In this document: positions 1 through 64,000 of the stretch, piece by piece | How positions within the stretch are numbered: the stretch's first letter is position 1 | Layout: the number at the start of each line of letters is the position of its first letter | Origin: a virus | Virus record (IMG/VR): IMGVR_UViG_3300024182_000001 | Span: 1 to 64,000 of that record | Strand: one strand, 5' to 3' | DNA: 64,000 bases | Made by a program: the position numbers and the translations under genes | The notes under the pieces: model-generated | What the model saw: only the letters and a program-made list of their open reading frames with translations | Told to the model about the DNA's origin: nothing | The model's database searches: none

Positions 1-2
1 CC

Positions 3-332
3 CAGATCATCCTGGGGCCCGCGCCCGACGCGGCTTATGGCACCGAGGTGATCGCTACCATCCGGCCCAACCCACTTTCCAGTGGCAATAGCAGCACGTA
101 TCTTACTCAGAACCTGCCCGAGCTGTTTTTCGCGGGCGCCATGGTATTCTATACCGGCTATCAGCGTGATTTCGGCGCTCAAGCGGATAATCCACAGTCG
201 GCGCAATCATGGGAATCCCAATTCCAGAATCTGCTCAAGACCGCTGATGTCGACGCACTGCGTGCTAAATTCCAGTCGCAAGGCTGGACGCCGCAGATTC
301 CCAATCCGATCGCAACACCTTCGAGAGTATGA
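3..332 (+). CDS. hypothetical virion protein, 5' truncated at the window edge
   Basis: The frame is open from nt 3 with no upstream stop, and the gene is co-oriented with the downstream tail genes. Confidence 0.35.
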   Translation, partial: QIILGPAPDAAYGTEVIATIRPNPLSSGNSSTYLTQNLPELFFAGAMVFYTGYQRDFGAQADNPQSAQSWESQFQNLLKTADVDALRAKFQSQGWTPQIPNPIATPSRV

Positions 333-335
333 GCG

Positions 336-524
336 ATGAACTTCATATCCCGCGAACAAGTTATCGCAATTGTAAATGAGTGCGGAGATTGCAAAGAGGA
401 GACAATGCAGAGAGTGAAATCTTTATTTTCGTTTCCTGCACCGAATCCAAATTGGCAGCATAGCGATAAAAACATCATGGGCCAGACTGAGGATGAATTT
501 TGGGCAGCGGTTGATAGAGGATAA
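336..524 (+). CDS. small hypothetical protein (62 aa)
   Basis: Six-frame ORF tightly packed between structural genes. Confidence 0.3.
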   Translation: MNFISREQVIAIVNECGDCKEETMQRVKSLFSFPAPNPNWQHSDKNIMGQTEDEFWAAVDRG

Positions 525-527
525 AAA

Positions 528-2570
528 GTGCCCTTCGCCACCGTCATCCTTCGTCCTGGCGTCAACACGCAGCGTACTTTGGCGGGCAACGAAGCGGGTG
601 TGTCCCAAGCTAATCTCGTTCGCTATAAAGACCAAATCATTCAGAAAATCGGCGGTTGGGACTTATTCTATTCAGGTACATTTGGTTCGACCATCCGCGC
701 CATTCACGCATGGCAGGGCTTGACCGGAACCGGCTATCTCGCAGTCGGCACCACCGGCTCATCTGTTTCCGGCGGAGCCTTAAACGTCATATCCCTTGGA
801 TCCAATACCGATCTTTCTCCACAGACGAATACCTCGAACAACCCGCCTAGCTTCTCGGTTGCGGCGGGAAGCTGTATCGTTACCGTGGTGGACGCTAATT
901 CCAGCGCCTCCATTTATGATTCTGTCTATTTCAACACGCCTGTTGCGGTGGCGGGGCTACTCTTTAATGGAGCGTACCCGATCTATGCGGCTCTCGGCAG
1001 CAGCAGCTACCAAATACTTTCTACGAACATTTCCACTACGACGGTTTCAAGCGTCGGAACGCTGCCAACTTTCACGACAGTCGCCAATGATGCGAATGTT
1101 ACCGTCACGCTGCCGAACAACAATTTCACGGCAACGCCGGGACTGTTTCAGCAGTTCATAGCGCCCACAACTGTAACCGGCCTGTTGATCCAAGGCACCT
1201 ACGCCATCAATTCGGTCATCGATTCCACAACGTTCAAGATTACTGCAGCAAACCAATCGACCGGCGCCGGTACCGCTACGATGAACGGCGGCAACGCTCA
1301 GATTGTCTATTACGTGGCACTTGGACCACCTCCGGGTGCCGGCGGCTACGGTCTCGGAGGCTACGGTCTCGGCGGCTACGGTCTTGGCTCGCCAGTGCCT
1401 GGTGGTACAGGGACGCCCATAAATGCGACCGACTGGACCTTCGATAATTGGGGAGAAGCAATCCTGGCTTGCCCAACGGGCGGCCCGATCTACGTCTGGT
1501 CCCCGCGCTCCGGCTTCACAACAGCTTCCGTCATCCCGACCGCACCGTTTTTCAACGGCGGCATTTTCATCTCGCAGCCACAGCAGATCCTGGTGGCGTG
1601 GAAATCCGTGCAGACGACAGGGGTGCAGGACCCCTTGATCGTCAAATGGTCGGACGCCTTGAACTATAACGAGTGGACCATTTCCAACCAAACCGCGGCC
1701 GGGGCTTTCCATATCCCGACAGGATCAAAGATCGTCGGGGGCCTTCAGGCGCCATCACAGGGTATCATATGGACCGACGTAGACGTCTGGGCAATGCAAT
1801 ATGTCGGTGGAACGGTAATCTTCAACTTTACACGCATAGGTTCTGGATGCGGGTTGATCGGCATGCACGCTGCCGGGGTTATCGCCGGAACCGTGTATTG
1901 GTGCAGCAACAGCTTTCAGTTCTTCCGCCTTGGCCAGAGCGGTGTCGAGCCTATCCCCTGCACGGTCTGGGACTTCATTTTCCAAAACCTGTCGGCCGCC
2001 AATGCCACAAAGATCGTCTGTGCGCCGAACTCGGTTTTCAACGAGATCACCTGGTATTTCCCGTCGGCGGCTTCTACGGGTGAGAACGACTCGTATGTGA
2101 AGTATAATATCGTCGAAGGCGAGTGGGATACCGGCACCCTGGCGCGTAATGCTTGGGTCGACGTCACCGGACAGGGCACTCCGATTGCTGCCGATACCAG
2201 CCTGATCTACCAGCATGAGATCGGCTATGATAATGTCTCGCAGCCGATAAACCCGAACTTCGAGACCGGCTATTGGGCAATTGCCGAAGGCAACGAGATG
2301 GCTTTCGTCGACTGGGTACTTCCAGATATGAAGTTCGGGACTTACTCAGGGGCCAAGACTGCCAGTTTGCAGATCACATTCCTGGTTACGGACTACGCAG
2401 GCGACACCCCGACAGCCTATGGGCCCTATACCTACACGCAGGCGACGGAGTATATCACGGTGCGGTTTCGAGGGCGGTTCATGGCGATGCGGATCGAGAG
2501 CAGCGATACCGGGACATTCTGGCGCATCGGCGCGTTGAAGTACCGCTGGTCGCGGGCGGGGAGGCGCTGA
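528..2570 (+). CDS. virion/tail structural protein (680 aa) with a GYGLG x3 glycine repeat
   Basis: GTG start with an AGAGGA RBS. Large S/T/N/G-rich protein in the tail module; no recognisable enzymatic motif. Confidence 0.5.
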   Translation: MPFATVILRPGVNTQRTLAGNEAGVSQANLVRYKDQIIQKIGGWDLFYSGTFGSTIRAIHAWQGLTGTGYLAVGTTGSSVSGGALNVISLGSNTDLSPQTNTSNNPPSFSVAAGSCIVTVVDANSSASIYDSVYFNTPVAVAGLLFNGAYPIYAALGSSSYQILSTNISTTTVSSVGTLPTFTTVANDANVTVTLPNNNFTATPGLFQQFIAPTTVTGLLIQGTYAINSVIDSTTFKITAANQSTGAGTATMNGGNAQIVYYVALGPPPGAGGYGLGGYGLGGYGLGSPVPGGTGTPINATDWTFDNWGEAILACPTGGPIYVWSPRSGFTTASVIPTAPFFNGGIFISQPQQILVAWKSVQTTGVQDPLIVKWSDALNYNEWTISNQTAAGAFHIPTGSKIVGGLQAPSQGIIWTDVDVWAMQYVGGTVIFNFTRIGSGCGLIGMHAAGVIAGTVYWCSNSFQFFRLGQSGVEPIPCTVWDFIFQNLSAANATKIVCAPNSVFNEITWYFPSAASTGENDSYVKYNIVEGEWDTGTLARNAWVDVTGQGTPIAADTSLIYQHEIGYDNVSQPINPNFETGYWAIAEGNEMAFVDWVLPDMKFGTYSGAKTASLQITFLVTDYAGDTPTAYGPYTYTQATEYITVRFRGRFMAMRIESSDTGTFWRIGALKYRWSRAGRR

Positions 2571-2797
2571 TGGGAGCTTCTCTTACCGATCTGCTTTCGG
2601 CGATGCAGAATGGTGTCACAGCTATTCAAGGGCTTAGCACCAAGCTCGGAACGACATTTCTTCAGTCGGGTACAGTGGTATCATCCGCTGTCGCCACAAC
2701 GGGATCCACCATCACTTTCACGTCGTCACAGGCGGCAGGCTTTATCGCCGTGACGACATCCAGTGGGGCAGCCTATTACCTGCCTGTGTATCGATAA
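2570..2797 (+). CDS. small tail-associated protein (76 aa)
   Basis: ATG overlaps the upstream stop (TGATG) and is preceded by a GGGGAGG RBS. The protein is S/T-rich. Confidence 0.4.
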   Translation: MGASLTDLLSAMQNGVTAIQGLSTKLGTTFLQSGTVVSSAVATTGSTITFTSSQAAGFIAVTTSSGAAYYLPVYR

Positions 2798-2812
2798 AGG
2801 TAGTATAGTACG

Positions 2813-4228
2813 ATGGCTAGTCCCACAACCAACAAGGGATACCAATACGCAGCGCACGCTGGAAGTGTTGGCTCTTGGGATACCCAACTCAATGGAAATA
2901 TCGAGTACCAGGACCTTAACTTGGGCGGCTACTACTCGATCACGGCCAGTTCCTCGATTACAGTCGCTAATACGTTCAACAGTACCTTTGCGACCATCGC
3001 CAGCACCGCACAAAGCATCACGATGTCGGCGTCATTGGCACAAAACCTGTTTTATAATATTCTTGGAACGTTGCAGTCTTCGCTCACTATCAATATGCCG
3101 GCAGCGGGCTCAATTTATACATTTGGCAATAATCTGACCACTGGCACTTCGTATGCGGTTGTGGCGCAGCCGATCGGCGGCAGCGGGGTAACGCTGACTT
3201 CCGGAGGCCAAGAGATTCTCGTCTTTACATCCAGCCAGGCTAACCCGGCACAAAATACTTTCGGCGCGATCACGGCGCAAAGCGTTACGACATCCAGCGG
3301 TATCACAGCTACGGGCCCGATTACCCAGAATTCCAGCCAGTATGGAGCCATGGCGAGTGGCGACACCGCATCTCGCCCAGCCGCGACAGCCTCGTATTTT
3401 CGTTACAACACCACGCTCGGGCAGCCGGAATGGTCTGATGGCGTCTCATGGTACCCGATCGGCGCGCAGCCCATCGCTGCAGGATTCAAAAACCTACGCA
3501 TCACTAATGGAGCAACTCCGAATAGCCAGATTTCGCTTGCAGCCGATGCCGTAACGGTTGAGACAACGAGCGGAACCGCATACCGTTTGCTCACTGTCGC
3601 GTTCACGATTGATTGCACCATTACAGGCGCTAACGGCTTGGATGCCGGTGGATTAGCGAACAATACGTGGTATTCGGTTTGGGTAATCTATAACCCAACA
3701 ACGGCCACGACAGCAGGACTTGCATCCACGTCTGCTACTGCACCCGCAATGCCGGCAGGTTATATAGCAAAAGCCCGGTTGGGCTGGTTTCGAACCGACG
3801 CATCCGCACATTTTCATCGGCTGCTCCAGCTCGGTAAGCGCGCACAGTATGTGGTTACGGCGGGTAGTCCGACAGTAAAATTGCCGAACATCAATACCGG
3901 AGCGGTAGGCACATTTTCAAATACGGCACCTGTGTGGGGTACCGTATTTATAACGAGCGTGGTGCCTACGACAGCAAGCACCATATGGCTGGTTTTGACG
4001 GATGCCTATAATAACGCTACGGCAGCTACTGGAATGTACGCTGCTCCTAATAGCGCTTATGCGGGACGTGCTTCAACGAATCCCCCTCCTGTAGGTCTTG
4101 GCGATGCTTCTACTAGAACCGACGCCATCGTTCCTGCCGCCATAATGTTGGAAAGTACCGTGCTTTCTATCATAGCAAACCAAGCTGGAGGCGGGTTTCT
4201 CTGCCTTGGATGGGAGGACAACATCTGA
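2813..4228 (+). CDS. tail fiber-like protein (471 aa)
   Basis: S/T/N/G/A-rich composition typical of fibers, and it lies in the tail module. Confidence 0.45.
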   Translation: MASPTTNKGYQYAAHAGSVGSWDTQLNGNIEYQDLNLGGYYSITASSSITVANTFNSTFATIASTAQSITMSASLAQNLFYNILGTLQSSLTINMPAAGSIYTFGNNLTTGTSYAVVAQPIGGSGVTLTSGGQEILVFTSSQANPAQNTFGAITAQSVTTSSGITATGPITQNSSQYGAMASGDTASRPAATASYFRYNTTLGQPEWSDGVSWYPIGAQPIAAGFKNLRITNGATPNSQISLAADAVTVETTSGTAYRLLTVAFTIDCTITGANGLDAGGLANNTWYSVWVIYNPTTATTAGLASTSATAPAMPAGYIAKARLGWFRTDASAHFHRLLQLGKRAQYVVTAGSPTVKLPNINTGAVGTFSNTAPVWGTVFITSVVPTTASTIWLVLTDAYNNATAATGMYAAPNSAYAGRASTNPPPVGLGDASTRTDAIVPAAIMLESTVLSIIANQAGGGFLCLGWEDNI

Positions 4229-5055
4229 TGCCCCTCATAAAAAGTGGTTCAAAACAAGCCATCTCTACTAACATTCGAGAAATGGTTCGTGCGGGCCATC
4301 CGCAGGACCAAGCCGTAGCGGCGGCTATGCGGAATGCGCGCAAATACGGTAAAGGTTTTGCGGAAGGTGGTAGATCGTGGTGGCGCGATGATCGATACGA
4401 CTATTTTCCAGAATCGGAAAATATTGAAGACAGGCGCCGCGATCCAGCTCCATGGAAGCAGCGATATATTAAAGCGGCGCGAGAATCGGCGTTGCAGAGT
4501 CAATTGGCAGGAAGGGATACGCCACGCAAACTTGGGTATTTTGAATCTCACCAAGCCGATAAGGATGCTGAAAGCTTCGCTTCCGGTGGATCCTCTCCCT
4601 GGGAAGAACGCGCTTCCGGCCGGGCGCTCTCTCATGAGGGTATGATCAAAAGTCCTGTGCCGGGGCGAACGGATGCTTTGCCTATTACGGTGGGGGGTGG
4701 AGCTTATATCTTGCCGGCCGACCACCTTGCCGCCATTGGCCAAGGTAACTCAATTGCGGGCGGTCAGATCGCCAACCAAGTTCTGGGGCTTTCTAAGAAA
4801 GGCGGCTTGCGCACCCCGCGTGCCATCATCCATAAGCAAGGTCGGCTCAAGATGCCGAAGATCGCTTCTGGCGGCGCAGCGCCTGACGTCGATATCGTCG
4901 CAGCGGGCGGAGAATTCGTAGTTCCACCGGAAGTTGTACGTAGGATCGGTGGCGGCGACATGAAGCGAGGTCATTCCATCCTTGATCATTGGGTACTTTC
5001 TACTCGGAAGAAACATATTAGCACGCTCAAGAACTTGAAGCCGCCGAAGGTCTGA
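4228..5055 (+). CDS. hypothetical virion protein containing an FAEGGR motif
   Basis: ATG overlaps the upstream stop (TGATG) and a GGGAGGA RBS sits 10 nt upstream. Confidence 0.45.
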   Translation: MPLIKSGSKQAISTNIREMVRAGHPQDQAVAAAMRNARKYGKGFAEGGRSWWRDDRYDYFPESENIEDRRRDPAPWKQRYIKAARESALQSQLAGRDTPRKLGYFESHQADKDAESFASGGSSPWEERASGRALSHEGMIKSPVPGRTDALPITVGGGAYILPADHLAAIGQGNSIAGGQIANQVLGLSKKGGLRTPRAIIHKQGRLKMPKIASGGAAPDVDIVAAGGEFVVPPEVVRRIGGGDMKRGHSILDHWVLSTRKKHISTLKNLKPPKV

Positions 5056-5546
5056 TGACATCACCCTCCATCGTTCGCATCGCCGGTCCAACCGATTACG
5101 CCGAAGTGTGGCGCCTATTCCTGCAAGGACACAAGGAAAACGGGCAGTTCTCTTTAGCACCTCAAAAAGTTGAGTTCTTCGTCCGTCGCGCTTTGTGGCC
5201 CGAGCTTATTGATCCAACCGACATCGGCCAGCGCGGGGTGATCGGCGTCATCGGCGATGTCGGAAACCTGGAAGCTCTGGCATTTCTCGTTATCGGCGAG
5301 GTGTGGTACACCAACGACAAGCACCTTGGTGATTGCTTTGTCTTCGTGGATCAAGAGCATCGCAAGTCGCGGCACGCCAAGGCGCTGCTCGAATGGATGT
5401 GTGGGCAAGCAACCCAAACCAAACTGCCGCTGATGAGCGGGGTAGTCTCGTCGGAACGAACGGAAGCCAAGTGCGCACTCTATCGTCGCATGTTTCCGAA
5501 GGTTGGCGAGTTTTTCATGTGGAGCCCGACGGTTCCAAGTACCTGA
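5055..5546 (+). CDS. GNAT-family acetyltransferase-like protein
   Basis: ATGA start/stop overlap. A VFVDQEHRKSRHAKALLEW segment resembles GNAT motif A. Confidence 0.4.
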   Translation: MTSPSIVRIAGPTDYAEVWRLFLQGHKENGQFSLAPQKVEFFVRRALWPELIDPTDIGQRGVIGVIGDVGNLEALAFLVIGEVWYTNDKHLGDCFVFVDQEHRKSRHAKALLEWMCGQATQTKLPLMSGVVSSERTEAKCALYRRMFPKVGEFFMWSPTVPST

Positions 5547-5560
5547 GAAAGCGTTAGGCC

Positions 5561-8500
5561 ATGGGTTCCTTCTGCTCCAGCCCCACGACGGTTAATCAAA
5601 CCCAGACATACACTCCCAACCCCTACGCTGCGGGCGCAATTACTGGGTCCTTGAACCAGGCCCAAAACGTCGCGCAGACGCCATTCCACACCCCGGTGGC
5701 TCCCGTCGCTGGTTTCTCTCCGGATCAGTACAACGCCTTTCAAGGCGTGCGGAATGCACAGGGACAGGCGCAGCCTTATCTTGATCAAGCTCAAAATTAT
5801 TTTGCTGGCAATAACGTCAGCCAGTTCCTCAATCCCTTCGCTTCCAACGTCATGGCCGGCTTGAAGGATGTTTTCGGCCAGCAGCAACAGCAGACGACTG
5901 GAAACCTCACCCAGCAAGCCGGCGGTGTCGGTGCCGATCGCATCGCGGTGGGACAAGCCGATCTGGCCAAGCAGCAGGGACTCGCAGCCGGTCAGACATT
6001 GGCAGGCTTGTATCAACCTGCTCTAGCGGCTTCCCAGAATGCCGGCTTCGGTATCGGGGCGCTCGGGCCCGTCGCCCAGAACGCCGCGCTGCAGGGCTCG
6101 CAAGCGATGCTTGGGACCGGTGGATTACAGCAGCAACTAGCCCAAGCGCAGATGAATGCGCCATATCAGAACCAGCTCGCTGCGATCCAGTGGCCCTACC
6201 AGAATGCCCAGTTCGGCGCCAACATTACTGGAGCGCTCGCGCCAGGGCTGGGAGGAACAACTGCTGGCGGCACGAAATATCCGCCCGCAAGTCCGTGGGG
6301 CACGATCGCCGGGCTCGGGATGGCGGGTGCTGGGGTTTATGGCGTCGGCAATCAGAACGGATGGTGGAGTGGAAGCGGTGGAGGTACGTCGGGAGTCGAT
6401 CCATCGGGGAATCCGTATGCGTCTGGCGGCGTCGTTGGTTATGCCGATGGCGGCGGCGAAGACAGCGTGGATGACCAAATCCATTCCGCCGAGATCAAGG
6501 AATTACAGGATGCTGGGAACCCAGCAGTGGGCGGGATTCACGCGCAACCGATGAGCGGCTCGGCTCCGATCAACGTTGCGGCGCAATCGATGATCCCTAA
6601 CGGGCAAATTCAAGCCATCCAACCGCACATTCCCCAGCTTTCGTCTCCTCAACAAGGCGGGAGTGGAAGCGGTGGCATCGGTATGGGCGACATCGTCAAA
6701 ATGGCGACAGCAGTTGCGCCCTTGCTGCTCAACCGTGGCGGCGCAGTATCCAGCTATGCCGAAGGCGGTGTAGCCAAGGGTGACGAGAACAGCGGCAACT
6801 CGCCCTATTACGATAAGTTCCTGCGCGCCTTGCGCCACATCCGTGAGTCGATGGATCCGGTACCGCAAACCGGCTCGCTTGGCTCCGACATGCTGGCGGC
6901 GCTCCCGTTCGCATCCACGGCCCTGCGTCCAAGCGCTGTGCGCCTGACACCGACCAACCGGCCCGATCCACAATTACAGATGCGCGGACGCTTTACTCGC
7001 CTGCAAGACAGCGGCGCCTATATGCAGCATCCAGCCGTCGGCAAAGCCGGCCCCATCTGGGCCGGGCAACTAGCGGCAAACGCGTATCAGCACCATCCGG
7101 AAGATAGCGCGCCTGAAGTGCGACATGATGACACACCCGAAGTTTCCAACCCATTCGCCGATCGCTTTGGTGAGATGGCGCCTGCTTCCGAGCCGGGACC
7201 GCGACAAGATCCGCTATTCGCACAAAGCGCCATGCACGATATGCCTCCTTCACGTGAGGAAGCGGTATCGAGCCATGTCCCTATTCCGCGCTCCAACCCG
7301 TTTGTGGGACCGGCGCTGCAGCACGAAGCAAGGAAGCGCGCGGCTCTAGCCCCAATAGAAGAATTCCGCGCGCCGCCTTATCGGGCTTCGCACATGGCGG
7401 ACGGAGGTGTTCCGGATGAGGCTCCGGCATGGCCCTTTCTGGAGGGAATAGGACACGACACGCCCGATTTGGCGCCGTCGGTGCCGGAGTATGCGCGTCG
7501 CGGCCCACTACGTAGCATGGCTGCCGGCCGCCCCGTCGCGGATTGGCGCCAGCGCGATCCAGAAGCGGCTGCACAGGAAACCGGAGAGAAATGGCGAGAT
7601 ATCTATAACGATCCAGCAGGATCGGTAGAGGGCTTGGGGCTTACTGGGCAGATTATCGGTTCGGCAATCCGCAACGCTTCTCCGAATGCCGCACAAGCGG
7701 AGCCTGCAGGTGGCAAGAAAACTCAGCCAAAACAGTCAGCAAATATACAGCCTGACCCCGAACTCCTAAAAGAACAAAAGGCGCTTGCCGCAGAAGGATT
7801 TTATGAAGGCGTGCCCGATGGGCTACCCGGCGTTAAAACGCAAAATGCACGCAAGGCATATCGTGAAGCACAAGAAAGGTTGCGGCAGCAAGAACTTGAC
7901 AAGCTAAAGCTCGGCGCCACCACACAAACAGAAACAAATAAAACGCTGGAATTGAAAAACCAGCAAACTTTGCTTGAACAGCAAGGGCAAGAAAACGAGA
8001 GAAAAGAACAAGAGCGAAAAGAAGGCTTGGAACGGCTGCGTGAAGCAGAAAAGAATCTGCCATTTCGCGATCGAATGATGCGCGATTACGGACACCAGAT
8101 AGGTGGTCTTGGTGGAACTATGGCTGGCGCTATTATGCGCTATACAGCAAAAAAAGGAGGCGACTTATTTGCCGCGCGGCAGGCTGCACAAGCGGAAAAA
8201 ATTCTTGGTAATCCTACAGGCCCTGTGACTGCGGAAAATCTCGCCGAGCGTATCGGTAAAACTAATGATTGGTGGCGTAAAGGCGGCGGCAAAGAGCCGT
8301 TTGTCTCAACCCCGTTCAAAAATCCTGGCGCTGCCGTGAATGTTGATAAGAACGGTGTGCCGATTGGTACGCCGATCGGGCAACTATTCCAGCATGGCAA
8401 GATCGCACCGAAAGTCGTTGACACTGGCGCTCTTGGAACCATCGGAGCCACGGGTTACCTTAATGATGATTACGACGCTGCAAGAGAAAGATTTAATAAA

Positions 8501-10252
8501 GCCAAACTTGATGTCGATGAAAAACCATCTGATGTAAATATTGAAGCGTATCTTACTGCAAGACGCCACCTGGATAACGCAGAAGCAAAAAGATACGCAG
8601 TCGGCAGCGCAGCTGGTTCATATGTTGGATCTAGCATCTATAAGCCTCGAAGGCCAATTATACCTCCCACCGATGTGGCGGATAAAACAAAGCTGGAGAT
8701 TGAAAGATTCCTGCGTGAGGGTGAGAGCGCTGCGCAACGAGCGGCAAAAGCAGCGGCTACGCGCCAAGCTCGAAAAATGGCGGAAGCTGCTAAAGTCGAA
8801 TCGGGTGCGGCAGCTAATGAGACCGCGACGGCGCTGCCGTCTAACCCGCTGCGCAAATTTGATAACCAAGGCAATCTTATCAAAAGTAGATCCAAGCCCG
8901 CATCAAAGCAAACGCGCAAAAAGAAAGTGGAAACTCCTCCGATTGAGGAAACGCCTATTTCTGAATCGCCAACCATGCAGGCATCCGGCGGTCGCGTTAA
9001 TCCTTACGCTGGCAAGTTCGAAGCTGCCGGAGCAGTTCCCTTTCTTGACTATGCACGGCCTTCTTATGGTGCATCATTTCAATCTGCTGAAGCGCCGGGC
9101 ATTGCGAAAGAAAACACCTGGCTTGATGATACGCTCGAAGGCATTCGTAGCAGCACGCCTCCTGGAGGCATTCCCATCGGCTATAAGTTTCCAACGCTGG
9201 GCAATGGCAAATCGCCTGTAGCGCCACAAGATGGCGTGTCGCCGATCGCCAGCAGCACGCGTCTGGATGATGAAGGTGATTCATCCAATGACGGCGAACA
9301 TCCATCCTATCTTCGGGCGGATCAAGGAAGCACCAACGGGGCAAATCCTTATGCCGCCAGCATGCCGAAGCGAGGGAAAGATCTGATCGACAATCCGTGG
9401 ATGGCCTTGGTCCAAGCCGGCCTTGGAACCATGGCGGCTGCGGGGACGCGTGACGCACGCGGTTTACCAACAAGCCCAATGGCTGCCATCGGCCAAGGCG
9501 GTATGAAGGGGATGGAGGCGCTCAGGGAGCAGCAGGCAGCCGGGATCAAGCAGCAGTCGATCGAACAGGCGGCTAAGCGGCTTGATCAGCAGGCTCAGTT
9601 TCATCAGGATCAGTTTAAGGCGAATGAGGCTTACCGGCAGCAGCGATTGAAAAATGAGGATCGTAGAAATGCGGAGTTAGAAAACTATCGCGCTGCTGTG
9701 CTTGCTGGAAAAACGCCTGCAAGCGGAAAGCCGCTTCCATCACCGATCCAGAAGGACCTTGGCGAGAAAGCACAAACCTTCCAGACGCTCGATTCACTCT
9801 CCACCGGCTTCAAGCCTGAATACTCAGGATGGGGTTCATCTGGAGTGGGCGATGCTGCCAACTGGGCTGCTCGGCAACTAGGTATGGGCAATAAAGATGC
9901 TGCCGACTGGTGGCAACAGTATCAAGCGTATCGCAATACGGTACGTCACAAGCTGTTTGGTTCAGCGCTGACTCAAACAGAAGCGGCTGAGTGGGAAAAG
10001 CAGGACATTAATCCTGGCACACAGCCGGATGTGATCCAAGGCAATCTAAAGCGACAAACGAAGATCATCGAAAGCGCCATGGAGCGTCGCGCAAAGTCGC
10101 TGACTGCGCAGGGTTACTCGAAGGAAGCAATTGAAGCCGAACTTGGGCGTCCTCTTGGAGGCTCGACAGAACCGAAAGTAGGCGAGCGCAAGCAGTTCAA
10201 ACAAGGTTGGGGTGTTTGGAACGGTAAAGAGTGGGAAGCTGCAAAGGACTAG
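5561..10252 (+). CDS. giant internal virion/ejection-type protein (1563 aa) with a putative peptidoglycan-binding domain
   Basis: Q/G/A-rich low-complexity protein. An EQKALAAEGFYEGVPDGLPGVKTQNARKAYREAQ segment matches the PG_binding_1 consensus. Contains several (Y/F)AxGG(R/V) motifs. Confidence 0.6.
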   Translation: MGSFCSSPTTVNQTQTYTPNPYAAGAITGSLNQAQNVAQTPFHTPVAPVAGFSPDQYNAFQGVRNAQGQAQPYLDQAQNYFAGNNVSQFLNPFASNVMAGLKDVFGQQQQQTTGNLTQQAGGVGADRIAVGQADLAKQQGLAAGQTLAGLYQPALAASQNAGFGIGALGPVAQNAALQGSQAMLGTGGLQQQLAQAQMNAPYQNQLAAIQWPYQNAQFGANITGALAPGLGGTTAGGTKYPPASPWGTIAGLGMAGAGVYGVGNQNGWWSGSGGGTSGVDPSGNPYASGGVVGYADGGGEDSVDDQIHSAEIKELQDAGNPAVGGIHAQPMSGSAPINVAAQSMIPNGQIQAIQPHIPQLSSPQQGGSGSGGIGMGDIVKMATAVAPLLLNRGGAVSSYAEGGVAKGDENSGNSPYYDKFLRALRHIRESMDPVPQTGSLGSDMLAALPFASTALRPSAVRLTPTNRPDPQLQMRGRFTRLQDSGAYMQHPAVGKAGPIWAGQLAANAYQHHPEDSAPEVRHDDTPEVSNPFADRFGEMAPASEPGPRQDPLFAQSAMHDMPPSREEAVSSHVPIPRSNPFVGPALQHEARKRAALAPIEEFRAPPYRASHMADGGVPDEAPAWPFLEGIGHDTPDLAPSVPEYARRGPLRSMAAGRPVADWRQRDPEAAAQETGEKWRDIYNDPAGSVEGLGLTGQIIGSAIRNASPNAAQAEPAGGKKTQPKQSANIQPDPELLKEQKALAAEGFYEGVPDGLPGVKTQNARKAYREAQERLRQQELDKLKLGATTQTETNKTLELKNQQTLLEQQGQENERKEQERKEGLERLREAEKNLPFRDRMMRDYGHQIGGLGGTMAGAIMRYTAKKGGDLFAARQAAQAEKILGNPTGPVTAENLAERIGKTNDWWRKGGGKEPFVSTPFKNPGAAVNVDKNGVPIGTPIGQLFQHGKIAPKVVDTGALGTIGATGYLNDDYDAARERFNKAKLDVDEKPSDVNIEAYLTARRHLDNAEAKRYAVGSAAGSYVGSSIYKPRRPIIPPTDVADKTKLEIERFLREGESAAQRAAKAAATRQARKMAEAAKVESGAAANETATALPSNPLRKFDNQGNLIKSRSKPASKQTRKKKVETPPIEETPISESPTMQASGGRVNPYAGKFEAAGAVPFLDYARPSYGASFQSAEAPGIAKENTWLDDTLEGIRSSTPPGGIPIGYKFPTLGNGKSPVAPQDGVSPIASSTRLDDEGDSSNDGEHPSYLRADQGSTNGANPYAASMPKRGKDLIDNPWMALVQAGLGTMAAAGTRDARGLPTSPMAAIGQGGMKGMEALREQQAAGIKQQSIEQAAKRLDQQAQFHQDQFKANEAYRQQRLKNEDRRNAELENYRAAVLAGKTPASGKPLPSPIQKDLGEKAQTFQTLDSLSTGFKPEYSGWGSSGVGDAANWAARQLGMGNKDAADWWQQYQAYRNTVRHKLFGSALTQTEAAEWEKQDINPGTQPDVIQGNLKRQTKIIESAMERRAKSLTAQGYSKEAIEAELGRPLGGSTEPKVGERKQFKQGWGVWNGKEWEAAKD

Positions 10253-10255
10253 GTT

Positions 10256-11908
10256 ATGGCCGAACTCGAAGATGCTCCATGGTTAACCAAGAGCGAACTT
10301 CCGGATGCTCCATGGGCGACTAGTGCTACGCCACCTCCAGCTAAGGAAGAACCCGCAGCGCCTAAAAACTATTCTTGGTCCGACGTGCCTGGCGCTGCGC
10401 TCTCAAATTCCGGCCACAGCCTTGTCGAGTTCGGCAAAAGCATGGTGCAACCGGTTATCCATCCGATCGACACCGCCACGAACTTGAAGAATCTCGGCTT
10501 GGGCGTACTTGAGAAAGCTGGCAGCTATACCGGACTGACCAATCCAGGCGAACATGAGAAGTATGCCGAAGCCGTTGGGCACCATTTCAAGGAGCGCTAT
10601 GGTGGCTGGGATAATGTCAAGCGCAGCATGGCCGAAGATCCCGTCGGCGTGCTGGCGGATTTGTCGCTTGCCCTGACGGGGGCTGGAGCAGGCGTGCGAG
10701 CTGGAGCTAAGGGCGCAGAGCTTGCCGGTGCGGCCAAGACTGCCGACGTCGCGGGCACCATTGGACGTGGGTTGCAGACGGCAGGCTCTTATACCGATCC
10801 GATCAACCTTGCCGGCAAAACTGTTGCGGCGCCTTTTAAGCTCGGGCCTGAACAAAAGATGCTGGAACAAGCCGGTGTGCAGATGACGCCCGGCCAGATG
10901 ATGATCGGACCCAAAGGAGTGTTCAAGAAGCTGGAAGACGCAGCGAGCAGTATCCCCGTGCTCGGCTCTTTCATGAAATCGGGGCAAGAGCGTTCTATCA
11001 AGAGCTTTAATACTGCGGTCGGCAATCAGGCGCTTGAACCGATCGGGCAAACGGTTGCGAAGGGTGCAGCAGGGCACGAGGTTATTAAAGACGTCGGAAC
11101 CAAGCTTGGTGCTGCTTATGATAGTTTGCTGCCGCAGATAAAATTTGTCCCTGACGCTGGTTTTCACACCGATTGGCGAAATATTCTAGCTACTAAAGTT
11201 GCCACGTTGCCGCCAGCGCTGGCGCAACAGTTTCATACGATCATAAATCAGCATCTTGGACCGCCCGCTCCAATGGCCGGCCCGATGCTGAAGAAAGTGG
11301 AAAGCGAACTCGGCTACTACGCTAAAAACTATAGTGCGTCACCTAATCCAGCACAGCGCCAATTAGGACAAGCCGTCGGCAATGTTGTTACTGCTTTGCG
11401 TACGAATTTGGAGCGAGTAAATCCCGCGCATAGCGCAGAGTTGCAAGCCATCAATAACGGCTGGGCCATGTATGCGCGAATGCGCGATGCGGCCAGCAGA
11501 CGCGCTACAAGTGCCGGCATATTTACTCCTAGCGATCTTCTGCAGGCTGTTAAAAATGGGGATAAAACTGTAGGGCACGGCGCATTTGCCCGCGGGGACG
11601 CTCTCATGCAAACTTTCGGAGAAGCTGCCCAGAAAGTACTTCCCAGCACGTTACCCACCAGTGGAACGTCAGAGCGTATTGCGGCGATGGGTCTATTTGG
11701 TGGAAGCGCGATGGGGGCGGCATGGCTCCATAATCCAGCATTAGCGGCGGGAATTATTGGCGGTGCAGTTCCTTATACAAGAGTGGGGATGTACGCGCTG
11801 AACAAGCCTGCAAGAGCGCTGGTGCGTAATTCGACACCTTGGCGCGCGGGGGCCAATGCTGCCTACCGTGCCGGCCAAAACAACCAAGTGAACCCCTACG
11901 CCCCCTGA
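10256..11908 (+). CDS. hypothetical virion protein (550 aa)
   Basis: Has an AAGGA RBS and is co-linear with the ejection-type protein gene. Confidence 0.5.
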   Translation: MAELEDAPWLTKSELPDAPWATSATPPPAKEEPAAPKNYSWSDVPGAALSNSGHSLVEFGKSMVQPVIHPIDTATNLKNLGLGVLEKAGSYTGLTNPGEHEKYAEAVGHHFKERYGGWDNVKRSMAEDPVGVLADLSLALTGAGAGVRAGAKGAELAGAAKTADVAGTIGRGLQTAGSYTDPINLAGKTVAAPFKLGPEQKMLEQAGVQMTPGQMMIGPKGVFKKLEDAASSIPVLGSFMKSGQERSIKSFNTAVGNQALEPIGQTVAKGAAGHEVIKDVGTKLGAAYDSLLPQIKFVPDAGFHTDWRNILATKVATLPPALAQQFHTIINQHLGPPAPMAGPMLKKVESELGYYAKNYSASPNPAQRQLGQAVGNVVTALRTNLERVNPAHSAELQAINNGWAMYARMRDAASRRATSAGIFTPSDLLQAVKNGDKTVGHGAFARGDALMQTFGEAAQKVLPSTLPTSGTSERIAAMGLFGGSAMGAAWLHNPALAAGIIGGAVPYTRVGMYALNKPARALVRNSTPWRAGANAAYRAGQNNQVNPYAP

Positions 11909-11960
11909 TAGGCAACACGAAAAAAGTGTGGTACGGAAGTAGATGAACCAAGGGGGTTAC

Positions 11961-12290
11961 ATGCTTCGTATCACGCTGTTCACGCTACTTGTCTGTATAA
12001 TCGGAGTTGCCGCCTACGGGCAAGAACATGAACACGGGATAAACGGGCTCCCGACGTGGTACGATCCGGCTTGCTGCTCACAAAAAGACTGCAAGCCTGT
12101 GAATGACGTGGATATCGAGTTTATCACCGATCCCCAGTGGGGTTATGGGGCGCGCTACAAGCCAACCGGCAACGTCTTCTACAAATATCAGTTCAAGCAA
12201 TCCCAGGACGAGCGGTACCACGTGTGCATCAACCCGGCGGCGGACGGGAATAATGGAGCTTTGTGCTTCTACGACAGAACGGGGGCGTAA
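11961..12290 (+). CDS. small secreted protein with an N-terminal signal peptide
   Basis: An AAGGGGG RBS lies 8 nt before ATG 11961. The N-terminus MLRITLFTLLVCIIGVAAYG|QEH looks like a Sec signal. Confidence 0.45.
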   Translation: MLRITLFTLLVCIIGVAAYGQEHEHGINGLPTWYDPACCSQKDCKPVNDVDIEFITDPQWGYGARYKPTGNVFYKYQFKQSQDERYHVCINPAADGNNGALCFYDRTGA

Positions 12291-12292
12291 AC

Positions 12293-13090
12293 ATGAGAGA
12301 GAAGCTTTGGATCCTGGCAGCCTGCACGCTGCTGGGAGTGTTTACCGGTATGGTCATCCATTCCACCAACAAGCATAAGCCCAAACCGGTTCCGATCGTT
12401 CAGAAAGAAGACAAGGCCGAAGTCTATAGCCGCGTGGAACCACAGCGGGATCCGATCCGCGTCACCAAGACGGCGGACGAATATCTCTGTGACGTCTACA
12501 AGCGCACGCCGGAAAAGCGGGATGCTTCAGGCGACTTCACCTGGAAGGACCAGGCTGCCGCCCGCCGGCTCGGGATGGATGTCTGCACTTACGCGATTGG
12601 CGGTATGTCGCCGGAGCTGAAGGAGCGCTTGGTCACGTTCGGACAGGCTGCCGACGAGAAGGGGATTGAGTGGTCCATGCTGGCCGGCTTTCGCGACGAT
12701 TACCGACAATCGATTGCCAGCGGGCTCAAAGCACGTACTGGCAATAGCGTTCACGGCAACTCGCGCGCCACCAAGGGATATGGACATGGCCGCGCTGTGG
12801 ATATCGTGCCGGTCAAGGGCTCGGCGCACTCGCTGTTCTCCTTCCTCGACATCTTCGGGCCCAAGATCGGGCTGGTGCGCCCCTACAAGGGCTTCGATCC
12901 GAACCATGTCCAACTGGCGTCTTATCCGAGATATGAGGCGCCTGAGCGTACGAAAGTTGCGAAAGTAAAGCATAAAGTGCGGTATGCTAAGAAGGTGAAA
13001 CATCGTACGCGCGTGGCCGTATCTGAATATCGAGACGATCGGGCATGGAGTACACGCAGAGCGCCTTCGAACCGAAGGGACCAGCCGTGA
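12293..13090 (+). CDS. peptidase M15 (VanY/L-Ala-D-Glu endopeptidase-like) with an N-terminal membrane/SAR-like anchor
   Basis: The HGNSRATKGYGHGRAVDIV and DPNHVQL segments fit the M15 zinc-binding motifs. The N-terminus LWILAACTLLGVFTGMVI is a weakly hydrophobic TM segment. Confidence 0.55.
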   Translation: MREKLWILAACTLLGVFTGMVIHSTNKHKPKPVPIVQKEDKAEVYSRVEPQRDPIRVTKTADEYLCDVYKRTPEKRDASGDFTWKDQAAARRLGMDVCTYAIGGMSPELKERLVTFGQAADEKGIEWSMLAGFRDDYRQSIASGLKARTGNSVHGNSRATKGYGHGRAVDIVPVKGSAHSLFSFLDIFGPKIGLVRPYKGFDPNHVQLASYPRYEAPERTKVAKVKHKVRYAKKVKHRTRVAVSEYRDDRAWSTRRAPSNRRDQP

Positions 13091-14205
13091 AGAACTTCGA
13101 CGTTTGCATCGGGCCGTTGCTTGAGCACGAAGGTGGCAACGATGATGATCCGCAGGATCCAGGTGGGCGTACCTCGCGCGGGATCACGCAGCGGGAATGG
13201 GACGTCTGGCGTCGATCCAGGCTCGGGCTTCCCTCTGACGTGTGGAACGCCCCACAAACCGAAGTTCTGAAAATCTATAAGCAGAATTATTGGGACAAGA
13301 TGCGCTGCGATGATCTCCCTGCGGGCGTCGACTATGCGGTTTTCGACTATGGGGTCAACTCAGGCGTGGGACGAGCCGCCAAGGTTCTGCAGGGGCTTGT
13401 CGGTGTCGAACAGGATGGCGAGATCGGGCCCCAGACGATCGCGGCAGCATCGACTTCGCCTCCTGTGGGTACGGTCAACTCCATCTCGGTGGAGCGGTTG
13501 AACTTCCTTCGAGGACTGAGCACTTGGCCCCGGTTTGGCCGCGGCTGGACCACCAGGGTGAACGACGTCAAGGCGCTGGCGCTCAAGATGGCGGCTGGCA
13601 GCGTGGGGAAAGCTGCGCCTCCTCCGGTTCTATCCGATAGTTGGCTTTCCCGGCTGATAAAAGCCCTCTTTGGGGGTTCGAAGCCCGTTTCACCCCCTGC
13701 TCCGCAACCGGATGCGCCTGCTGCGAAAACGCCACCATGGATGGCGTGGGCCGCCAAGGAGGTGGGTTTCCATGAGACCGGAGAAAACCGTGACATCACG
13801 CGCTATACCGTCCCGGCCAAGTGCGGATCGGAGGGGGATCCGTGGTGCGCCATATTTGTTAATGCTGCTCTTGAGTCCACTGGCGTTGCTGGATCTCGCT
13901 CTGCCATGGCTCGATCTTTTGAACATCATCCCGGATTTGTGAAGCTGGACGGTCCTGCTTACGGCGCCATCACGACGATGTGGCGCGGCTCGCCCAGTTC
14001 AGGAACCGGCCATTGCTTCTTCTACGTTGGGCATCTCGACGATAGCCACGTGCTCGCTCTTGGCGGCAACCAATCGGACCAAGTTTGCCGGCAGGCCGAG
14101 CCGCTAAATCGCATGGTAGGATTTTATTGGCCGAAAGGCGTAGGGCTGCCCAAGATCGGGCGAATCGATGTAAGGGCCGATGCAGGCGAAGGAACCGAAA
14201 CATGA
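13045..14205 (+). CDS. endolysin with a GH108 muramidase domain, PG_binding_3 and a C-terminal CHAP/NlpC-P60-like (TIGR02594-type) domain
   Basis: An EGGxxDDPQDPGGRTSRGIT hallmark of GH108. The C-terminal half has DPWCAIFVN and GHCFFYVGH Cys/His motifs. Confidence 0.7.
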   Translation: MEYTQSAFEPKGPAVKNFDVCIGPLLEHEGGNDDDPQDPGGRTSRGITQREWDVWRRSRLGLPSDVWNAPQTEVLKIYKQNYWDKMRCDDLPAGVDYAVFDYGVNSGVGRAAKVLQGLVGVEQDGEIGPQTIAAASTSPPVGTVNSISVERLNFLRGLSTWPRFGRGWTTRVNDVKALALKMAAGSVGKAAPPPVLSDSWLSRLIKALFGGSKPVSPPAPQPDAPAAKTPPWMAWAAKEVGFHETGENRDITRYTVPAKCGSEGDPWCAIFVNAALESTGVAGSRSAMARSFEHHPGFVKLDGPAYGAITTMWRGSPSSGTGHCFFYVGHLDDSHVLALGGNQSDQVCRQAEPLNRMVGFYWPKGVGLPKIGRIDVRADAGEGTET

Positions 14206-14378
14206 GCATGCCATCTTCTCCTACCCCGTCACGCTGGCAGAACGCTTGGGACATAGCCGTACGCGACATTGGGACGATCCCGGCAGTCGTAAGCCTGCTT
14301 GCCGCACATCCCAAGACCTTCGGTGCCACGCTTATCGTCGGAGGAATTCTGGGCTTCTGGCTTGGACGCGTGGTGTGA
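14202..14378 (+). CDS. holin-like small membrane protein (58 aa)
   Basis: ATGA overlap with the endolysin stop and a GAAGGAA RBS. Has a hydrophobic core IPAVVSLLAAHPKTFGATLIVGGILGFWLG. Confidence 0.4.
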   Translation: MSMPSSPTPSRWQNAWDIAVRDIGTIPAVVSLLAAHPKTFGATLIVGGILGFWLGRVV

Positions 14379-14836
14379 TTCTCTTTGTCACCATCGCCAT
14401 CCTGGCGCTTCTGATCGCCGCCTATGCGGCCGGCGGCCGGAAGTGGCTGAAGACCAAGCCGTGGATGGCAGGCTTCTTCGCCAAGATCGAGCCGATGGAA
14501 ATCCTGCTATGGCGTAAGTCCGAGTCGATCCTCTGGGCACGCTTTCTGCAGGGATTGGGGCTTCTCCTAACCGCCCTCACGGCTCTCGGCACGTTCGATC
14601 TATCCCCGCTATTCCCCCTGCTCCCAGACAAATACCGCTGGGTGCAACCGATGCTACCGCTCATCATCTCCGCGGCCGGCGCCATGAATGAGGCGCTTCG
14701 CCGCTCGACATCCAAGCCGCTGGAGCTGGTTGAAGTACCTGACGCTGCGCCTCCACGTGTGGCGGCCGCGGTCGCTACGGCAGAAGCGACTAAAGAAATA
14801 GCCGTAGCCGCTGTTAAAGCAGAGGAAAAACCGTGA
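14375..14836 (+). CDS. membrane protein with 2-3 TM segments (lysis accessory candidate)
   Basis: GTGA-coupled start. TM segments include ILFVTIAILALLIAAYAA and LQGLGLLLTALTALGTF. An alternative ATG start at about 14468 is possible. Confidence 0.4.
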   Translation: MILFVTIAILALLIAAYAAGGRKWLKTKPWMAGFFAKIEPMEILLWRKSESILWARFLQGLGLLLTALTALGTFDLSPLFPLLPDKYRWVQPMLPLIISAAGAMNEALRRSTSKPLELVEVPDAAPPRVAAAVATAEATKEIAVAAVKAEEKP

Positions 14837-15153
14837 TCAAGGAGCTTCTCGACTCGGTTCAGCAGCGGATTGTCGATGCTTTCTCAGGGCTCTCCGAGTT
14901 CGTCTACTTGGCAGAATGGTACCTGCTCGGCTTCGTGATCCTCGCCATAGCCTTGGTCGTAGGCTACTTCTTCAACTTCTCCTGGGTTCGCTCTTTTCTC
15001 GGGTTCATCGTGCTGGCATTCGGGGCTTTCTTAGCCGGGCTTCAAGTAATGGCTAACCACGCCAAGAAGGATAACGAGAGTTATCGACAGAAAATCAAGG
15101 AACTCCAAGCCGAGCAGCGTGAAAAAAATACAAACCACAGTTGGTTTTCGTGA
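14833..15153 (+). CDS. two-TM membrane protein (holin/antiholin-like)
   Basis: GTGA-coupled start with an AGAGGAAAAA RBS. Two hydrophobic helices are followed by a charged tail. Confidence 0.45.
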   Translation: MIKELLDSVQQRIVDAFSGLSEFVYLAEWYLLGFVILAIALVVGYFFNFSWVRSFLGFIVLAFGAFLAGLQVMANHAKKDNESYRQKIKELQAEQREKNTNHSWFS

Positions 15154-15174
15154 TATTAGGAGGGAGGGCTCCTT

Positions 15175-15744
15175 GTGCGGCCCCCGAAGAAGGTTGGAAA
15201 TACGAGGCTGGCAATGTCTGCTCCTAAAAATGGGAACGGAAACGGAAATACTACGATTTATATAAGCATTGCGGCGGGAATCATTGTAGCATTGCTTCAG
15301 GCTTTCTGGGGAGTGGCATGGTCGGGCGTCAATGCCAACATAGACCGCCTGGAAAAACAGATCATTGCCCGCACTCGCGAACTGGAAGCCATACGCATAC
15401 GGGAACACGAAAGGATCGAGAACCAACTATCGGCTCGATTGGCGTTGGTCGAAAAGGATTTTCTCAGGCTGCAGGAGCACCGGGAGTTCACCGTCAGGCT
15501 GGATTCGCAGATTTCCAAGATGGAGGCGCGAATCGGGCTTGCGGCAACACATGAGGAAGTGGATACGCGGCTGGGAATAAATTCTACATCCATCATCCAG
15601 GTGCGAAATGAGATCGGAGAACTGAAAAGAGACCTGGGGCAAACATACCCTCTCAAGGAAGTGCTTGGAAATCTCACTTCTCGTATTGATCGTATGGAGC
15701 AATGGAGTCGTGCCCCGCCGCCGCACCAAGCGCCAGCAAAATAG
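15175..15744 (+). CDS. i-spanin-like protein (N-terminal TM plus periplasmic coiled coil)
   Basis: Strong AGGAGGGAGGG RBS before GTG 15175. TM segment IYISIAAGIIVALLQAFWGVAW followed by heptad-rich sequence. Confidence 0.4.
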   Translation: MRPPKKVGNTRLAMSAPKNGNGNGNTTIYISIAAGIIVALLQAFWGVAWSGVNANIDRLEKQIIARTRELEAIRIREHERIENQLSARLALVEKDFLRLQEHREFTVRLDSQISKMEARIGLAATHEEVDTRLGINSTSIIQVRNEIGELKRDLGQTYPLKEVLGNLTSRIDRMEQWSRAPPPHQAPAK

Positions 15745-16114
15745 TGTATCGCTCAAAGAACACTTGCAGGCTATTACGGATGCCAACGACAGGCGCTATT
15801 CTGAAGTCAATGTCGAGCGCGAAAAAGCCCTGAAGATCAAGGAGCGCGCGGATGAAGTGGCGTTGGGACTGGCGCGTGAGATCCAGACCTACAAGGACGA
15901 AAAAGCTAACGAATTGCGTGAACAAATCAACAGTGAACGTGGTATATACGCTACCAGGAACGAGCTGCAGGCAGCCGTACGTGAAATTTTAGCCGGCAGC
16001 GCGAGGAAATCGGAAACATCGACAGCATTCATATTCTCGATGATAGCCGCCGGTGCCGCTATTGCGGCAATTGTTGGTGTCGTGGTCACAGTTCTTACTA
16101 GAACCGGGCAATAG
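15710..16114 (+). CDS. coiled-coil protein with a C-terminal TM anchor (lysis/spanin-like partner candidate)
   Basis: Overlaps the previous gene in another frame. The C-terminus AFIFSMIAAGAAIAAIVGVVVTVL is a TM segment. The start is uncertain (GTG 15710 or TTG 15762). Confidence 0.3.
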   Translation: MPRRRTKRQQNSVSLKEHLQAITDANDRRYSEVNVEREKALKIKERADEVALGLAREIQTYKDEKANELREQINSERGIYATRNELQAAVREILAGSARKSETSTAFIFSMIAAGAAIAAIVGVVVTVLTRTGQ

Positions 16115-16130
16115 CCCCTAGGAGCCTCAA

Positions 16131-16352
16131 ATGGTTGCTCTTGCAGTTTCGATATTATGGCTTCTGATCGGCGTCATCGTTCTCCTGGGTGTCGTCTGGC
16201 TCGCCCTCTACGTGGTCAAGCTTTTCGTCCCGATTCCCGACAAGATCGAGTTGGCCATATGGTGCATCGTTCTTATCCTCTGCCTTATTGGCGCGCTTAC
16301 GCTGCTTTCCGGCGGTGGAGGTAGCTTGCACGTGCCTTCATTGACGCGATAG
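16131..16352 (+). CDS. small two-TM membrane protein (holin-like, 73 aa)
   Basis: AGGAGCC RBS. Two hydrophobic helices, and it is the last gene of the + strand block. Confidence 0.45.
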   Translation: MVALAVSILWLLIGVIVLLGVVWLALYVVKLFVPIPDKIELAIWCIVLILCLIGALTLLSGGGGSLHVPSLTR

Positions 16353-16354
16353 CG

Positions 16355-16654
16355 CTATTTCTGTTTGGATGGCACGCCTTCGGGTTTGTTATTCACGCCT
16401 GACGCACTTTGCTCATGAGCGTCGGCCCATCCGCCCGCAATGCCAGCCTTTCCCGCTGGCAATGTGGCGCAGTACGCCTCCCACTTTCCGATGCTGCCGA
16501 GATATTCATCGCGGCTGTTTAAGCAGAATTGAAGGTGTGCGCACTCATTGCGTAGCCGCTCGATCTCCTGAATAGCTGCGATTATCGTCTGGTCATTCGG
16601 AAAGACGATAACGCGGCCATTCAGCATCAACTTCAGTTGGTCGACGATATCCAT
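16355..16654 (-). CDS. hypothetical early protein (99 aa)
   Basis: First gene of the convergent minus-strand early block. Confidence 0.4.
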   Translation of the reverse strand: MDIVDQLKLMLNGRVIVFPNDQTIIAAIQEIERLRNECAHLQFCLNSRDEYLGSIGKWEAYCATLPAGKAGIAGGWADAHEQSASGVNNKPEGVPSKQK

Positions 16655-16656
16655 AA

Positions 16657-16917
16657 TCAGCGCCGCGCTTCCAAATATTCAATCCGTTTAGCTGGCGACA
16701 TCTGCGGAACCGGAAGCCCGCGCTTCTTCTTGAGCATGTCTTCAAGCTTGGCAAGTGCCACCTCGATCGCGTGCCGATCCAAAGGAGGCCCTCCGACGGA
16801 TCCCCCTTTGGTCCAGCCGCGGACAGTCGGATGCGGACGCTCAAACCAGCGCGCGAGATCGGCAACTGTCAGGTTGCCGTCCCGCATGATGGCGTCAAGG
16901 CGCTGCTTTATTTTCAT
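16657..16917 (-). CDS. putative HTH DNA-binding protein
   Basis: GGAGATAAAA RBS. A TVADLARWFERPHPTVRGW segment is helix-turn-helix-like. Confidence 0.4.
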   Translation of the reverse strand: MKIKQRLDAIMRDGNLTVADLARWFERPHPTVRGWTKGGSVGGPPLDRHAIEVALAKLEDMLKKKRGLPVPQMSPAKRIEYLEARR

Positions 16918-17083
16918 TTTTATCTCCGCGCACGGATTCGGCGTATTCGAGCGCCTTTTTATAGTTCCACTCGCCGTTAGCCACTTTCAAGCGCGCATCG
17001 TGAAACAAACAGTGGAGTGGGTGATCCCCTGGAGGCCACAAACGTTCATTGTGAAAATCGAAATGAGGAATCCAGTTTTTCAT
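16895..17083 (-). CDS. small hypothetical protein (62 aa)
   Basis: Strong GGAGGAAG RBS; overlaps its neighbour by 23 nt. Confidence 0.3.
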   Translation of the reverse strand: MKNWIPHFDFHNERLWPPGDHPLHCLFHDARLKVANGEWNYKKALEYAESVRGDKNENKAAP

Positions 17084-17346
17084 TTTCTGGCTTCCTCCAT
17101 CGCGGCAAGCACCTTTTTAGTGACCCAGCCGGAACCGCAGCACCAGTCGCAATGGCCGTTGGCGTCCTTGCCGTCTTCAGGACAGGGACATTTCACGACG
17201 AAAGTGGTGCAGCAGCCAACGGCAAACTCACCACCTTGCATGTTTTTCTCAGTAAGCTTCTGCCTCCATGCGCGTTGCGCCAAGTGCATCAGGTTGCCAT
17301 ACCCGATGCGCTCTCCAATCCATCGGACGTCGTCGATTTCAGCCAT
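17080..17346 (-). CDS. Cys-rich (zinc-binding) small protein
   Basis: A CCTTFVVKCPCPEDGKDANGHCDWCCGSGW Cys cluster. Confidence 0.4.
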   Translation of the reverse strand: MAEIDDVRWIGERIGYGNLMHLAQRAWRQKLTEKNMQGGEFAVGCCTTFVVKCPCPEDGKDANGHCDWCCGSGWVTKKVLAAMEEARK

Positions 17347-18464
17347 CAGCGATTCCCCGGAAAGAACTGCGCAAGCGTCGCCGTCAGCGCTGGATCCGGA
17401 GCCACACCAGGCTGGATACCGAACGTAGGTTGAGGGCTGGCGGGCGGTGCTGGATTGGCCATGGCCGGAGGTGGGTTGACGGGGAATGGCGCCTGCAGCG
17501 GTAGGTTCTGCTGCGTTGGAGCCGGTGCTGGGTTCGCGGCGTTACGCCGTCGGCGGCCGGGGGCTGGAGCCGATTCAGTAGGAGACACAGTTGCAGCCGT
17601 AGTTTGGATCGATTGGGGAACCGCACCCTCCACAGAAGGGGACTGCCCAACCGGTATATTCAGTGGGGCAGCCGGCACGAACGTCGTCTGCTGCCCCTGC
17701 GTAGGGCCCAGCAAAGCCTGCTGCGCGGCCGGCGCCGCGATCTGAGCCACAGCCTGGTCGCGCCCTACGATCGCATCCGTAGCCTTGGCGGCGAGGGCCT
17801 GGGAGGCCGCCATAGCCGTCTGCTCGCTGATGTAAGACACCGCGGCAAACTTGATCGTGTTCGGCTCATCCGGATCGAACTCGAAGCGCGTCACGACATC
17901 CGAAATGTCGGTTGGCCCTTTCTTGAAAAGCTCAGTGTAGGCTTTCCACTTCTTGAACGAGCCGGGAGTGATCTTATACCGGAAGACAGTATCCACTTCA
18001 GCCTGTGGAACCATCAAGGCCAGCCACTTCTCGTCCCGGCATGCCTTGATCGAGGCGCCGGATTTCTCCGACGTGGCTGAACCACGTTCGTTCCACTTGC
18101 ATTCCGCACAAGTGCGGGCCTGCTTCTGAGCCGAGTCGTTGCTCGGCACGTCGCCGTTGGCGCTGAAACATACTGGTGCGTCGGTAGAGTCCGGATTGTA
18201 CTTCTTGCCGCCATAATAAAGCTTGGAGACCGCAGCGTTGAGGTCGACGACGCAGGCGTCAAGGAAGGGCTGCTGGTACTCGCGCCCATCCTGGGCTTTG
18301 AACGTCAACCGTTTGGGGTTTCCGGCTGCGTCGATAAGGGTAAACACGCCGCCCTCAGTCGAGATGTGCGCCGGGAGAGATGTCCCGAGCCCGGCGGTGG
18401 CGTCGTCGACAAGCCGTCGAGTGCCTCGATTTTGGAGGTAGGTTGGTAAAGCGGGTTGGTTCAT
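17346..18464 (-). CDS. hypothetical phage protein with a CxxC..C zinc ribbon and a P/A/Q-rich C-terminal half (possible DNA-binding/recombination protein)
   Basis: AAGGAG RBS. An RTCAECKWNERGS...KACRDEKW segment, and a low-complexity C-terminus. Confidence 0.5.
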   Translation of the reverse strand: MNQPALPTYLQNRGTRRLVDDATAGLGTSLPAHISTEGGVFTLIDAAGNPKRLTFKAQDGREYQQPFLDACVVDLNAAVSKLYYGGKKYNPDSTDAPVCFSANGDVPSNDSAQKQARTCAECKWNERGSATSEKSGASIKACRDEKWLALMVPQAEVDTVFRYKITPGSFKKWKAYTELFKKGPTDISDVVTRFEFDPDEPNTIKFAAVSYISEQTAMAASQALAAKATDAIVGRDQAVAQIAAPAAQQALLGPTQGQQTTFVPAAPLNIPVGQSPSVEGAVPQSIQTTAATVSPTESAPAPGRRRRNAANPAPAPTQQNLPLQAPFPVNPPPAMANPAPPASPQPTFGIQPGVAPDPALTATLAQFFPGNR

Positions 18465-18646
18465 GTAGACTCCTTTGGAAGTTCACGTTTTTCTTTGGCC
18501 GTAAGATAGCAATTTGCAATATAAATTTCGCGGCTTAATTCTTCATATTCGCGTTTGCTCATAGTATGCGTTTTGCAGCGATAATGTAGCTTGTTGTTTG
18601 ATCGTTTTACCTTGCGGTTCATAATCGCTAAAAACGCGGCATCCAT
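18461..18646 (-). CDS. small basic hypothetical protein (61 aa)
   Basis: AGGAGC RBS; tightly coupled to the upstream small ORF. Confidence 0.35.
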   Translation of the reverse strand: MDAAFLAIMNRKVKRSNNKLHYRCKTHTMSKREYEELSREIYIANCYLTAKEKRELPKEST

Positions 18647-18648
18647 TT

Positions 18649-18828
18649 CTAGCTCCTGTTTTCACATTCGGGGCAAACGTGCTCCCATTCATTGTTAACT
18701 TTCTTCGATCTCCATCCCTCGCGCTTGGCCAAATTCCAAGCCGCAACCCAATCATGGAAGTTGGTATCGAATAATTCGCCGCAAGTATCGCACTCGAAGC
18801 TGATATCGCCGTGGTTGCGATGGATCAT
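18649..18828 (-). CDS. zinc-ribbon small protein (59 aa, below the ORF-track cutoff)
   Basis: My own translation gives MIHRNHGDISFECDTCGELF...EHVCPECENRS with two CxxC pairs. It fills the gap between annotated genes. Confidence 0.35.
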   Translation of the reverse strand: MIHRNHGDISFECDTCGELFDTNFHDWVAAWNLAKREGWRSKKVNNEWEHVCPECENRS

Positions 18829-18922
18829 TTTGGATTTCTCTTACGATCGTATTTGTGGTTACACTTTCTTTGGTATGCGTTTTCACAAATACGACACCTC
18901 CTATGGCCTTTCTTACTTAAAA

Positions 18923-19255
18923 TCAGGTTTGCTCCTTCAAGCAAATGTCCGTGCTGGCAGTGTGTTTGTCGCATCCTATGCCCGACCATCCATCACCACG
19001 TCGTAGATTTTCACGCCGCGTAACAGGCTCCAAATGATCAGGATTTACGCACGATCTATTACGACAAAGATGATCTAAGTCTAGCCTTAGCGCTATTTCT
19101 CCACGCAAAAAGATGTAAACAATTCTATGTGCTTGGATAGCTTTTCCTTTCCAAGACGATTTTCCATAACCAGTCCAATAGTGTGCTGCATCCCATAACC
19201 AGCAGCCTGACATTGGTTCTGGAAAAATGTGTCGCTCTATGTAGGCAGGAAGCAT
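18923..19255 (-). CDS. HNH homing endonuclease
   Basis: A DLDHLCRNRSCVNPDHLEPVTRRENLRR segment carries the H-N-H motif. The start shares a nucleotide with the upstream stop. Confidence 0.7.
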   Translation of the reverse strand: MLPAYIERHIFPEPMSGCWLWDAAHYWTGYGKSSWKGKAIQAHRIVYIFLRGEIALRLDLDHLCRNRSCVNPDHLEPVTRRENLRRGDGWSGIGCDKHTASTDICLKEQT

Positions 19256-19719
19256 TATGCACGCCTCACATTAACTCGCGTAAAGTGTGATACTTCAACG
19301 CCAGTTGGCGGATGCCCCTCATGCGATTCCATCCAAGACTTGACGGCATCTTTCTGGGCAGAAATTATAAGCATATCCCCGCCGATTTCTGCCCAATTAT
19401 CGAGGCATAAATCGAGAAGCTTGTCGCGATCGGTAATTTTTACATTCATGAGCACGGATTTATACGCCGTTCCATGCTCCGTCGGCGACGCATCTTGGCC
19501 ACGCTCGTTGAAGCGCTTGAGAAACTCGCCCTCGATCGCATCCATCTCACCCTTATGGGGTTCGAGATAGGCGTCAAAGCGCTTCTTCTCCCCTTCGATC
19601 CACGCCTTCAAAGCCAGATAGCGCGCCACCATATTCTCATCAGTATCGGCGATGATTGCCGGCGGTTGGGGCTGGGCAGCTTCAGCAGGGACTTCGGCTT
19701 CTGCTTTTTTGCGGGGCAT
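19255..19719 (-). CDS. hypothetical protein (possibly Gp157-like)
   Basis: 154 aa with a charged, helical N-terminal half. The family assignment is tentative. Confidence 0.4.
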   Translation of the reverse strand: MPRKKAEAEVPAEAAQPQPPAIIADTDENMVARYLALKAWIEGEKKRFDAYLEPHKGEMDAIEGEFLKRFNERGQDASPTEHGTAYKSVLMNVKITDRDKLLDLCLDNWAEIGGDMLIISAQKDAVKSWMESHEGHPPTGVEVSHFTRVNVRRA

Positions 19720-19726
19720 GAATATC

Positions 19727-20914
19727 TCACTGTTGGGGTGCCGGTTGTTTGGCTAAGCCGATAAGTGCGTCAATCATGCCTGGTGTAACCACGATCGGCG
19801 GGCCTTTTTCGCTAAGCCCCTTGCCGAGACCTTCCTGCACTTTCAGGTTAGCAAGAGCTTGCAGGACGACAAGAGCAGGACCAAGCTTGGTTGCCGCATA
19901 CGCGTCGTTAACGGCTTTTTGGACATCCTTGTCGAATTCGAAAGTGTCACCCCAGCCGATAAAATCAAGGGTCACGCCGACTGAACTGAAATACTCACGT
20001 GCTTTTGCTTCAACGGCTTCCATGATCTTGTTGGTATCTTCATTGGCCTGATCGAAGGTACGTGATGCAATCTCGGAACAAACGAGCGTCTGCACTTTCT
20101 TGCGACCTACATCATCCATGACTTCACGTACGGAACGGCCATAATAAACTGATGTAAAGATGACCTCACCAGATGTCCGCTCGCCCTTCGGTGGGGTCAC
20201 GCCAAATCGATAGAGAAACTTAGCTGCGTCGCGTTCAGCTACAGATGCGCCAATCGAAACGCCTGCAACAATGTTCAGTCCTTCTTTGCTCTGACAGGGG
20301 AAGCCTTCCTTGGTATGCGACGTACCGCGGTCAGCGGCATCAACCCACTCACGCGAATAAGGGGTACGGTCAAGAATGATCAGGCGCCCGGTTGGAACGT
20401 AGTAATCCCATGCGAGATAGCCGCCGGAATTCGTCAGCTTCTGGTGGGGGATAAGAAAGCGCTTTACTGCGAGCTTGTTCTGGTTGAGGTAGGCTTCACT
20501 TTCGAGCTGAGCCTGGCTATCCTTGTTCGCGCCAACATCAGGGATCCAGAACGCTGATTCGTTCGGCATAATGGTATAGGCTTCAGTGCGTTCCGTCTTC
20601 TCGAAGAACGCATATGAATGCTGGTTCGCTGCGAGCAGCAAGACCAAAATCAGCGCTACCAGCGTTTTAACCCAGCGCTTTATCGGCCCAAACCAGATAG
20701 CGACAACAGCTAGCAAAAACGAAAAAAGCAGCACGATCCCACCTCCTGACATAAGAGAAAAAGTATAGGACGTTACTAGAAACGCCCCATCATCATTGGC
20801 AAATTGCTGCCCGGCGGCTTTGCCGGTCACAAGTGCGGCGATCGGACCGAAAGCCGCAGCAAGTACCAGATAGATTGCCAAAATCAAGCCTGTTGCGATG
20901 ATTCTTCCAAACAT
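19727..20914 (-). CDS. membrane protein with an SPFH/band-7-like domain
   Basis: Several N-terminal TM helices. The C-terminal region (VREVMDDVGRKKVQTLV...GVTLDFIGWGDTFEFDKDVQKA) resembles stomatin/HflC SPFH domains. Confidence 0.4.
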   Translation of the reverse strand: MFGRIIATGLILAIYLVLAAAFGPIAALVTGKAAGQQFANDDGAFLVTSYTFSLMSGGGIVLLFSFLLAVVAIWFGPIKRWVKTLVALILVLLLAANQHSYAFFEKTERTEAYTIMPNESAFWIPDVGANKDSQAQLESEAYLNQNKLAVKRFLIPHQKLTNSGGYLAWDYYVPTGRLIILDRTPYSREWVDAADRGTSHTKEGFPCQSKEGLNIVAGVSIGASVAERDAAKFLYRFGVTPPKGERTSGEVIFTSVYYGRSVREVMDDVGRKKVQTLVCSEIASRTFDQANEDTNKIMEAVEAKAREYFSSVGVTLDFIGWGDTFEFDKDVQKAVNDAYAATKLGPALVVLQALANLKVQEGLGKGLSEKGPPIVVTPGMIDALIGLAKQPAPQQ

Positions 20915-22527
20915 TAGAATTCATCCTCCTTGATCAAATCTAAGAGAAAATTCTGGTTGAGCGTGTTTGTTTCAAGCGTCTGGAAAATGCCTGCTTCCAG
21001 TTTATTAGAGACGAGTTGCACCACTGTTACAGGGTACTTTTGCCCTGGCCGATGTGCCCTTTTATTGGCCTGCAAATATAGCTCGGTCTTGTCGCAAGGT
21101 CCGTACCAGATAACGGCCGTAGCCATCCAAAGGTTGAGCCCATGTGCCATCGTGCCGGGATCAGCAATGAGAACTCTCGGCTCGGGTTCTTGCTGGAAAG
21201 CTTGAAATATCCGGGCTCGATCCTTCTGACTGGTATTTCCATTCACGATCTCGCAGGTTGTCGTCCCTTTAAGCTCCTTATACAACATCTCCACCACACT
21301 TGTCAAGGGCGCAAAGATCAATATTTTTCCTGGTGCCTGCTCCATTACATTCTTGAGTTCGGCCACGCGCGGGGAGGCGTCGATCAGATGGACTTTGTGG
21401 TTACCGTCATAGATGGCGCCAAGGGCGATCTGGATAAATTTGGTGCGCGCCGCCGCGGCGTTGATCGCCGTGATGGCCTTGCCCGACTTGGCAACCACGA
21501 TCATGTCGCGCTTGAGATCGGCCATGTGCTTCTTCTGCTCGGGTGTCAGCTCCACATGCCGCTGCTCGGTGGTCATCTCGGGACCATCCCAAATGTCCTT
21601 TATGTCGAAGCGGATGGAGGGATGAAGCAATTGGCGGGCTTTCTCGTAGCCGTCGGGGCGTGGATCCCACCCCCAAGTCGAGAACGGCTTCTTGACCATG
21701 GTTTCCATTTGGAAGGCGGTGAACGACTTGCCTTGCGCGTTATTCACCATCTTCGCCAAGCCATAGGCGTCGGTAGGCTCGTTGGGGGTAGGGGTGCCCG
21801 TCATGAGCCATAGATAATCGCGCCAGCCGATGATCAGTCGCGCCAAGCGGTGGCGCTTGGTCTGCGCGTCCTTATAGGCGGACGCTTCGTCGGCAATCAC
21901 AAGCTTGATATCCTTGCGATCGGCCAGCGCCTTGGAGAAGCCGTCCAGTTCGATCTTCTTGCGGGTATGCGCACCCACCCCGATGCCGTCGTAATTGCAG
22001 AGATAGAAGTCCGCCGGCTTTTTGAGCAGTTCCAGCCGCTTCTGAGCGGATCCATGCAGGATCACGGCGGTGCGCTTGCCCAGAAAATGCTCGAAGATGC
22101 CGTTGCTCCACTGCTGGAGGATGGAAAGCGGGCAGACAATGAGGGCGCGGAATTCACCGGGCCGGTGCCATTTCATAAGATTGTCAGCCGCCCACATTGC
22201 AGCAAGGCTTTTTCCCCCGCCCATGTCGGTCAGGCAAAAGCAGCGTGGGTGCAGGATCAGAAAGTTGGTTGTGATCTTCTGCGACTCATAGGGATGCGGC
22301 ACCGTTCTGGTATTGCGCGGCCAATCGTAGTTGGTATCATCTATTACCGGCGTCACCGGAAAATTATAGTGGCGCAAAACCTGCAGGTTATGCAGGTTCC
22401 TAGGGACCGCAACATATTGCCCGTTGATCTCCTGCGCCTCTGGGATCGTTTGCGTGATCAACGCGTGGCGGGGGTAGATCAAGGTGTTGGATTGGGGGTC
22501 ATGGTAGAAAGCGCTCATGCAATCCAC
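20914..22527 (-). CDS. SNF2-family (SF2) DNA helicase/ATPase
   Basis: Motifs GGGKS (I), DEAS (II), MTGTP (III) and HRPGQ (VI). Confidence 0.8.
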   Translation of the reverse strand: MDCMSAFYHDPQSNTLIYPRHALITQTIPEAQEINGQYVAVPRNLHNLQVLRHYNFPVTPVIDDTNYDWPRNTRTVPHPYESQKITTNFLILHPRCFCLTDMGGGKSLAAMWAADNLMKWHRPGEFRALIVCPLSILQQWSNGIFEHFLGKRTAVILHGSAQKRLELLKKPADFYLCNYDGIGVGAHTRKKIELDGFSKALADRKDIKLVIADEASAYKDAQTKRHRLARLIIGWRDYLWLMTGTPTPNEPTDAYGLAKMVNNAQGKSFTAFQMETMVKKPFSTWGWDPRPDGYEKARQLLHPSIRFDIKDIWDGPEMTTEQRHVELTPEQKKHMADLKRDMIVVAKSGKAITAINAAAARTKFIQIALGAIYDGNHKVHLIDASPRVAELKNVMEQAPGKILIFAPLTSVVEMLYKELKGTTTCEIVNGNTSQKDRARIFQAFQQEPEPRVLIADPGTMAHGLNLWMATAVIWYGPCDKTELYLQANKRAHRPGQKYPVTVVQLVSNKLEAGIFQTLETNTLNQNFLLDLIKEDEF

Positions 22528-22799
22528 TGCTTTATTAATTGGATAGCTCTCTCAGCGGTTCCCCAACAAGCGAAACCGCCCGCAAGTTCTACCTCATCTA
22601 TTCGCTTTACCTGGAGCTTAGTCGGCTGTTTACCTTCCCGCTTTACTTCAACTGAAAAAAAGCGCCCACGGTAGCATCCCACAATATCCGCCACGCCGGA
22701 TTTGCCGAACCCCATCGTGGTCGGCTTGAAGTACCAAGCTCCGATCGAGTCGAGGTAGGCGCAGATTTCTTTTTTCTCATATGATTCGGGGGTTTTCAT
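22515..22799 (-). CDS. VRR-NUC domain nuclease
   Basis: A GKSGVADIVGCYRGRFFSVEVKREGKQPTKLQ segment fits the VRR-NUC consensus; the gene is adjacent to the SNF2 helicase, as is typical. Confidence 0.7.
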   Translation of the reverse strand: MKTPESYEKKEICAYLDSIGAWYFKPTTMGFGKSGVADIVGCYRGRFFSVEVKREGKQPTKLQVKRIDEVELAGGFACWGTAERAIQLIKQWIA

Positions 22800-22809
22800 T
22801 TCGGCCTCA

Positions 22810-23559
22810 CTACTCTGCCGCCAACGCTATTGGATCGGCATCGCCACATTCAACGCAAATTGATGCCTCTTTTGCAGATTTTTTACGAGGCTGATTCCAT
22901 CCCCAGCCCCATTTACAGCGAGTAGGATGTTTGTTTTTTATTTCATTTTCTAGAGAGTGAAAACGTTCTGCGATTCCTGGATAATGCAGGCTCATAATTT
23001 CAGCTTCGCCCTGTCTGGCGAATGCCCCACATAGGCAATCTCCGCTTACAGTTAGTGTATCATAAGCCGGCGCTCGTGTGAATCCGCATTCCCAAAAAAA
23101 CTCCCAAGTTTGTTCTGTTGACCAGTTATATATTGGGGTTAAAATCGGCACGTTTTCCCAAACACTCACGGGCTTGGTGTTAATCAGCCGTCTATTGCTT
23201 TCATTAAGCCGCGTACCCGAAGCCAACACACCGCGTGGGTGGGCTTTTTTGAATTTTCGCACTCCACGGCCCTTGAGATAGTTCATAAAAATTCCATGCT
23301 TGCCGGGACCGGGGAAGCCATATTTTATAACCAGATCGTCGTAACTCGAATCGGTCGCATAAAATTCTAACGGCCATCCACGATCCGCGCAAGTCTTGAT
23401 GACGAAGGCTTTCCAATCTGGAGTGCTGACTCCTGTTTCAAACGACACGCACGCAACTAATTTTCCAGCACGTGATAAAACTTCAGCGGCAGAAAGGCTA
23501 TCTTTGCCGCCACTTACCAAAGCGTAACATTCTGGATAGAATAGTTTTGCGTTCATCAT
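22810..23559 (-). CDS. PP-loop ATP pyrophosphatase of the PAPS reductase/DndC-like family
   Basis: SGGKDS PP-loop motif and C-terminal Cys residues. The start was chosen at MMNAK (GAGGAAA RBS) rather than the long 23679 extension. Confidence 0.7.
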   Translation of the reverse strand: MMNAKLFYPECYALVSGGKDSLSAAEVLSRAGKLVACVSFETGVSTPDWKAFVIKTCADRGWPLEFYATDSSYDDLVIKYGFPGPGKHGIFMNYLKGRGVRKFKKAHPRGVLASGTRLNESNRRLINTKPVSVWENVPILTPIYNWSTEQTWEFFWECGFTRAPAYDTLTVSGDCLCGAFARQGEAEIMSLHYPGIAERFHSLENEIKNKHPTRCKWGWGWNQPRKKSAKEASICVECGDADPIALAAE

Positions 23560-24236
23560 TTCCTCGCTACAAACCTGTGCTGACAATCTTCCACGGAACA
23601 ATATCCACAGAGCCCCGACTTGTGCTTCGCAAAATCGCCCGTTTTTGTTTTGGCCTCGATCTGCCCCATCAGGGCGCAAATGCGCTTCCAGGTCCCGTCG
23701 AAGTCGGACAGGTCGTAGAGCTGGCCCATCCGGTTTTCCTTGAGCCAGCAGTATGAGCCGGCGATCTTCTTCAACCCCGGCTTCTTCGCCTTGAGCAAGA
23801 GGGCGTTAGTCTCAAGCTCGAACGGGTCTTCATAGTTCGATTTTCCTGTCTTAAAGTCGCACAGGTACGCGGTATCGCCTTGAATGACCGTGACGTCGTT
23901 CTTGCCGCGAAACCATACATCCTTATCCCAGAAGCCGGTTGAGGCTCGGGTTCTCGTCATTCCCAGTTTCTGCTCCACTTGGGGAAGCAGTCCGTCGAAG
24001 GGGGCCGCAAAACATTCCCACTGGCGCAAGTCGACGACGTTCCCTTTTCCATCCGGAACGCCGTCGGGGAGAGGCTCGCAAGAACCTATCCGACGCTCGA
24101 AAGCCTTGTGAACGTCCTCTCCGAATTTAGCCTCGGGCGACTGCACATAGGGCCCAAGGTCTTTCTTGATATACCTGCGATACATCGCGTGTTCGCAGCT
24201 GAGGAATGCCGCCAGCTGGGTAAATGTGCCCGCCAC
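23556..24236 (-). CDS. PD-(D/E)xK nuclease, Cas4/RecB-like, with a probable Fe-S cluster
   Basis: A GDTAYLCDFKTGK core motif. Four Cys residues (N-terminal C plus C-terminal CGYCSVEDC) are typical of Cas4/AddB. Confidence 0.65.
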   Translation of the reverse strand: MAGTFTQLAAFLSCEHAMYRRYIKKDLGPYVQSPEAKFGEDVHKAFERRIGSCEPLPDGVPDGKGNVVDLRQWECFAAPFDGLLPQVEQKLGMTRTRASTGFWDKDVWFRGKNDVTVIQGDTAYLCDFKTGKSNYEDPFELETNALLLKAKKPGLKKIAGSYCWLKENRMGQLYDLSDFDGTWKRICALMGQIEAKTKTGDFAKHKSGLCGYCSVEDCQHRFVARK

Positions 24237-24237
24237 T

Positions 24238-24579
24238 TTACGAAAGCACCTGGTTCAAAACCGCAAGCACCCGGCCCCGGCCTTCGTAGGGACGCAAAAG
24301 CTCGTACGCTTTCGCAAATACCTCCATGTCAGGCGCCTGCAACGTTCGAAAGATGCACTGGATGTCGTCCGGTGGCTCGACGGTTTCGGGCTCAGCTTTA
24401 CGCGCCTTGCGCTTCTGCGGGGCTTCAGCGGCTTGTACGTTGGGATCGCGCTTCGGCCGACCGCGGCGCTTGGGTTCTTCAGCTAGTACAACCGGCGAAT
24501 AGCCATGTGGAACTTGTCCGTCGAGCGGATTGCCCGGTGCGTTATGGATCGAAAAGTTTTGGAAATCCTGGTTGCTCAT
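24238..24579 (-). CDS. hypothetical protein with an AT-hook-like RRGRPKR segment
   Basis: ATGA-coupled to the upstream small ORF. Confidence 0.4.
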   Translation of the reverse strand: MSNQDFQNFSIHNAPGNPLDGQVPHGYSPVVLAEEPKRRGRPKRDPNVQAAEAPQKRKARKAEPETVEPPDDIQCIFRTLQAPDMEVFAKAYELLRPYEGRGRVLAVLNQVLS

Positions 24580-24734
24580 TTCTTCTCATCCTTCTGTGGG
24601 TAGTGTTCATCTCGATAGGTAAAGAGCTTGCCTATCAGTTTGTCGAAATCTTCGCGGGTAGAAAGCTCAGCGCGAACCACAACCGCATTCATGCCGTCTC
24701 GATCTTGGTCGAAGTTGGTTATTGTGTAGTTCAT
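24576..24734 (-). CDS. small hypothetical protein (52 aa)
   Basis: My own translation gives MNYTITNFDQDRDGMNAVVVRAELSTREDFDKLIGKLFTYRDEHYPQKDEKK. It exactly fills the gap, with ATGA coupling. Confidence 0.3.
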   Translation of the reverse strand: MNYTITNFDQDRDGMNAVVVRAELSTREDFDKLIGKLFTYRDEHYPQKDEKK

Positions 24735-25085
24735 TTACAGGCCATCCGCAGCGCGAGGTTTCATAGCCATATGAAGCATCTCTAGCGCCATCACCCCCCC
24801 ACCCGTGTTGAATCCGGAATCAAACGCGCTTTGCAAAAGCATCTTCAGCGCATCGTCTTTTTCACCGGCAGGAATCATGCTCATACCAAGCCGTACCATC
24901 GGTTCTTCCAACCACTTTTCAAACGCAGTTTTTCTGGCTTTTTGTCGTTCTTGTTCGCGCGCATCATTCTGCATTATCTTCCTCTTTTGCAAGAATTTCG
25001 GCCACGTCTCTTTTGGCCGTTTTCGAAGTTCTTCGTAGCAAGCCTGAATTGATTTAGCGAAGTCGTCGCGGGGGTTGTAGGTCAT
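24735..25085 (-). CDS. hypothetical protein
   Basis: Start chosen at MTYNPRDDF, which overlaps the DNA polymerase stop. Confidence 0.4.
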   Translation of the reverse strand: MTYNPRDDFAKSIQACYEELRKRPKETWPKFLQKRKIMQNDAREQERQKARKTAFEKWLEEPMVRLGMSMIPAGEKDDALKMLLQSAFDSGFNTGGGVMALEMLHMAMKPRAADGL

Positions 25086-26947
25086 CCATAACGTTCTCGC
25101 AGCTCGCCATCGCAGCCTAAAGGAAGATTGGGAAGCCATGGCGGCGGCTTCGTCATCTCATCCTTGCACCTTTGCAGATGTTGAGCCTCTTGTCCATCGC
25201 GAGGTATGAGAATTAACAGTTCATCATACGGGCAGTTGAGCGTTCGATAGCCCAGCCGGTTGATCCGTACCATTGCGTCGGAAACGAGATTCCAGGCCAA
25301 TCCCTGAATTAGGTTTTCGACAGCTTTCGCGCCGTATGTTTTTTCCCATCCTTTGCGAGTTTTTAGACGCCAGTAATGCTCGCCTGATTCCTCATCGTGG
25401 TGCCACTGGAGTGTATCGAAGATGATCGGGGATCCATTCGGCAGCCACATACGCCCATCACGAATTTCCACTGGGCCCCAGCTGCATGATTCCCTGTTTG
25501 CCAGGCGCTCCAGCATCCGGCCGCCTTCCCACCAGAGTTTCACGACGGCGGGGTGTGTATTGCGGTAAGCGTCTCGCAGGTCGTTGCCGCGTTCGGGCGG
25601 AAGGATGATCTTAGCCTTGTTGCGGAGCGTGGCGAGGATCTTGGCGCCACCGGAGCCATAGCCGGCCTGTAGCTCCACGACTTTGCCGACCTGGCGTTCG
25701 GTTTTATGGTCGTTCTTGTTAACGGGATAGCCGTAGAACGCTGACGCCACGGTGGAATAGACGTCTTCCCCGTTGCGGAATTTCTCGATAACATCGTGCT
25801 GGCCCGCTACCTCATTCAACAGGCGGCACTCGATCTGTGATGAGTCGATCGGTGCCAGCAGGTAGCCTTCAGGCGCGCAGATGCCTCCTTTGAGATTGGT
25901 GTTCGTATCATCCGGCGGCATGTCGGGATCGGCTTTCTTCATGTTCAAAAAGTTACTGCCATCCCCACCACTTGGGCGCGTTGTTCTTGCACCGTACGCG
26001 CGGATATAGACCGGCAAAGCGCCTCGTGAAGACATCCACCCGAGCGTGGCGGCACGCGTCTGCTGGATCGTGGATTTCACGCCCAGGCGCGCTTGGGCCA
26101 GCAGCGATACCGTCTCGTTCTCATGTTCCGGCAGGTTCTTGAGAAAGCCGTCGTTCTTGGCAAAGGCATAGATAGGACCGTTCTTGCCTTCCTTCATTTC
26201 CGGCTCGACGCCTTGTTGGCGAAGTAAGTCAGCAAAACGATCTCCTGACTGAAGGTCAGCTTCGGTAAGACTGAGTTTCTGGAGCAGCTCCTGCTTCTTG
26301 CGCGCTTCCGCTTCCCATACCTTACCAAAGAAAGCCGAATCGCCTTGTAGTACCGGATTAACGAACATGCGTATGAGGATGTCAACGACTTCAAATTGAG
26401 CCGACGGAAAGGTTTTTGTCATCTCGCCAAATACCCGCCAGATGCTTTCAACCTCGTCGCACGCTCCATCTCCAATAAGCTCCTGGGTTGACGAATCCAG
26501 CTCATACCAATGCTTTCCTCGAAAGAGGTTGTAGGGGGTCTTCTTCAGCGGGATTCCGAATTGTTCGCGTACTGAATCCAGAGAGACTCCAATATGATTG
26601 CCGAGTAGCAGCCGAGCCATATTGAGAGTACAGCCATAAAGCTTGGGTATAACGCCGTAGCGATGAGAAAGAATGAAACCGTCAAAATTAGCGTGATGGT
26701 TAATAAGAAAAGTGTTCGACCAGTCGTGCTCCTTGAGAACATATCTCAGCTCCTTTTCCGGATACCAACGCGCGGGGACGGATGGGCTCCACTTGATGGC
26801 GGCGCCATGGGCTTCGAACCACGGGTGCCGCACGTAAGCTTCCGTTGGATACCCGGTGCCGCCACGTCCTTGTAGTTTGTAGGCAATACCGCGCTCATCC
26901 TGCGCATCTGTAAAAAACGTCTCGAAATCAAGTACTACAACGTCCAT
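25082..26947 (-). CDS. family A DNA polymerase with an N-terminal 3'-5' exonuclease
   Basis: Exo I motif in DFETFF; motif A in IDSSQIECRLL; motif B in RQVGKVVELQAGYG; motif C in PYDELL. Confidence 0.85.
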   Translation of the reverse strand: MDVVVLDFETFFTDAQDERGIAYKLQGRGGTGYPTEAYVRHPWFEAHGAAIKWSPSVPARWYPEKELRYVLKEHDWSNTFLINHHANFDGFILSHRYGVIPKLYGCTLNMARLLLGNHIGVSLDSVREQFGIPLKKTPYNLFRGKHWYELDSSTQELIGDGACDEVESIWRVFGEMTKTFPSAQFEVVDILIRMFVNPVLQGDSAFFGKVWEAEARKKQELLQKLSLTEADLQSGDRFADLLRQQGVEPEMKEGKNGPIYAFAKNDGFLKNLPEHENETVSLLAQARLGVKSTIQQTRAATLGWMSSRGALPVYIRAYGARTTRPSGGDGSNFLNMKKADPDMPPDDTNTNLKGGICAPEGYLLAPIDSSQIECRLLNEVAGQHDVIEKFRNGEDVYSTVASAFYGYPVNKNDHKTERQVGKVVELQAGYGSGGAKILATLRNKAKIILPPERGNDLRDAYRNTHPAVVKLWWEGGRMLERLANRESCSWGPVEIRDGRMWLPNGSPIIFDTLQWHHDEESGEHYWRLKTRKGWEKTYGAKAVENLIQGLAWNLVSDAMVRINRLGYRTLNCPYDELLILIPRDGQEAQHLQRCKDEMTKPPPWLPNLPLGCDGELRERYG

Positions 26948-27359
26948 ATTTCTTCCTCAAATTATAAACCGTCTGCCGCGAAATTCCGTACGCTTGCGCG
27001 ATCTCCCCAGCAAGTCGACGGTCGCGCGCCACTTCCAGGCGCTGCTCTGGAGAGAGATGAAGCCCCCGCGCGCTTTCATGAACAATCCGGTAAACCCCTC
27101 CGGGGCCGCCTGTTGCCCGGATCCGGAACTCACTGTTGCTATTTTTAAGCTTCTCGTTGGCGATATAAACCATTACAGCCACACCGTGACGACAATCGGG
27201 ACCTCCATTCGGATCATCGGCGTAGACATGGTTGATAATCTGCTCGTACGTGGCTCCTTCCGGCCGGCGCGAGATGAAATCGACGATTGCCTGGCGTCTT
27301 AATCCTCCAACTTGGATCTTGGGAGGATAGGGCCGATTACAGGTTGGGCAACATTTCAT
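26928..27359 (-). CDS. putative transcriptional regulator (N-terminal CxxC zinc ribbon, winged-helix-like core, C-terminal HTH)
   Basis: Begins MKCCPTCNRP and ends with an ISRQTVYNLRKKYG HTH. Confidence 0.45.
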   Translation of the reverse strand: MKCCPTCNRPYPPKIQVGGLRRQAIVDFISRRPEGATYEQIINHVYADDPNGGPDCRHGVAVMVYIANEKLKNSNSEFRIRATGGPGGVYRIVHESARGLHLSPEQRLEVARDRRLAGEIAQAYGISRQTVYNLRKKYGRCST

Positions 27360-27775
27360 TGCTGCTTCCCACTGCCGCGATAGCGCTTCAACCCGGCTTC
27401 ATGCTCCACAATCGAGACAAGTGCGACCGAGCAATTACATTCCTTCGCGATCTGCACCTGACTCATGCCTCCTTGTTTCGAGAGTTTTATAATCTTAGCC
27501 CTTCGCTCCGGATCATCCGTCTTTGGGCGCTTGGGAAGCCCGGCCATGCGAGCGTAGCGCAATACCGTGTTATTCGAGCAGCCGTATTCCTGCACGATAT
27601 CGCGTACCGGCTTACCATTCCGGTACGCACGCACAACACGCAGAAAGCGCACCGGTCGGTTAGCTCGCTCTTGCGCGAAATCAAAGATGCGCTTGACGCT
27701 CATAATCACGGCCAGAAAAGCGCGCGATGCTTTTGACGTCTGGACGTATTCGGCGGCTACCTTCAAGGTTATCAT
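27356..27775 (-). CDS. HTH-domain DNA-binding protein (two HTH-like segments)
   Basis: Segments VRDIVQEYGCSNNTVLRYAR and MSQVQIAKECNCSVALVSIV. Confidence 0.45.
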   Translation of the reverse strand: MITLKVAAEYVQTSKASRAFLAVIMSVKRIFDFAQERANRPVRFLRVVRAYRNGKPVRDIVQEYGCSNNTVLRYARMAGLPKRPKTDDPERRAKIIKLSKQGGMSQVQIAKECNCSVALVSIVEHEAGLKRYRGSGKQQ

Positions 27776-28248
27776 TCCTTCGGCTCCAGAATGAAGCAGG
27801 CAATATGACGCCCTGTGCCTTTTCCCGCAGTTCCATCTTCGGTCGCCAGCCAGCGCACGTCACCAAGATTACGGACCTTAGCGCCTGCCGCCAAGAGCAT
27901 GAGTACCCACTTGTCGATCGGGTAAACAAGAACAACGCGCTTACCCTTTTGGTTTTCCGCTATGGCCTTGCGCGCCCAAGCCGTCGGGCCCTTTTTCTTG
28001 CCTTGGTGCAGGATCGAGCCGAACGGGGGATTGACGTAGTTCGATTTCCCCCATTCAGATGTTAATCCATCGAAGCCGGCAGGAAGGGGAAACGGAGCAG
28101 GATCGAAGTCAAAATCGAATTCTGCATTCAGCTTTTGATAAACATCTGGAGGCGTGATCCAATAATGCTTTTGGTCTTCCCCATTTCCCTTGTGGAATTT
28201 GTTATTGGCTGGGGGCAGTTGCGATTGGTGTTTCATCGCGACGACCAC
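27772..28248 (-). CDS. phage-type DNA N6-adenine methyltransferase (Dam-like)
   Basis: YVNPPFG (NPPF) catalytic motif, with an N-terminal region like phage Dam proteins. Confidence 0.65.
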   Translation of the reverse strand: MVVAMKHQSQLPPANNKFHKGNGEDQKHYWITPPDVYQKLNAEFDFDFDPAPFPLPAGFDGLTSEWGKSNYVNPPFGSILHQGKKKGPTAWARKAIAENQKGKRVVLVYPIDKWVLMLLAAGAKVRNLGDVRWLATEDGTAGKGTGRHIACFILEPKE

Positions 28249-28317
28249 ATAACCACTGGGCGTCTTGGATCGTTTTTGTTCATCTCGTCTGGAATGGTTA
28301 TTGTTATAGCAGGCATC

Positions 28318-28569
28318 TTACTCTGCCCCTACGTTCCAATCCCAACCATTGGGCGCTTTATCACGAAGCAGCGTGTCCAGGCCAAAACACGCCAAGCGAT
28401 AGCGCTGCCATACCCACGGCTTGATCCTTCGATCCCTGGCGCCATGCGGCATCATCCCGGATTCGAACGAGTTTATGGACTCGCGCGAGTATCCGAGCGC
28501 CTCACCCAAGGCTTTCTGGGTGAGGTTGAGGGATTGGCGCCAGACTTTTGCTTTTTCGTATTCGGTCAT
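28318..28569 (-). CDS. XRE-family HTH regulator
   Basis: An LTQKALGEALGYSRESINSFESG segment is an HTH_3-like motif. Confidence 0.5.
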   Translation of the reverse strand: MTEYEKAKVWRQSLNLTQKALGEALGYSRESINSFESGMMPHGARDRRIKPWVWQRYRLACFGLDTLLRDKAPNGWDWNVGAE

Positions 28570-29072
28570 GCCGGCGGAAATCCATCTTTTGGCGTGTATA
28601 TTTTACCGCCAGCGATGATCAATGAAGGCGCGTAACCATCAGCGACAAACTTTTCAGCATTTGCGCGTGGCCACGGCCCGTCACCTTGTTGCTGATCCCA
28701 GAAATCTCCATGGATTGCGAGATAGTCGATCAATTCTTCCGGGGTGGCGAAAGGCGGTGTTACCGGAGTTCCCTCACTGACTGTTTCCCACACCTGGATC
28801 CAGGTAGCTTCTTCGTCCGAATAGGTACGATAATATTCGCGATCGGGCGGCGGGTTGTTGCTCCATTCCCAATACTGGAGGTCAGCTGGATAGTTATCGG
28901 CTTTGAAATAGCTCGGGCGTTCGCCTCGCTCCCACGCCGCATATTCAGCTTTCCATTTCGCAGCGGCTTCAGCAAATGTCTGTTTATACATCGGCTGCAA
29001 ACGGCCGTCGCTCCATTCTTCCTGCTTAGGGTGATCCCAATTCGGCGGTACTTTGCGAATCTCGCGTCCCAT
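28566..29072 (-). CDS. hypothetical W/Y-rich protein
   Basis: Start chosen at MGREIRK; the upstream 30 codons of the ORF-track model are probably not translated. Confidence 0.4.
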   Translation of the reverse strand: MGREIRKVPPNWDHPKQEEWSDGRLQPMYKQTFAEAAAKWKAEYAAWERGERPSYFKADNYPADLQYWEWSNNPPPDREYYRTYSDEEATWIQVWETVSEGTPVTPPFATPEELIDYLAIHGDFWDQQQGDGPWPRANAEKFVADGYAPSLIIAGGKIYTPKDGFPPA

Positions 29073-29253
29073 TCGTTTCCCTCTTTCTGACGTACAAACC
29101 TTGGGTGTATTTCTTAACCCGCCTGAAAACCGTCGAATGTTCCACACCAAAGCGCATGGCAATCCGCCGGTAGGATTTCCCGCGCCGGCGCATTTCCACC
29201 ATCTCGATGGTTTGCGCCCAGCGAAGAGCGAAGACGCCTTTGTTTGTGCTCAT
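29026..29253 (-). CDS. small HTH protein (resolvase-type HTH); candidate early regulator
   Basis: A KSYRRIAMRFGVEHSTVFRRVKK segment. It is the first minus-strand gene next to the divergent control region. Confidence 0.4.
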   Translation of the reverse strand: MSTNKGVFALRWAQTIEMVEMRRRGKSYRRIAMRFGVEHSTVFRRVKKYTQGLYVRKRETNGTRDSQSTAELGSP

Positions 29254-29413
29254 TTCTCGTGCGCCCACACATAACATAGCCCGAGAAACGCAACTAAAAC
29301 CCCAATACCAGTAGCGTGGGTATCCACAAACTGAATCAGTTGATCCATTTGCCCCTCGTTTCCAACTATCGTAACCATTACACTAGTGTATTACCAAAGT
29401 CAACAGATTCAAG

Positions 29414-29429
29414 ATCACGAACTCGTGAT
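29414..29429. promoter_or_regulatory. palindromic operator-like site ATCACGAACTCGTGAT in the divergent early control region
   Basis: Perfect half-sites ATCACGA/TCGTGAT. It is one member of a family of nine similar sites, all in intergenic DNA. Confidence 0.5.
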
Positions 29430-29614
29430 CTCATTTACAGCTTGACTATGACAAGGGGGTTGGCGCAGCCTTGGCGCCCCAGGGGGCAAAAAAGATACGG
29501 CCCCGATGGGGGAGCACCGGGGCCGCGCACGCATAAGGGAAGTGTGGGGTAGTTGGAAGCCTCATACCTATCACTGGCGCGGCTGGTTGTCAATAGTTCG
29601 CAAGGGATAGGTTC

Positions 29615-31954
29615 ATGGATCGCTCGACCACGCCACTGCTAGACGCTGCTTTGCAATATGCGGGTCGGGGGTGGCGAGTCTTTCCGCTCCATTCCGTGTG
29701 GTTCCGCTCGGCAGGGGAACCTGTCTGCACTTGCAGACGCGGGGCCGAATGCCCGAACGCGGGGAAGCACCCGCGCACCGCCAACGGCTTCAAGGACGCG
29801 ACAACCGATCCGAAGCAGATCGAAGCCTGGTGGGACAAATGGCCACAGGCTAATATCGGGATCGCCACAGGCAACGGCCTCACCGTCATGGATATCGACG
29901 GTGAGGCCGGTCGGAAAGAGCTTATCGATCTCGTTTCGAATGATCCTGCTCCATTCCCAATAACACTCGCCGCGCGCACCGGCAACGGCGGGCATCTATA
30001 TTTCTCATGCGAAGGGCCCGGCTCTGCCGCCAAAGGACATCTGCACGTCCGCGGCGAGGGTGGGTATGTGGTGGCGCCGCCTAGTATTCACAGGAGCGGG
30101 CGCTATTACGAGTGGATCGATTCGCGCGTAGGGGCTGCGGTTCCACCGGACTGGTTGCGAAGCTGGCTGCTGGCGGGCGGAGATGGGGCCAGAGCCTCGC
30201 AGCAACGTCCGATGGGCGGTGTCGAAGCGGGAATTGCCGGTACGGCTTTAGCGCTCGGGCCCGTGCCAGCCTACCTTCAGAAGGGTAGCGCCTCGCGCCT
30301 GGTCGATAAGGCTGCGATCGGGGTGCCGTGCACGTTACACGAACAGGCACGACTGTGGAGCGCGCTCAAGGCCATTCCACCGTCAATAGACGGCAAGACC
30401 TGGGTAAGCATCGGGCGGGCGCTCCATGACCTCGATTGGACTGAAGCCCCTGGGGAAGACCTCGGGCTGGATATGTGGGACGAGTGGTCCAAGGGCTCGC
30501 AGGGGCGCGGGGATGGGCTCGGGCTCTATCGTGGCAGGGAGGATCTGGAGAAGCGATGGGCGAGCTTCGAGCGGGCACCTGGAGGAGGTCGGACGTTCAC
30601 CATCGCGTCGGTGTTCCACCTTGCTGCGGAGCATGGATGGGACGGCAAGGTGGAAGCGCCGCATGGAACCAACGGACATAAGGTCGAAGAAATCAACGGC
30701 TTCAATTTCGCGGGAGCGACGTCGGCAGGCGGTGGGCCCATTTTCGTTGATACCTACAAGAATGGCGATCCAAAGCCGACTTGCGCCAATTCACGTATAG
30801 CCATTCGGGCGCTTGGAATCACGTGCAAGCACGATCAGTTCCACGACAAGCTGGAAGTCGGCGGGCAAATTCTAGGCCGATGGGCGGGCGAGCTTACCGA
30901 CAACGCCATCCACATGCTGCGGGTAGCCATCGACAGCGCCTACCAGTTCGATCCGGGGACGGTTCCGGCGCACGATGCGGCGGTACAAGAATGCTTATTG
31001 CACGCCTACGATCCAGTAGCAGAATACCTTGACGGTCTGGAGTGGGATAGAAAGCCGCGGCTGGAAAACTGGATGTCCACCTATCTCGGGGCCGAACTAT
31101 CGCGCCTTAACAGTACCATAGGTATTCTTGGCTTGGTCGCAGCTTGCCGCAGGGTCCGAATGCCTGGCGCCAAGTTCGACGCAATCACGGTTCTGGTTGG
31201 GGACGAGGGGCGGGGAAAGTCGCAAGCAATCGAGATTCTCGCGGGCGAATCCAATTTCTCGGACCAGCCTATTTTGAATATCGACGAACGCGCGCAGCAG
31301 GAAGCTATGCAAGGCGTATGGCTGTACGAAATAGCCGACTTGGCGGGGATGGGGAAGGCGGACGTGGATAAGGTCAAGGCATTTGCCTCGCGGCGCATAG
31401 ACCGGGCCCGACCCGCATACGCGCGAACCCGAATAGATCGGCCACGACGTTGCGTGTTCTTTGCCACCACCAACCTACACACGTTCTTGAAATCACAGAC
31501 AGGCAACCGACGCTTTTGGCCTGTTCAGGTCGGACATCGGATAAGAATCGACGAGCTTGTGCGGGATCGAGACCAACTGTGGGCGGAAGCCAATGCGCTG
31601 GAACGCGCTGGAATTCCATTAGGGCTGCCGGAGGCGCTTTGGAGCGAAGCGGCGGCGATCCAATTGGAACGTATGGAAATCGATCCTTGGGACGACATTT
31701 TAGCGCACATAAAACCAGGGGATCCGCACGAGACGTGGGCGCAAGGATTCAAAGACGCCGGAGCGTGGAAGGAATACCGGATAACCACCCGTGACCTATT
31801 CGAGATACACTTAAAGATTCCTGCCGACCGTCAACACGATGGAAACTATAAGCGTCTGGCGTATGCCATGCGCCGACTAGGGTGGGATGGGCCCAAAAAG
31901 ATGCGAATCGGCAACGGCGTGGCGCGCGGTTTCGCGAAAGCCTGTTCCACGTGA
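29615..31954 (+). CDS. DNA primase-polymerase (PrimPol N-terminus) fused to a VirE/P4-type P-loop C-terminal domain
   Basis: N-terminal PrimPol motifs (RVFPLH..., GKHP, MDIDGE). C-terminal Walker A in VLVGDEGRGKSQ. Confidence 0.8.
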   Translation: MDRSTTPLLDAALQYAGRGWRVFPLHSVWFRSAGEPVCTCRRGAECPNAGKHPRTANGFKDATTDPKQIEAWWDKWPQANIGIATGNGLTVMDIDGEAGRKELIDLVSNDPAPFPITLAARTGNGGHLYFSCEGPGSAAKGHLHVRGEGGYVVAPPSIHRSGRYYEWIDSRVGAAVPPDWLRSWLLAGGDGARASQQRPMGGVEAGIAGTALALGPVPAYLQKGSASRLVDKAAIGVPCTLHEQARLWSALKAIPPSIDGKTWVSIGRALHDLDWTEAPGEDLGLDMWDEWSKGSQGRGDGLGLYRGREDLEKRWASFERAPGGGRTFTIASVFHLAAEHGWDGKVEAPHGTNGHKVEEINGFNFAGATSAGGGPIFVDTYKNGDPKPTCANSRIAIRALGITCKHDQFHDKLEVGGQILGRWAGELTDNAIHMLRVAIDSAYQFDPGTVPAHDAAVQECLLHAYDPVAEYLDGLEWDRKPRLENWMSTYLGAELSRLNSTIGILGLVAACRRVRMPGAKFDAITVLVGDEGRGKSQAIEILAGESNFSDQPILNIDERAQQEAMQGVWLYEIADLAGMGKADVDKVKAFASRRIDRARPAYARTRIDRPRRCVFFATTNLHTFLKSQTGNRRFWPVQVGHRIRIDELVRDRDQLWAEANALERAGIPLGLPEALWSEAAAIQLERMEIDPWDDILAHIKPGDPHETWAQGFKDAGAWKEYRITTRDLFEIHLKIPADRQHDGNYKRLAYAMRRLGWDGPKKMRIGNGVARGFAKACST

Positions 31955-32215
31955 GGTGGAACAGGGTGGAACAGAAATGGCATTGAAAAACCACGATATT
32001 TCCATCTGTTCCATCTGTTCCACCTTTTATATAAGTTTATACAATAGAAAAAAGGGGGGAGGGGGGACACGTAATAATTACATATAGGGGGTATAGAAAT
32101 ATTATAAGGCTATAGAGGCGAAGGCGGGACTCGCGGGAACGCGCGGCACGCCATTGATATATAAGGATAAATCGCGTTTTTTGACGTGGAACAGGATGGA
32201 ACAGGATGGAACGGG
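31942..32215. repeat. putative replication origin with eight copies of a TGGAACAG iteron (direct and inverted) flanking an AT-rich segment and two G6 tracts
   Basis: Copies start near 31942 (inverted), 31957, 31967, 32006 (inverted), 32015 (inverted), 32187, 32196 and 32206. The AT-rich TTTTATATAAGTTTATACAATAG segment and AAAAAAGGGGGGAGGGGGG lie between them, directly downstream of the primase gene. Confidence 0.6.
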
Positions 32216-32236
32216 AAACCGTAACCATTAAACATA

Positions 32237-32252
32237 AGTGTAATGATTGCGA
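32237..32252. repeat. copy of the AGTGTAAnGATTnCG direct-repeat family
   Basis: AGTGTAATGATTGCGA. Related copies lie at 33699, 33741 and 33763, and a variant at 36368. Confidence 0.4.
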
Positions 32253-32361
32253 TTTTTAAACCTTCGCGCCTGCCTCCGAAGGTATCCGGCTTGCGTCTTC
32301 GCCCATGGTTTTCGGTGCTGGCGCCAAGTCCTGGCGCAGAGCAGTTGCGCCAAGACGAGGT

Positions 32362-32607
32362 TCAGGCGGTAGCAGGACTTGAACCGCCAGGGATGGAACG
32401 CGCGGGAGCTATAGTGTCTCCTGGCGCGGGCTGTACGGTTTCCACACTGTCGTACCCATCGACGCTATCTTCGATTTCAGTCATGATGGGATCAGCGTGT
32501 TCGCCCGCGTAATATTTTTCTATTGCGGCGTCCTCGCTTTCGGCTTCGATTATGTAGGTCCATTTTACGAAACTGGCTTGGGTCGAAGTGACTTGGAATT
32601 TAGACAT
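32362..32607 (-). CDS. small highly acidic protein (81 aa); DNA-mimic/anti-restriction candidate
   Basis: AGGGAG RBS. About 13 D/E residues against about 4 K/R, in an early position next to the origin. Confidence 0.4.
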   Translation of the reverse strand: MSKFQVTSTQASFVKWTYIIEAESEDAAIEKYYAGEHADPIMTEIEDSVDGYDSVETVQPAPGDTIAPARSIPGGSSPATA

Positions 32608-32620
32608 GGTCCGAATCTCC

Positions 32621-33268
32621 CTATCTGTGAACCGCAACCCCACGCGAATAATAGCCGGAAACGTCCTCCCCCGATGGAACATCGCCCGGCCGCAAGACGT
32701 ACAGCGCGCAGCCTCTAGGATCGCTCTGGATGTAGGTTCTAAGATTTGGGTACTTGGCCATGATTTTTGCCAAATGCTTACGGGCGCCCTTTTCTCGGTC
32801 CGGGATAGGGGTGTAGCGAGGCTGTGGCGGTCCCTGGTGGGGGTGGAATTTGATGAAGGGCGTTCCATCGTCGTTATGGACGAAATCGCGCCTACAGGCC
32901 GCGCAATCGATCCATTCAGCGGTTTCGAAGGTATCGTCAGGGATGCCGAATGCCTCGAAAGCAGCCTTTTCGGTGCTGGTGTATAGTTTCAGGGGATGTT
33001 TAGGCGTGTTAGCCGTCCACATCTCGCCGTCCCACCATGCGCCAGATGCGTTTTTGATAGCCCATTCGGCTGGCGCCTTGTGCTGCGCGCCTCGCACGAT
33101 GCACCAAGACCCATATATGTCCGAATTGCCACACTCGCCTTCAAACCAGCGTTGCAGGGTCATGGAAATCTTGCGCAGCGCCCAGGCGTCCTCGTAGGTG
33201 ACGCCGGCTTGGGTCAGGGCGTTGACCATGCGGGAAGTTGCTTCCCATTCGGCTTTTGTGCGGCTCAT
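32621..33268 (-). CDS. hypothetical Trp-rich early protein (215 aa)
   Basis: Start chosen at MSRTKAEW. The 19-bp palindrome TCGCGAATTAAATTCGCGA lies 43 nt upstream. Confidence 0.45.
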   Translation of the reverse strand: MSRTKAEWEATSRMVNALTQAGVTYEDAWALRKISMTLQRWFEGECGNSDIYGSWCIVRGAQHKAPAEWAIKNASGAWWDGEMWTANTPKHPLKLYTSTEKAAFEAFGIPDDTFETAEWIDCAACRRDFVHNDDGTPFIKFHPHQGPPQPRYTPIPDREKGARKHLAKIMAKYPNLRTYIQSDPRGCALYVLRPGDVPSGEDVSGYYSRGVAVHR

Positions 33269-33310
33269 GGCTTTTTGCTTTCTGTGACGTGGCAAATGTC
33301 GGTGGTGTTT

Positions 33311-33329
33311 TCGCGAATTAAATTCGCGA
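33311..33329. promoter_or_regulatory. perfect 19-bp palindrome TCGCGAATTAAATTCGCGA
   Basis: Located in the divergent region upstream of the minus-strand gene at 33268. Confidence 0.45.
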
Positions 33330-33698
33330 TTTCATACGCCAAGTGCCGAGCTTGTGCTTCGGTCGTAGCGTGCAGGATAGTGTCGCCGACGTGTACGTTG
33401 AAAGCCATCAGGCTGTGGAAATACGAATTGGGACTGGATCGTGATTTTGATCATTTTCCACCTTGCTCCGGACTCTTGGCGCCGGGAAGCCGTTTTAGGG
33501 TTAGCGTTGCCAGTCGGTGGGCAGAAAGCCCCCTTTTGAGAGCCAGGCGTCTAGCCCTGTTATGAGGTCTGCTAATTCGAGACAGAGCGCTCCGAAATCC
33601 TGCGAATCTACAGTTTCGGTTTCTGCGCATTTGGCACGAATTAATTCTAGCGTTGCGTTTGGGTCCATCTGCTTTCCTCTCGTTTCGAACAATTCACA

Positions 33699-33778
33699 GT
33701 GTAATGATTACGCATAAAATGTCCAATCACGAACGCGTGAAGTGTAACGATTGCGGTATTGGAGTGTAAGGATTACGG
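33699..33778. repeat. three direct repeats AGTGTAA(T/C/G)GATT(A/G)CG(C/G) interleaved with an operator-like palindrome
   Basis: Copies at 33699-33714, 33741-33756 and 33763-33778. The palindrome ATCACGAACGCGTGA lies at 33726-33740. Confidence 0.5.
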
Positions 33779-33827
33779 TAACGCGTTTGTGATTGGGGGC
33801 TGACTATTTTTTCCTTGCGTGCTGGAA

Positions 33828-33842
33828 GTGGAAGCATTACAC
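33828..33842 (+). promoter_or_regulatory. conserved promoter-like box GTGGAAGCATTACAC, followed by the conserved leader GAAACAAGGGGAGTTGAGAAATG
   Basis: One of three copies of GTGGAA-N3-TTACAC, each 30-45 nt upstream of an early ORF start. Confidence 0.45.
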
Positions 33843-33872
33843 TTGGGAAATCGAAACAAGGGGAGTTGAGAA

Positions 33873-34124
33873 ATGTCTAAGCTTACTAAATTGCAGCGGC
33901 GGGCAATCGAGCGGGCGCTATATCATGCGCAGCGAGCGCAGAAATATATTGCGGATAATCGGACGGCTGTTGCGCGCGTCGATAATACTGCGACCACGAC
34001 GTTGCACTATACGCGGCAAGATGGGCGTATTTTGTACGAGGTAGCGAAAGATATAGGAAGTGATTTATGCGGCTTGCCTGACGCGATTCGGGAATTGGAA
34101 CAGCTACTAATCACGAAAGCGTGA
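33873..34124 (+). CDS. hypothetical early protein (83 aa)
   Basis: Has the conserved leader and RBS (AAGGGGAG). Confidence 0.45.
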   Translation: MSKLTKLQRRAIERALYHAQRAQKYIADNRTAVARVDNTATTTLHYTRQDGRILYEVAKDIGSDLCGLPDAIRELEQLLITKA

Positions 34125-34125
34125 C
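34110..34125. promoter_or_regulatory. palindromic operator-like site ATCACGAAAGCGTGAC
   Basis: Overlaps the stop of the previous ORF and immediately precedes the promoter box at 34137. Confidence 0.45.
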
Positions 34126-34136
34126 TTGAATTCCGC

Positions 34137-34153
34137 TAGTGGAAAGGTTACAC
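34137..34153 (+). promoter_or_regulatory. promoter-like box TAGTGGAAAGGTTACAC with the conserved leader GGAAACAAGGGGAGAGAGAAATG
   Basis: The 17-mer is identical to the copy at 34944. Confidence 0.45.
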
Positions 34154-34184
34154 GTTTAGGCGTTGGAAACAAGGGGAGAGAGAA

Positions 34185-34787
34185 ATGCTTAGGACGCAAG
34201 GTTTATTCGAGCGAATCGCCAAACACGTGCCGTATGAGGAATTGGACTGGGCGAACCATTACGGCGAACCTGGTTACACCGATCCGGAGCGTGGCATTTT
34301 ATTTGCCAATTGGAACAAGGTTCCGCAACCCGTGCAGGATGTGCTAGAACGCAATGGTTTCGCGCTCGAATGGTCGGATGAATGGATCATAGATCATGAG
34401 AGTGACAAGGCATACCGTTGCTCGCCTGATTGTTATTCATGGGTGCCTTCCTACGTTATGACGGAGGATTGTGAGATTATCGGCAAGGATGATTTGGACG
34501 ATCATATTGATTCGTATATTGAAATCTATTTGAACGACTCGAATCGCGCGGCAACGTTCGATAACTTCGATCCGGCTCAATACGGTTTCGAGAAATACAA
34601 TGGCACGTTCGAGTCGGGGGTTCATCCTGGTCAAACGGACGATCCGAAGAAGGTTGCAGAGAAGATTGAATCCATGCACCCGAATCACGACTATCTGTTT
34701 ACGATTGATGAGCAATCACAATTCTATACCAAATGGTGCGCTTGGATTCGGCCGCAAGATTATGACCAGCAGGAAAGTGCAGCATGA
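34185..34787 (+). CDS. hypothetical acidic early protein (200 aa)
   Basis: Has the conserved leader and RBS. Confidence 0.45.
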   Translation: MLRTQGLFERIAKHVPYEELDWANHYGEPGYTDPERGILFANWNKVPQPVQDVLERNGFALEWSDEWIIDHESDKAYRCSPDCYSWVPSYVMTEDCEIIGKDDLDDHIDSYIEIYLNDSNRAATFDNFDPAQYGFEKYNGTFESGVHPGQTDDPKKVAEKIESMHPNHDYLFTIDEQSQFYTKWCAWIRPQDYDQQESAA

Positions 34788-34882
34788 TCACAGCCAAGGA
34801 TATATTCTGGACTTGCGCCCTTACATGCTTGTTGTGGGGCTTGTTGTACCTTTGGAGCTTGAGCCTCACACCTCCCGTCTAA
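34784..34882 (+). CDS. very small hydrophobic peptide (32 aa)
   Basis: ATGA-coupled to the upstream gene and ends just before a rho-independent terminator. Sequence MITAKDIFWTCALTCLLWGLLYLWSLSLTPPV. Confidence 0.25.
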   Translation: MITAKDIFWTCALTCLLWGLLYLWSLSLTPPV

Positions 34883-34887
34883 TGCCT

Positions 34888-34914
34888 AGCCCCGGTCAAT
34901 CCGGGGCTTTTTTA
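34888..34914 (+). terminator. rho-independent terminator
   Basis: A GCCCCGG-tcaat-CCGGGGC hairpin followed by TTTTTT. Confidence 0.6.
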
Positions 34915-34916
34915 TT

Positions 34917-34932
34917 ATCACGCGTTTGTGAT
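34917..34932. promoter_or_regulatory. palindromic operator-like site ATCACGCGTTTGTGAT
   Basis: Lies between the terminator and the promoter box at 34944. Confidence 0.5.
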
Positions 34933-34943
34933 TAGATTCTTGA

Positions 34944-34960
34944 TAGTGGAAAGGTTACAC
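34944..34960 (+). promoter_or_regulatory. promoter-like box TAGTGGAAAGGTTACAC
   Basis: Third copy; it sits 33 nt upstream of ATG 34993. Confidence 0.45.
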
Positions 34961-34992
34961 ATAGAAATCGGCAACGCAATGGAGCAACTAAA

Positions 34993-35241
34993 ATGAGTAT
35001 GTGCAAGGCGACTTTATTGGATGATAATGCTGTACCAGCGGCAAAGCCTGAAAGTCTCTGCGAGCAACTGGAAGCGATGATTGATCGCGCTAGCCTGCTC
35101 GACGTGTTGACGGCGCTAGAGTGTGTATGCGGTGAAAAGGCGGATCACATCCGGGCTAACTGGCAAGATAAGACGACGGCGCGGCCATGGGCTACGGCAT
35201 CCAAGCGGATCGGAGTGGTGGCGCGACAAACTGAGATTTAG
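34993..35241 (+). CDS. hypothetical early protein (82 aa)
   Basis: Follows the promoter box and is followed by a terminator. Confidence 0.45.
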   Translation: MSMCKATLLDDNAVPAAKPESLCEQLEAMIDRASLLDVLTALECVCGEKADHIRANWQDKTTARPWATASKRIGVVARQTEI

Positions 35242-35269
35242 CGTTTCGCGCCTAGCGTCTGATCCCAAA

Positions 35270-35294
35270 GGCCCGCATTGACTGCGGGCCTTTT
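35270..35294 (+). terminator. rho-independent terminator
   Basis: A GGCCCGC-attgact-GCGGGCC hairpin followed by TTTT. Confidence 0.6.
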
Positions 35295-35336
35295 CATTTG
35301 TTATGATAGCGCGAATATTAATGAGGCATACAATCC

Positions 35337-35894
35337 ATGGGCGTGTTACGCAATGCGAAGTGGGAAGCGTTCGCACAAGCCTTATCAAAAGGACAACCCG
35401 TCTTATCATCGTATGTGCTTGTAGGATATAGAGAAAATGCGCCTAACGCCACGCGCCTAGCAAAAAATGATAAGATTCAGACAAGAATTGACGAATTGAT
35501 AGCAAGAAAAGACGAATCATTGATAAGAGCGGAAACGCGGGCGATTAGTGCCGCAGCCGTTGACAAGAAATGGGTATTGCAACGTCTTGTTTATGAAGCG
35601 GAAAAAGGTGAGCAATCATCAGCCAGATGCAAGGCCTTAGAGCTAGTCGGCAAGGAAATGGGGATGTTTATCCAGCGCCAAGAGATAGGCACGCCAGGAT
35701 CATTCGAGACGCTAGACACCACGCAAGCCATCCTTGACGCCGTGCGCCAACAGCTCGGAGACGAAGCATACAACGCAATGAGGGCGCTAGTCGATAAAAA
35801 GACCAACGCCCCCAAGGTAATAGAGCATCGCGAAAACGAATCAGAGCAGGACTCGGAGATCATCGACGCTGAGCCGATCCGGGGCTTCGACTAG
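35337..35894 (+). CDS. terS: terminase small subunit (Terminase_2-like)
   Basis: The N-terminus KWEAFAQAL...VGYRENAPNATRLAKNDKIQTRIDEL matches the TerS family pattern KQExFxQEY...AGYS..A...A..L...N..IQ.RI.EL, as does a later R.KALELVGKEMGMF segment. Confidence 0.65.
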   Translation: MGVLRNAKWEAFAQALSKGQPVLSSYVLVGYRENAPNATRLAKNDKIQTRIDELIARKDESLIRAETRAISAAAVDKKWVLQRLVYEAEKGEQSSARCKALELVGKEMGMFIQRQEIGTPGSFETLDTTQAILDAVRQQLGDEAYNAMRALVDKKTNAPKVIEHRENESEQDSEIIDAEPIRGFD

Positions 35895-36056
35895 CTCACG
35901 CGCCAGCAACTCGATAGTCTGCATCCAATCCGCTGCGCTCTCGCCCCGCATGATTAGTGCGTCGACTTGGTAGCGCTTGCTAGGCGTTGCCGGCTTCGCC
36001 GTCACGTCTTGGACAACTGCATTCCCCTTGCGATCAAACACCAATTGCTTTGCCAT
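35841..36056 (-). CDS. hypothetical protein overlapping the terS 3' end on the opposite strand
   Basis: ORF only; the convergent 54-nt overlap makes it doubtful. Confidence 0.2.
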   Translation of the reverse strand: MAKQLVFDRKGNAVVQDVTAKPATPSKRYQVDALIMRGESAADWMQTIELLARELVEAPDRLSVDDLRVLL

Positions 36057-36060
36057 GGTC

Positions 36061-36243
36061 TTAGCCTCCCATGACTTGGCAAGTGTTCATTGCGGCTGCG
36101 ATTTCTTCCGCGAGTTCAGCGCCGTCGGTATGATCACTGTGTGGGTCTACTATCGCAACCACTGCGTTGCTGTGCGCGTCAACGATGTGATACTCCGCAT
36201 CCCCTGAGTCGTGCGGGATGTGAGCTTTAACGAAATAGCGCAT
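36061..36243 (-). CDS. small hypothetical His/Asp-rich protein (60 aa)
   Basis: The palindrome at 36313 lies 70 nt upstream. Confidence 0.35.
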   Translation of the reverse strand: MRYFVKAHIPHDSGDAEYHIVDAHSNAVVAIVDPHSDHTDGAELAEEIAAAMNTCQVMGG

Positions 36244-36312
36244 TGACTAATCTCCCCTAAGCCGCACCATCGCGGCAAGCACACGATAGCAGTGCAACCA
36301 TTCCACTTCCTA

Positions 36313-36328
36313 ATCACAATGTCGTGAT
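36313..36328. promoter_or_regulatory. palindromic operator-like site ATCACAATGTCGTGAT
   Basis: Upstream of the minus-strand gene that starts at 36243. Confidence 0.45.
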
Positions 36329-36648
36329 AATGCAAACCTCTCAACGTCCGTTGATAGGATCGTAATGGTGTAAGGTATTGCCGCAAGTGTTGCGCGCCAG
36401 CAACAGTATAGACAAAGGCAAGGCTTAGGGAGGAGGATAGGAGCAGGGCAGGGCCAAAGGCTGGCGGCTCAGGGCCACGCGCCGATCGCCAACTGGGTCC
36501 GGTGCATACCCGAGCCCCCCGCTAATCGAGCCGCGCTGCGATGACGGTTCCCCTCCGCCCCTCACGCAAAGCTCTGAAAAATATAAAAATTTTCTATAAA
36601 CTTTTAGTCCACTTCTATACCAAGTTGCCAAACGCGAGACACTTCGCC

Positions 36649-37500
36649 CTAAGCCCCAAGGGTCCCATCCACCCGCTTTTGCGCCATCTCCGCGTACGTC
36701 GGGTTCAACTCCACTAAGATACAATGTCGCCCCAACTTCTTCGCCACCACCCCGACGGTCCCACTCCCTCCGAATGGATCCAGAACAACTCCGCCCACAG
36801 GACTTCCCGCCAGCATGCACGGTTCGACCAGCTTCGTCGGGAACGTGGCGAAGTGCGCTTCGCGAAACGGTTCCGGCGCTATACTCCAGACGCTTCGCTT
36901 GTTGCGTGTCTCTCTTGCGCCGATCTCCGTGAACCCGACTTTCGTACGCATCTTCTCGTCGCCGGCCTCGTAGGCGGTCTTACCTTTATGGGTCTTATTG
37001 CCTGGCGGCCGGTTCGTGGCTTCTTCCTTGATCGCATCTGCATCAAACCAATATTTCTCACTCTTGCTCAGCAGGAACAGATACTCATGCGCCTTGGTAC
37101 ATCGATCTCTCACGCTTTCCGGCATCGGGTTCGGCTTTGACCAGATGATGTCTTGCCGCAAGTACCAGCCGTCGGCCTGCAGCGCGAACGCGAGGCGCCA
37201 GGGAATACCTAGCAAGTCCTTAGGCTTGCAGCCTTGTTCCGCGCCGTTCGCGTAACTGTCCCCCACGTTCAGCCACAACGTCCCATCCGGCCGCAGCACT
37301 CTTCGCACTTCCCGAAACACTTCAACCAATTTACCCAGGTATTCATCGAATGTTTTTTCCAGCCCGATCTGACCGTCGGCGCCGTAGTTTCGCAAACCAA
37401 AATAGGGAGGGGACGTGATGGTACAGTTGATGCAGTCGGAAGCCATCTGCTTTAGCCAATGGAGTGCGTCGCCTGTGCAAATCCGAAGTTCTGGTTTCAT
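36649..37500 (-). CDS. DNA methyltransferase (N4-C/N6-A, beta class)
   Basis: Motif IV in TSPPYF and motif I in VVLDPFGGSGTVGVVA. Confidence 0.75.
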   Translation of the reverse strand: MKPELRICTGDALHWLKQMASDCINCTITSPPYFGLRNYGADGQIGLEKTFDEYLGKLVEVFREVRRVLRPDGTLWLNVGDSYANGAEQGCKPKDLLGIPWRLAFALQADGWYLRQDIIWSKPNPMPESVRDRCTKAHEYLFLLSKSEKYWFDADAIKEEATNRPPGNKTHKGKTAYEAGDEKMRTKVGFTEIGARETRNKRSVWSIAPEPFREAHFATFPTKLVEPCMLAGSPVGGVVLDPFGGSGTVGVVAKKLGRHCILVELNPTYAEMAQKRVDGTLGA

Positions 37501-37753
37501 AGTCTGAATATATACCTTCTACCCCAAAAGAAAAAGGGCCCCCTAAACCAAGACCCCTACCGCGCGCCAGGCGCTAAACCCACAGCCTCTTTAAGTTCTT
37601 CTAAACTCTCAGCTCCAAGCGGTTTCCACCACTTGCAGTCTCGGCCCTTCCAACCTGTTCGTAAACACCCGTCCCATGCGCCCTACGCGTTTTTGCCCCA
37701 ATAACAGTCTGCTTCGCGCTCGCAGCTTCCGTAGTTGTCGAGCAGATATTCTC

Positions 37754-37936
37754 TCACCTCAACCCCTTCAAAGTCTTCGCCAAATTCGCCTCTTTCCGAA
37801 CCTTCGGGCTCCCGCTCGACGCCGCCTTCTCGATTTTCTTCTCGGGGATCTTCTGCCCCTGTGGAACCCCCAGGCTCCGGTGCAAGCCACCCTTATTCTT
37901 AGTGGCTCCAGCGATCCAGTTCTTGGCCATCTCCAC
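37754..37936 (-). CDS. small basic hypothetical protein (60 aa)
   Basis: GTG start; sequence MEMAKNWIAGATKNKGGLHRSLGVPQGQKIP... Confidence 0.3.
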   Translation of the reverse strand: MEMAKNWIAGATKNKGGLHRSLGVPQGQKIPEKKIEKAASSGSPKVRKEANLAKTLKGLR

Positions 37937-37987
37937 ACTCCTTATAAGTAGCCTGGGAACAAGCGACGACGGGCTCTTACTACCATT

Positions 37988-38041
37988 GCTCTACCAGCTG
38001 AGCTACCGGCTTTCACCGGGTTGGACTCGAACCAACGACCC
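37988..38041 (-). other. tRNA-gene fragments: a T-arm plus acceptor 3' half next to a D-arm 5' fragment, not a functional tRNA
   Basis: On the minus strand, GGTCGTTGGTTCGAGTCCAACCCGGTGA (T-stem/loop plus 3' acceptor) is followed by GGTAGCTCAGCTGGTAGAGC (D-arm). No matching acceptor 5' strand or anticodon arm is present. Confidence 0.4.
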
Positions 38042-38097
38042 ACGGTTCCATTGCGAAGTATCCGTTGTCTACGCCACAGGCTATTTTCAGACTACCA

Positions 38098-38376
38098 CTA
38101 AACACTTACCCACGCAATCCGTATCGAATCGATTTCTCGAAATGCGACGGATGACCATCGGCCGAATTCGACGCGTTCAACCCTCTGCCGGCCGTAGGCA
38201 TCCCAACCTGTTACGAGATACGCAGCTGTTTCTGTTCTCGCTGGATCCGCTAAATTCCATGCCAAGTACAGCGGTGGATCCAACGCTCTGACCTTCATCA
38301 AACTCTCAACCCGCACAATAGCCGGAGCCGCGACTAAACCCGCCAGCCCGGTGATCAGCCCTCGTCTTGAGATCAT
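38098..38376 (-). CDS. hypothetical protein with a twin-arginine-like N-terminus (MISRRGLITGLAGLVAAPAI)
   Basis: ORF between the tRNA fragment and the recombinase gene. Confidence 0.3.
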   Translation of the reverse strand: MISRRGLITGLAGLVAAPAIVRVESLMKVRALDPPLYLAWNLADPARTETAAYLVTGWDAYGRQRVERVEFGRWSSVAFREIDSIRIAWVSV

Positions 38377-38384
38377 AGATCACC

Positions 38385-38642
38385 TCAGTTAGTCATCTGC
38401 GGATTTTCTTCTCGTCGCCGCTTGATCAAAGCATCTAGCTGCTCGATAAGCCATATCGATGTCTCGATCGTCATCTTGCAGTGTGCGATCAGGTGGTTCG
38501 GTTCATAGTAAACCCGGAGGTGGACCGCCTGACACGTAGGATCGTCGCAGGAGGTTACGGCGATGGTCTGGCCCATCACGACTTCCGGCGGTTCAAAATC
38601 TACTGACATTGCAAAACCCTGCCTACTTGCGAGCTGCTCCAT
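38385..38642 (-). CDS. hypothetical protein
   Basis: ORF; the start is uncertain. Confidence 0.3.
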   Translation of the reverse strand: MEQLASRQGFAMSVDFEPPEVVMGQTIAVTSCDDPTCQAVHLRVYYEPNHLIAHCKMTIETSIWLIEQLDALIKRRREENPQMTN

Positions 38643-39277
38643 CCCCCAACCCCGCGCGCGGTTGGAACCCCGCGCTGGGTGAGATCAGCAGCGATTTCCG
38701 TAAGGGATGGAACCCTGCCTCCTTTTCTCTCTATGATGTCTACGATCGTCGGGTACACATCCTTGGCTCTTGCCCGAGCCCGCTCCCTCACTACCCGCGC
38801 TCCCTCCAGCTGCGCCTCCCGGCTCACCACAACCCCCCGATTTCCTCCGAGCTTCACGCCTCGGGCCTTCGCCGCCGCCAGCGCCGCCTTGGTTCTCGCA
38901 CTTATAAGTCCAGCCTCCAGCTCCGCCACTGCCGCCATTTGCTGGAGCATAAACCGTCCCGTCGGCCCCTCGATCATCGGCAGATCGGCAAATCGCACCT
39001 CTACCCCAGCTTCCAGCAATCTCGATAAAAACGCCACGCTTCTCGTCAGCCGGTCCACCTTCGCGACCACCACCGGGATCCGATGGAGTCTCCCGACCGC
39101 CAGAGCCTTGTCCAGCTCTGGACGATCGCTTCGCTTGCCCGTCTCCACCTCGGTAAACTCTGAATGGATCCGACCGCCTCCGAGATACCCGAGCACCGCA
39201 GCCCTTTGCGCTTCGAGCCCGAGCCCGCTCAGCCCCTGCTTCTTAGTGCTGACCCTGTAATAAGCCACGAACTGCAT
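38600..39277 (-). CDS. small serine recombinase (resolvase/invertase family)
   Basis: The N-terminal AYYRVSTKKQ carries the catalytic Ser. A C-terminal HTH is present. The length of 225 aa is far too short for a large serine integrase. Confidence 0.8.
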   Translation of the reverse strand: MQFVAYYRVSTKKQGLSGLGLEAQRAAVLGYLGGGRIHSEFTEVETGKRSDRPELDKALAVGRLHRIPVVVAKVDRLTRSVAFLSRLLEAGVEVRFADLPMIEGPTGRFMLQQMAAVAELEAGLISARTKAALAAAKARGVKLGGNRGVVVSREAQLEGARVVRERARARAKDVYPTIVDIIERKGGRVPSLTEIAADLTQRGVPTARGVGGWSSSQVGRVLQCQ

Positions 39278-39335
39278 CTTCCATCTCCCTCTCTAGTCCA
39301 TAACAAGACTATCAACCCTACCCCTTCTTGTCAAG

Positions 39336-39365
39336 AAAAACCGCCCGGTGTTTCCACAGGGCGGT
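39336..39365 (-). terminator. rho-independent terminator (minus strand)
   Basis: On the minus strand, a CCGCCC-N12-GGGCGG hairpin followed by TTTTT, between the Ig-like gene and the recombinase gene. Confidence 0.5.
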
Positions 39366-39430
39366 AAGTTTCTAGGGAGGAAGTTGCCCTTCTCAGAGCC
39401 CCTCCCTTATGGCACGTCCAGACCTGGACC

Positions 39431-39748
39431 TCAAGCGTTAAGCGCTGCCGTCAAGTCTGCTACCGGGTTCGGCGCTGCGAGCGTAGCCGCTACTGTCACG
39501 GTTGCGGTATTACTTGCTGCCGACACGTGCCCGGTCGTATCCGTCACCACGACCGTGAAGGTATGGGTTCCGACCGTCAGAGCGTCGGTGGTGAAAGTCT
39601 GAACCCCACCCAGGACGCTGCCGATGGCACGCGATGGATCCGGAGCTGCGGTATCGAATATGTCGACGCGGGCGATATCGGATGGGGCAAGCGCCGATCC
39701 GTCGGTACGGCTTGTCGGGTCAGTCCACTTCAGGGTCGCAGTTGTCAT
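39431..39748 (-). CDS. Ig-like/FN3-like domain protein (105 aa)
   Basis: AGGAGA RBS. T/V/D-rich beta-strand pattern TDALTVGTHTFTVVVTDTTGHV. It is the last gene of the island operon. Confidence 0.45.
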   Translation of the reverse strand: MTTATLKWTDPTSRTDGSALAPSDIARVDIFDTAAPDPSRAIGSVLGGVQTFTTDALTVGTHTFTVVVTDTTGHVSAASNTATVTVAATLAAPNPVADLTAALNA

Positions 39749-39910
39749 ACAGTGTCTCCTGTGGAGTTGGGCGCGCAGATGCCGCGCAGGCCGCGGTGGC
39801 GCACGACGGTGGTGCTTGTGGTGATGGTGTCGCATCGCTTTTCATATAGGGTGGGATTGTGACGGCGCTATTGCTTACCGCGTGTCATGAACCACATCTC
39901 GCAAAGAGCC

Positions 39911-39924
39911 ATCACGCACGTGAT
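39911..39924. promoter_or_regulatory. palindromic site ATCACGCACGTGAT (14-bp variant)
   Basis: Same half-sites as the operator family; it lies between the island biosynthetic operon and the Ig-like gene. Confidence 0.4.
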
Positions 39925-39959
39925 AGTTCCAGCGACCATAAGAAGAAATTGTGATTCGG

Positions 39960-40139
39960 TCATGGCACCCTCATGAATGGATAAGCTTCCTGGCAATGTT
40001 CGGCGCAGTAGGCCGCGCGTGCTCCTTGCCTCTGCAGCGCCGGCTTCCCGCAGAACAGATGCCGGTACTCGTCTTCACCCGTCGGGTACCTGCATCCGCT
40101 CTCGGGTACCTCCCAGATGGGAATTCCTTCATTTTCCAT
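39960..40139 (-). CDS. small Cys/His-containing protein (59 aa, zinc-binding candidate)
   Basis: My own translation gives MENEGIPIWEVPESGCRYPTGEDEYRHLFCGKPALQRQGARAAYCAEHCQEAYPFMRVP. It overlaps the PseI stop by 11 nt. Confidence 0.3.
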   Translation of the reverse strand: MENEGIPIWEVPESGCRYPTGEDEYRHLFCGKPALQRQGARAAYCAEHCQEAYPFMRVP

Positions 40140-41208
40140 CAGCGTTCTCCATCGGGCGAAGTACGCGCTCGAACATTTCCAGCTTTAATGGCTCTCCACG
40201 CTCGATATCACGCGTGGCTTTATTCCCTACAATCTTGTCGATCGTATCCGGCGGCCAGCCGTGCCCCGGCCGGATGCTTCTCACATTCTCGTAGCTGAAT
40301 ACTTCCCCTTTCTTGATATCCTGCACGACGAACAGCGAGCGTCGATACGCTTTATGCACGCTCTCGGTCGTCACTTCCTCACTCTCTTGCATCGCCGACC
40401 ACGTCTCGTAGACCGCCTTGACCATCCGGGCGAACGCCGCCGGCTGCAAACTAAAAGCCTCATCCTCGCTATTCACACCCTCCAGTCTGAAATGCTTCTC
40501 GACCATGCACGCCCCAAGCGCTGTCGCAGCAATTGGAACCTCAAGCCCGAGCGTATGGTCTGACACGCCGTAGAGCGGGGAGTATCTCCGCATCTTGCCG
40601 AGGTTATAATCGCTTGTCTTGGCGGGGTATCCGGAGACGCAGTGGAGCACCACAGGTCCTGTCCCTACATCGCCCAGCCAACTTCCATCCGCGTACACGT
40701 TCGCCACGGCCCCGAGCGCTTTCAGTATGTCGTGCTGGTTCGCCATCCCGGTGGATAAAATAACGGGCTTCCCGGTTCGCGCCGCGTACCTGATCAGTGG
40801 GATATCCGTGATCTCGAACGAGGCAATCTTATATGCCGGGCACTTCAGCTTTTCCAGCATGTCGACGCTCGACGGGTCAAAAACGGAGGCAAACCACTCG
40901 ATCCCTATTGCCTTGGCATGCTCGGCGATCCAGGGGAACCACTCGAACGGCGTCTCACACTTCTTATACAGGTCCCACAGCCGCTTCCCCTTCCAGGGCC
41001 CATCCTTGATAAAAAACTCGTCCCGATCGCAATTCAGCGTGATCGTCTCGGCCGTATATGCCTGCAATTTACAAGCATCGGCTCCGCTCCGCTTGGCGGC
41101 TTCCATCGTTTCCAGGCACCGGTCCAAGCTCCCCATATGGTTCGCGCCTATCTCACAAACGATATAGGGGGCTTCCCCGCCTCCGATTTCTCTACTTCCG
41201 ATTTTCAC
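40129..41208 (-). CDS. pseI: pseudaminic/N-acetylneuraminic acid synthase family protein (NeuB/PseI-like, with SAF domain)
   Basis: N-terminus IGGGEAPYIVCEIGANHMGSLDRCLETMEAAKRSGADACKLQ. The family identification is confident; the exact sugar product is inferred. Confidence 0.8.
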   Translation of the reverse strand: MKIGSREIGGGEAPYIVCEIGANHMGSLDRCLETMEAAKRSGADACKLQAYTAETITLNCDRDEFFIKDGPWKGKRLWDLYKKCETPFEWFPWIAEHAKAIGIEWFASVFDPSSVDMLEKLKCPAYKIASFEITDIPLIRYAARTGKPVILSTGMANQHDILKALGAVANVYADGSWLGDVGTGPVVLHCVSGYPAKTSDYNLGKMRRYSPLYGVSDHTLGLEVPIAATALGACMVEKHFRLEGVNSEDEAFSLQPAAFARMVKAVYETWSAMQESEEVTTESVHKAYRRSLFVVQDIKKGEVFSYENVRSIRPGHGWPPDTIDKIVGNKATRDIERGEPLKLEMFERVLRPMENADGK

Positions 41209-41446
41209 TCAGTACCTCCCTTGGATCATACGTCCCGTTTGTATCTGGTATCCAGCCGGGGCACGTCATGAGCCCGTCGACATACCACACGGCTCCTTCC
41301 TTCTTATGGTCCCGGAAGCACTTGCCTGTGGTCTCGTCTTCTCCCGAGAACGTTTTGAACGAATAGTATCCACACATCCAGCATCGGTGTGGATCATCCT
41401 TGGTCGTAAGCTTCGCATCCGGCGGTGCGGCGTCGAAGATGCTCAT
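41192..41446 (-). CDS. small Cys-containing hypothetical protein (84 aa)
   Basis: ATGA-coupled to the PseC stop. Start chosen at MSIFDAAPPD. Confidence 0.35.
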   Translation of the reverse strand: MSIFDAAPPDAKLTTKDDPHRCWMCGYYSFKTFSGEDETTGKCFRDHKKEGAVWYVDGLMTCPGWIPDTNGTYDPREVLSENRK

Positions 41447-42585
41447 AGCTTCATCTCCTCCGCTACTTTCTTGAAAGCGTTTCCGATCTGCTTGATCTGT
41501 TCTCGCGTTGGCGACCACGCGCAATTCTCGAACAAAAAGAGCCTGCGGTCGTGAAGGTCTTCTGCCACCGGGCACTCTCTTGCATACTTCGAGAACGCCG
41601 GCAGCCGGTACAGCGGCGCCACATATCCCTGGCTCACCGGCACGCCTTCCATGAACAGCCGGCTGGTGAACTCGGCCCGCGCTCCTGACGTTTCGTTCTT
41701 CATGAGAAACGGGATGGCATAATAAACATGCTTGCATCCTTCCCGCACCGCGGGCCCTCGTATTCCAGGAATATCCCCGATCGCCTCGATGATCGCTTCT
41801 GCTTGCTCGATCCTTCCGCCAATCAGCTCGTCCGCCCTTTGGAGCTGCGAGAGCGCAATGGCCGCGGATACCTCGGTAAGTCGGAGGTTGAGGCCAATAG
41901 CCTTTCCCGCCATCTCCCCATGGTTAACGAATCTCCGTATTTTTTCCGCAAGCTCGTCGTTATCCGTGACGCATATACCTCCCTCACCACATTGCAAATG
42001 CTTATGTACGTTGAGGCTGAAAACTCCGATGTCTCCGAATGTTCCGGCATATTCACCTCGCTCCATTGCAAAGGGGGATTGGGAATTGTCTTCGATCACC
42101 GTGATATAGTTGGGTAGTTGTATCATTAAATCCTGTACTGCGGATGGATGCCCGAACAAGTTTGTTATTATAAGAGTTTGGCACCTATCTTCGTTGAAGT
42201 CGATATCGGCTGCGTGCTCAGGATTCATACAGAAGGTTGCATCTTCCACGTCAATAAAATGGGGACGGGATCCGGTGAACATTGGGGCTGCGACAGTAGC
42301 CGACATGGTGTAAGGTGAGACGGCAAACCTATTGAAGGTGGAAAGCCCGACCGCAAACGCCGCCGCCAGCAGCCCCGACGTTGCCGAATTGCATGCAACG
42401 GCGTGTTTGACGTCAAATCGCGCAGCCCACTTTTCCTCCAATTCGCAGACGTAATATCCATTCGATCTCAGCTTGCCGCCGATAAAGCCTGACAGGGTAT
42501 GACCACGCAGCATATTGTACGCGTTATATTTATCGGCGTGACTAACAGCTTCGTACGGCGCAATAGCCCCTTTCACTTCCGGCAT
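41443..42585 (-). CDS. pseC: DegT/DnrJ/EryC1-family PLP aminotransferase (PseC-like sugar aminotransferase)
   Basis: 380 aa of the DegT family, co-operonic with PseB- and PseI-like genes. Confidence 0.8.
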   Translation of the reverse strand: MPEVKGAIAPYEAVSHADKYNAYNMLRGHTLSGFIGGKLRSNGYYVCELEEKWAARFDVKHAVACNSATSGLLAAAFAVGLSTFNRFAVSPYTMSATVAAPMFTGSRPHFIDVEDATFCMNPEHAADIDFNEDRCQTLIITNLFGHPSAVQDLMIQLPNYITVIEDNSQSPFAMERGEYAGTFGDIGVFSLNVHKHLQCGEGGICVTDNDELAEKIRRFVNHGEMAGKAIGLNLRLTEVSAAIALSQLQRADELIGGRIEQAEAIIEAIGDIPGIRGPAVREGCKHVYYAIPFLMKNETSGARAEFTSRLFMEGVPVSQGYVAPLYRLPAFSKYARECPVAEDLHDRRLFLFENCAWSPTREQIKQIGNAFKKVAEEMKL

Positions 42586-43463
42586 AATTCCTCCCTCAAT
42601 TCCTCAACCGACATTCTTCGTGCGTCTTTGCTGCAGTTTGTTTCGTCCATGCTTTCGTGCAGCTTTTCCCAGCGCGGCAACCCGATTACGCGCATCTGCG
42701 CTTGGAATGCCTCAACGAGATCGCCCAGCCGATAGGCCGGCAACCGCGGGATTGCCAGTTCGCCACCTCGCATATCCTTGGCGGTATTGAGCACAAGGTC
42801 GACGGCTTGCTCCATCCGCATGAAGAAGCGCGTGCAGTTGGGATCGGTGACGTTGAGCCACGCGGGGTTCGGGTAGTACTTCTCGCATTCGGCTTTCCAC
42901 AATGGAACCACTGATCCTGTGGAACCCCAGACGTTGCCGTACCGGCAGACTGCAAACCGTGGGCCCTCTGCCCCGGTCGTATTATTTGCCGCGAGAAACA
43001 ACGACTCCATCATCGCTTTGCTGCACCCATATGGCGAGATTGGCTGGAACGCCTTGTCGCTCGATACTCCCACCACTTTCCTGACGCCTGCGTCTTGCGC
43101 CGCTTCTACCACGTTCATGGCCCCGAACACGTTGGTCTTCACCATCTCGATCGGGTTGTAGTGTCCCACCTCGATCCGCTTAAGCGCCGCGGCGTGGATC
43201 ACCACGTCGATACCGCGCATGGCGCGCACCAGTCGATCTCGATCCCGCACGTCGCCGATGAAGAAGCGTAACCGCTTATGTGGATCTAACCCTGCAAGCT
43301 CTTGGGACATCTGGTGCTGGCGGAATTCGTTGCGCGAGAATATGACTATCTTGCTAATATTTTCATATAAGGCGAGCGACGCGAAACGCGTAGTTTCTAG
43401 TAGCTGCTTCGCCAGCGCGGTTCCAAGCGCCCCTGAGCCTCCGGTTATTAAATACGACGTCAC
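42573..43463 (-). CDS. pseB: UDP-GlcNAc 4,6-dehydratase of the PseB/FlaA1/CapD type (short-chain dehydrogenase)
   Basis: ITGGSGALG Rossmann motif. Segments KIVIFSRNEFRQHQM, RFFIGDVRD and HAAALKRIE resemble PseB. Confidence 0.8.
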   Translation of the reverse strand: MTSYLITGGSGALGTALAKQLLETTRFASLALYENISKIVIFSRNEFRQHQMSQELAGLDPHKRLRFFIGDVRDRDRLVRAMRGIDVVIHAAALKRIEVGHYNPIEMVKTNVFGAMNVVEAAQDAGVRKVVGVSSDKAFQPISPYGCSKAMMESLFLAANNTTGAEGPRFAVCRYGNVWGSTGSVVPLWKAECEKYYPNPAWLNVTDPNCTRFFMRMEQAVDLVLNTAKDMRGGELAIPRLPAYRLGDLVEAFQAQMRVIGLPRWEKLHESMDETNCSKDARRMSVEELREELCRK

Positions 43464-45481
43464 GCTCTCACCATCGGTTCAACGCTTCCCCCTTCCAACC
43501 TCTTTTCCACGTCCCCCTTCCTTACCGCTTCCTCGATCACGCCCAGGGTGTGGTCGTACGATTTCAGCACGCGCTTGATCTCGCTCATTCCATGCGCCGC
43601 GCAAATGTTGTGTGAAGCGATGATCAGCGTCCCGGTCGCGATCATTTCCTTCCGGAATAGCGCGGCGATGGAACCGGCGGCAGGCATGCTTGTGTGATCC
43701 TTGAACTTCAGTCGAATGAGTGGCTCTGCACCATACAGCGAGATGTATTCAGTGAGTTCGGCGTCTTCTATTTTCAGGGCTACTTGTGCGCCAAGGTCTG
43801 CGCCTTTGAACCATAATCCGTCGATCACATTATCTCGCTCCAGCTTCTTGATCGTCGCAATCCCGGCCGCCAGGCTTAAAGCCTCTCCGAAGAACGTTCC
43901 GGAATAGAAGATATTATCTGGCGGCTCCATCCGCTTCATAATATCCCTTCGGCCGACGATTGCCGACAGCGGCATCCCGTTGGCCATCGCCTTGCCGAAG
44001 CACGCGAGATCGGGTGTCACGCCATAGAGCTTTTGCGCTCCTCCTAGGTCGAAGCGGAAGCCGGTTATGACTTCGTCGAATATAAGGACGGTGCCGGTCT
44101 CGTCGCAGTATTCGCGCAACGATTTCAGATAAGCTGGATTGCTTTCTGGTTCGACGATAACAGCGGCAAACCGTTCGATACCTGCGAGCCAGGGGTTCCA
44201 TCCAAAAGCTTCGCGCCTGCTGAATACCTGTATTCCTCCTGGGATGCCGATAGTTCGCTCGCAACTCCAGTCTGCCCACCCGTGGTACCCTCCGCATATA
44301 AGTACCCGGTTCCTGCCGGTATAAGCCCGCGCCAACCGCACCGCGCACGTGGTTGCATCCGTCCCGGTCTTGCCGAAGCGCACCATCTCGGCGCAAGGGA
44401 TCAGTCTTACCAGAAGTTCGGCTAATTCAGCTTCGAGTTCGGTGGCAAGGGAAAATGAGATGCCTCGGGAGAGTTGATCTCGGATTGCTCCATCGACGTT
44501 AGGATCACAGTAGCCCAGGATGTTTGGGAGCAGGCCGGACACAAGATCAGTGTATGAGTTACCGTTGACATCCCAGACTGTTCCTCCTTGCCCGTGGGTG
44601 AGGAAGAGTGGGGAGGGTTGGGGGAATTGGAGTTTTGACTTGCTGAATGTTTGTGTGCCCAGCGGAATGACAGCTTCAGCGCTTCCCAAAAGACTTTGGG
44701 AGCGATCATAGCTGCGGCGATATACGGGCTCCTCCACCAACGCATCGTAATACCTCTGATTTATTTCGTGATCAGTATTCAGTTTTCGCAGCGCCGGGCT
44801 TTTGTCCAGAATATCGAGGATAGCCAGTTGTGACGGCGGCCCTTTTTCCCACGGCCAGTTGGTGGCGATTGCCTTGCAGAATTCGTAATCTGCCGCAGTG
44901 TCGAGAACGTATCTTTCTTTATGTTGGTTTGAAATAGGGTTGATAATGGTTCTGGCGGAAAACCGCGACTGGTTGGCCTGTATCCACGTCGTTACGCATT
45001 CCCGATCGATGGGGCGGATGGCTTCTTTGTCGGCGGCACGTAGCGCGTCGATCGTAACCGCCTCACAATCTTGCCCGTCAGCGAAGGTGCGCGGGCTGAC
45101 ATTGCTAGCGTAATCGCAGCCAGTATCTTTTTGGAGCCTGACGACTTCCCCGATAATATTTGGATCAATTAGCGGACAGTCACAGGTGACCCTTATTGCA
45201 ACACTGGCGTTTGCCGCTTCGGCAGCACCGAGAAAGCGAGAGAGCACATCGGTCTCCGAGCCGCGGAAGACATTGACAGCGTGACTGTGGCACCAATCTT
45301 CAACAGTGTCGTCTGCAGGCAGCGTAGACGTAGCGATCCATACTTCATCCACTCCGATTGCAGCTTTCGCGGCGCGCGTAACCCATGCTATGACGGGCTG
45401 GCCGCCAAGATCCATCATCACTTTCCCCCTGAGCCGCGTAGACCCCATTCGGGCAATGCCGATAAAAACTGTTTTCACCAT
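43460..45481 (-). CDS. bifunctional protein: N-terminal cytidylyltransferase (CMP-nonulosonate synthetase/SpsF-like) fused to a class-III (GSA-aminomutase-like) aminotransferase
   Basis: N-terminus VFIGIARMGSTRLRGKVM. C-terminal DEVITGFR, FGKAMANGMP (Lys) and SGTFFGEALS motifs are typical of PLP class-III aminotransferases. Confidence 0.7.
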   Translation of the reverse strand: MVKTVFIGIARMGSTRLRGKVMMDLGGQPVIAWVTRAAKAAIGVDEVWIATSTLPADDTVEDWCHSHAVNVFRGSETDVLSRFLGAAEAANASVAIRVTCDCPLIDPNIIGEVVRLQKDTGCDYASNVSPRTFADGQDCEAVTIDALRAADKEAIRPIDRECVTTWIQANQSRFSARTIINPISNQHKERYVLDTAADYEFCKAIATNWPWEKGPPSQLAILDILDKSPALRKLNTDHEINQRYYDALVEEPVYRRSYDRSQSLLGSAEAVIPLGTQTFSKSKLQFPQPSPLFLTHGQGGTVWDVNGNSYTDLVSGLLPNILGYCDPNVDGAIRDQLSRGISFSLATELEAELAELLVRLIPCAEMVRFGKTGTDATTCAVRLARAYTGRNRVLICGGYHGWADWSCERTIGIPGGIQVFSRREAFGWNPWLAGIERFAAVIVEPESNPAYLKSLREYCDETGTVLIFDEVITGFRFDLGGAQKLYGVTPDLACFGKAMANGMPLSAIVGRRDIMKRMEPPDNIFYSGTFFGEALSLAAGIATIKKLERDNVIDGLWFKGADLGAQVALKIEDAELTEYISLYGAEPLIRLKFKDHTSMPAAGSIAALFRKEMIATGTLIIASHNICAAHGMSEIKRVLKSYDHTLGVIEEAVRKGDVEKRLEGGSVEPMVRA

Positions 45482-45990
45482 CGTGCAAATTCTCCATGAT
45501 ATTTTTTAGCGGCTTTTTGGTATGCTGTGGCTGCGTCGCTGATGTTGTTAAAATAGCCTAAAAATTTGCGCTGTTTATTGGTTGTTATTTGTGCCAGCCA
45601 TTTTTTCATATCCGGATGCCAGCATACGCCTTTAACGCCGCTTGTGTTTCGGATCGATGGTTTTTTATTATATGTATTTTGAGGCCGCGTGGCATCTCGC
45701 AGATTGGAAATTCGGTTGTCACTTCTATTTAAATTTCTATGATCTAGATCATTGATAGGCCAGCGACCACGTTCGTAGAACCAAGCTACTCTAGCAGCTT
45801 GAAAAAGCGTACCATCAACTCTTATCTGTATGTATCCGTCAGCTTTTAGGGAGCCGGCTACGTCACCTGTTTTACTGTTTCCGCGTGATATAAGGCGCGT
45901 AAATACGCCGGTGGCACGATCATAGTGAAGTACTTCTAAAAGCCGCGCGTGGAGTAGTTGCTTTTCTTTTTTCCTGTTTATTGCGGTCAT
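45475..45990 (-). CDS. HNH-AP2 homing endonuclease
   Basis: HNH_3 motifs in ARVAWFYERGRWP and DLDHRNLNRSDNRISNLR. AP2 DNA-binding domain in GVKGVCWHPDMKKWLAQITTNKQRKFLGYF. ATGA-coupled at both ends within the operon. Confidence 0.75.
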   Translation of the reverse strand: MTAINRKKEKQLLHARLLEVLHYDRATGVFTRLISRGNSKTGDVAGSLKADGYIQIRVDGTLFQAARVAWFYERGRWPINDLDHRNLNRSDNRISNLRDATRPQNTYNKKPSIRNTSGVKGVCWHPDMKKWLAQITTNKQRKFLGYFNNISDAATAYQKAAKKYHGEFARW

Positions 45991-46868
45991 CCCAACCCCA
46001 CCTTTTCCTTAACTTGCCGGCAAATCTCCAGCACTCGAAGCCCATCTTCACCCGTGGCCCATTGAACTGGCGGTTCTGCCGCGGTTCTAGTTGGGGCTAT
46101 GCCACCTATGAACGCCTGCATCTCATCGATATAGTCGTCATTCCACTCCCCACCGAACTGCTGCGTCATCTTGCCGAACGACACTTGCCGTCCGAGCATA
46201 TCCAGCCCGATGTTCTTCTCGGTACCGACGATCCAGCCTTCCCGGATTTCGTTCCGGGTCACATAATCCAGGTGGATGGTACTTCGGGCGCCGCTGTCGT
46301 GTTCAAGCACAATGTCGGCAATGTCATCCTTGCCGTCCACGACATGCACGGACGCCGCCACCACCTTCGCTGGCCCCAGCAGATAAAGCGCCAAGTCGAT
46401 CTCGTGCGACCAGTTCAGCACGACTCCATCACGCAGATAATCCGGCTTGTCGTTGTATTGCCCGCAGATGAAGGTAGCCCACAGCGGCGTGCCGATATGC
46501 CCGGCGTCGATCCAATTCTTGGCCGCTTTGATGCAGGGATGGAACCTGAGAAAATAGCCGAGAAATAGTTCTTTAAGCAGGTCTTCTTGCCAGAACTGTG
46601 CGATCTGGGCGCAAGTTCCTAGCGGCTTTTCCATAAAGATTTTGGCTCTTGCGGACATGGTAGCCCAGTCGTCGTAGTGACGGTTGGTGGGAGTGCATAT
46701 GAGAATAGCGTCGCTTTCAATTACTTCATCTCGATCCCAGAGTACGCCGCTGAGCGCCAACCTTTTTTTCATATCAGTGTCATACCCAATAACCTGGTGC
46801 CCCATCATTTTAAGATTACGCGCATGTCGCATCCCGATCGAGCCCAGCCCAAGAATCCCTATCTTCAT
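45987..46868 (-). CDS. Gfo/Idh/MocA-family NAD(P)-dependent oxidoreductase
   Basis: MKIGILGLGSIGMRHA Rossmann motif. The start was moved to M17, which is ATGA-coupled. Confidence 0.65.
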   Translation of the reverse strand: MKIGILGLGSIGMRHARNLKMMGHQVIGYDTDMKKRLALSGVLWDRDEVIESDAILICTPTNRHYDDWATMSARAKIFMEKPLGTCAQIAQFWQEDLLKELFLGYFLRFHPCIKAAKNWIDAGHIGTPLWATFICGQYNDKPDYLRDGVVLNWSHEIDLALYLLGPAKVVAASVHVVDGKDDIADIVLEHDSGARSTIHLDYVTRNEIREGWIVGTEKNIGLDMLGRQVSFGKMTQQFGGEWNDDYIDEMQAFIGGIAPTRTAAEPPVQWATGEDGLRVLEICRQVKEKVGLG

Positions 46869-47482
46869 GTTCTCACCGGTATTGCGTTTGTTCGTTTTTG
46901 CAGGATGGTTATGCACTCATCTTCCACATATAGGCGCGACCTATCCTGTACGTGATACCAAGGGTGTGCCGTCCACAATTCCGAGAAATCGAGATGGTAC
47001 GCGAGTAAACCTTCTTTCGGACTGTATGGAACGGCGTATGCAGGCTGGAGCGTGTTGAAATCATGAATAACCAGCCACCCTCCATCCGCCAGCAGCCTGT
47101 CCGCTTCCGCCACGATCCGGAACCATTCACGTGGCTCCGTAACATACAAGCAGAACCCGAAGATGATCATGTCGAACGTGCCGCCAAGCCATGGCTCGCT
47201 GTATCCGAACTTGCCCCAGCAGACATCATCCAGCCCGCTCGTAATAGCGACTGCCACGGCATCCTGGCTGGTATCAATCCCCGACACCCGGCAGCCGTAT
47301 TTATCTCGCATCTTGCGCAGTCGCCAGCCGTTGGAACATCCGACTTCGAGCACCCGCTTCGGGCGGATCAGCGGCAATAGCCCGAGTAGATCGCCGACCG
47401 GATCGCGCTTGCCGAGCTTCTCCTTGTTGCGATGGTACCAGGCATCGCCCTCGCCATTTAGGAATGTGTCGCTCTGGCTCAT
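46865..47482 (-). CDS. class I SAM-dependent methyltransferase
   Basis: Motif I in VLEVGCSNG, with an acidic residue at the end of beta-2 (GID). Confidence 0.65.
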   Translation of the reverse strand: MSQSDTFLNGEGDAWYHRNKEKLGKRDPVGDLLGLLPLIRPKRVLEVGCSNGWRLRKMRDKYGCRVSGIDTSQDAVAVAITSGLDDVCWGKFGYSEPWLGGTFDMIIFGFCLYVTEPREWFRIVAEADRLLADGGWLVIHDFNTLQPAYAVPYSPKEGLLAYHLDFSELWTAHPWYHVQDRSRLYVEDECITILQKRTNAIPVRT

Positions 47483-48240
47483 TTGTTTCCTAGTACGTAG
47501 AGGAAGTTGGGGGAGTAGAATTCTGGGCTAAATCCGAGTGATGGCAGTTGCGAGGCGACTTTATTGATCAGGTGCCCATAAGCCGGCTCTTTATCATCAG
47601 CCTTGCAGAGAGCGGCGTACACGGCGCGCGAGATTATATAGTAGAGGTTGCCGATATTCTCGCGACCGATGATATCGAAATGCGTGCTGGCGAACGGCTC
47701 GAATTCTCCTATCCACATATAGCGGTTATGCCAGCGTTCTTCGATCTTATGCAGGTCGAATTGAGCGCGTAGGTAGTTTAGGCTATGCAAGCCGTCTTTG
47801 AAGTTTTCAACGAGTATGATCGTTCCGCCCGGCTTCAGGCACTTCTTCATTTCCAGCAGCGCCACCTGCTGTTCTTCCCAACTCGCGAGATTGATCAGGC
47901 AACGTCCGGAGATGATGATATCTTGGTTATGCGCGTGCTTCGATAGTTCCCGCACGTCGCCGACAATAAAAGCGATATCGGAGTACGTTTTTCGCGCTTC
48001 ATGAATCATCTTCTCTGAGTAATCAACTCCGACGAAATCCGAGTCACAGGCTTCCCAGAACTTCTGGGTCGAATACCCGTTCCCACACCCGACGTCCAAT
48101 ATCTTTCTTCCTGGCTCCAGGTGCTCGATAATCTTCCTGATTTCCAGGTCCCGATAGAAATGATCCGGAGCGGTGGCGAGATCGGACGCGCCATGTTCTT
48201 GCGCTTGGGCGTCCCAGAATTCTTTTACTTTATCATTCAT
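47479..48240 (-). CDS. class I SAM-dependent methyltransferase
   Basis: Motif I in ILDVGCGNG. Start chosen at MNDKVKEF, which is ATGA-coupled. Confidence 0.65.
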   Translation of the reverse strand: MNDKVKEFWDAQAQEHGASDLATAPDHFYRDLEIRKIIEHLEPGRKILDVGCGNGYSTQKFWEACDSDFVGVDYSEKMIHEARKTYSDIAFIVGDVRELSKHAHNQDIIISGRCLINLASWEEQQVALLEMKKCLKPGGTIILVENFKDGLHSLNYLRAQFDLHKIEERWHNRYMWIGEFEPFASTHFDIIGRENIGNLYYIISRAVYAALCKADDKEPAYGHLINKVASQLPSLGFSPEFYSPNFLYVLGNK

Positions 48241-48416
48241 TCTGGAAGCTCCACTTTGATCCAATGGGTAAAACCAGCTTTTTCTGGTTCTAGATAATGA
48301 GTAGCGCTGCTGGTAAACCACGCCACCGGATGTGGAGCATCTTTATTCCATACAAGTATGATGGATCCATCACGTGGAGCCGCGCAGTATTCCAGATTTT
48401 CCCATTCCCACTTCAT
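48237..48416 (-). CDS. small hypothetical protein (59 aa)
   Basis: My own translation gives MKWEWENLEYCAAPRDGSIILVWNKDAPHPVAWFTSSATHYLEPEKAGFTHWIKVELPE. ATGA-coupled on both sides. Confidence 0.3.
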   Translation of the reverse strand: MKWEWENLEYCAAPRDGSIILVWNKDAPHPVAWFTSSATHYLEPEKAGFTHWIKVELPE

Positions 48417-48928
48417 TTAAACCTCCCATAAAGCAAAGCCCCAACCGGGGCGTGATCGATGATGAATTTATTCTTCCGTTCCCCCTCAAGTACGAACCTC
48501 GATTTCTCAAGGATACGCTTCATCGGGATATTAGCTGCCGCGCACCCGGCTTCCAGTTTCCGTATCTGGCCGCCATCTCGTTGATCAAGTAGCCAGTTGG
48601 TAGCAGCCAGCCAAGCCTCGAAGCCATAGCCCTGCCCCCACACGTTCATGAACCCGATCATGATCCCGACGTCGGCGACGTTGTTCGGATGATCCACTTC
48701 TGCCGAGATATTGCCGATATGCTCGCCGCTCTTGACGGTGTATATGCCCCACAGGTATCCACAAAATCCGCTTACGTAGCGGTTCTGGGTACTGAGCGTG
48801 TGTTCCTTATGGCGTTGCTCCGAGAACTTTGTGACTTCCTTATCCCGGAGCCAGTCTACTTGACGTTGGGTGGCTTTGGTTAGGGGGCGTAGCGTTAGCC
48901 TTTGGGTAGAGATGGTGGGGACGATCAT
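48413..48928 (-). CDS. GNAT N-acetyltransferase (RimL/PseH-like)
   Basis: GNAT core GIMIGFMNVWGQGYGFEA. In the context of PseB, PseC and PseI it suggests a PseH-like role. Confidence 0.6.
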   Translation of the reverse strand: MIVPTISTQRLTLRPLTKATQRQVDWLRDKEVTKFSEQRHKEHTLSTQNRYVSGFCGYLWGIYTVKSGEHIGNISAEVDHPNNVADVGIMIGFMNVWGQGYGFEAWLAATNWLLDQRDGGQIRKLEAGCAAANIPMKRILEKSRFVLEGERKNKFIIDHAPVGALLYGRFK

Positions 48929-49413
48929 CAGAACGACGCGACGTTGACCACAACCATCTTGAGATCGCGGATTTTAGCCGGCTCCAGATACTCAGTGCGT
49001 TCCTTCACCTTCTTGTCGACGATCTTGACGCGCTTGGCGTTGTGGGCTTCCAGGATCGTCTTGATATCGATCTCGAAGAATAGTTCCTGGTCGGTCGCAT
49101 CGGTAAGTTTCTGCTCGCCGCTATAGAGCAGCGCTATATCGAGCGGCACATTTTCGTTCGGGTCGGCGATGAACACTTGCACGAGGCGGCGAGTGGTTAC
49201 GGCCATAAGATTTTCCTTCAATGGTGGTGGAATAGGGTGGGTAGCGTGTCTGTCTAGCGCATTTTTATATTGTTGAGCGAGGTTGCCATGATTTTGTGCG
49301 AGAGGGGAACCTACAATTTGCCCAGCTTGTGCTTGCCCAAAGCAAGCCAAGTTCATAGGAGTGCTGGCGTAGGTACTTGACGCGATGTGCGGGATATCAC
49401 CGGTTGCCATCAT
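48928..49413 (-). CDS. hypothetical protein (161 aa)
   Basis: GAGGCGAGGAAA RBS with ATGA coupling. An internal start at 49206 (also with a strong RBS) is an alternative. Confidence 0.4.
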   Translation of the reverse strand: MMATGDIPHIASSTYASTPMNLACFGQAQAGQIVGSPLAQNHGNLAQQYKNALDRHATHPIPPPLKENLMAVTTRRLVQVFIADPNENVPLDIALLYSGEQKLTDATDQELFFEIDIKTILEAHNAKRVKIVDKKVKERTEYLEPAKIRDLKMVVVNVASF

Positions 49414-49571
49414 TTCCTCGCCTTCTCAAGCGCATGGTCCGTCAGCTTTAACAGGCTCTCGATCGCCAGCCGTATGGTGGCGGCCGAAGCGTCGAAGTCG
49501 CCGATGATTTTGAGCCTGTCGCGTTCCAGCAGGAGCGTATTTCTAAGTTCAACGATTTCGTCGCGGGTCAT
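49410..49571 (-). CDS. small hypothetical protein (53 aa)
   Basis: My own translation gives MTRDEIVELRNTLLLERDRLKIIGDFDASAATIRLAIESLLKLTDHALEKARK. ATGA-coupled on both sides. Confidence 0.3.
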   Translation of the reverse strand: MTRDEIVELRNTLLLERDRLKIIGDFDASAATIRLAIESLLKLTDHALEKARK

Positions 49572-49906
49572 GGTTTACTTTCTGGGGTCGAATCGCTAGT
49601 TTTTGGTTCGTCGTCTTCGACAGCTATTTCAAGCGCATCGACGATAACTTTAGCAATACGATCGGATGCGCCAAGAAGAAATTTTTCCATCTGGATGGCA
49701 GTTTCAAAAACATGATCGAGATGTAGTGTTGTTATATTTCTGCCCTCCAGCTTATATTGCTGGTACAAGGCGCCATCATGGATGGTGTTCATATTGTGGT
49801 ATTGAATCGCCATGTTTAGAGCTAGAGCGGCGATACCATGCGCTGGCGCGATCGGCGCGTCTTTGAGGGCTTCCAGTTCTTTAAAAGGACGTTCTTCAGG
49901 GTTCAT
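49568..49906 (-). CDS. hypothetical protein (112 aa), first gene of the island operon
   Basis: AAGGAG RBS before MNPEERPF. The Arg-rich 42-aa extension in the ORF track is probably untranslated. Confidence 0.4.
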   Translation of the reverse strand: MNPEERPFKELEALKDAPIAPAHGIAALALNMAIQYHNMNTIHDGALYQQYKLEGRNITTLHLDHVFETAIQMEKFLLGASDRIAKVIVDALEIAVEDDEPKTSDSTPESKP

Positions 49907-50150
49907 GTTGAACTCCTTGCCGAAATTTCTTGCCGCCAATCGACGTGGATACCTTCTCGCTTCTCGTCCACGATGCGCCTTACGACCTCCGAAACCGACA
50001 CGCTGTATTCGCGCGCCCGCTTTTCCAGCCATTGCATCTGGGATTTTGTAAAAACGATGCCGCGTTGTATGCCTGTCACCCGAATTCTCCCGTCAATGTT
50101 AGGTTAGTCTATATACGGACTAGTCATCTGTCAAGCGGTTTGTTCCAAAA

Positions 50151-51818
50151 ATGAACGTTCCCCTTACTCCAAAGCAGCTCGCCCAGTTCGCTCAAGCCTT
50201 AGAGCGCCAGAAAATCGTCGATGAAGCCGAAAAACTGGAGGGATCACTCTACGAATTCGTCAAAGCAGCGTGGCCATTCTTCGATCCAGCCGATTTTCAG
50301 GGAAATTGGCACCTGGAAGATGCCTGCAGGCACTTGGAAGCCGTTGCCAGGGGGCATATCAACCGGCTTTTGATCAATGTTCCGCCACGGACGGCAAAAT
50401 CCAGCCTGGCATCAGTCTGTTTTATTCCTTGGATATGGGCGCAACGTGAAGAAGGCCCCCTCTTGGGGCCGAAAGTGTCGGCTTTTTACGCTTCCTACGC
50501 TGAATCGCTTGCCCTGGAGCATTCTCTTAAGTGCCGACGCCTCATCGAATCCAAGTGGTACCAGCGCCGATGGGGGAATCGCTTCAAATTGGTCTCTGAT
50601 CGCAATAAAATCGGGCATTTCGAGAATGATAAGGGCGGCTATCGCATGGCGTCATCCGTTGGCGCGCGGGCGACGGGCTGGGGCGCCTCACTTATCCTTG
50701 CCGATGACCCTCACCTTGTTCAGGAAGCCGAATCCGAGGTGGTGCGGGAAAGTGTGATCAAGTGGTGGTCGGAATCGATGCCCTCGCGCCTCAATGACCG
50801 GCGCACCGGGGCCATGATCGTCATCATGCAGCGTGTCCATGCTGGTGACGTAGCCGGCTACGTGCTCTCCGGCGAGATGGGCTACGTCCATTATTGCGTC
50901 CCCATGTGCTATATGCCTTGCCGGCACGTGAATGCGTGGGTCGGCGACCAGGTCCAAACGTTTTTGGGCGATGACGTCGACAAAGTGAAGGAAGAAGACA
51001 TTTTCTGGGTCGATCAACGTACCGAAGACGGCCAATTGCTGTGGCCCGAGCGCTTTCCGGCCAAGGACGTGGCCAAATTAGAGACGGAATTGGGGCCTTA
51101 CGGCTTTGCCGGGCAGTACCAGCAGAATCCAGCCCCCCGCGGCGGCGGGATCATTCGGGAGGAATGGTGGAAGGAGTACGACGACGAGTCTGGCGCTGAA
51201 TTCGGCGCCAAGCCGGGGCAATATCCGGCCTGCGAGTACATTCTGGCATCTCTCGATACGGCTTACACTGAGAAAGAGGAAAATGACCCGTCAGCACTTT
51301 CTATTTGGGGTGTTTTCCGGGATAAAATGTCCAACCCGCAGATCATTCTCATGTTCTGCTGGCAAGAGCGTATGGTGATCCACGAGTTGGTCTCGCGGGT
51401 GGGGGCGGACTGTAAACGCTTCAAGGTTGACCGGTTGATCATTGAAGACAAGGCGGCTGGGCACTCGGTTTCCCAGGAAATAGCACGTCTGTTTGGCAAT
51501 TTCGATTTTGGCATCGAACTCGTCAACCCGCGCACTGGCTTTATCGCTTCTCCGGATAAAGTGGCTCGTGTGCAGACGGTGGTGCACTTGTTCGCGGAAG
51601 GAATGATCTGGGCGCCGGATAAGAAGTGGGCCGATGAGATGATCAACCAGTGTTCGCTATTTCCGCGCGCTACTCATGATGACCTGGTCGACACTCTTTC
51701 CCAAGGGCTTATCTATCTCCGCCGTGCCGGCTGGGCGGTAAAGAAGGAGGAACGCACTCTTGAGATCGAGGATGAGCTGCGTTATCGCCCGAAATTTCAG
51801 CCGCTTTATCCAGCGTAA
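50151..51818 (+). CDS. terL: terminase large subunit
   Basis: ATPase Walker A-like VPPRTAKSS and Walker B LILADDPH. The C-terminal region is nuclease-like and rich in acidic residues. Confidence 0.8.
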   Translation: MNVPLTPKQLAQFAQALERQKIVDEAEKLEGSLYEFVKAAWPFFDPADFQGNWHLEDACRHLEAVARGHINRLLINVPPRTAKSSLASVCFIPWIWAQREEGPLLGPKVSAFYASYAESLALEHSLKCRRLIESKWYQRRWGNRFKLVSDRNKIGHFENDKGGYRMASSVGARATGWGASLILADDPHLVQEAESEVVRESVIKWWSESMPSRLNDRRTGAMIVIMQRVHAGDVAGYVLSGEMGYVHYCVPMCYMPCRHVNAWVGDQVQTFLGDDVDKVKEEDIFWVDQRTEDGQLLWPERFPAKDVAKLETELGPYGFAGQYQQNPAPRGGGIIREEWWKEYDDESGAEFGAKPGQYPACEYILASLDTAYTEKEENDPSALSIWGVFRDKMSNPQIILMFCWQERMVIHELVSRVGADCKRFKVDRLIIEDKAAGHSVSQEIARLFGNFDFGIELVNPRTGFIASPDKVARVQTVVHLFAEGMIWAPDKKWADEMINQCSLFPRATHDDLVDTLSQGLIYLRRAGWAVKKEERTLEIEDELRYRPKFQPLYPA

Positions 51819-51977
51819 AGGGTGTGAGGGTCCTTAGCGTCACGCCGTCCGCGCAAGGCATGCTTATGCGCGTCGTGGATTCCAACCACCACCCTCACAT
51901 TGGCCCGGACGCGGGCAACCTGATGGTACATTGCCTGCCTCCTAGCGCCAATCACTTTCTCGTGATAAACCCTTGAT

Positions 51978-54515
51978 ATGCCCGCGCCGCTTACCCTCCC
52001 CTTTAACGGCCAGATGCCGATTCCCATCGGCTCCGAGCCTATCGGGGGGCCCTTTGCCCCGGCTACGGTCGAAGTCCCCCACGATGATCCTGCGGTTTCC
52101 TTCAAGGACGGCGTGCTTAAGATCGACCATCCGGATGGGTCGACGACTATCGATTTCAACCCGGATATGTCCGACGCCAAGGTTGATACCAAGGACTTTT
52201 ACCGCAATATCGCCAACGAAATTCCGTCGGAAGACCTGGCCAAGATTGCCAACGATCTCCTGACCGGGATTGAATACGACGAGCAATCGCGTAAAGAGTG
52301 GCTCGATATGCGCGCTCGGGGGATCAAGCTCTTGGGCTTGAAGCTGGAAGATCCTCGCGGGGATCTTGGGACATCCTCTGCCCCCCTTGAAGGGATGTCC
52401 GTCTTTAACCACCCGCTCTTGCTGGAAGCGACCGTTCGGTTTCAGGCTTCAGCTTGTGGCGAACTCATGCCGGCGGCGGGTCCGGTCAAGGTGCGTTCCG
52501 ATGCCGTCATGCCGCCCGAGCAAGCGCCTCCCGCCATGGGCCACAACGGTGGTCCACCGCTAAATCCCATCGAACCCCCGATCGACGATCTGGCCGAAGC
52601 GCTGCAGAAAGACCTCAACCACTACCTTACCGTGGTGGCGACTGAATGGGTTCCGGATACCGACCGGATGCTGTTCTACATCGGCTTCGGCGGCGACGGC
52701 TTCAAGAAAGTCTACAACTGCCCGCTCAAGCGCCGGCCGGTTTCCGAGTCGGTGGATGCCGAGAACATCATCGTTTCCAACGCCGCGACGGATATCCAGA
52801 ACTGCGGGCGCGTGACGCATAAATCCAAGATGCGCCCCAGCACCCTAAAGCGTATGCAGATCGCTGGGGCGTATCGGGATGTGTCACTGGCACCTCCACA
52901 AGCCGAAGCTCAAACCAATCAGGTCGACTTGAAGAAAGCGGAAATAGCAGGCGTAAAGCCGCAGCCGCTGGATAATAAGGATAACGACTACACGGTTTTC
53001 GAGACGTATTGCGAACTCGACATCGACAAGTTCGCGCCCAAGCAATTCAAGGGCAAAGCGCTGCCGTTGCCTTATGTGGTGACGATGGAGAAGGAAAGCC
53101 GCCAGGTTCTGGCCGTGCGGAGGAATTGGGATGAGAAAGACCCACAGTGCCTTGCCAAGCAATTCTTCGTTCACTTCCCCTTTATCCGGGGCCTCGGTTT
53201 TTATGCTATCGGTCTCGTACATCTCCTCGGAAACATCACTATCGCCCTTACCGCTATATTTCGAGAATTCATCGATAAAGGAATGTTTGCCAATTTCCCC
53301 GGCTTTCTCTACGCCAAAGGAGCCGGGCGACAATTAAGCAATCAAATTCGCGTTCCTCCAGGTGGGGGAATGGCGATAGACGTACCTCCTGGCATGAGCA
53401 TCAAAGATGCGATCATGCCCATCCCATATCAGGATATCTCGGCTAATTTTGCTGCCTTTGTGAAGCAAGTTGAGGATATGGGACAGCGGCTAGGACAAAC
53501 AGCCGAAATCCAGGTTGGTGAGGGCAAGCAGGAAATGCCGGTTGGCACCACCATGGCGCTGATCGAGCAGGCGACCAAGATGCTTGATTCGGTGCATAAG
53601 CGCCTGTGTCGCGCCATGGCTGAAGAATTCGGGCTGCTCAAGGAGCGCTTCAAAGAAAACCCAGATGCGTTCGTTAAGTCGCTGAAACAGCCGACCAAGC
53701 CGTGGACGGGAGAAACGTTCAAGCAGGCACTGGAGAAATACGAGCTGGTGCCAGTGGCCGATCCGAACAATCCGACGTCGCTGCACCGGACCATGAAGGC
53801 TAACATCATCGATGGGCTGATTACTAAATACCCGCAACTGATGAACGCAATGAATGGGCTCAAGCGTATCCTGCGTACTGCGGGCATCGACTCGGAAGGG
53901 CTGCTCAATACCCAACCGGCACCGCCTCCGCCTGATCCCAGGATGGAAGCGATTGCTGCCAAGGAGCGGTCGGAGCAAGCCAAGAACCAGATCGCTCAGG
54001 TGCAAACCCAGATCAAGATGCTGGAAGCCCAGCACAATATGCAGGATTCGGCTGCTGAACGTCAGGTCAAGGAAAAGATCGAGATGCTCAAGCTGGAGGA
54101 AGGGCGTTTACGCCTCCAGCAGGAAATGATCATCCACGCCCATGAGATTAACCGTGACAATACGTCCGCCCAGGCCGATATAGAGAAGGATGCAATCAAG
54201 ACCGCGCACACTGTCATGATGGAGCGGGTCAAGGGCGAGAACGAACTGCAGATGGCTGGGCAGCGGCATCAGCAAGAGGTACAGACGCAAGGGGCGAAAA
54301 CCGCTATACAGCTGGCGGCAGAAGAAGCGCGGCACGGCCAGAAGATTCAATCCGAGCACGAAGCGCATGTGCAGCAAACGCAAAAAGACCGCGAGACTCA
54401 CGAGCAAACCCTGCGACATAAAGACGCAGCCCATGAAGCCGACCTGGAGCATAAGCGCGCTCTGGCAAAGGTCGCGGCAGCTGCTGCGCGGGCTAAGCCC
54501 AAGGAGAAAAAGTGA
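51978..54515 (+). CDS. portal protein candidate (845 aa) with a long C-terminal coiled-coil barrel-like region
   Basis: Lies immediately after terL. The size and a charged, helical C-terminal 230 aa recall P22-type portals. Confidence 0.5.
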   Translation: MPAPLTLPFNGQMPIPIGSEPIGGPFAPATVEVPHDDPAVSFKDGVLKIDHPDGSTTIDFNPDMSDAKVDTKDFYRNIANEIPSEDLAKIANDLLTGIEYDEQSRKEWLDMRARGIKLLGLKLEDPRGDLGTSSAPLEGMSVFNHPLLLEATVRFQASACGELMPAAGPVKVRSDAVMPPEQAPPAMGHNGGPPLNPIEPPIDDLAEALQKDLNHYLTVVATEWVPDTDRMLFYIGFGGDGFKKVYNCPLKRRPVSESVDAENIIVSNAATDIQNCGRVTHKSKMRPSTLKRMQIAGAYRDVSLAPPQAEAQTNQVDLKKAEIAGVKPQPLDNKDNDYTVFETYCELDIDKFAPKQFKGKALPLPYVVTMEKESRQVLAVRRNWDEKDPQCLAKQFFVHFPFIRGLGFYAIGLVHLLGNITIALTAIFREFIDKGMFANFPGFLYAKGAGRQLSNQIRVPPGGGMAIDVPPGMSIKDAIMPIPYQDISANFAAFVKQVEDMGQRLGQTAEIQVGEGKQEMPVGTTMALIEQATKMLDSVHKRLCRAMAEEFGLLKERFKENPDAFVKSLKQPTKPWTGETFKQALEKYELVPVADPNNPTSLHRTMKANIIDGLITKYPQLMNAMNGLKRILRTAGIDSEGLLNTQPAPPPPDPRMEAIAAKERSEQAKNQIAQVQTQIKMLEAQHNMQDSAAERQVKEKIEMLKLEEGRLRLQQEMIIHAHEINRDNTSAQADIEKDAIKTAHTVMMERVKGENELQMAGQRHQQEVQTQGAKTAIQLAAEEARHGQKIQSEHEAHVQQTQKDRETHEQTLRHKDAAHEADLEHKRALAKVAAAAARAKPKEKK

Positions 54516-54733
54516 TGCCCCACGAATTTCGCTCTGAAGCCAAGAAGTCACTTGGCGACAAGCTTGACGCCATGACCGGCAAGCGCGGGGAATACCCGCC
54601 CGATCGTGCCGCGCGCATCGTCGGGCCTAATCCTGGTGGCGGTCAGGGCGATGCTTCCAAGGAGCCGGAGGAAGTGTTCGCGGGCGGGGCTTCGGCGCGA
54701 CAGGTTTCGAACTATGGGACGGTTCGGAAATGA
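54515..54733 (+). CDS. small hypothetical protein (73 aa)
   Basis: ATGA-coupled to the portal gene. Confidence 0.3.
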   Translation: MPHEFRSEAKKSLGDKLDAMTGKRGEYPPDRAARIVGPNPGGGQGDASKEPEEVFAGGASARQVSNYGTVRK

Positions 54734-54889
54734 TAGAATTTCTTCGGACTCGAACCAAGATGCAGTGGGCGCTGGCTAGTGCTTGGGCGGTAGGAATAGC
54801 ACTGCTGGGTATTTCGGACCCCGTTTTCGCGCTTGCTCAAGTACCGCTTTTCTGCGCTGCAGCGTATCTCGGACACGTAGGAGGCTAAT

Positions 54890-55423
54890 GTGCACCCCTT
54901 CCATCAGCACAGCGAACACAAAAAGGGCCATGAGCGCGTCAAGCACATCATGAAATCGGGCGGTGTGCCCCATTCGGACGCGGCGGCCGACAAGAAGCTT
55001 TTCAGCAAGCTCATCTCTGAGCATGAGCGCAGCGAGTCAAAAGTTGAGGGTGAGAAAAGCCGGGGCCGTTTCGCTCGCGGCGGGCGTACCAAGCACAAGG
55101 GTTCTCAAACCAATATCGCGATTGTGGTCCCTCAAAAAGGATCCTCCAGCCCTTCCGAGGCTCCACAGGCAGGACCGGCCCCACCTCTCCCCAGCCCAAT
55201 GGCCGGTCCTGCACCTCCTATGCCCGGCGGACCCCCCGGCGGACCCCCCGGCGGACCTCCTCCGATGCGTGCCAGCGGCGGACGTGTCGGCGGCGACTCG
55301 TCAAAATCCAATCTCGACGGATGGAGTGCACGCGCTAAGGCGAATTCTTATGCGCGTGGCGGCCGGCTGCCGACGGCCGGCGCTGAGAGCGGGGTGGGTC
55401 GGTTACAGAAGGCGAAGAAGTGA
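54890..55423 (+). CDS. basic, Pro/Gly-rich virion-associated protein with three ARGGR-type motifs
   Basis: RFARGGRT, ASGGRVGGD and YARGGRLPT motifs, plus a PGGPPGGPPGGPPP tract. Confidence 0.45.
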   Translation: MHPFHQHSEHKKGHERVKHIMKSGGVPHSDAAADKKLFSKLISEHERSESKVEGEKSRGRFARGGRTKHKGSQTNIAIVVPQKGSSSPSEAPQAGPAPPLPSPMAGPAPPMPGGPPGGPPGGPPPMRASGGRVGGDSSKSNLDGWSARAKANSYARGGRLPTAGAESGVGRLQKAKK

Positions 55424-55605
55424 TCGAGAGCCGGCATTCTGGCGTCTTCAAGCGACTGCTTGCGGAGTATCGGCAAACGTTGCTCGAAGCAATGGTAGGC
55501 ACTGGAGATGTCGATACGTTTAAGAATTTGCGAGGCCGCATCCAAGGGCTGGCCGATGCAGTAAACCTATCTGATGCCGCTGACGAAGAAATCAATGGAG
55601 GATAA
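55420..55605 (+). CDS. small hypothetical protein (61 aa)
   Basis: ATGA-coupled. Confidence 0.3.
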   Translation: MIESRHSGVFKRLLAEYRQTLLEAMVGTGDVDTFKNLRGRIQGLADAVNLSDAADEEINGG

Positions 55606-56016
55606 ATGTCGATTGCGGTTGCCAAGAAGCTTGAACTTTTAAGCCAGGCTGATGATCCCCGAATGGCTATCGTCAAGGCGGTCGGTGACCTGGAAGACGT
55701 CGAGGTGTTTTCCGACATGGTGCTGGTCGGCACTTTTATCCGTCATGAGAAGACGGCCGGCGGCATCATCATGACTAAAGATCATATCGCCGAAGACATC
55801 TGGCAGGGCAAGGTTGGGCTCGTTTTGAAAACCGGCCCGCTCGCATATGCGGATTGGGAACCACCCGAAGATCGCGGCAAAGCCGCCGAACTCGGCTCGT
55901 GGATCGTCTACGCGATCAAGGACGGATGGGGCATTACGTTGAACGACGTCCCCTGCCGCCTTATTCCGTACGATAAGATCCGGATGCGGGTCAGCGATCC
56001 CAAGAAGGTGTTTTAA
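55606..56016 (+). CDS. GroES/Cpn10-like co-chaperonin homolog
   Basis: DMVLVGTFIRHEKTAGGIIM aligns with GroES [20 protein letters not shown]. A later GKVGLVLKTGP...GSWIVY segment matches GEVLAVGNG...GDIVIF. Confidence 0.5.
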   Translation: MSIAVAKKLELLSQADDPRMAIVKAVGDLEDVEVFSDMVLVGTFIRHEKTAGGIIMTKDHIAEDIWQGKVGLVLKTGPLAYADWEPPEDRGKAAELGSWIVYAIKDGWGITLNDVPCRLIPYDKIRMRVSDPKKVF

Positions 56017-57017
56017 TGCCTAGACTTCGCCCTATGCGAACTGCGGAAGAAGCGCTCGCGGTGCCGGCCGACGAGCCGGTGTTGATCGAGCTGACTTCCG
56101 AATCGAGCGTCGTCACGGCGCCAGGCGCCGAACCCGAGATCAAAGCGGCTGAAGTCACGGTCGGCTCGTCCGAGCCTGTCGTCGAAAAGACTGAGCCCGC
56201 TGAGGAGTCGCCTCTCCAGAAGCAGCTTGACGACATGCGCAAGGCGGAAGCCGAAGCGCGTCGCCAGCTTGCTGAATCACAAGCGCGTGAAGCAGCGGCT
56301 ATCCAGGCTGCCAATCAGCGCGGTGAAGCCCTCTATCAAGCCGAAGGCGCAAGGGAGCAGGCGCAATATGACGCGGTTCTCAACGCGATCGGGGCGGCAG
56401 AGTCGGAAGCGAGCCGAGCGGAAAACGACTACGCTGCCGCTATGGCCGCTTCCGACTTTGTGGCAGCCGCGGCCGCGCAACGGCGCCTCTCCATTGCCAC
56501 GACTAGATTGGTTCAGCTCGAAGATGGTAAAGCCGCCTTTGAGGCTCGAACGGAACCCGCCAAGCACGAACCATTAAGGCCGCAAGCTGTTGATCCGATC
56601 GATGCCAACCCCAATCTGTCGGGGAGGCAGAAGGAATGGCTTAAGGGGCATCGCGATGCGCAGTCAAACCCAGCGCAGCTTGCTCGGCTGGGAGCAGCAC
56701 ACTGGGACGCGCTTGCGGCCAAGCACCAACAGGATAGTGATGGCTATTTCCAATTTCTTGAAGAACGTCTGGGTTATCGGCAAGCTGCCAAACAAGATCC
56801 AGAGCCGGAACCATACAGGAGCATGCCGATGAGCGCCCCCGTTACCCGAGAATCACCCAGCATCAATGGTGGCTCCGTTCGTCCCACCCAGATTACGCTG
56901 AGTCCTGCCCAACGGGAAGCAGCGCGTATTTCCGGCGTTTCCGACGTGGAATACGCTAAGAACTATATGCGGCTGCAAGCGCTTAAGCGTGACGGCCACT
57001 ACCAGGAGCGCGGATAA
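56016..57017 (+). CDS. scaffolding-like protein (A/E/Q-rich coiled coil)
   Basis: Composition and helical character, and a position between the portal/GroES-like genes and the capsid genes. Confidence 0.5.
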   Translation: MPRLRPMRTAEEALAVPADEPVLIELTSESSVVTAPGAEPEIKAAEVTVGSSEPVVEKTEPAEESPLQKQLDDMRKAEAEARRQLAESQAREAAAIQAANQRGEALYQAEGAREQAQYDAVLNAIGAAESEASRAENDYAAAMAASDFVAAAAAQRRLSIATTRLVQLEDGKAAFEARTEPAKHEPLRPQAVDPIDANPNLSGRQKEWLKGHRDAQSNPAQLARLGAAHWDALAAKHQQDSDGYFQFLEERLGYRQAAKQDPEPEPYRSMPMSAPVTRESPSINGGSVRPTQITLSPAQREAARISGVSDVEYAKNYMRLQALKRDGHYQERG

Positions 57018-57631
57018 TGACTGAAGAAACCCCCAAAGGCGCGTGGCCGGGCCGACGCCCCAATCGCGAAGCCGTAAAGGAAATCGCCGACCGCGCGGAG
57101 GCAATGCCGCGGGCGCACTCGCTGCTTTCCAAAATGAAAGCGCGCCCCAATTGGGACGACGATACTGCCAATGAGGTGGGTGACGAAAGCGCTGATCGCC
57201 TCAAGATCCCGCGGGATATCATCGACAAATTCGCTCGCGACGGCGTCGCGCTGCAATGGATCACGCGGTCGGTGCGCGGCCAAGACGCTCCCCAGGAGAT
57301 ATCCAAATTCGTCAAGGGCGGCTGGACACCGGTGCATGCTTCCGACTTCGACGGGGCTTTTGACGGCATGTTCATGCCCAAGGGGTCGGATGACGTCGTC
57401 GGTGTGGATGACTGCATGCTGGTTGCTCGCCCAATGGAAATCCAGCGGCGCTCCAAGGAGCGCGAGCGCATGCAGGCGGCCGAACCGCTTCGGATCAAGA
57501 TGGCGGAGCTGGGCGCCGGGCTCAATATTCCTGGCGGCAACCATCCGACGGCTGTTCGACAGAATCACATCACAGTCACGCGCGAAGGGATTGCTGTTCC
57601 CGTCGATGCGCTTGGGCAACAGGATCATTAA
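57017..57631 (+). CDS. hypothetical head-assembly-region protein
   Basis: ATGA-coupled to the scaffold gene. Confidence 0.45.
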   Translation: MTEETPKGAWPGRRPNREAVKEIADRAEAMPRAHSLLSKMKARPNWDDDTANEVGDESADRLKIPRDIIDKFARDGVALQWITRSVRGQDAPQEISKFVKGGWTPVHASDFDGAFDGMFMPKGSDDVVGVDDCMLVARPMEIQRRSKERERMQAAEPLRIKMAELGAGLNIPGGNHPTAVRQNHITVTREGIAVPVDALGQQDH

Positions 57632-57632
57632 A

Positions 57633-57809
57633 GTGGATTCGGAAGATACCATATGTTCTGAAACTGGTTATTGCCAAGCAAGTCCTGGCGAGCGCGATAT
57701 AACCAACTGCGAGTTTTGTGGTAAGGAATTGCATGAACGTAATGGCCAATGGTGGACGTGGGATGCCGATCAATATGATAATCCATACCCACAATGCTTC
57801 GTATGTTGA
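57633..57809 (+). CDS. small Cys-rich (zinc-binding) protein, 58 aa, GTG start
   Basis: Sequence DSEDTICSETGYCQASPGERDITNCEFCGKELHERNGQWWTWDADQYDNPYPQCFVC. The RBS is weak. Confidence 0.25.
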   Translation: MDSEDTICSETGYCQASPGERDITNCEFCGKELHERNGQWWTWDADQYDNPYPQCFVC

Positions 57810-57961
57810 AGCTATTGCGCCTACTGAAAAAGTGGTGTAATTGAGTTCCATCAGCAGAGCGGCGCCCGCCTGCCGATCCCTACCTCCATCACGTGCCGTG
57901 ATGGTTCCACGCAGCCAAATCAGCGGAGTTCGCTGAAGCGGTTGGCAGCAGGAGCCGTCAT

Positions 57962-58633
57962 ATGGCTAACGTGTTGGAAAGCCCAACCAGGGGATTTCAA
58001 GAATTCGGCCGCGCTGAAGGTGGGTCCCCGACTGCGGGTATGACCCCGGTTTGGATTGGTTCGACCGATCCGGCACTGATCTTCCGCGGCGATACCGTCA
58101 TTCGATCGTCCAACAATACCGGCACTTCCGGCCAATACATCACCGCAGCGATCAACTCCACGGGCGGCCCGGTGCGTGGCGTGTTCATGGGCTGCGAGCA
58201 GTATATCCCGACTGCCGGCCGTGTTGTCTGGTCCAACTACTACAACGGTGTGGTCACGGGCTCGACCGGTGACGTCAGGGCATGGGTCATCGACGATCCC
58301 GCTCGGCTCTTTCTCGTACAGTGCTCGACCATCAACACGGTCACATCCTCGTATGTCGGCCTGAACGCAGGCTTTACGTCCTCGCTGTCGAGCTTAGGCA
58401 ACACCACCGTCGGCCTGTCGGCCCAGCAACTCACTTCTTCGCTCGTCGGGTCGACTGGCGGCCTACCATGGCGTATCGTCGACTTCTACTCGAATTACGC
58501 CCCGCCCGGCGTGCCTGGTATTGGCACCAACGCTTTCATCAATGGCACTGACAATACGACCGCAGCCAACATGGTGATCGTGCGACTCAACAACTGCGAG
58601 CGTCTCAATCTGACTGCTCCTAGCTCGGCATAA
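57962..58633 (+). CDS. virion structural protein (223 aa, S/T/G-rich)
   Basis: AGGAGC RBS; lies in the head/structural module. Confidence 0.45.
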   Translation: MANVLESPTRGFQEFGRAEGGSPTAGMTPVWIGSTDPALIFRGDTVIRSSNNTGTSGQYITAAINSTGGPVRGVFMGCEQYIPTAGRVVWSNYYNGVVTGSTGDVRAWVIDDPARLFLVQCSTINTVTSSYVGLNAGFTSSLSSLGNTTVGLSAQQLTSSLVGSTGGLPWRIVDFYSNYAPPGVPGIGTNAFINGTDNTTAANMVIVRLNNCERLNLTAPSSA

Positions 58634-58644
58634 GGGAGTTCGTG

Positions 58645-59043
58645 ATGGATATCCTTTCGCACGACAAGAAAGCCGAAGATAAGTGGCACGATCATCGGCA
58701 TCCACCGGTCGGCATCGGTTCGAGCGAGGCGATGGTCGTTACCAGGGCGTCGTCATATACGCTTCTGGTTTTGTCGCCGACGGTCGGCGCCATGGCGCTC
58801 CAGCTTCCCATCACAAATCCGTCTACGACAGTTACGGAGGGCTCGACGGTTCCGATCCCTCCGGCAGTCGTTGTGGGCGACGTGGTTGAAGTCTGCGTCG
58901 AGCCGGATAGCGCCGCCAGCGCGTATGTCTGGTACGGCGCGACTACCGCCGATTCCATGCACGGCAACTATGATGAAGTCAGCCCCGGAAAGTGTCGCGT
59001 TTACCGCTACGTGTCCGGGGCTGTTTGGAATCGGTATTCCTAG
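58645..59043 (+). CDS. virion structural protein (132 aa)
   Basis: AAGGGAG RBS placed 6 nt before ATG 58645. Confidence 0.4.
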   Translation: MDILSHDKKAEDKWHDHRHPPVGIGSSEAMVVTRASSYTLLVLSPTVGAMALQLPITNPSTTVTEGSTVPIPPAVVVGDVVEVCVEPDSAASAYVWYGATTADSMHGNYDEVSPGKCRVYRYVSGAVWNRYS

Positions 59044-59061
59044 ATGTTGAACGCCGGCAAC

Positions 59062-59892
59062 TCAGCTTTTTCTTGGTTTGCGCTTTTTGGGAAGCGCAGT
59101 CAGGATTTCGCTTGGGGTTTTGCCGGTAGCGGTTTCTCGGGTAATATGTTCAATAAGTTTGGCGTCAACTCTATGGTTTCTAGCGTCAAACCAGTCTTGA
59201 ATATTTCCCGCATTCGTAACCCATTCGAGGTTATTCGAGCGGCAGTTTGTCTTGTCTTCGTCTATGTGGTTAACAACCGGCAGGTTATCAGGATTTGGAA
59301 CGAAAGCTGCTGCAACAAGTCGATGTACAAGCAGGGTTTTTATAATACCAGCCTTGCTCAATTCGACTTTAGGGTACCCGCTTCCATCACTCCCGTTGGT
59401 GGTGATTCTAGCGCTCCAGAAACGCTTACGCCCAAGGGTATCTTCAAGGTGTCTTCCAACGCTGTGGATTCGCCCCAGGTTGCTGATTTGGTAAAATCCT
59501 TCGTATCCAGAGACGTCTTTCCATTCTTCTCCGGGAAGGCTGTCGGGGCGTTCTATCATTTTTGGAAAAAGCTCCATCACCGCTTTATCGACATAGAAAG
59601 CCCGTGCGCGCGGCTTTCCAGCAGGTTGATTAGGGATGGCCAAGTAGGCGACTCTAAATCCTTCGTTGATGGAGATTTTAAGCATGCGGCTACGTACGGT
59701 TCGTCCGGAACAATCCAGACGATTGAGTCGAAATACTCTCCCGAGGTTCGATACTTCGTAAATCCCCTCGTAGTTAGGAATAGGTTTCCATTCTTCACCG
59801 GGGCGATCATTGCGTGGTTCTCCCGGTTCAGTCGTTCTCTTTGTCAAAAGAGTCTCCCTTTCATGTCGATGATAGTATCGCTGCACTATCAT
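59062..59892 (-). CDS. HNH homing endonuclease with two NUMOD4 motifs
   Basis: GEEWKPIPNYEGIYEVSNLGRV and GEEWKDVSGYEGFYQISNLGRI match NUMOD4. HRLVAAAFVPNPDNLPVVNHIDEDKTNCRSNNLEWVT matches HNH_3. Confidence 0.75.
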   Translation of the reverse strand: MIVQRYYHRHERETLLTKRTTEPGEPRNDRPGEEWKPIPNYEGIYEVSNLGRVFRLNRLDCSGRTVRSRMLKISINEGFRVAYLAIPNQPAGKPRARAFYVDKAVMELFPKMIERPDSLPGEEWKDVSGYEGFYQISNLGRIHSVGRHLEDTLGRKRFWSARITTNGSDGSGYPKVELSKAGIIKTLLVHRLVAAAFVPNPDNLPVVNHIDEDKTNCRSNNLEWVTNAGNIQDWFDARNHRVDAKLIEHITRETATGKTPSEILTALPKKRKPRKS

Positions 59893-59965
59893 AGATACGT
59901 TATTGACGAAGCATCGTCAAGCACCAGCGCAGTGAGAAAGGGTGGATTCCTGTGCCAGTAGCATT

Positions 59966-59981
59966 ATCACAAATTCGTGAT
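59966..59981. promoter_or_regulatory. palindromic operator-like site ATCACAAATTCGTGAT just upstream of a TTGACT/TAAATA-like promoter for the capsid gene
   Basis: Same half-sites as the operator family; it precedes ATG 60030 by about 50 nt. Confidence 0.5.
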
Positions 59982-60029
59982 TTGTTGTTGCCAGGGCTTT
60001 GACTCTGGGGCATAGATGGTAAATACAAG

Positions 60030-60872
60030 ATGATCGAACGGCAGTGGCCGCAGATCTTCAAGTCCGTCGACTCGAACATGGCGCTCGAACGTCGTGTCGC
60101 GGTGCGCTTCCTAGGCTACGCGCAGCTCAAGAACGAAGGCGCTCCGACCGCCGCGGACAATAACGCCGGCCAGCGCTACGTGTACAATGCCGAACACTTT
60201 GAAATCGGTCTTATGTACGCGATCACTCGCAAGGCGATCGACGACAACCTCTACAAATCCGAGTTCGGCCCCAACAACGACGGCCTTATGGAGTCGTTCA
60301 AGGAAACCGAAGAAGTCTACGCCGGCAACGTGCTCAACAACGGCTCCGTCTATAACCCGGCCGTTCAGGGCGACGGTGTTGCGCTTATCTCGACCGCGCA
60401 TCCGATCGACGGAGCGACAATTGCCAACCAGCCTTCTCCGGATGTTTCTCTGAATGAGACTTCGCTGCTCAATTCGGCGATTGTCATCCGATCGACCTGG
60501 AAGAACAACGCTGGCCTGAAAATCCATGCGCGTGGGCAGAAGCTGATCGTGCCTCCGAACCTGGAGCCGATCGCCGCGCGCTTGTTTCGATCTGAGTTGC
60601 GAGTGGGTACTGGTCAGAACGACGTTAACGCCGTGCGCGAGATGGAGCAGTCCTTCAAGGAAGGCTACATGGTGTACGACTATCTCACGTCGTCTTTTGC
60701 CTGGTTCGTGCTGACGAATATTCAGGGACTTGTGTTCTTCCAGCGTAAGGCGTTCGAGAGTGACATGAGCGTCGAGTTTACTACTGATAACCTTTTAGTC
60801 AAGGGTTATCAACGCTACATTCCAACATATTTTGACTGGAGGAGAATTTTTGGAACCTACCCTACGTCGTAA
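60030..60872 (+). CDS. putative major capsid protein (280 aa), assigned by position
   Basis: Follows the scaffold/assembly genes and has its own promoter. It shows no clear similarity to T7 or lambda capsid proteins, so this is tentative. Confidence 0.4.
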   Translation: MIERQWPQIFKSVDSNMALERRVAVRFLGYAQLKNEGAPTAADNNAGQRYVYNAEHFEIGLMYAITRKAIDDNLYKSEFGPNNDGLMESFKETEEVYAGNVLNNGSVYNPAVQGDGVALISTAHPIDGATIANQPSPDVSLNETSLLNSAIVIRSTWKNNAGLKIHARGQKLIVPPNLEPIAARLFRSELRVGTGQNDVNAVREMEQSFKEGYMVYDYLTSSFAWFVLTNIQGLVFFQRKAFESDMSVEFTTDNLLVKGYQRYIPTYFDWRRIFGTYPTS

Positions 60873-60939
60873 TATCCTCTATTGACAGTGGGGTACATAA
60901 AGGGTATGTTGTCTGCATCCAGCAACGGAGGCGGACAAT

Positions 60940-61872
60940 ATGGAAACGAAAGCTCCTATTACTCATGCACGCGTTCGAGCACTTCTTGAGTATGATGCGG
61001 AAACAGGCGTTTTTCGTCGCAATCTTAGGAAATCAGATTTGCGCGAAGATGAGCCGCTTTCGCATGAGCGTTTGCTTCAAGTTCTCGAATATGATCCTCT
61101 TACGGGCATCTTTATCTGGAAAGAAAAAACAGGTCATAGATCGGTCATTGGAACTGAAGCCGGAACAAATAAAATTGTCACTAGCGGCGTGTATCGATAT
61201 ATCGCTGTCGACGGTGTCAGGTACCTTGCCCATCGACTTGCATGGTTCTGGGTCCGAAAAACGTGGCCCCGACTTCTTAAATTCAAAGACGGTGACTCCC
61301 TTAATTGTGCATTTGAAAACCTCGAAGATGCCGGAGAAGCTGTTGGAAGTGGTAAAACTAGTGAAGGATACGTCTACATTAGACTTGATGGCTCTGACTA
61401 TCCCGCAGCGCGACTCGCATGGTTTTGGACGTATGGAGAATGGCCGGGACTTCTTCGTTTTCGAGACGGTAATAAAGAAAATCTTCGGTTGGGTAATTTG
61501 CGAGATTCTGCAGCGGAGCCAGCGTACGCCAAAAGCGATCAAGAGCGGTATGAAGATCGAAAATCAGTGTACGCAAGAGATCGTGAACGGTCTCGAAATC
61601 TTGCATTCAAAAACAAGTATGGAATCTCACTGGCAGATTTCCGACGCATGGAAGCCGAGCAAAACGGCGTCTGTTCTATCTGCGGCCAACCGGAAACTAT
61701 CGAGCGTAACGGAAAAGCTCGGCTGCTCGCTGTTGACCACTGCCATGACACCGGCAAGGTTCGAGGGCTGCTTTGCGGGAAATGTAATCCGATGATCGGG
61801 TACGCAGATCACAGTATTGACATCCTCACGCGCGCTATTGATTATCTGAAGCGCACGAACGGAGCTGACTAA
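60940..61872 (+). CDS. composite homing-endonuclease-like protein: two degenerate HNH_3-type repeats plus a C-terminal endonuclease VII-type nuclease
   Basis: The repeats YRYIAVDGVRYLAHRLAWFW...DGDSLNCAFENL and YVYIRLDGSDYPAARLAWFW...DGNKENLRLGNLR parallel the HNH-AP2 protein at 45475. The C-terminus CSICGQPE...LAVDHCHDTGKVRGLLCGKCN is EndoVII-like. Confidence 0.6.
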   Translation: METKAPITHARVRALLEYDAETGVFRRNLRKSDLREDEPLSHERLLQVLEYDPLTGIFIWKEKTGHRSVIGTEAGTNKIVTSGVYRYIAVDGVRYLAHRLAWFWVRKTWPRLLKFKDGDSLNCAFENLEDAGEAVGSGKTSEGYVYIRLDGSDYPAARLAWFWTYGEWPGLLRFRDGNKENLRLGNLRDSAAEPAYAKSDQERYEDRKSVYARDRERSRNLAFKNKYGISLADFRRMEAEQNGVCSICGQPETIERNGKARLLAVDHCHDTGKVRGLLCGKCNPMIGYADHSIDILTRAIDYLKRTNGAD

Positions 61873-62891
61873 TGGGTATCACCGCAGTCTCGGGTCCGAG
61901 CATCACCTACGGATCAGTATCAACCTCGTCCGCCGGGACGGGGCTGCTCGGCAACGACATGGAGCATAACGATCAGCGCGCACCGGATTTCTCTGATCTT
62001 GGTTTTGCTATGCTCGATCCGCGGCAAGCCTATGCTTACAATCCAGGCTCTGGCGTCACGGACCAGTTTGTAGGCTTCTACGGCAGTGTCGGCTTTGTCG
62101 ACTTTGTTCCAGCCACGCGCTCGGATTCGTCCGCGACCGGCTCTCTAGTGCAATCCAGTCGCACCAATGCGGCAGCAGGAGCTGCGCTCACGCTCACGGC
62201 GGCTTCCACCGCACTCGGCACTTACGCGACAACGATCATCGCCCCGGAAACCGGCAAAGTAACAGGTACGCTCCTGGCGATTGATTCGACCGCAGCTACA
62301 GTCAGCTTTGGCCCGACCGGAACCGCAACGGTATGGAACCCCGGTGCCGGCACCGGTCGCTGCATTGCAATCACTACGTCCTCGTCAGGTGACGTCGGCA
62401 CGTTTACGATCATCGGCCGCGATATGTACGGCTATAAGATGACTGAGAACGTTACCGCCAACGTCGGCACCACCAACTCGTCGGGGTACACGGTTACGAG
62501 CCAGAAGGCGTTCAAGTACGTTTCGTCGATCATCAATACGACTACAACGACGTCGACGAGCATTTACGCCGGCTTTACCGACACCTTCGGCTTCCCGCTT
62601 TTCGTGCCGTATCTCGGGTTCAACGCACAAGTTCGGCTGATGCCGACTGCCTATTCGAGCGTCACTTATGTGGCGCTAATGTCTTCGGCTGCAGTGGTTC
62701 TTGGACAATCGAGCATTGCCACCCAGACATCGACCACGCCGGATGTGCGCGGTACCTACACATCCAGCACGGCCTCGAATGGCACGCTTCGGCTGCAGAT
62801 GCTGGTGACGCCTTGCGCTTCGGCAGTCGCCACGGTGACTTCCACCAATTTGTCGCCGCTGTTCGGGTATCCCCAATTCTCGTCCGTCTAA
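61872..62891 (+). CDS. S/T-rich virion structural protein (339 aa)
   Basis: ATGA-coupled. Long Ser/Thr tracts (TTTTTSTS, SSTASN...). Confidence 0.5.
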   Translation: MGITAVSGPSITYGSVSTSSAGTGLLGNDMEHNDQRAPDFSDLGFAMLDPRQAYAYNPGSGVTDQFVGFYGSVGFVDFVPATRSDSSATGSLVQSSRTNAAAGAALTLTAASTALGTYATTIIAPETGKVTGTLLAIDSTAATVSFGPTGTATVWNPGAGTGRCIAITTSSSGDVGTFTIIGRDMYGYKMTENVTANVGTTNSSGYTVTSQKAFKYVSSIINTTTTTSTSIYAGFTDTFGFPLFVPYLGFNAQVRLMPTAYSSVTYVALMSSAAVVLGQSSIATQTSTTPDVRGTYTSSTASNGTLRLQMLVTPCASAVATVTSTNLSPLFGYPQFSSV

Positions 62892-62902
62892 GGAGTGTAT
62901 CT

Positions 62903-63130
62903 ATGGCTAATCGACACAAGTTCGCCAAGGGCGGGCGCACGGTCTATTCCGGTAGCGGCTCGAATGTCGTCAAGGAAGCCGACAGCGACGCCAACTTCAA
63001 GAAGGGCGGCAAGGTGGCCAAGATGGAAGGCCACAAGGGTAAGCACCGGTTTGCTCGCGGCGGCCGGGCTGGCTGCGACAAAGAACCCTATAGCTCGGCT
63101 CATACCGGCCCATCCGGGGGCGGCAAATAA
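62903..63130 (+). CDS. small basic protein with FAKGGR/FARGGR motifs (75 aa); paralog of the 54890 protein
   Basis: AAGGAG RBS. Motifs HKFAKGGRT, FKKGGKV and HRFARGGRA. Confidence 0.4.
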   Translation: MANRHKFAKGGRTVYSGSGSNVVKEADSDANFKKGGKVAKMEGHKGKHRFARGGRAGCDKEPYSSAHTGPSGGGK

Positions 63131-63139
63131 GGCGCCGCG

Positions 63140-63475
63140 ATGCAGCCGGTTTACCTCGTCCGAACGTCTACGGGATCTTCCCCCTGGAAGCAGACTAATT
63201 GGCACTGCACCGGGCCGATGAATATCGGCGTGGCAGTTGCCTGCAATTCCACGTCCACGTGGCAGATCGACTATACGGTTGATGATCCAACCAATAACTT
63301 CCCCAATCCGACCTTGGGGTCCTCTGCGGTTACGATCTTCAGTTCCACAAGTGGTTCGTCATCGACATATGCCAGCTTCAGTACGCCCGTAGCGGCTATC
63401 CGACTGACGATGAATGCGCTGTCCAGTGCTGGCGGCAACGTGACAGCCACGATCTTACAGGCTGGCATCGGTTGA
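63140..63475 (+). CDS. virion structural protein (111 aa)
   Basis: ORF in the structural block; S/T-rich. Confidence 0.4.
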   Translation: MQPVYLVRTSTGSSPWKQTNWHCTGPMNIGVAVACNSTSTWQIDYTVDDPTNNFPNPTLGSSAVTIFSSTSGSSSTYASFSTPVAAIRLTMNALSSAGGNVTATILQAGIG

Positions 63476-63478
63476 TCG

Positions 63479-63494
63479 ATCACGATTTCGTGAT
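63479..63494. promoter_or_regulatory. palindromic operator-like site ATCACGATTTCGTGAT followed by a GGTGGAAC-TTCCACC palindrome
   Basis: Nearly identical to the site at 29414. The second palindrome (63500-63516) contains the origin iteron core GGTGGAAC. Confidence 0.5.
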
Positions 63495-63526
63495 ATAAGG
63501 GTGGAACTTCCACCGGGCCCGCGCCG

Positions 63527-63907
63527 ATGAGCGTCAACTATAACACTCCGACCATTTCCAACCGGCTTACGCAGGTTATCAACGGTATGGATGGGGGTGG
63601 GGCGGCAGGGGCGCTCAAGCTGCTGGATTCGGGCGGTAACGTGCTTTCCACCATGCCGCTGGCATTCCCAAGTGGGACGGTTGCGGGCAACACGTTGCAG
63701 TTCAACGGGCTCTCGCTCATCGACCCTTCGATTGCTGCAAGTGGGACCGCAACGGCTGCCCGGATCGATGATTCGAGCGGGACGACCATAATCAGCGGGC
63801 TTACGGTCGACAGCGTGAGCGGGGCCGATATCATCCTTTCACCCACGAATGTGCTGGTTGCCGGCCAAGTGTTGGCGATCCAAGCCGCAACAATTACAGG
63901 AGTTTGA
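63527..63907 (+). CDS. virion structural protein (126 aa)
   Basis: ORF downstream of the operator/promoter region; the structural block continues to the window end. Confidence 0.4.
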   Translation: MSVNYNTPTISNRLTQVINGMDGGGAAGALKLLDSGGNVLSTMPLAFPSGTVAGNTLQFNGLSLIDPSIAASGTATAARIDDSSGTTIISGLTVDSVSGADIILSPTNVLVAGQVLAIQAATITGV

Positions 63908-64000
63908 GGTTGGGAAAGCTGACACCGACATTTGCCGATCAAATGGCCGCCAACGGAAATGGAGCCGGCGTCGTTCCAGTTCACGCTATTGCACCACATG

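Follow-up and report, generated by a model that had tools for sequence, protein, structure and literature searches.

A Phage-Borne Cytidylyltransferase-Aminotransferase Fusion as a Candidate Tailoring Enzyme for a Pseudaminic Acid-Type Sugar

An intact two-domain gene

Pseudaminic acid (Pse)-type sugars are found on flagella, pili, capsules, and O-antigens, where they control motility, recognition by the immune system, and adsorption of phages, and for many Pse-type derivatives the responsible genes are still missing. The window analyzed here, a stretch of 64,000 nucleotides of the IMG/VR virus record IMGVR_UViG_3300024182_000001, belongs to a phage with no close deposited relative and carries one ORF that joins a cytidylyltransferase (CT) to a pyridoxal phosphate (PLP)-dependent aminotransferase (AT). 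The gene and its parts are as follows.

43460..45481, minus strand: CT-AT fusion gene, 673 aa (ORF list, Pfam and NCBIfam, co-linear homologs, AlphaFold2 model)
44777..45481, minus strand: CT domain, SpsF/KdsB type, about residues 1 to 235 (CTP_transf_3 at residues 9 to 205)
44717..44776, minus strand: inter-domain helices, about residues 236 to 255, family conserved (N241 and R243 invariant in 62 homologs)
43460..44716, minus strand: AT domain, class-III PLP, "type B," residues 256 to 673 plus stop (PRK06209 alignment, Foldseek, subtype motifs)
43991..43993, minus strand: codon of Lys497, the predicted PLP Schiff-base lysine (translation; invariant in 62 homologs; aligned to the catalytic Lys of glutamate-1-semialdehyde aminomutase [GSAM])

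An earlier note, made from the sequence alone, had described a single 673-aa ORF, and the ORF listing of the window bears this out, with an ATG start, zero internal stops, and one uninterrupted frame on the minus strand. Pfam parses the product, as claimed there, into an N-terminal CT and a C-terminal class-III PLP AT, and AlphaFold2 yields a confident two-domain model (pLDDT, 86.6; pTM, 0.85) with inter-domain helices at residues 229 to 235 and 242 to 250 (pLDDT, 74 to 82). A protein identical to CT-AT is present in a public collection (P0001), more than 120 homologs with 53 to 70% identity are co-linear with it along 97 to 100% of its length, and the reading frame stays open across the CT/AT junction in each of the 21 related phage loci, which together rule out a frameshift or assembly artifact. 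On the same grounds, the candidate reading of two genes split by a frameshift or stop was rejected. Across 62 aligned homologs, neither half shows any variation at its catalytic residues, and such invariance in a family with a mean column identity of 60% argues against decay of the AT.

The cytidylyltransferase domain

The N-terminal sugar/nonulosonate cytidylyltransferase fold seen in the earlier note is confirmed by the CTP_transf_3 match (E value, 3.7e-24; 86.2 bits against a Pfam gathering score of 22.6). The P-loop ARMGSTRLRGK (pattern ARMGSTRLxGK) and the Asp-containing metal site TCDCP (also written GDCP) are both there, and R11, S14, R16, G19, K20, D101, and P103 are invariant in the 62 homologs. 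The closest PDB entry is 6OEW (8e-30), with KdsB entries next. The domain shares the CTP_transf_3 fold, P-loop, and metal-site motifs of the PseF/SpsF CMP-nonulosonate synthetases and occupies the pseF slot in Pse clusters, whereas it differs from PseF in being SpsF/6OEW-like and fused to an aminotransferase; among NCBIfam models, the N-terminal 251 aa have no match to the PseF equivalog TIGR03584 at an E value of ≤1e-3 and match only weak KdsB models. To our knowledge, all characterized CTP_transf_3 enzymes activate 2-keto-3-deoxy ulosonic acids. No second cytidylyltransferase was found in the phage cluster, and the CT domain, which is the sole one in both the phage and the Pseudosulfitobacter Pse clusters, is predicted to transfer CMP to a 2-keto-3-deoxy acid.

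A GSAM-like aminotransferase distinct from HemL

The C-terminal half matches Aminotran_3 (PF00202; E value, 1.2e-43; 149.8 bits against a cut-off of 30.5), and the lysine that had been picked out as catalytic, in the motif FGKAMANGMP, is Lys497. Y399-H400-G401, D469, K497, and T529 are invariant in the 62 homologs, and K497, D469, G373/T374, and T529 align to their PLP-binding equivalents in GSAM, with G373 being invariant and T374 conserved in at least 90%. By sequence, the solved proteins most closely related to the domain are GSAMs, which are also the best PDB matches in both sequence and structure, and the fold superposes on GSAM, FumI, and ForI with Foldseek TM scores of 0.8 to 0.87. The assignment to the GSA-aminomutase class stands in the sense of GSAM-like; to judge by its sequence, the domain is not HemL, since it scores under every curated NCBIfam cut-off (241.6 bits against 527.3 for the HemL model TIGR00713, 251.5 against 398 for PRK00062, and 304.6 against 486 for the paralog model PRK06209, aligned over residues 256 to 672) and its gating loop is shortened.

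In GSAM, the role of the gating loop is to retain the diamine intermediate. The corresponding region of the AT has deletions after YHGWAD in the alignment to GSAM, and the aligned loop comprises 27 residues in type B, in contrast to about 44 in type A relatives. This short loop following YHGW, the QTFSKS motif, and GKTGTDATT are the marks of type B. In addition, the GSAM sequence GGVNSPVRAF is replaced by LGTQTFSKSK, with the SPVR substrate motif absent; the glycine-rich motif SGTEA by TGTDA; and R32 by Lys. No tetrapyrrole-pathway context was found, and every neighbor and every fusion partner is an enzyme of nonulosonate or sugar metabolism.

Neighboring genes in the window phage

The fusion gene lies in the following cluster, all on the same strand.

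48413..48928, minus strand: GNAT (Acetyltransf_3) acyltransferase (Pfam; conserved in phage loci)
47479..48321, minus strand: second SAM methyltransferase, 280 aa (Pfam; among relatives only in L085 and L095)
46865..47482, minus strand: class I SAM methyltransferase, 205 aa (Pfam; in 18 of 21 related phage loci)
45987..46916, minus strand: Gfo/Idh/MocA NAD-dependent oxidoreductase (GFO) (Pfam)
45475..45990, minus strand: HNH_3 plus AP2 homing-endonuclease gene, between the GFO and fusion genes (Pfam)
42573..43463, minus strand: PseB-like UDP-GlcNAc 4,6-dehydratase, 296 aa, short (Polysacc_synt_2 at 1e-71)
41443..42585, minus strand: DegT-family sugar aminotransferase, PseC/LegC-like (Pfam)
40129..41208, minus strand: PseI, pseudaminic acid synthase (NeuB plus SAF) (Pfam; TIGR03586)

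PseI passes its NCBIfam equivalog cut-off (TIGR03586; 384.2 bits against 340.25), which supports the nonulosonate context proposed in the earlier note. The best model for the PseB-like gene is that of PseB (TIGR03589; 290 bits against a cut-off of 407.75), and the DegT gene scores 137.5 bits with PseC and 133.4 bits with LegC, each far under its cut-off. The nearest NCBIfam models to the GFO are inositol 2-dehydrogenase and, as next best, archaeal UDP-GlcNAc 3-dehydrogenase, and its nearest PDB entries are 3EZY, inositol dehydrogenases, and 7BVJ ("Oxidoreductase, NAD-binding"), which we take to be GnnA. Neither this adjacent dehydrogenase, the predicted key partner of the fusion, nor the phage identity of the window figured in the first reading of the sequence.

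The module GNAT has no match among NCBIfam models, including those of the PseH family. By tblastn, the hydrolase part of PseG has no match in the window or any phage locus, and a PseH-like GNAT was not found in the window, though it is present in some phage relatives; because the phage lacks both, the Pse pathway is incomplete as phage encoded. No recognizable transferase for the sugar product was found in the phage. The CT-AT gene overlaps the stop of the HNH-AP2 gene by 7 nt. The HNH-AP2 gene is missing from all 21 related phage loci, where the GFO gene abuts CT-AT, and it is an insertion outside the sugar pathway.

Distribution of the module and the fusion network

The module of GNAT, methyltransferase, GFO, CT-AT, PseB-like, DegT, and PseI (NeuB) genes is kept in 21 related phage contigs at 49 to 70% identity. 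GFO adjoins the fusion in all of the phage loci, with only the HNH-AP2 gene intervening in the window phage, and it is also adjacent to the AT in L006, L022, and L101. Some phage relatives carry an extra ATP-grasp ligase, PIG-L deacetylase, and second GNAT.

CT-AT clearly outnumbers every other architecture, with 73 of the 150 best cluster representatives at 50% identity. Other fusions of the type B AT subfamily are GFO-AT (four), GFO-CT-AT (one), GNAT-CT-AT (two; P0168 and P0210), and NeuB-AT (one), and the AT is additionally fused once to PseB and once to an APH-type kinase; the NeuB-AT and GFO-AT proteins contain no CT. The AT is genomically coupled with CT, GNAT, NeuB, and GFO, the last through adjacency in phage loci and five fusion proteins (P0128, P0155, P0182, P0205, and P0211).

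Pairing of CT and AT is found in metagenomes, phages, CPR bacteria, haloarchaea, a Roseobacter plasmid, Legionella, and Aeromonas, and the two are unfused neighbors in the CPR bacteria, haloarchaea, Legionella, and Aeromonas. The description of the chemistry as unusual for this pathway is thus supported only in part, the occurrence of the pairing being widespread, and no link was found to the Campylobacter Ptm or Bacillus Sps loci, where the earlier note had suggested looking for the same fusion. In CPR loci, GFO lies directly upstream of a type B AT and the gene order is GFO-AT-APH kinase-CT, with the kinase between AT and CT, while in Halorussus the order is GFO-CT-AT, unfused. On Pseudosulfitobacter pSMR1-1, CT-AT fills the pseF slot among genes named pseB, pseC, pseG, and pseI by PGAP. 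In a probe search, GFO or an aldo-keto reductase (AKR) was present in only about two-thirds of the bacterial NulO-context loci. The bacterial CT-adjacent ATs inspected for subtype are type A, not the type B of the phage, which makes any inference from Aeromonas, Legionella, Pseudosulfitobacter, or Halorussus to the phage enzyme indirect.

A candidate route to an aminated nonulosonate

The reading that we favor, with a rough probability of 0.45, is that CT-AT is a bifunctional enzyme in a phage-borne pathway for a modified Pse-type nonulosonate, in which GFO oxidizes, AT aminates, and CT activates the sugar. The PseB-like, DegT, and PseI enzymes would assemble the nine-carbon sugar, drawing on help at the PseG and PseH steps, which the phage lacks. 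The only free hydroxyls on Pse are those at C4 and C8, and the adjacent GFO would oxidize one of these two secondary hydroxyls to a ketone, most likely that at C8, otherwise that at C4. The class-III PLP domain would then transaminate the ketone to an amine, which the neighboring GNAT and/or methyltransferase may cap, and the SpsF-type domain, as the only CT of the cluster, would turn the product into a CMP-sugar donor. A C-OH is ordinarily converted to C-NH2 by a dehydrogenase/aminotransferase pair, such as WbpB/WbpE, GnnA/GnnB, NtdC/NtdA, or KdnB/KdnA. Judged only by chemistry and analogy, amination would probably be at C8 (or C4); 8-amino-3,5,7,8,9-pentadeoxy-manno-nonulosonic acid occurs in the O-antigen of Flexibacter maritimus (PMC3210612). 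The AT-PseB and AT-APH fusions and the kinase insertion in CPR loci are unexplained by a simple linear scheme. A narrower and more tentative proposal is that this phage lineage of about 70 to 77 kb carries a pathway of its own leading to a CMP-activated triamino nonulosonate. This sugar would be a derivative of 8-amino-8-deoxy-pseudaminic acid, perhaps with an N-methyl or N-acetyl group, and would be aminated at C8 by GFO and a type B AT fused to the CMP-synthetase.

An aminated nonulosonate product was also the core of the earlier note and fits best, whereas its view of the activated sugar as the AT substrate appears unlikely. In that order of events, CT would make CMP-Pse first, and GFO and AT would then oxidize and aminate it; the dominance of the CT-AT fusion, the rigid packing of the two domains in the fold model (pTM, 0.85), and the gene order GFO-CT-AT are compatible with it. 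However, the nearest solved AT relatives that act on sugars or metabolites (the GenB C-6' aminotransferases, FumI, ForI, and PctV) use non-nucleotide substrates, the NeuB-AT and GFO-AT fusions without CT fit tailoring before activation, and the Kdo8N precedent aminates prior to activation. CMP-ulosonates are labile, and the nucleotide-sugar aminotransferases that we know of are DegT family members. Amination of the free sugar before activation is favored by the fusion network (GFO-AT, NeuB-AT, CT-AT, and GFO-CT-AT) and by the way class-III aminotransferases are known to behave.

Nonulosonates often bear aminoacyl or hydroxyacyl groups on their nitrogens, and it is conceivable, if quite unlikely, that the AT leaves the carbons of the sugar ring alone and remodels or supplies such a group, for example by converting a keto-acyl (pyruvoyl, acetoacetyl, or 2-oxoglutaryl) to an aminoacyl substituent on N5 or N7 after GFO has oxidized the matching hydroxyacyl. 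The ATP-grasp, PIG-L, and second GNAT genes of some phage relatives indicate de-acetylation and re-acylation chemistry, and the non-canonical 403-Da Pse-like glycan made by Aeromonas hydrophila AH-1 would, by mass arithmetic, equal Pse with one acetyl replaced by glutamyl. Yet the window phage lacks ATP-grasp and PIG-L genes while retaining GFO, AT, CT, and methyltransferase, the nearest relatives of GFO are inositol 2-dehydrogenases and other sugar/cyclitol dehydrogenases, and the module has no acyl-carrier or CoA-ligase gene.

The kinship with GSAMs could instead mean a GSAM-like aminomutase or PLP epimerase acting on an alpha-amino-carbonyl intermediate (e.g., a 7-amino-8-keto sugar), with the existing amine shifted or inverted and none added. 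Racemases and the epimerase GenB2 share the class-III fold, and because the window phage has no PseH-like GNAT, N7 might remain free next to a ketone at C8. The shortened loop and the scores under the HemL cut-offs, as well as the equally good fit of the fold to the transaminases FumI and ForI, make this improbable.

We give still less credence to a scheme in which the joint product of GFO, AT, and CT is a dedicated nucleotide-activated precursor with an amino sugar, as with PtmA/PtmF/PtmE for Campylobacter legionaminic acid, and the CT is not a CMP-nonulosonate synthetase. The CPR gene order can be read as oxidize, aminate, phosphorylate, and nucleotidylate, an APH-AT fusion exists, and L006 has a second CT; but the phage module has no kinase, the substrates of characterized CTP_transf_3 enzymes speak against it, the clusters of the phage, L022, L007, and Pseudosulfitobacter would be left with a synthase and without a CMP-synthetase, and genes for the canonical UDP-based PseB, PseC, and PseG (PGAP names) lie beside the Pseudosulfitobacter fusion. 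Finally, a genuine HemL auxiliary metabolic gene fused by accident, or an inactive remnant, as database names and the best PDB matches might suggest, is close to refuted by the missed cut-offs, the lost gating-loop equivalent and SGTEA motif, the exclusively nonulosonate fusion and synteny partners, and the invariant catalytic residues.

Comparison with known systems

The favored order of oxidation and amination before activation has a parallel in the Kdo8N pathway of Shewanella, in which a hydroxyl of a free ulosonic acid is oxidized by KdnB and transaminated by KdnA before CMP activation by KdsB. The logic proposed for the phage is the same, whereas Kdo8N is an eight-carbon sugar modified at a primary alcohol at C8, KdnB is of the iron alcohol dehydrogenase type, KdnA is from another aminotransferase family, and the enzymes are unfused. 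In WbpB/WbpE, GnnA/GnnB, and NtdC/NtdA, a GFO-family enzyme likewise produces a keto-sugar for amination by a PLP enzyme, but WbpE, GnnB, and NtdA are DegT family members acting at C3 of UDP-sugars or glucose-6-phosphate, in contrast to the class-III AT of the window, for which a nonulosonate is the likely substrate.

In prophages of Acinetobacter baumannii, EpaA, a CTP_transf_3-reductase fusion, and the dehydrogenase EpaB remodel C8 of Pse (PMC12053666). The two systems are alike in being phage borne, in having an N-terminal CTP_transf_3 CT fused to a tailoring domain, and in having a separate NAD(P) oxidoreductase partner, and in EpaA/EpaB, it is the C8 hydroxyl that is remodeled, with the product presumably re-activated as a CMP-sugar. 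The similarity is one of architecture only: EpaA ends in an aldo-keto reductase that gives the 8-epimer, whereas a class-III PLP aminotransferase would give an amine, and the partner is an SDR (EpaB) rather than a Gfo/Idh/MocA enzyme. EpaAB also depend wholly on host psa genes, whereas the window phage has its own PseB-like, DegT, and PseI enzymes. The presence of most of a Pse pathway across a whole family of uncultured phages implies that EpaAB is not the only case in which phages remodel glycans of the host or the virion. If the narrower proposal of a triamino sugar is true, phages would rewrite a host surface sugar, or decorate their own virions, with a triamino nonulosonate.

Aeromonas flagellin glycosylation islands and the Legionella serogroup 6 O-antigen cluster each have a class-III AT gene next to pseF (PMC7874193, PMC3694923). 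As in the phage, the AT is right beside the CT and an oxidoreductase, here an AKR, is close by; the setting is a pseB/C/G/I cluster, and CT and AT are unfused; the A. hydrophila AH-1 island has the order pseB-pseC-AKR-pseF-class-III AT-pseG-pseI. The GFO dehydrogenase, class-III aminotransferase, and SpsF-type cytidylyltransferase now define a widespread candidate tailoring set and supply concrete candidates for the third amino group of known triamino nonulosonates. If the proposal of C8 amination is correct, the extra amino group of the Tenacibaculum O-antigen sugar would here have its first known genes, which possibly also account for the Aeromonas flagellin glycans. Source databases name the homologs "glutamate-1-semialdehyde 2,1-aminomutase," by which the AT of the tailoring set is mislabeled as a haem-pathway "GSA aminomutase."

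Domains and fold of the fusion protein

The fusion is encoded by one open reading frame (43460..45481, minus strand) with an ATG start, 673 codons for amino acids, and zero internal stops in the ORF listing of the window. Pfam assigns residues 9 to 205 to CTP_transf_3 (E = 3.7e-24) and the C-terminal half to Aminotran_3 (E = 1.2e-43). In public metagenomes, one protein is identical and more than 120 homologs align co-linearly at 53 to 70% identity, and the reading frame continues across the junction between the cytidylyltransferase (CT) and aminotransferase (AT) halves in all 21 related phage loci, which excludes a frameshift, a misread stop, or a misassembly. The description of a single gene in the earlier note is therefore correct, and the PLP-binding lysine that it placed in the motif FGKAMANGMP is present as Lys497 (codon 43991-43993). 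This lysine is invariant in an alignment of 62 sequences, as are the other catalytic residues of the AT half (YHG 399-401, D469, and T529) and those of the CT half (R11, S14, R16, G19, and K20 of the CTP loop and D101 and P103 of the metal site). The two-domain parsing agrees with a confident AlphaFold2 model (pLDDT, 86.6; pTM, 0.85), the C-terminal half of which superposes on the structures of glutamate-1-semialdehyde aminomutase (GSAM), FumI, ForI, and PctV with TM scores of 0.8 to 0.87. Fold searches of the PDB and BFVD found no match to the two-domain architecture among solved or viral predicted structures.

The fusion belongs to the CTP_transf_3 and class-III aminotransferase families but to neither the PseF equivalog nor HemL. 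By sequence, its N-terminal domain is a predicted SpsF/KdsB-type ulosonate cytidylyltransferase; its closest solved relative is the uncharacterized 6OEW (8e-30), followed by CMP-Kdo synthetases, and the PseF equivalog model was unmatched in a profile search. The CPR locus L006 has a pair of SpsF-type cytidylyltransferases and a pair of Gfo/Idh/MocA dehydrogenase (GFO) genes, and BLAST of the phage CT domain against both cytidylyltransferases gave 29 to 38% identity to all. The AT domain is GSAM-like, yet it scores below every curated HemL cutoff (241.6 versus 527.3 for TIGR00713) and reaches 304.6 against the paralog model PRK06209 (cutoff, 486). In a residue-level alignment to four GSAM structures, the domain has deletions in the stretch aligned with the GSAM gating loop, SGTEA is changed to TGTDA, and the substrate motif GGVNSPVRAF is replaced by an invariant QTFSKS, with Arg32 changed to Lys. 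A true HemL was rejected on the basis of the scores, loop deletions, and motif changes.

Frequency of the architecture and aminotransferase subfamilies

HMMER was run exhaustively against 1.84 billion representatives of clusters at 50% identity and yielded 2,847 matches at E ≤ 1e-30; the architectures of the best 150 were tallied.

Architectures among the best 150 representatives
CT+AT: 73 (65 near-complete, 25 to 55% identity)
AT alone: 64
GFO+AT: 4
GNAT-like+AT: 3
GNAT+CT+AT: 2
GFO+CT+AT: 1
NeuB+AT: 1
PseB+AT: 1
CT+AT+PseG: 1

A separate Pfam scan identified one protein, P0258, in which an APH kinase is fused to the AT; it falls under AT alone in the probe-based tally. The earlier note expected an unusual chemistry; in its occurrence the pairing is not unusual, being found as a fusion in 73 of these 150 representatives and as adjacent genes in bacteria and archaea, although it is uncharacterized. 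The architecture is already in databases under wrong names, and the literature search found no paper characterizing it. Literature queries on nonulosonate pathways in phages, on triamino nonulosonates, and on GFO together with AT and nonulosonate genes returned nothing or only an Aeromonas survey. What is new here is a pseudaminic acid (Pse)-type pathway that includes a predicted, uncharacterized module for amination and belongs to phages without a close deposited relative.

Alignment of the AT genes of 100 loci distinguished three types. Type A, with a 44-residue loop, QLLSKR, and GGEAMA, neighbors the CT in most bacteria and archaea; in Pseudosulfitobacter, the two are fused. Type B, with a loop of 27 to 31 residues, QTFSKS, and GTDxTT, is carried by all of the phages, three CPR loci (L006, L007, and L022), Methylomagnum, and the rhizobial PRK06209 proteins, and it is fused to GFO in five representatives. 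Type C is found in Elusimicrobia and others without a sugar context. The GFO and NeuB fusions share the QTFSK/QTLSK motif and the short loop with the phage AT domain. On these alignments, the CT has been joined independently to two AT subfamilies, which strengthens the case for a functional link between CT and AT and also means that evidence from type A organisms carries over to the phage only indirectly.

Sugar module of the phage

In the window, the fusion gene lies in a minus-strand block with the following order.

Genes of the sugar module
48413-48928 (-): GNAT
47479-48321 (-): SAM methyltransferase
46865-47482 (-): SAM methyltransferase
45987-46916 (-): Gfo/Idh/MocA oxidoreductase
45475-45990 (-): HNH_3 and AP2 homing endonuclease, overlapping the GFO and CT-AT genes by a few bases
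43460-45481 (-): CT-AT fusion
42573-43463 (-): PseB-like dehydratase
41443-42585 (-): DegT aminotransferase
40129-41208 (-): PseI, above the equivalog cutoff (384 versus 340 bits)

The set of GNAT, methyltransferase, GFO, CT-AT, PseB, DegT, and NeuB genes beside the terminase and portal genes is common to 21 related phage contigs, and many contigs with fusion homologs are 70 to 77 kb long. The HNH gene is found in none of the 21 related loci, where GFO abuts the fusion, and it resembles a mobile element that recently entered the operon. Some relatives carry an additional ATP-grasp ligase, PIG-L deacetylase, and PseH-like second GNAT, located in several of them between PseB and DegT. A PseG homolog is absent from the window and all compared phage loci, and a PseH-like GNAT was not found in the window; the encoded pathway is thus incomplete and would need host enzymes or unrecognized phage ORFs. 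Pfam detected no glycosyltransferase or Maf-type transferase among 20 further ORFs of the window, and the sugar could be destined for the host surface or for the virion. In the structural region, ORFs of 1,563 amino acids (5561-10252, plus strand) and 550 amino acids (10256-11908, plus strand) have no Pfam or PHROG match; they may encode tail or receptor-binding proteins or conceal an unrecognized transferase. No family match was obtained for two small ORFs, 48928-49413 (161 amino acids, kept in some of the related phages) and 49568-50032.

Cellular loci

In cellular genomes, the CT and AT genes are mostly separate and adjacent, in either order, in clusters with PseB, DegT, and NeuB; such clusters occur in Acidobacteriaceae, Nitrospirota, Nitrospinota, Desulfovibrio, Alkalispirochaeta, and many CPR bacteria, among others. 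A Halorussus aquaticus plasmid has the order Gfo/Idh/MocA, CT, and class-III AT, together with NeuB, DegT, SDR, GNAT, and methyltransferase genes. Plasmid pSMR1-1 of Pseudosulfitobacter pseudonitzschiae carries pseB-pseC-AKR-GNAT-hypothetical-CT-AT fusion-pseG-pseI, without a separate pseF. Legionella serogroup 6 has PseG, a "GSA aminomutase," and an acylneuraminate cytidylyltransferase, and most Aeromonas polar-flagellin islands have pseB-pseC-AKR-pseF-class III AT-pseG-pseI, with no function given in either case (PMC7874193, PMC3694923). In the type B loci of CPR bacteria, GFO is directly upstream of AT in the order PseB-DegT-GFO-AT-APH kinase-CT; the APH-family kinase between AT and CT is at 11766-13007 in L022 and 11973-13043 in L006.

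Among annotated bacterial proteins, the one most closely related to the phage AT domain (43% identity) is encoded on a Methylomagnum ishizawai plasmid (L103, 7235-13680). Its cluster, which also contains a CT-like gene and genes for a split transketolase, an SDR, a short synthase of the NeuB family, and a HAD-IIIA phosphatase, suggests another uncharacterized amino-ulosonic acid pathway. Rhizobial plasmids such as Agrobacterium pusense pAt1 (L104) carry a PRK06209-type "glutamate-1-semialdehyde 2,1-aminomutase" in polysaccharide clusters, next to NAD(P) oxidoreductase, DUF4910, PIG-L, methyltransferase, and glucose-1-phosphate cytidylyltransferase genes; the HemL name on these proteins is probably a systematic misannotation. 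DUF4910 is found again in the Halorussus cluster (L101).

Proposed pathway and site of amination

The comparisons establish the architecture, the preservation of the active-site motifs, a gene neighborhood of Pse type, and the coupling of AT with GFO, CT, GNAT, and NeuB in gene order and fusions. In the pathway that we propose, GFO would oxidize a secondary hydroxyl to a ketone, the AT domain would transaminate the ketone, the resulting amine may be capped by GNAT and/or a methyltransferase, and the CT domain would make the CMP-sugar. The GFO enzyme is most closely related to inositol 2-dehydrogenases and to other NAD-binding oxidoreductases of the GFO family, including PDB 7BVJ. In design, the known system that it most resembles is EpaA/EpaB; in its proposed chemistry, the pathway is closest to the Kdo8N pathway and to the pairs of GFO and aminotransferase enzymes WbpB/WbpE, GnnA/GnnB, and NtdC/NtdA. 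The APH kinase of the CPR loci and the PseB-AT fusion do not fit the scheme.

The only free hydroxyls of Pse are C4-OH and C8-OH. Hexose C3 becomes C6 of the nonulosonate, the oxygen of which closes the pyranose ring, so amination at this carbon before the synthase (NeuB) step is unlikely and was rejected on chemical grounds. By analogy, C8 is the favored position, because the prophage proteins EpaA, in which CTP_transf_3 is fused to a reductase, and EpaB remodel C8 by oxidoreduction (PMC12053666) and because an 8-amino nonulosonic acid occurs in nature, 8-amino-3,5,7,8,9-pentadeoxy-manno-nonulosonic acid being a constituent of the Flexibacter maritimus O-antigen (PMC3210612). Genes for a dehydratase, an aminotransferase, an oxidoreductase, and an acetyltransferase are named in a paper on the Tenacibaculum O-antigen, at a resolution too coarse to bear on this scheme. 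Aeromonas hydrophila AH-1, which belongs to island subgroup IA, has a 403-Da Pse-like sugar on its flagellin. The oxonium ion of this sugar is at m/z 404, and by our application of the nitrogen rule its number of nitrogens is therefore odd, in contrast to Pse5Ac7Ac; this is circumstantial support for the amination scheme.

We favor amination of the free acid before activation, since solved class-III relatives use non-nucleotide substrates and NeuB-AT and GFO-AT fusions exist without CT. Both points count against the reverse order, CMP activation followed by oxidation and amination, which we consider less likely. Of the proposal in the earlier note, an aminated nonulosonate as the product is the reading that best suits the evidence, whereas the activated sugar is the less likely substrate of the AT domain.

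Phage genome and relatives

The window is of phage origin, encoding a large terminase (50151-51818), a portal protein (51978-54515; SU10_portal was recorded for its orthologs in L099 and L100), a DNA polymerase, a primase-helicase, and an endolysin of family GH108. When 20 kb of it were compared by megablast with 50,697 deposited phages, no nucleotide match was obtained. Among deposited relatives, the terminase is most similar to that of an uncultured virus (41% identity), followed by Roseobacter and Paracoccus phages (35 to 39%). In tblastn searches of deposited phages, no fusion was found, only host-derived HemL/BioA-type matches, and NeuB homologs were almost absent, with PseI as the query giving only three distant matches. 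A tRNA scan found none. One contig that was binned as Hyphomicrobiaceae ends in a partial match to the phage AT domain (65% identity; L063, 9731-10180), which may be a hint of the host or a misbinned phage piece.

A PAPS-reductase-domain protein of 289 amino acids (22810-23679, minus strand) is encoded among the phage replication genes. A second nuclease gene with Endonuclease VII and HNH_3 domains (60940-61872, plus strand) lies in the late-gene region and adjoins an ORF with a weak match to Mu gpT-like head proteins (60030-60872). Just downstream of the sugar module, 36649-39277 (minus strand) encodes a small resolvase-type serine recombinase (225 amino acids) and an N6/N4 DNA methyltransferase, and the resolvase is likewise present in the related phage loci L086 and L100.

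Follow-up and report, generated by a model that had tools for sequence, protein, structure and literature searches.

The window analysed here, meaning the whole 64,000-nucleotide stretch of IMG/VR record IMGVR_UViG_3300024182_000001, is a tailed-phage genome sequence of 55% G+C that also carries genes for virion/ejection proteins, an endolysin, a DNA polymerase, helicases, a primase, a methyltransferase, a serine recombinase and sugar modification. Reading of the plus strand revealed a GroES-like (Cpn10-family) gene at 55606–56016, which runs from an ATG at 55606 to a TAA at 56014–56016 and encodes a protein of 136 aa (15.1 kDa, pI 5.4) whose residues 47–56 are HEKTAGGIIM. The packing around the gene is operon-like: a Shine-Dalgarno-like GGAGG, seen on inspection of the plus strand, lies 4 nt 5′ of the ATG (55597–55601), the stop codon of an upstream 61-aa ORF (55603–55605) adjoins the ATG, and the GroES-like stop codon overlaps the start of a 333-aa gene in the sequence TAATG. 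Compared with the orthologue in the related locus L004, the gene differs at 80 third, 47 first and 36 second codon positions, and compared with that in L005 at 68, 39 and 25, respectively. Since third-position differences exceed those at first and second positions, the gene is real and is under purifying selection in the plus frame. We found at least 292 metagenomic homologues of the protein, and among the 120 listed nearly all are ~136 aa long. The original prediction of a 136-aa ORF was thus exact in its coordinates, and both the homologues and the codon-position pattern support a real gene. Two minus-strand ORFs that overlap it (55335–55733 and 55639–55785) were rejected, as conservation and the codon-position pattern fit the plus frame.

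The gene lies among head genes on the plus strand. The terminase large subunit is encoded at 50151–51818 (PHROG 38, E = 6.7e-90), followed at 51978–54515 by an 845-aa portal protein of SU10 type (Pfam PF23899, E = 4e-13; PHROG 1216, E = 2.9e-24; tblastn to phage portals). Four small plus-strand ORFs of 73, 52, 177 and 61 aa occupy the interval between portal and GroES (54512–55605); homologues of the 73-, 177- and 61-aa ORFs are detectable in the closest relatives, and the 177-aa product is basic and rich in Gly and Pro. On the 3′ side, a plus-strand gene at 56016–57017 encodes an acidic coiled-coil protein of 333 aa (pI 5.1; rich in Ala, Glu, Arg and Gln), a candidate scaffold. This gene always lies 3′ of GroES in relatives (synteny in 9 of 10 loci), and its product is 31% identical to the corresponding neighbour in MW202675. 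Searches of Pfam, PHROGs and NCBIfam for the scaffold label returned nothing or noise, and the sole phage-database match of the protein, “endopeptidase clp ATP-binding subunit C”, was judged spurious; the label itself is plausible. The original prediction had placed the GroES-like gene between portal and scaffold genes: its position in the head-assembly block holds, with the caveat that the portal gene ends 1.1 kb upstream and that the four small ORFs lie between.

Farther downstream, still on the plus strand, a conserved head-module ORF of 204 aa (57017–57631), whose start overlaps the previous stop codon by 1 nt, has homologues in 7 of 10 loci, and a conserved 223-aa ORF rich in Gly, Thr and Ser (57962–58633) adjoins the capsid gene on its 5′ side in relatives. 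In the window these two ORFs, which follow the 333-aa gene, are succeeded by an insertion (a 133-aa ORF and a minus-strand HNH gene) and then by the major capsid protein gene (59952–60872, plus strand; Pfam Phage_capsid_4), whose product is a candidate GroEL substrate. Neither PHROG scans of 30 large ORFs nor tblastn with E. coli GroEL detected a GroEL gene in the window, and a scan of 48000–64000 for promoters and terminators gave counts no higher than those in shuffled controls.

The capsid gene itself is anomalous. Starting from a GTG at 59952, it retains in frame the 24 N-terminal codons that relatives conserve (MPVALSQIRDLLLPGLWGIDGKYP). Six inserted nucleotides (tgactc) introduce a TGA into this frame at 60000–60002, and the uninterrupted capsid ORF therefore starts only at the ATG at 60030. 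The same phage is represented by an ENA contig that matches without a difference over 11,417 nt, TGA included; truncation with restart, readthrough and a shared assembly error are all possible. Homing-endonuclease genes flank the capsid gene, one of NUMOD4/HNH_3 type on the minus strand (59062–59892), with the 133-aa ORF beside it (58642–59043), and one of HNH/Endonuclease VII type on the plus strand (60940–61872). Both endonuclease genes and the 133-aa ORF are absent from the relatives L004 and L005. The G+C content is 48% in the endonuclease genes and 44% in the first 26 capsid codons, compared with 55–61% in the surroundings, and the region flanking the capsid gene resembles a tract co-converted from a foreign donor. 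Rfam (E ≤1) gave no match in 54000–64000, and thus no group I intron around the capsid gene.

Other features of the genome were noted on the far side of the module. Beside the terminase, a minus-strand block at 41443–48321 encodes sugar- and nucleotide-modifying functions (aminotransferases, a nucleotide-sugar epimerase, a dehydrogenase and methyltransferases) and may be a DNA or surface-glycan modification module; L004 and L005 carry acetyltransferases and methyltransferases at the same place. A serine recombinase/invertase-like gene lies at 38600–39277. In L005, a JGI contig, the terminase large subunit (2505–5315) is 936 aa long, and the window terminase aligns to its gene in two blocks ~1.1 kb apart, which suggests an intein or other in-frame insertion. 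A 71,657-bp ENA contig (ERZ27256733:k141_280774) with an identical GroES-like gene breaks off within the portal gene, at position 52584 of the window, whereas the window runs on both sides of this point. The window is therefore a differently permuted assembly, consistent with a circular or terminally redundant phage genome of ~70 kb.

The homology of the protein to GroES is beyond chance and spans the whole Cpn10 domain, and it is visible only at the level of profiles and structures. Identity to E. coli GroES is ~22%. A single-sequence phmmer search of the PDB returned noise (ribosomal protein S9, E ~0.4), tblastn of the window with E. coli GroES did not recover the ORF, the single protein scored 19.1 bits against Pfam Cpn10 (residues 34–71 only), below the gathering score of 21.1, and hhalign to E. 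coli GroES with a shallow alignment (A2, Neff 2) gave a probability of 1%. These four results are what would be expected if the resemblance were due to chance or to a shared fold alone, such as the GroES-like beta-barrel of medium-chain dehydrogenases, or if the protein were unrelated to GroES. An NCBIfam scan likewise gave no match for the protein or its neighbours.

Against that reading, every test at the profile and structure level converged on Cpn10. The only PHROG match of the protein was PHROG 3188, “co-chaperonin GroES” (E = 3.9e-6, residues 33–125). When the diverse alignment A3 replaced A2, hhalign of the family profile with E. coli GroES gave a probability of 94.5% (E = 7.5e-8) over GroES residues 2–95. 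An hmmsearch of the PDB with a profile of 120 family sequences retrieved 18 Cpn10/GroES/Hsp10 chains (E = 4.8e-7 to 0.08) and nothing else at or below 0.08, and Pfam Cpn10 (PF00166) was matched by 19 of 23 family members (best E = 6.1e-11). At the structural level, AlphaFold2 (AF2) modelling predicts a GroES-type beta-barrel: the top 36 Foldseek matches of the first model in the PDB were all Cpn10, GroES or gp31, the best of them being authentic co-chaperonins with GroEL-bound forms among them. The top Foldseek matches in BFVD were named “Co-chaperonin GroES [uncultured virus]” (E = 9e-9, over 119–139 alignment columns), several of these proteins being 139–155 aa long. In addition, the loop motif is specific to co-chaperonins. 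For practical purposes the PDB profile search, the hhalign result and the structural matches refute a chance or fold-only resemblance, to which we assign virtually no probability. A Cpn10 profile search and a comparison of an AlphaFold model with GroES and gp31 were among the checks that the original prediction had named, and both bear out its assignment of the protein to the GroES family.

We then divided the protein into four segments by alignment, column conservation over 135 family representatives and AF2 models. The N-terminal extension (aa 1–33; 55606–55704, plus strand) is specific to the clade described below and is missing from cellular GroES; it has two predicted helices (aa 3–14 and 18–26), conserved D17-P18-K/R19 and G27-D28-L29 motifs and a pLDDT of 86–97 in the AF2 model built from a deep alignment. 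The Cpn10 beta-barrel core covers aa 34–129 (55705–55992, plus strand) and includes a roof-length segment, G77–G97, which aligns with E. coli GroES and is 2 residues longer; in this segment AF2 gives short helical turns and no hairpin. Within the core, aa 47–69 (55744–55812, plus strand) correspond in alignments to the mobile loop. This segment has 4 residues more than its counterpart in E. coli GroES, contains a GroEL-binding-type motif, T50-x-G52-G53-I54-I55-M56 (55753–55773, plus strand), and has a conserved E63-D64-x-[YFW]66-Q67-G68-K69. Finally, a clade-specific C-terminal tail (aa 130–136; 55993–56013, plus strand) was recognized from column conservation: 99% of members have P132, and 77% end in an aromatic residue.

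The consensus of the loop across the 135 representatives is canonical, T-x-G-G-I-[IYFL]-[LRIM]-[PT]. T50, G52 and G53 are conserved in 77%, 83% and 90%, respectively, and 97% have I, L or V at position 54. Positions 55 and 56 are mostly hydrophobic, the former being I, Y, F or L and the latter L (43%), R (22%), I (10%) or M (7%), of which Arg is atypical; at position 57, P or T is found. In the window protein the motif reads GGIIM, where most of its nearest relatives have GGIIRP. In the AF2 model from a shallow alignment, aa 48–61 have a pLDDT below 50, as would be expected for a mobile loop. The deep-alignment model instead gives the loop a pLDDT of 90–94 with a predicted helix at aa 58–67, which could represent a bound-like conformation or true order and could mean that the loop is not free.

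An exhaustive profile search over 1.84 billion representatives returned 792 clusters (at 50% identity) with E ≤0.001, including 440 with E ≤1e-10. Nearly all of the top 150 clusters are 125–165 aa long, and in most of them the match begins at profile positions 1–16, so that the N-terminal extension is a trait of the clade. The protein belongs to a large, virus-specific “long GroES” clade. Because only 792 clusters reach E ≤0.001, cellular GroES would seem to fall largely outside this set.

To place the gene in its wider context, we compared the locus with those of its relatives: two long metagenomic contigs, MW202675, Pelagibacter phage HTVC027P, and contigs of bacterial genomes or MAGs (Rhizobium sp. 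BK316, two strains of R. lusitanum, a Rhizobiales bacterium, Ancylobacter, Methylococcales and Anaerolineales). Capsid identity across these loci ranges from 87% down to 36%. In all ten, GroES lies between the portal block and the coiled-coil and capsid genes, despite this divergence and despite insertions of mobile elements elsewhere. The full order of TerL, portal, small ORFs, GroES, coiled-coil gene, orf204, orf223 and capsid is kept in seven of the ten, and the shorter order of GroES, coiled-coil gene, orf223 and capsid in nine, down to 50% capsid identity. The most divergent locus, that of HTVC027P (L002, 36% capsid identity), has GroES upstream of the capsid gene; by tblastn only its portal, GroES and capsid homologues were detectable, and none of the intervening ORFs.

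Five of the related loci (L006–L009 and L011) lie on Rhizobiales genome contigs, namely those of Rhizobium sp. BK316, the Rhizobiales bacterium, the two R. lusitanum strains and Ancylobacter. Here the whole head module (TerL, portal, GroES, coiled-coil and capsid) sits inside contigs that range from 28 kb to 1.25 Mb, all but one of them at least 204 kb long. Given isolate contigs of 204–397 kb, these loci are probably prophages of the phage lineage, and we therefore infer that the host of the window phage is likely to be a rhizobial or other alphaproteobacterium. A megablast search of a phage collection with positions 50000–64000 found no close relative.

Taken together, these data are best accounted for by a phage co-chaperonin of the Cpn10/GroES family, from the virus-specific long clade, that would act as a heptameric lid on host GroEL and aid the folding of head-module proteins, a reading that we hold with reasonable though incomplete confidence. 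A lid on host GroEL during head morphogenesis thus seems the likeliest function. The proposal follows established GroES biology, in which the tripeptide after the conserved Gly binds GroEL (PMC5649160, citing Xu et al. 1997). The protein would be produced alongside the head proteins in the late phase of infection, and its heptamer would dock through the hydrophobic tripeptide of the loop on the apical domains of host GroEL. There it would assist or bias the GroEL-dependent folding of head-module proteins, with the ~304-aa HK97-type capsid protein as the most obvious client, one guessed from the order of the genes. The N-terminal helices, the loop insertion of 4 residues and the C-terminal tail would serve to adjust the assembly of the ring, the properties of the cage or the recruitment of clients. 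Some observations count against a lid. Arg occupies the third loop position in 22% of representatives and in most of the closest relatives, which is not the usual choice for a position that should fit into a hydrophobic groove, and the helix predicted at aa 58–67 from the deep alignment could speak against a freely mobile loop. The size of the capsid protein, which an ordinary GroEL/GroES cage could hold, and the sub-threshold Pfam score of the single protein also weigh against it.

Two other explanations were weighed. The protein might be a generic supplement to the host co-chaperonin that raises or sustains the number of lids available to host GroEL in infected cells, in which the host no longer makes GroES or a large set of phage proteins has to be folded; it would then have no particular tie to the capsid. 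The capsid protein (~304 aa, ~33 kDa) is small enough for an ordinary GroEL/GroES cage and needs no enlarged one, and GroES genes are spread over many unrelated phages, in some records with no more than a generic product name of the heat-shock or chaperonin kind; furthermore, GroES is among the most abundant viral genes in viromes (PMC5649160). A general supplement sits poorly, however, with a gene that never leaves the head module in ten of ten loci and that is tightly packed and overlapped with its head-module neighbours, and we judge this explanation unlikely.

Alternatively, the protein could be a head-assembly factor of GroES fold that works without GroEL, its ring or oligomer chaperoning or nucleating the coiled-coil protein, the portal or the capsid protein directly, with the N-terminal helices and a structured loop as interaction surface. 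This would fit the constant pairing of the gene with the coiled-coil gene, to which it is translationally coupled, the loop that is ordered in the deep-alignment model, the many members with Arg as the last residue of the tripeptide, and the stronger conservation of the N-terminal helices, loop insertion and tail than of much of the barrel. A canonical E-K-T-x-G-G-I-x-L/M-P kept across ~790 diverged clusters is nevertheless hard to explain without a GroEL partner, and the best structural matches include GroEL-bound co-chaperonins. Moreover, no Cpn10 that acts in phage assembly independently of GroEL is known to us, and we consider this explanation improbable, more so than a general supplement. 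We give an equally small chance to a bolder proposal, that the N-terminal helices, the acidic-aromatic helix at the loop base (E-D-x-[YFW]-Q-G-K) and the tail (P-x-x-V-[YWF]) of the long clade form a module for client recruitment or cage remodelling, or a ring acting in procapsid assembly without GroEL. If true, the module might serve as a physical link between host GroEL and two other products of the locus, the capsid protein and the co-translated, scaffold-like coiled-coil protein.

A GroES-like gene in a head operon has already been documented in related marine phages and viromes, which makes the present case a sound but ordinary find. It provides the correct annotation for one gene of an uncultivated ~70-kb phage that probably infects an alphaproteobacterium, and it adds relatives within Rhizobiales genomes to a viral GroES lineage already known from the sea. 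The long clade is very abundant, and answers about why a phage with a small capsid protein carries its own lid, and about what the clade's additions do, would bear on how phages exploit host chaperonins. The versions in Rhizobium prophages offer a tractable host for such work.

How does the protein compare with known co-chaperonins? It resembles E. coli GroES in its homology over the whole domain, its canonical loop motif and the roof-length segment between conserved Gly motifs. It differs in length, with 136 aa compared to 97, the additions being a 33-residue two-helix N-terminus, 4 loop residues and a tail of ~7 residues; its gene also lies in a phage head operon and not beside groEL.

T4 gp31 is the established phage-encoded lid for host GroEL and is linked to the folding of the capsid protein. 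As in gp31 and RB49 CocO, the mobile loop here is longer than that of GroES (by 4 residues), and a role as a GroEL lid is suggested by analogy. In T4, the rationale is a cage enlarged for the 56-kDa gp23, a client-size argument that does not obviously carry over to a capsid protein of ~304 aa and ~33 kDa. To our knowledge, gp31 has no N-terminal helical extension of the kind seen here. No gp31 chain was among the PDB sequence matches, either at E ≤1 with the family profile or at E ≤10. Furthermore, gp31 lacks the roof hairpin (PMC5649160), whereas the roof-length segment G77–G97 is kept in the window protein. Because no gp31 sequence match was found and this segment is retained, the protein appears from its sequence to be closer to true GroES than to gp31.

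The original prediction of a phage-encoded GroES-family protein in the head-assembly block, with a mobile-loop motif, agrees with profile, fold and gene order. Its further claim of rarity outside the T4-like phages is contradicted by podoviruses of the HTVC023P type, by the roseophages CRP-901 and CRP-902, and by a search with E. coli GroES that matched 123 of 50,697 phage records. The matches listed among these 123 are mostly from jumbo phages, with Vibrio, Bacteroides and Flavobacterium phages among others, and cultured phages with a GroES gene can fairly be called a minority. In 82 genomes of HTVC023P-type podoviruses, GroES belongs to a core of 13 genes (PMC9599517); it is also present in both roseophages (PMC10149686), and the GroES proteins of HTVC023P and HTVC027P cluster with the most abundant GroES clusters of viromes (bioRxiv 10.1101/2019.12.14.876532).

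It is these marine and virome proteins that the window protein resembles most. By tblastn it matches gp55 of HTVC027P (E = 3e-4), 023Pt_psg01 (E = 5e-4) and MW202675 (E = 1e-20). Marine et al. (2017) described virome contigs with GroES only, in which a “kinesin-like” protein comes next in 54% and, on longer contigs, a head protein then follows (PMC5649160). The arrangement in the window is the same, with GroES, a coiled-coil protein and then a head protein, and no GroEL alongside; the 333-aa neighbour matches the “kinesin-like” neighbour of virome GroES (PMC5649160). Polar or charged variants of the loop tripeptide, such as the Arg seen in many members of the long clade, are also described from viromes, 23% of viral GroES having a residue of this type at the second or third loop position (PMC5649160). 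The N-terminal helices, loop insertion and C-terminal tail receive no mention in that paper (PMC5649160), and they are the only descriptive points that are mildly new. The window phage stands apart from these marine examples in other respects. Its protein is only 29–35% identical to cultured or deposited viral GroES examples, its G+C content is 55% compared to ~42% for HTVC023P-type phages, and its nearest genome-embedded relatives are found in Rhizobiales and not in SAR11 or Roseobacter.
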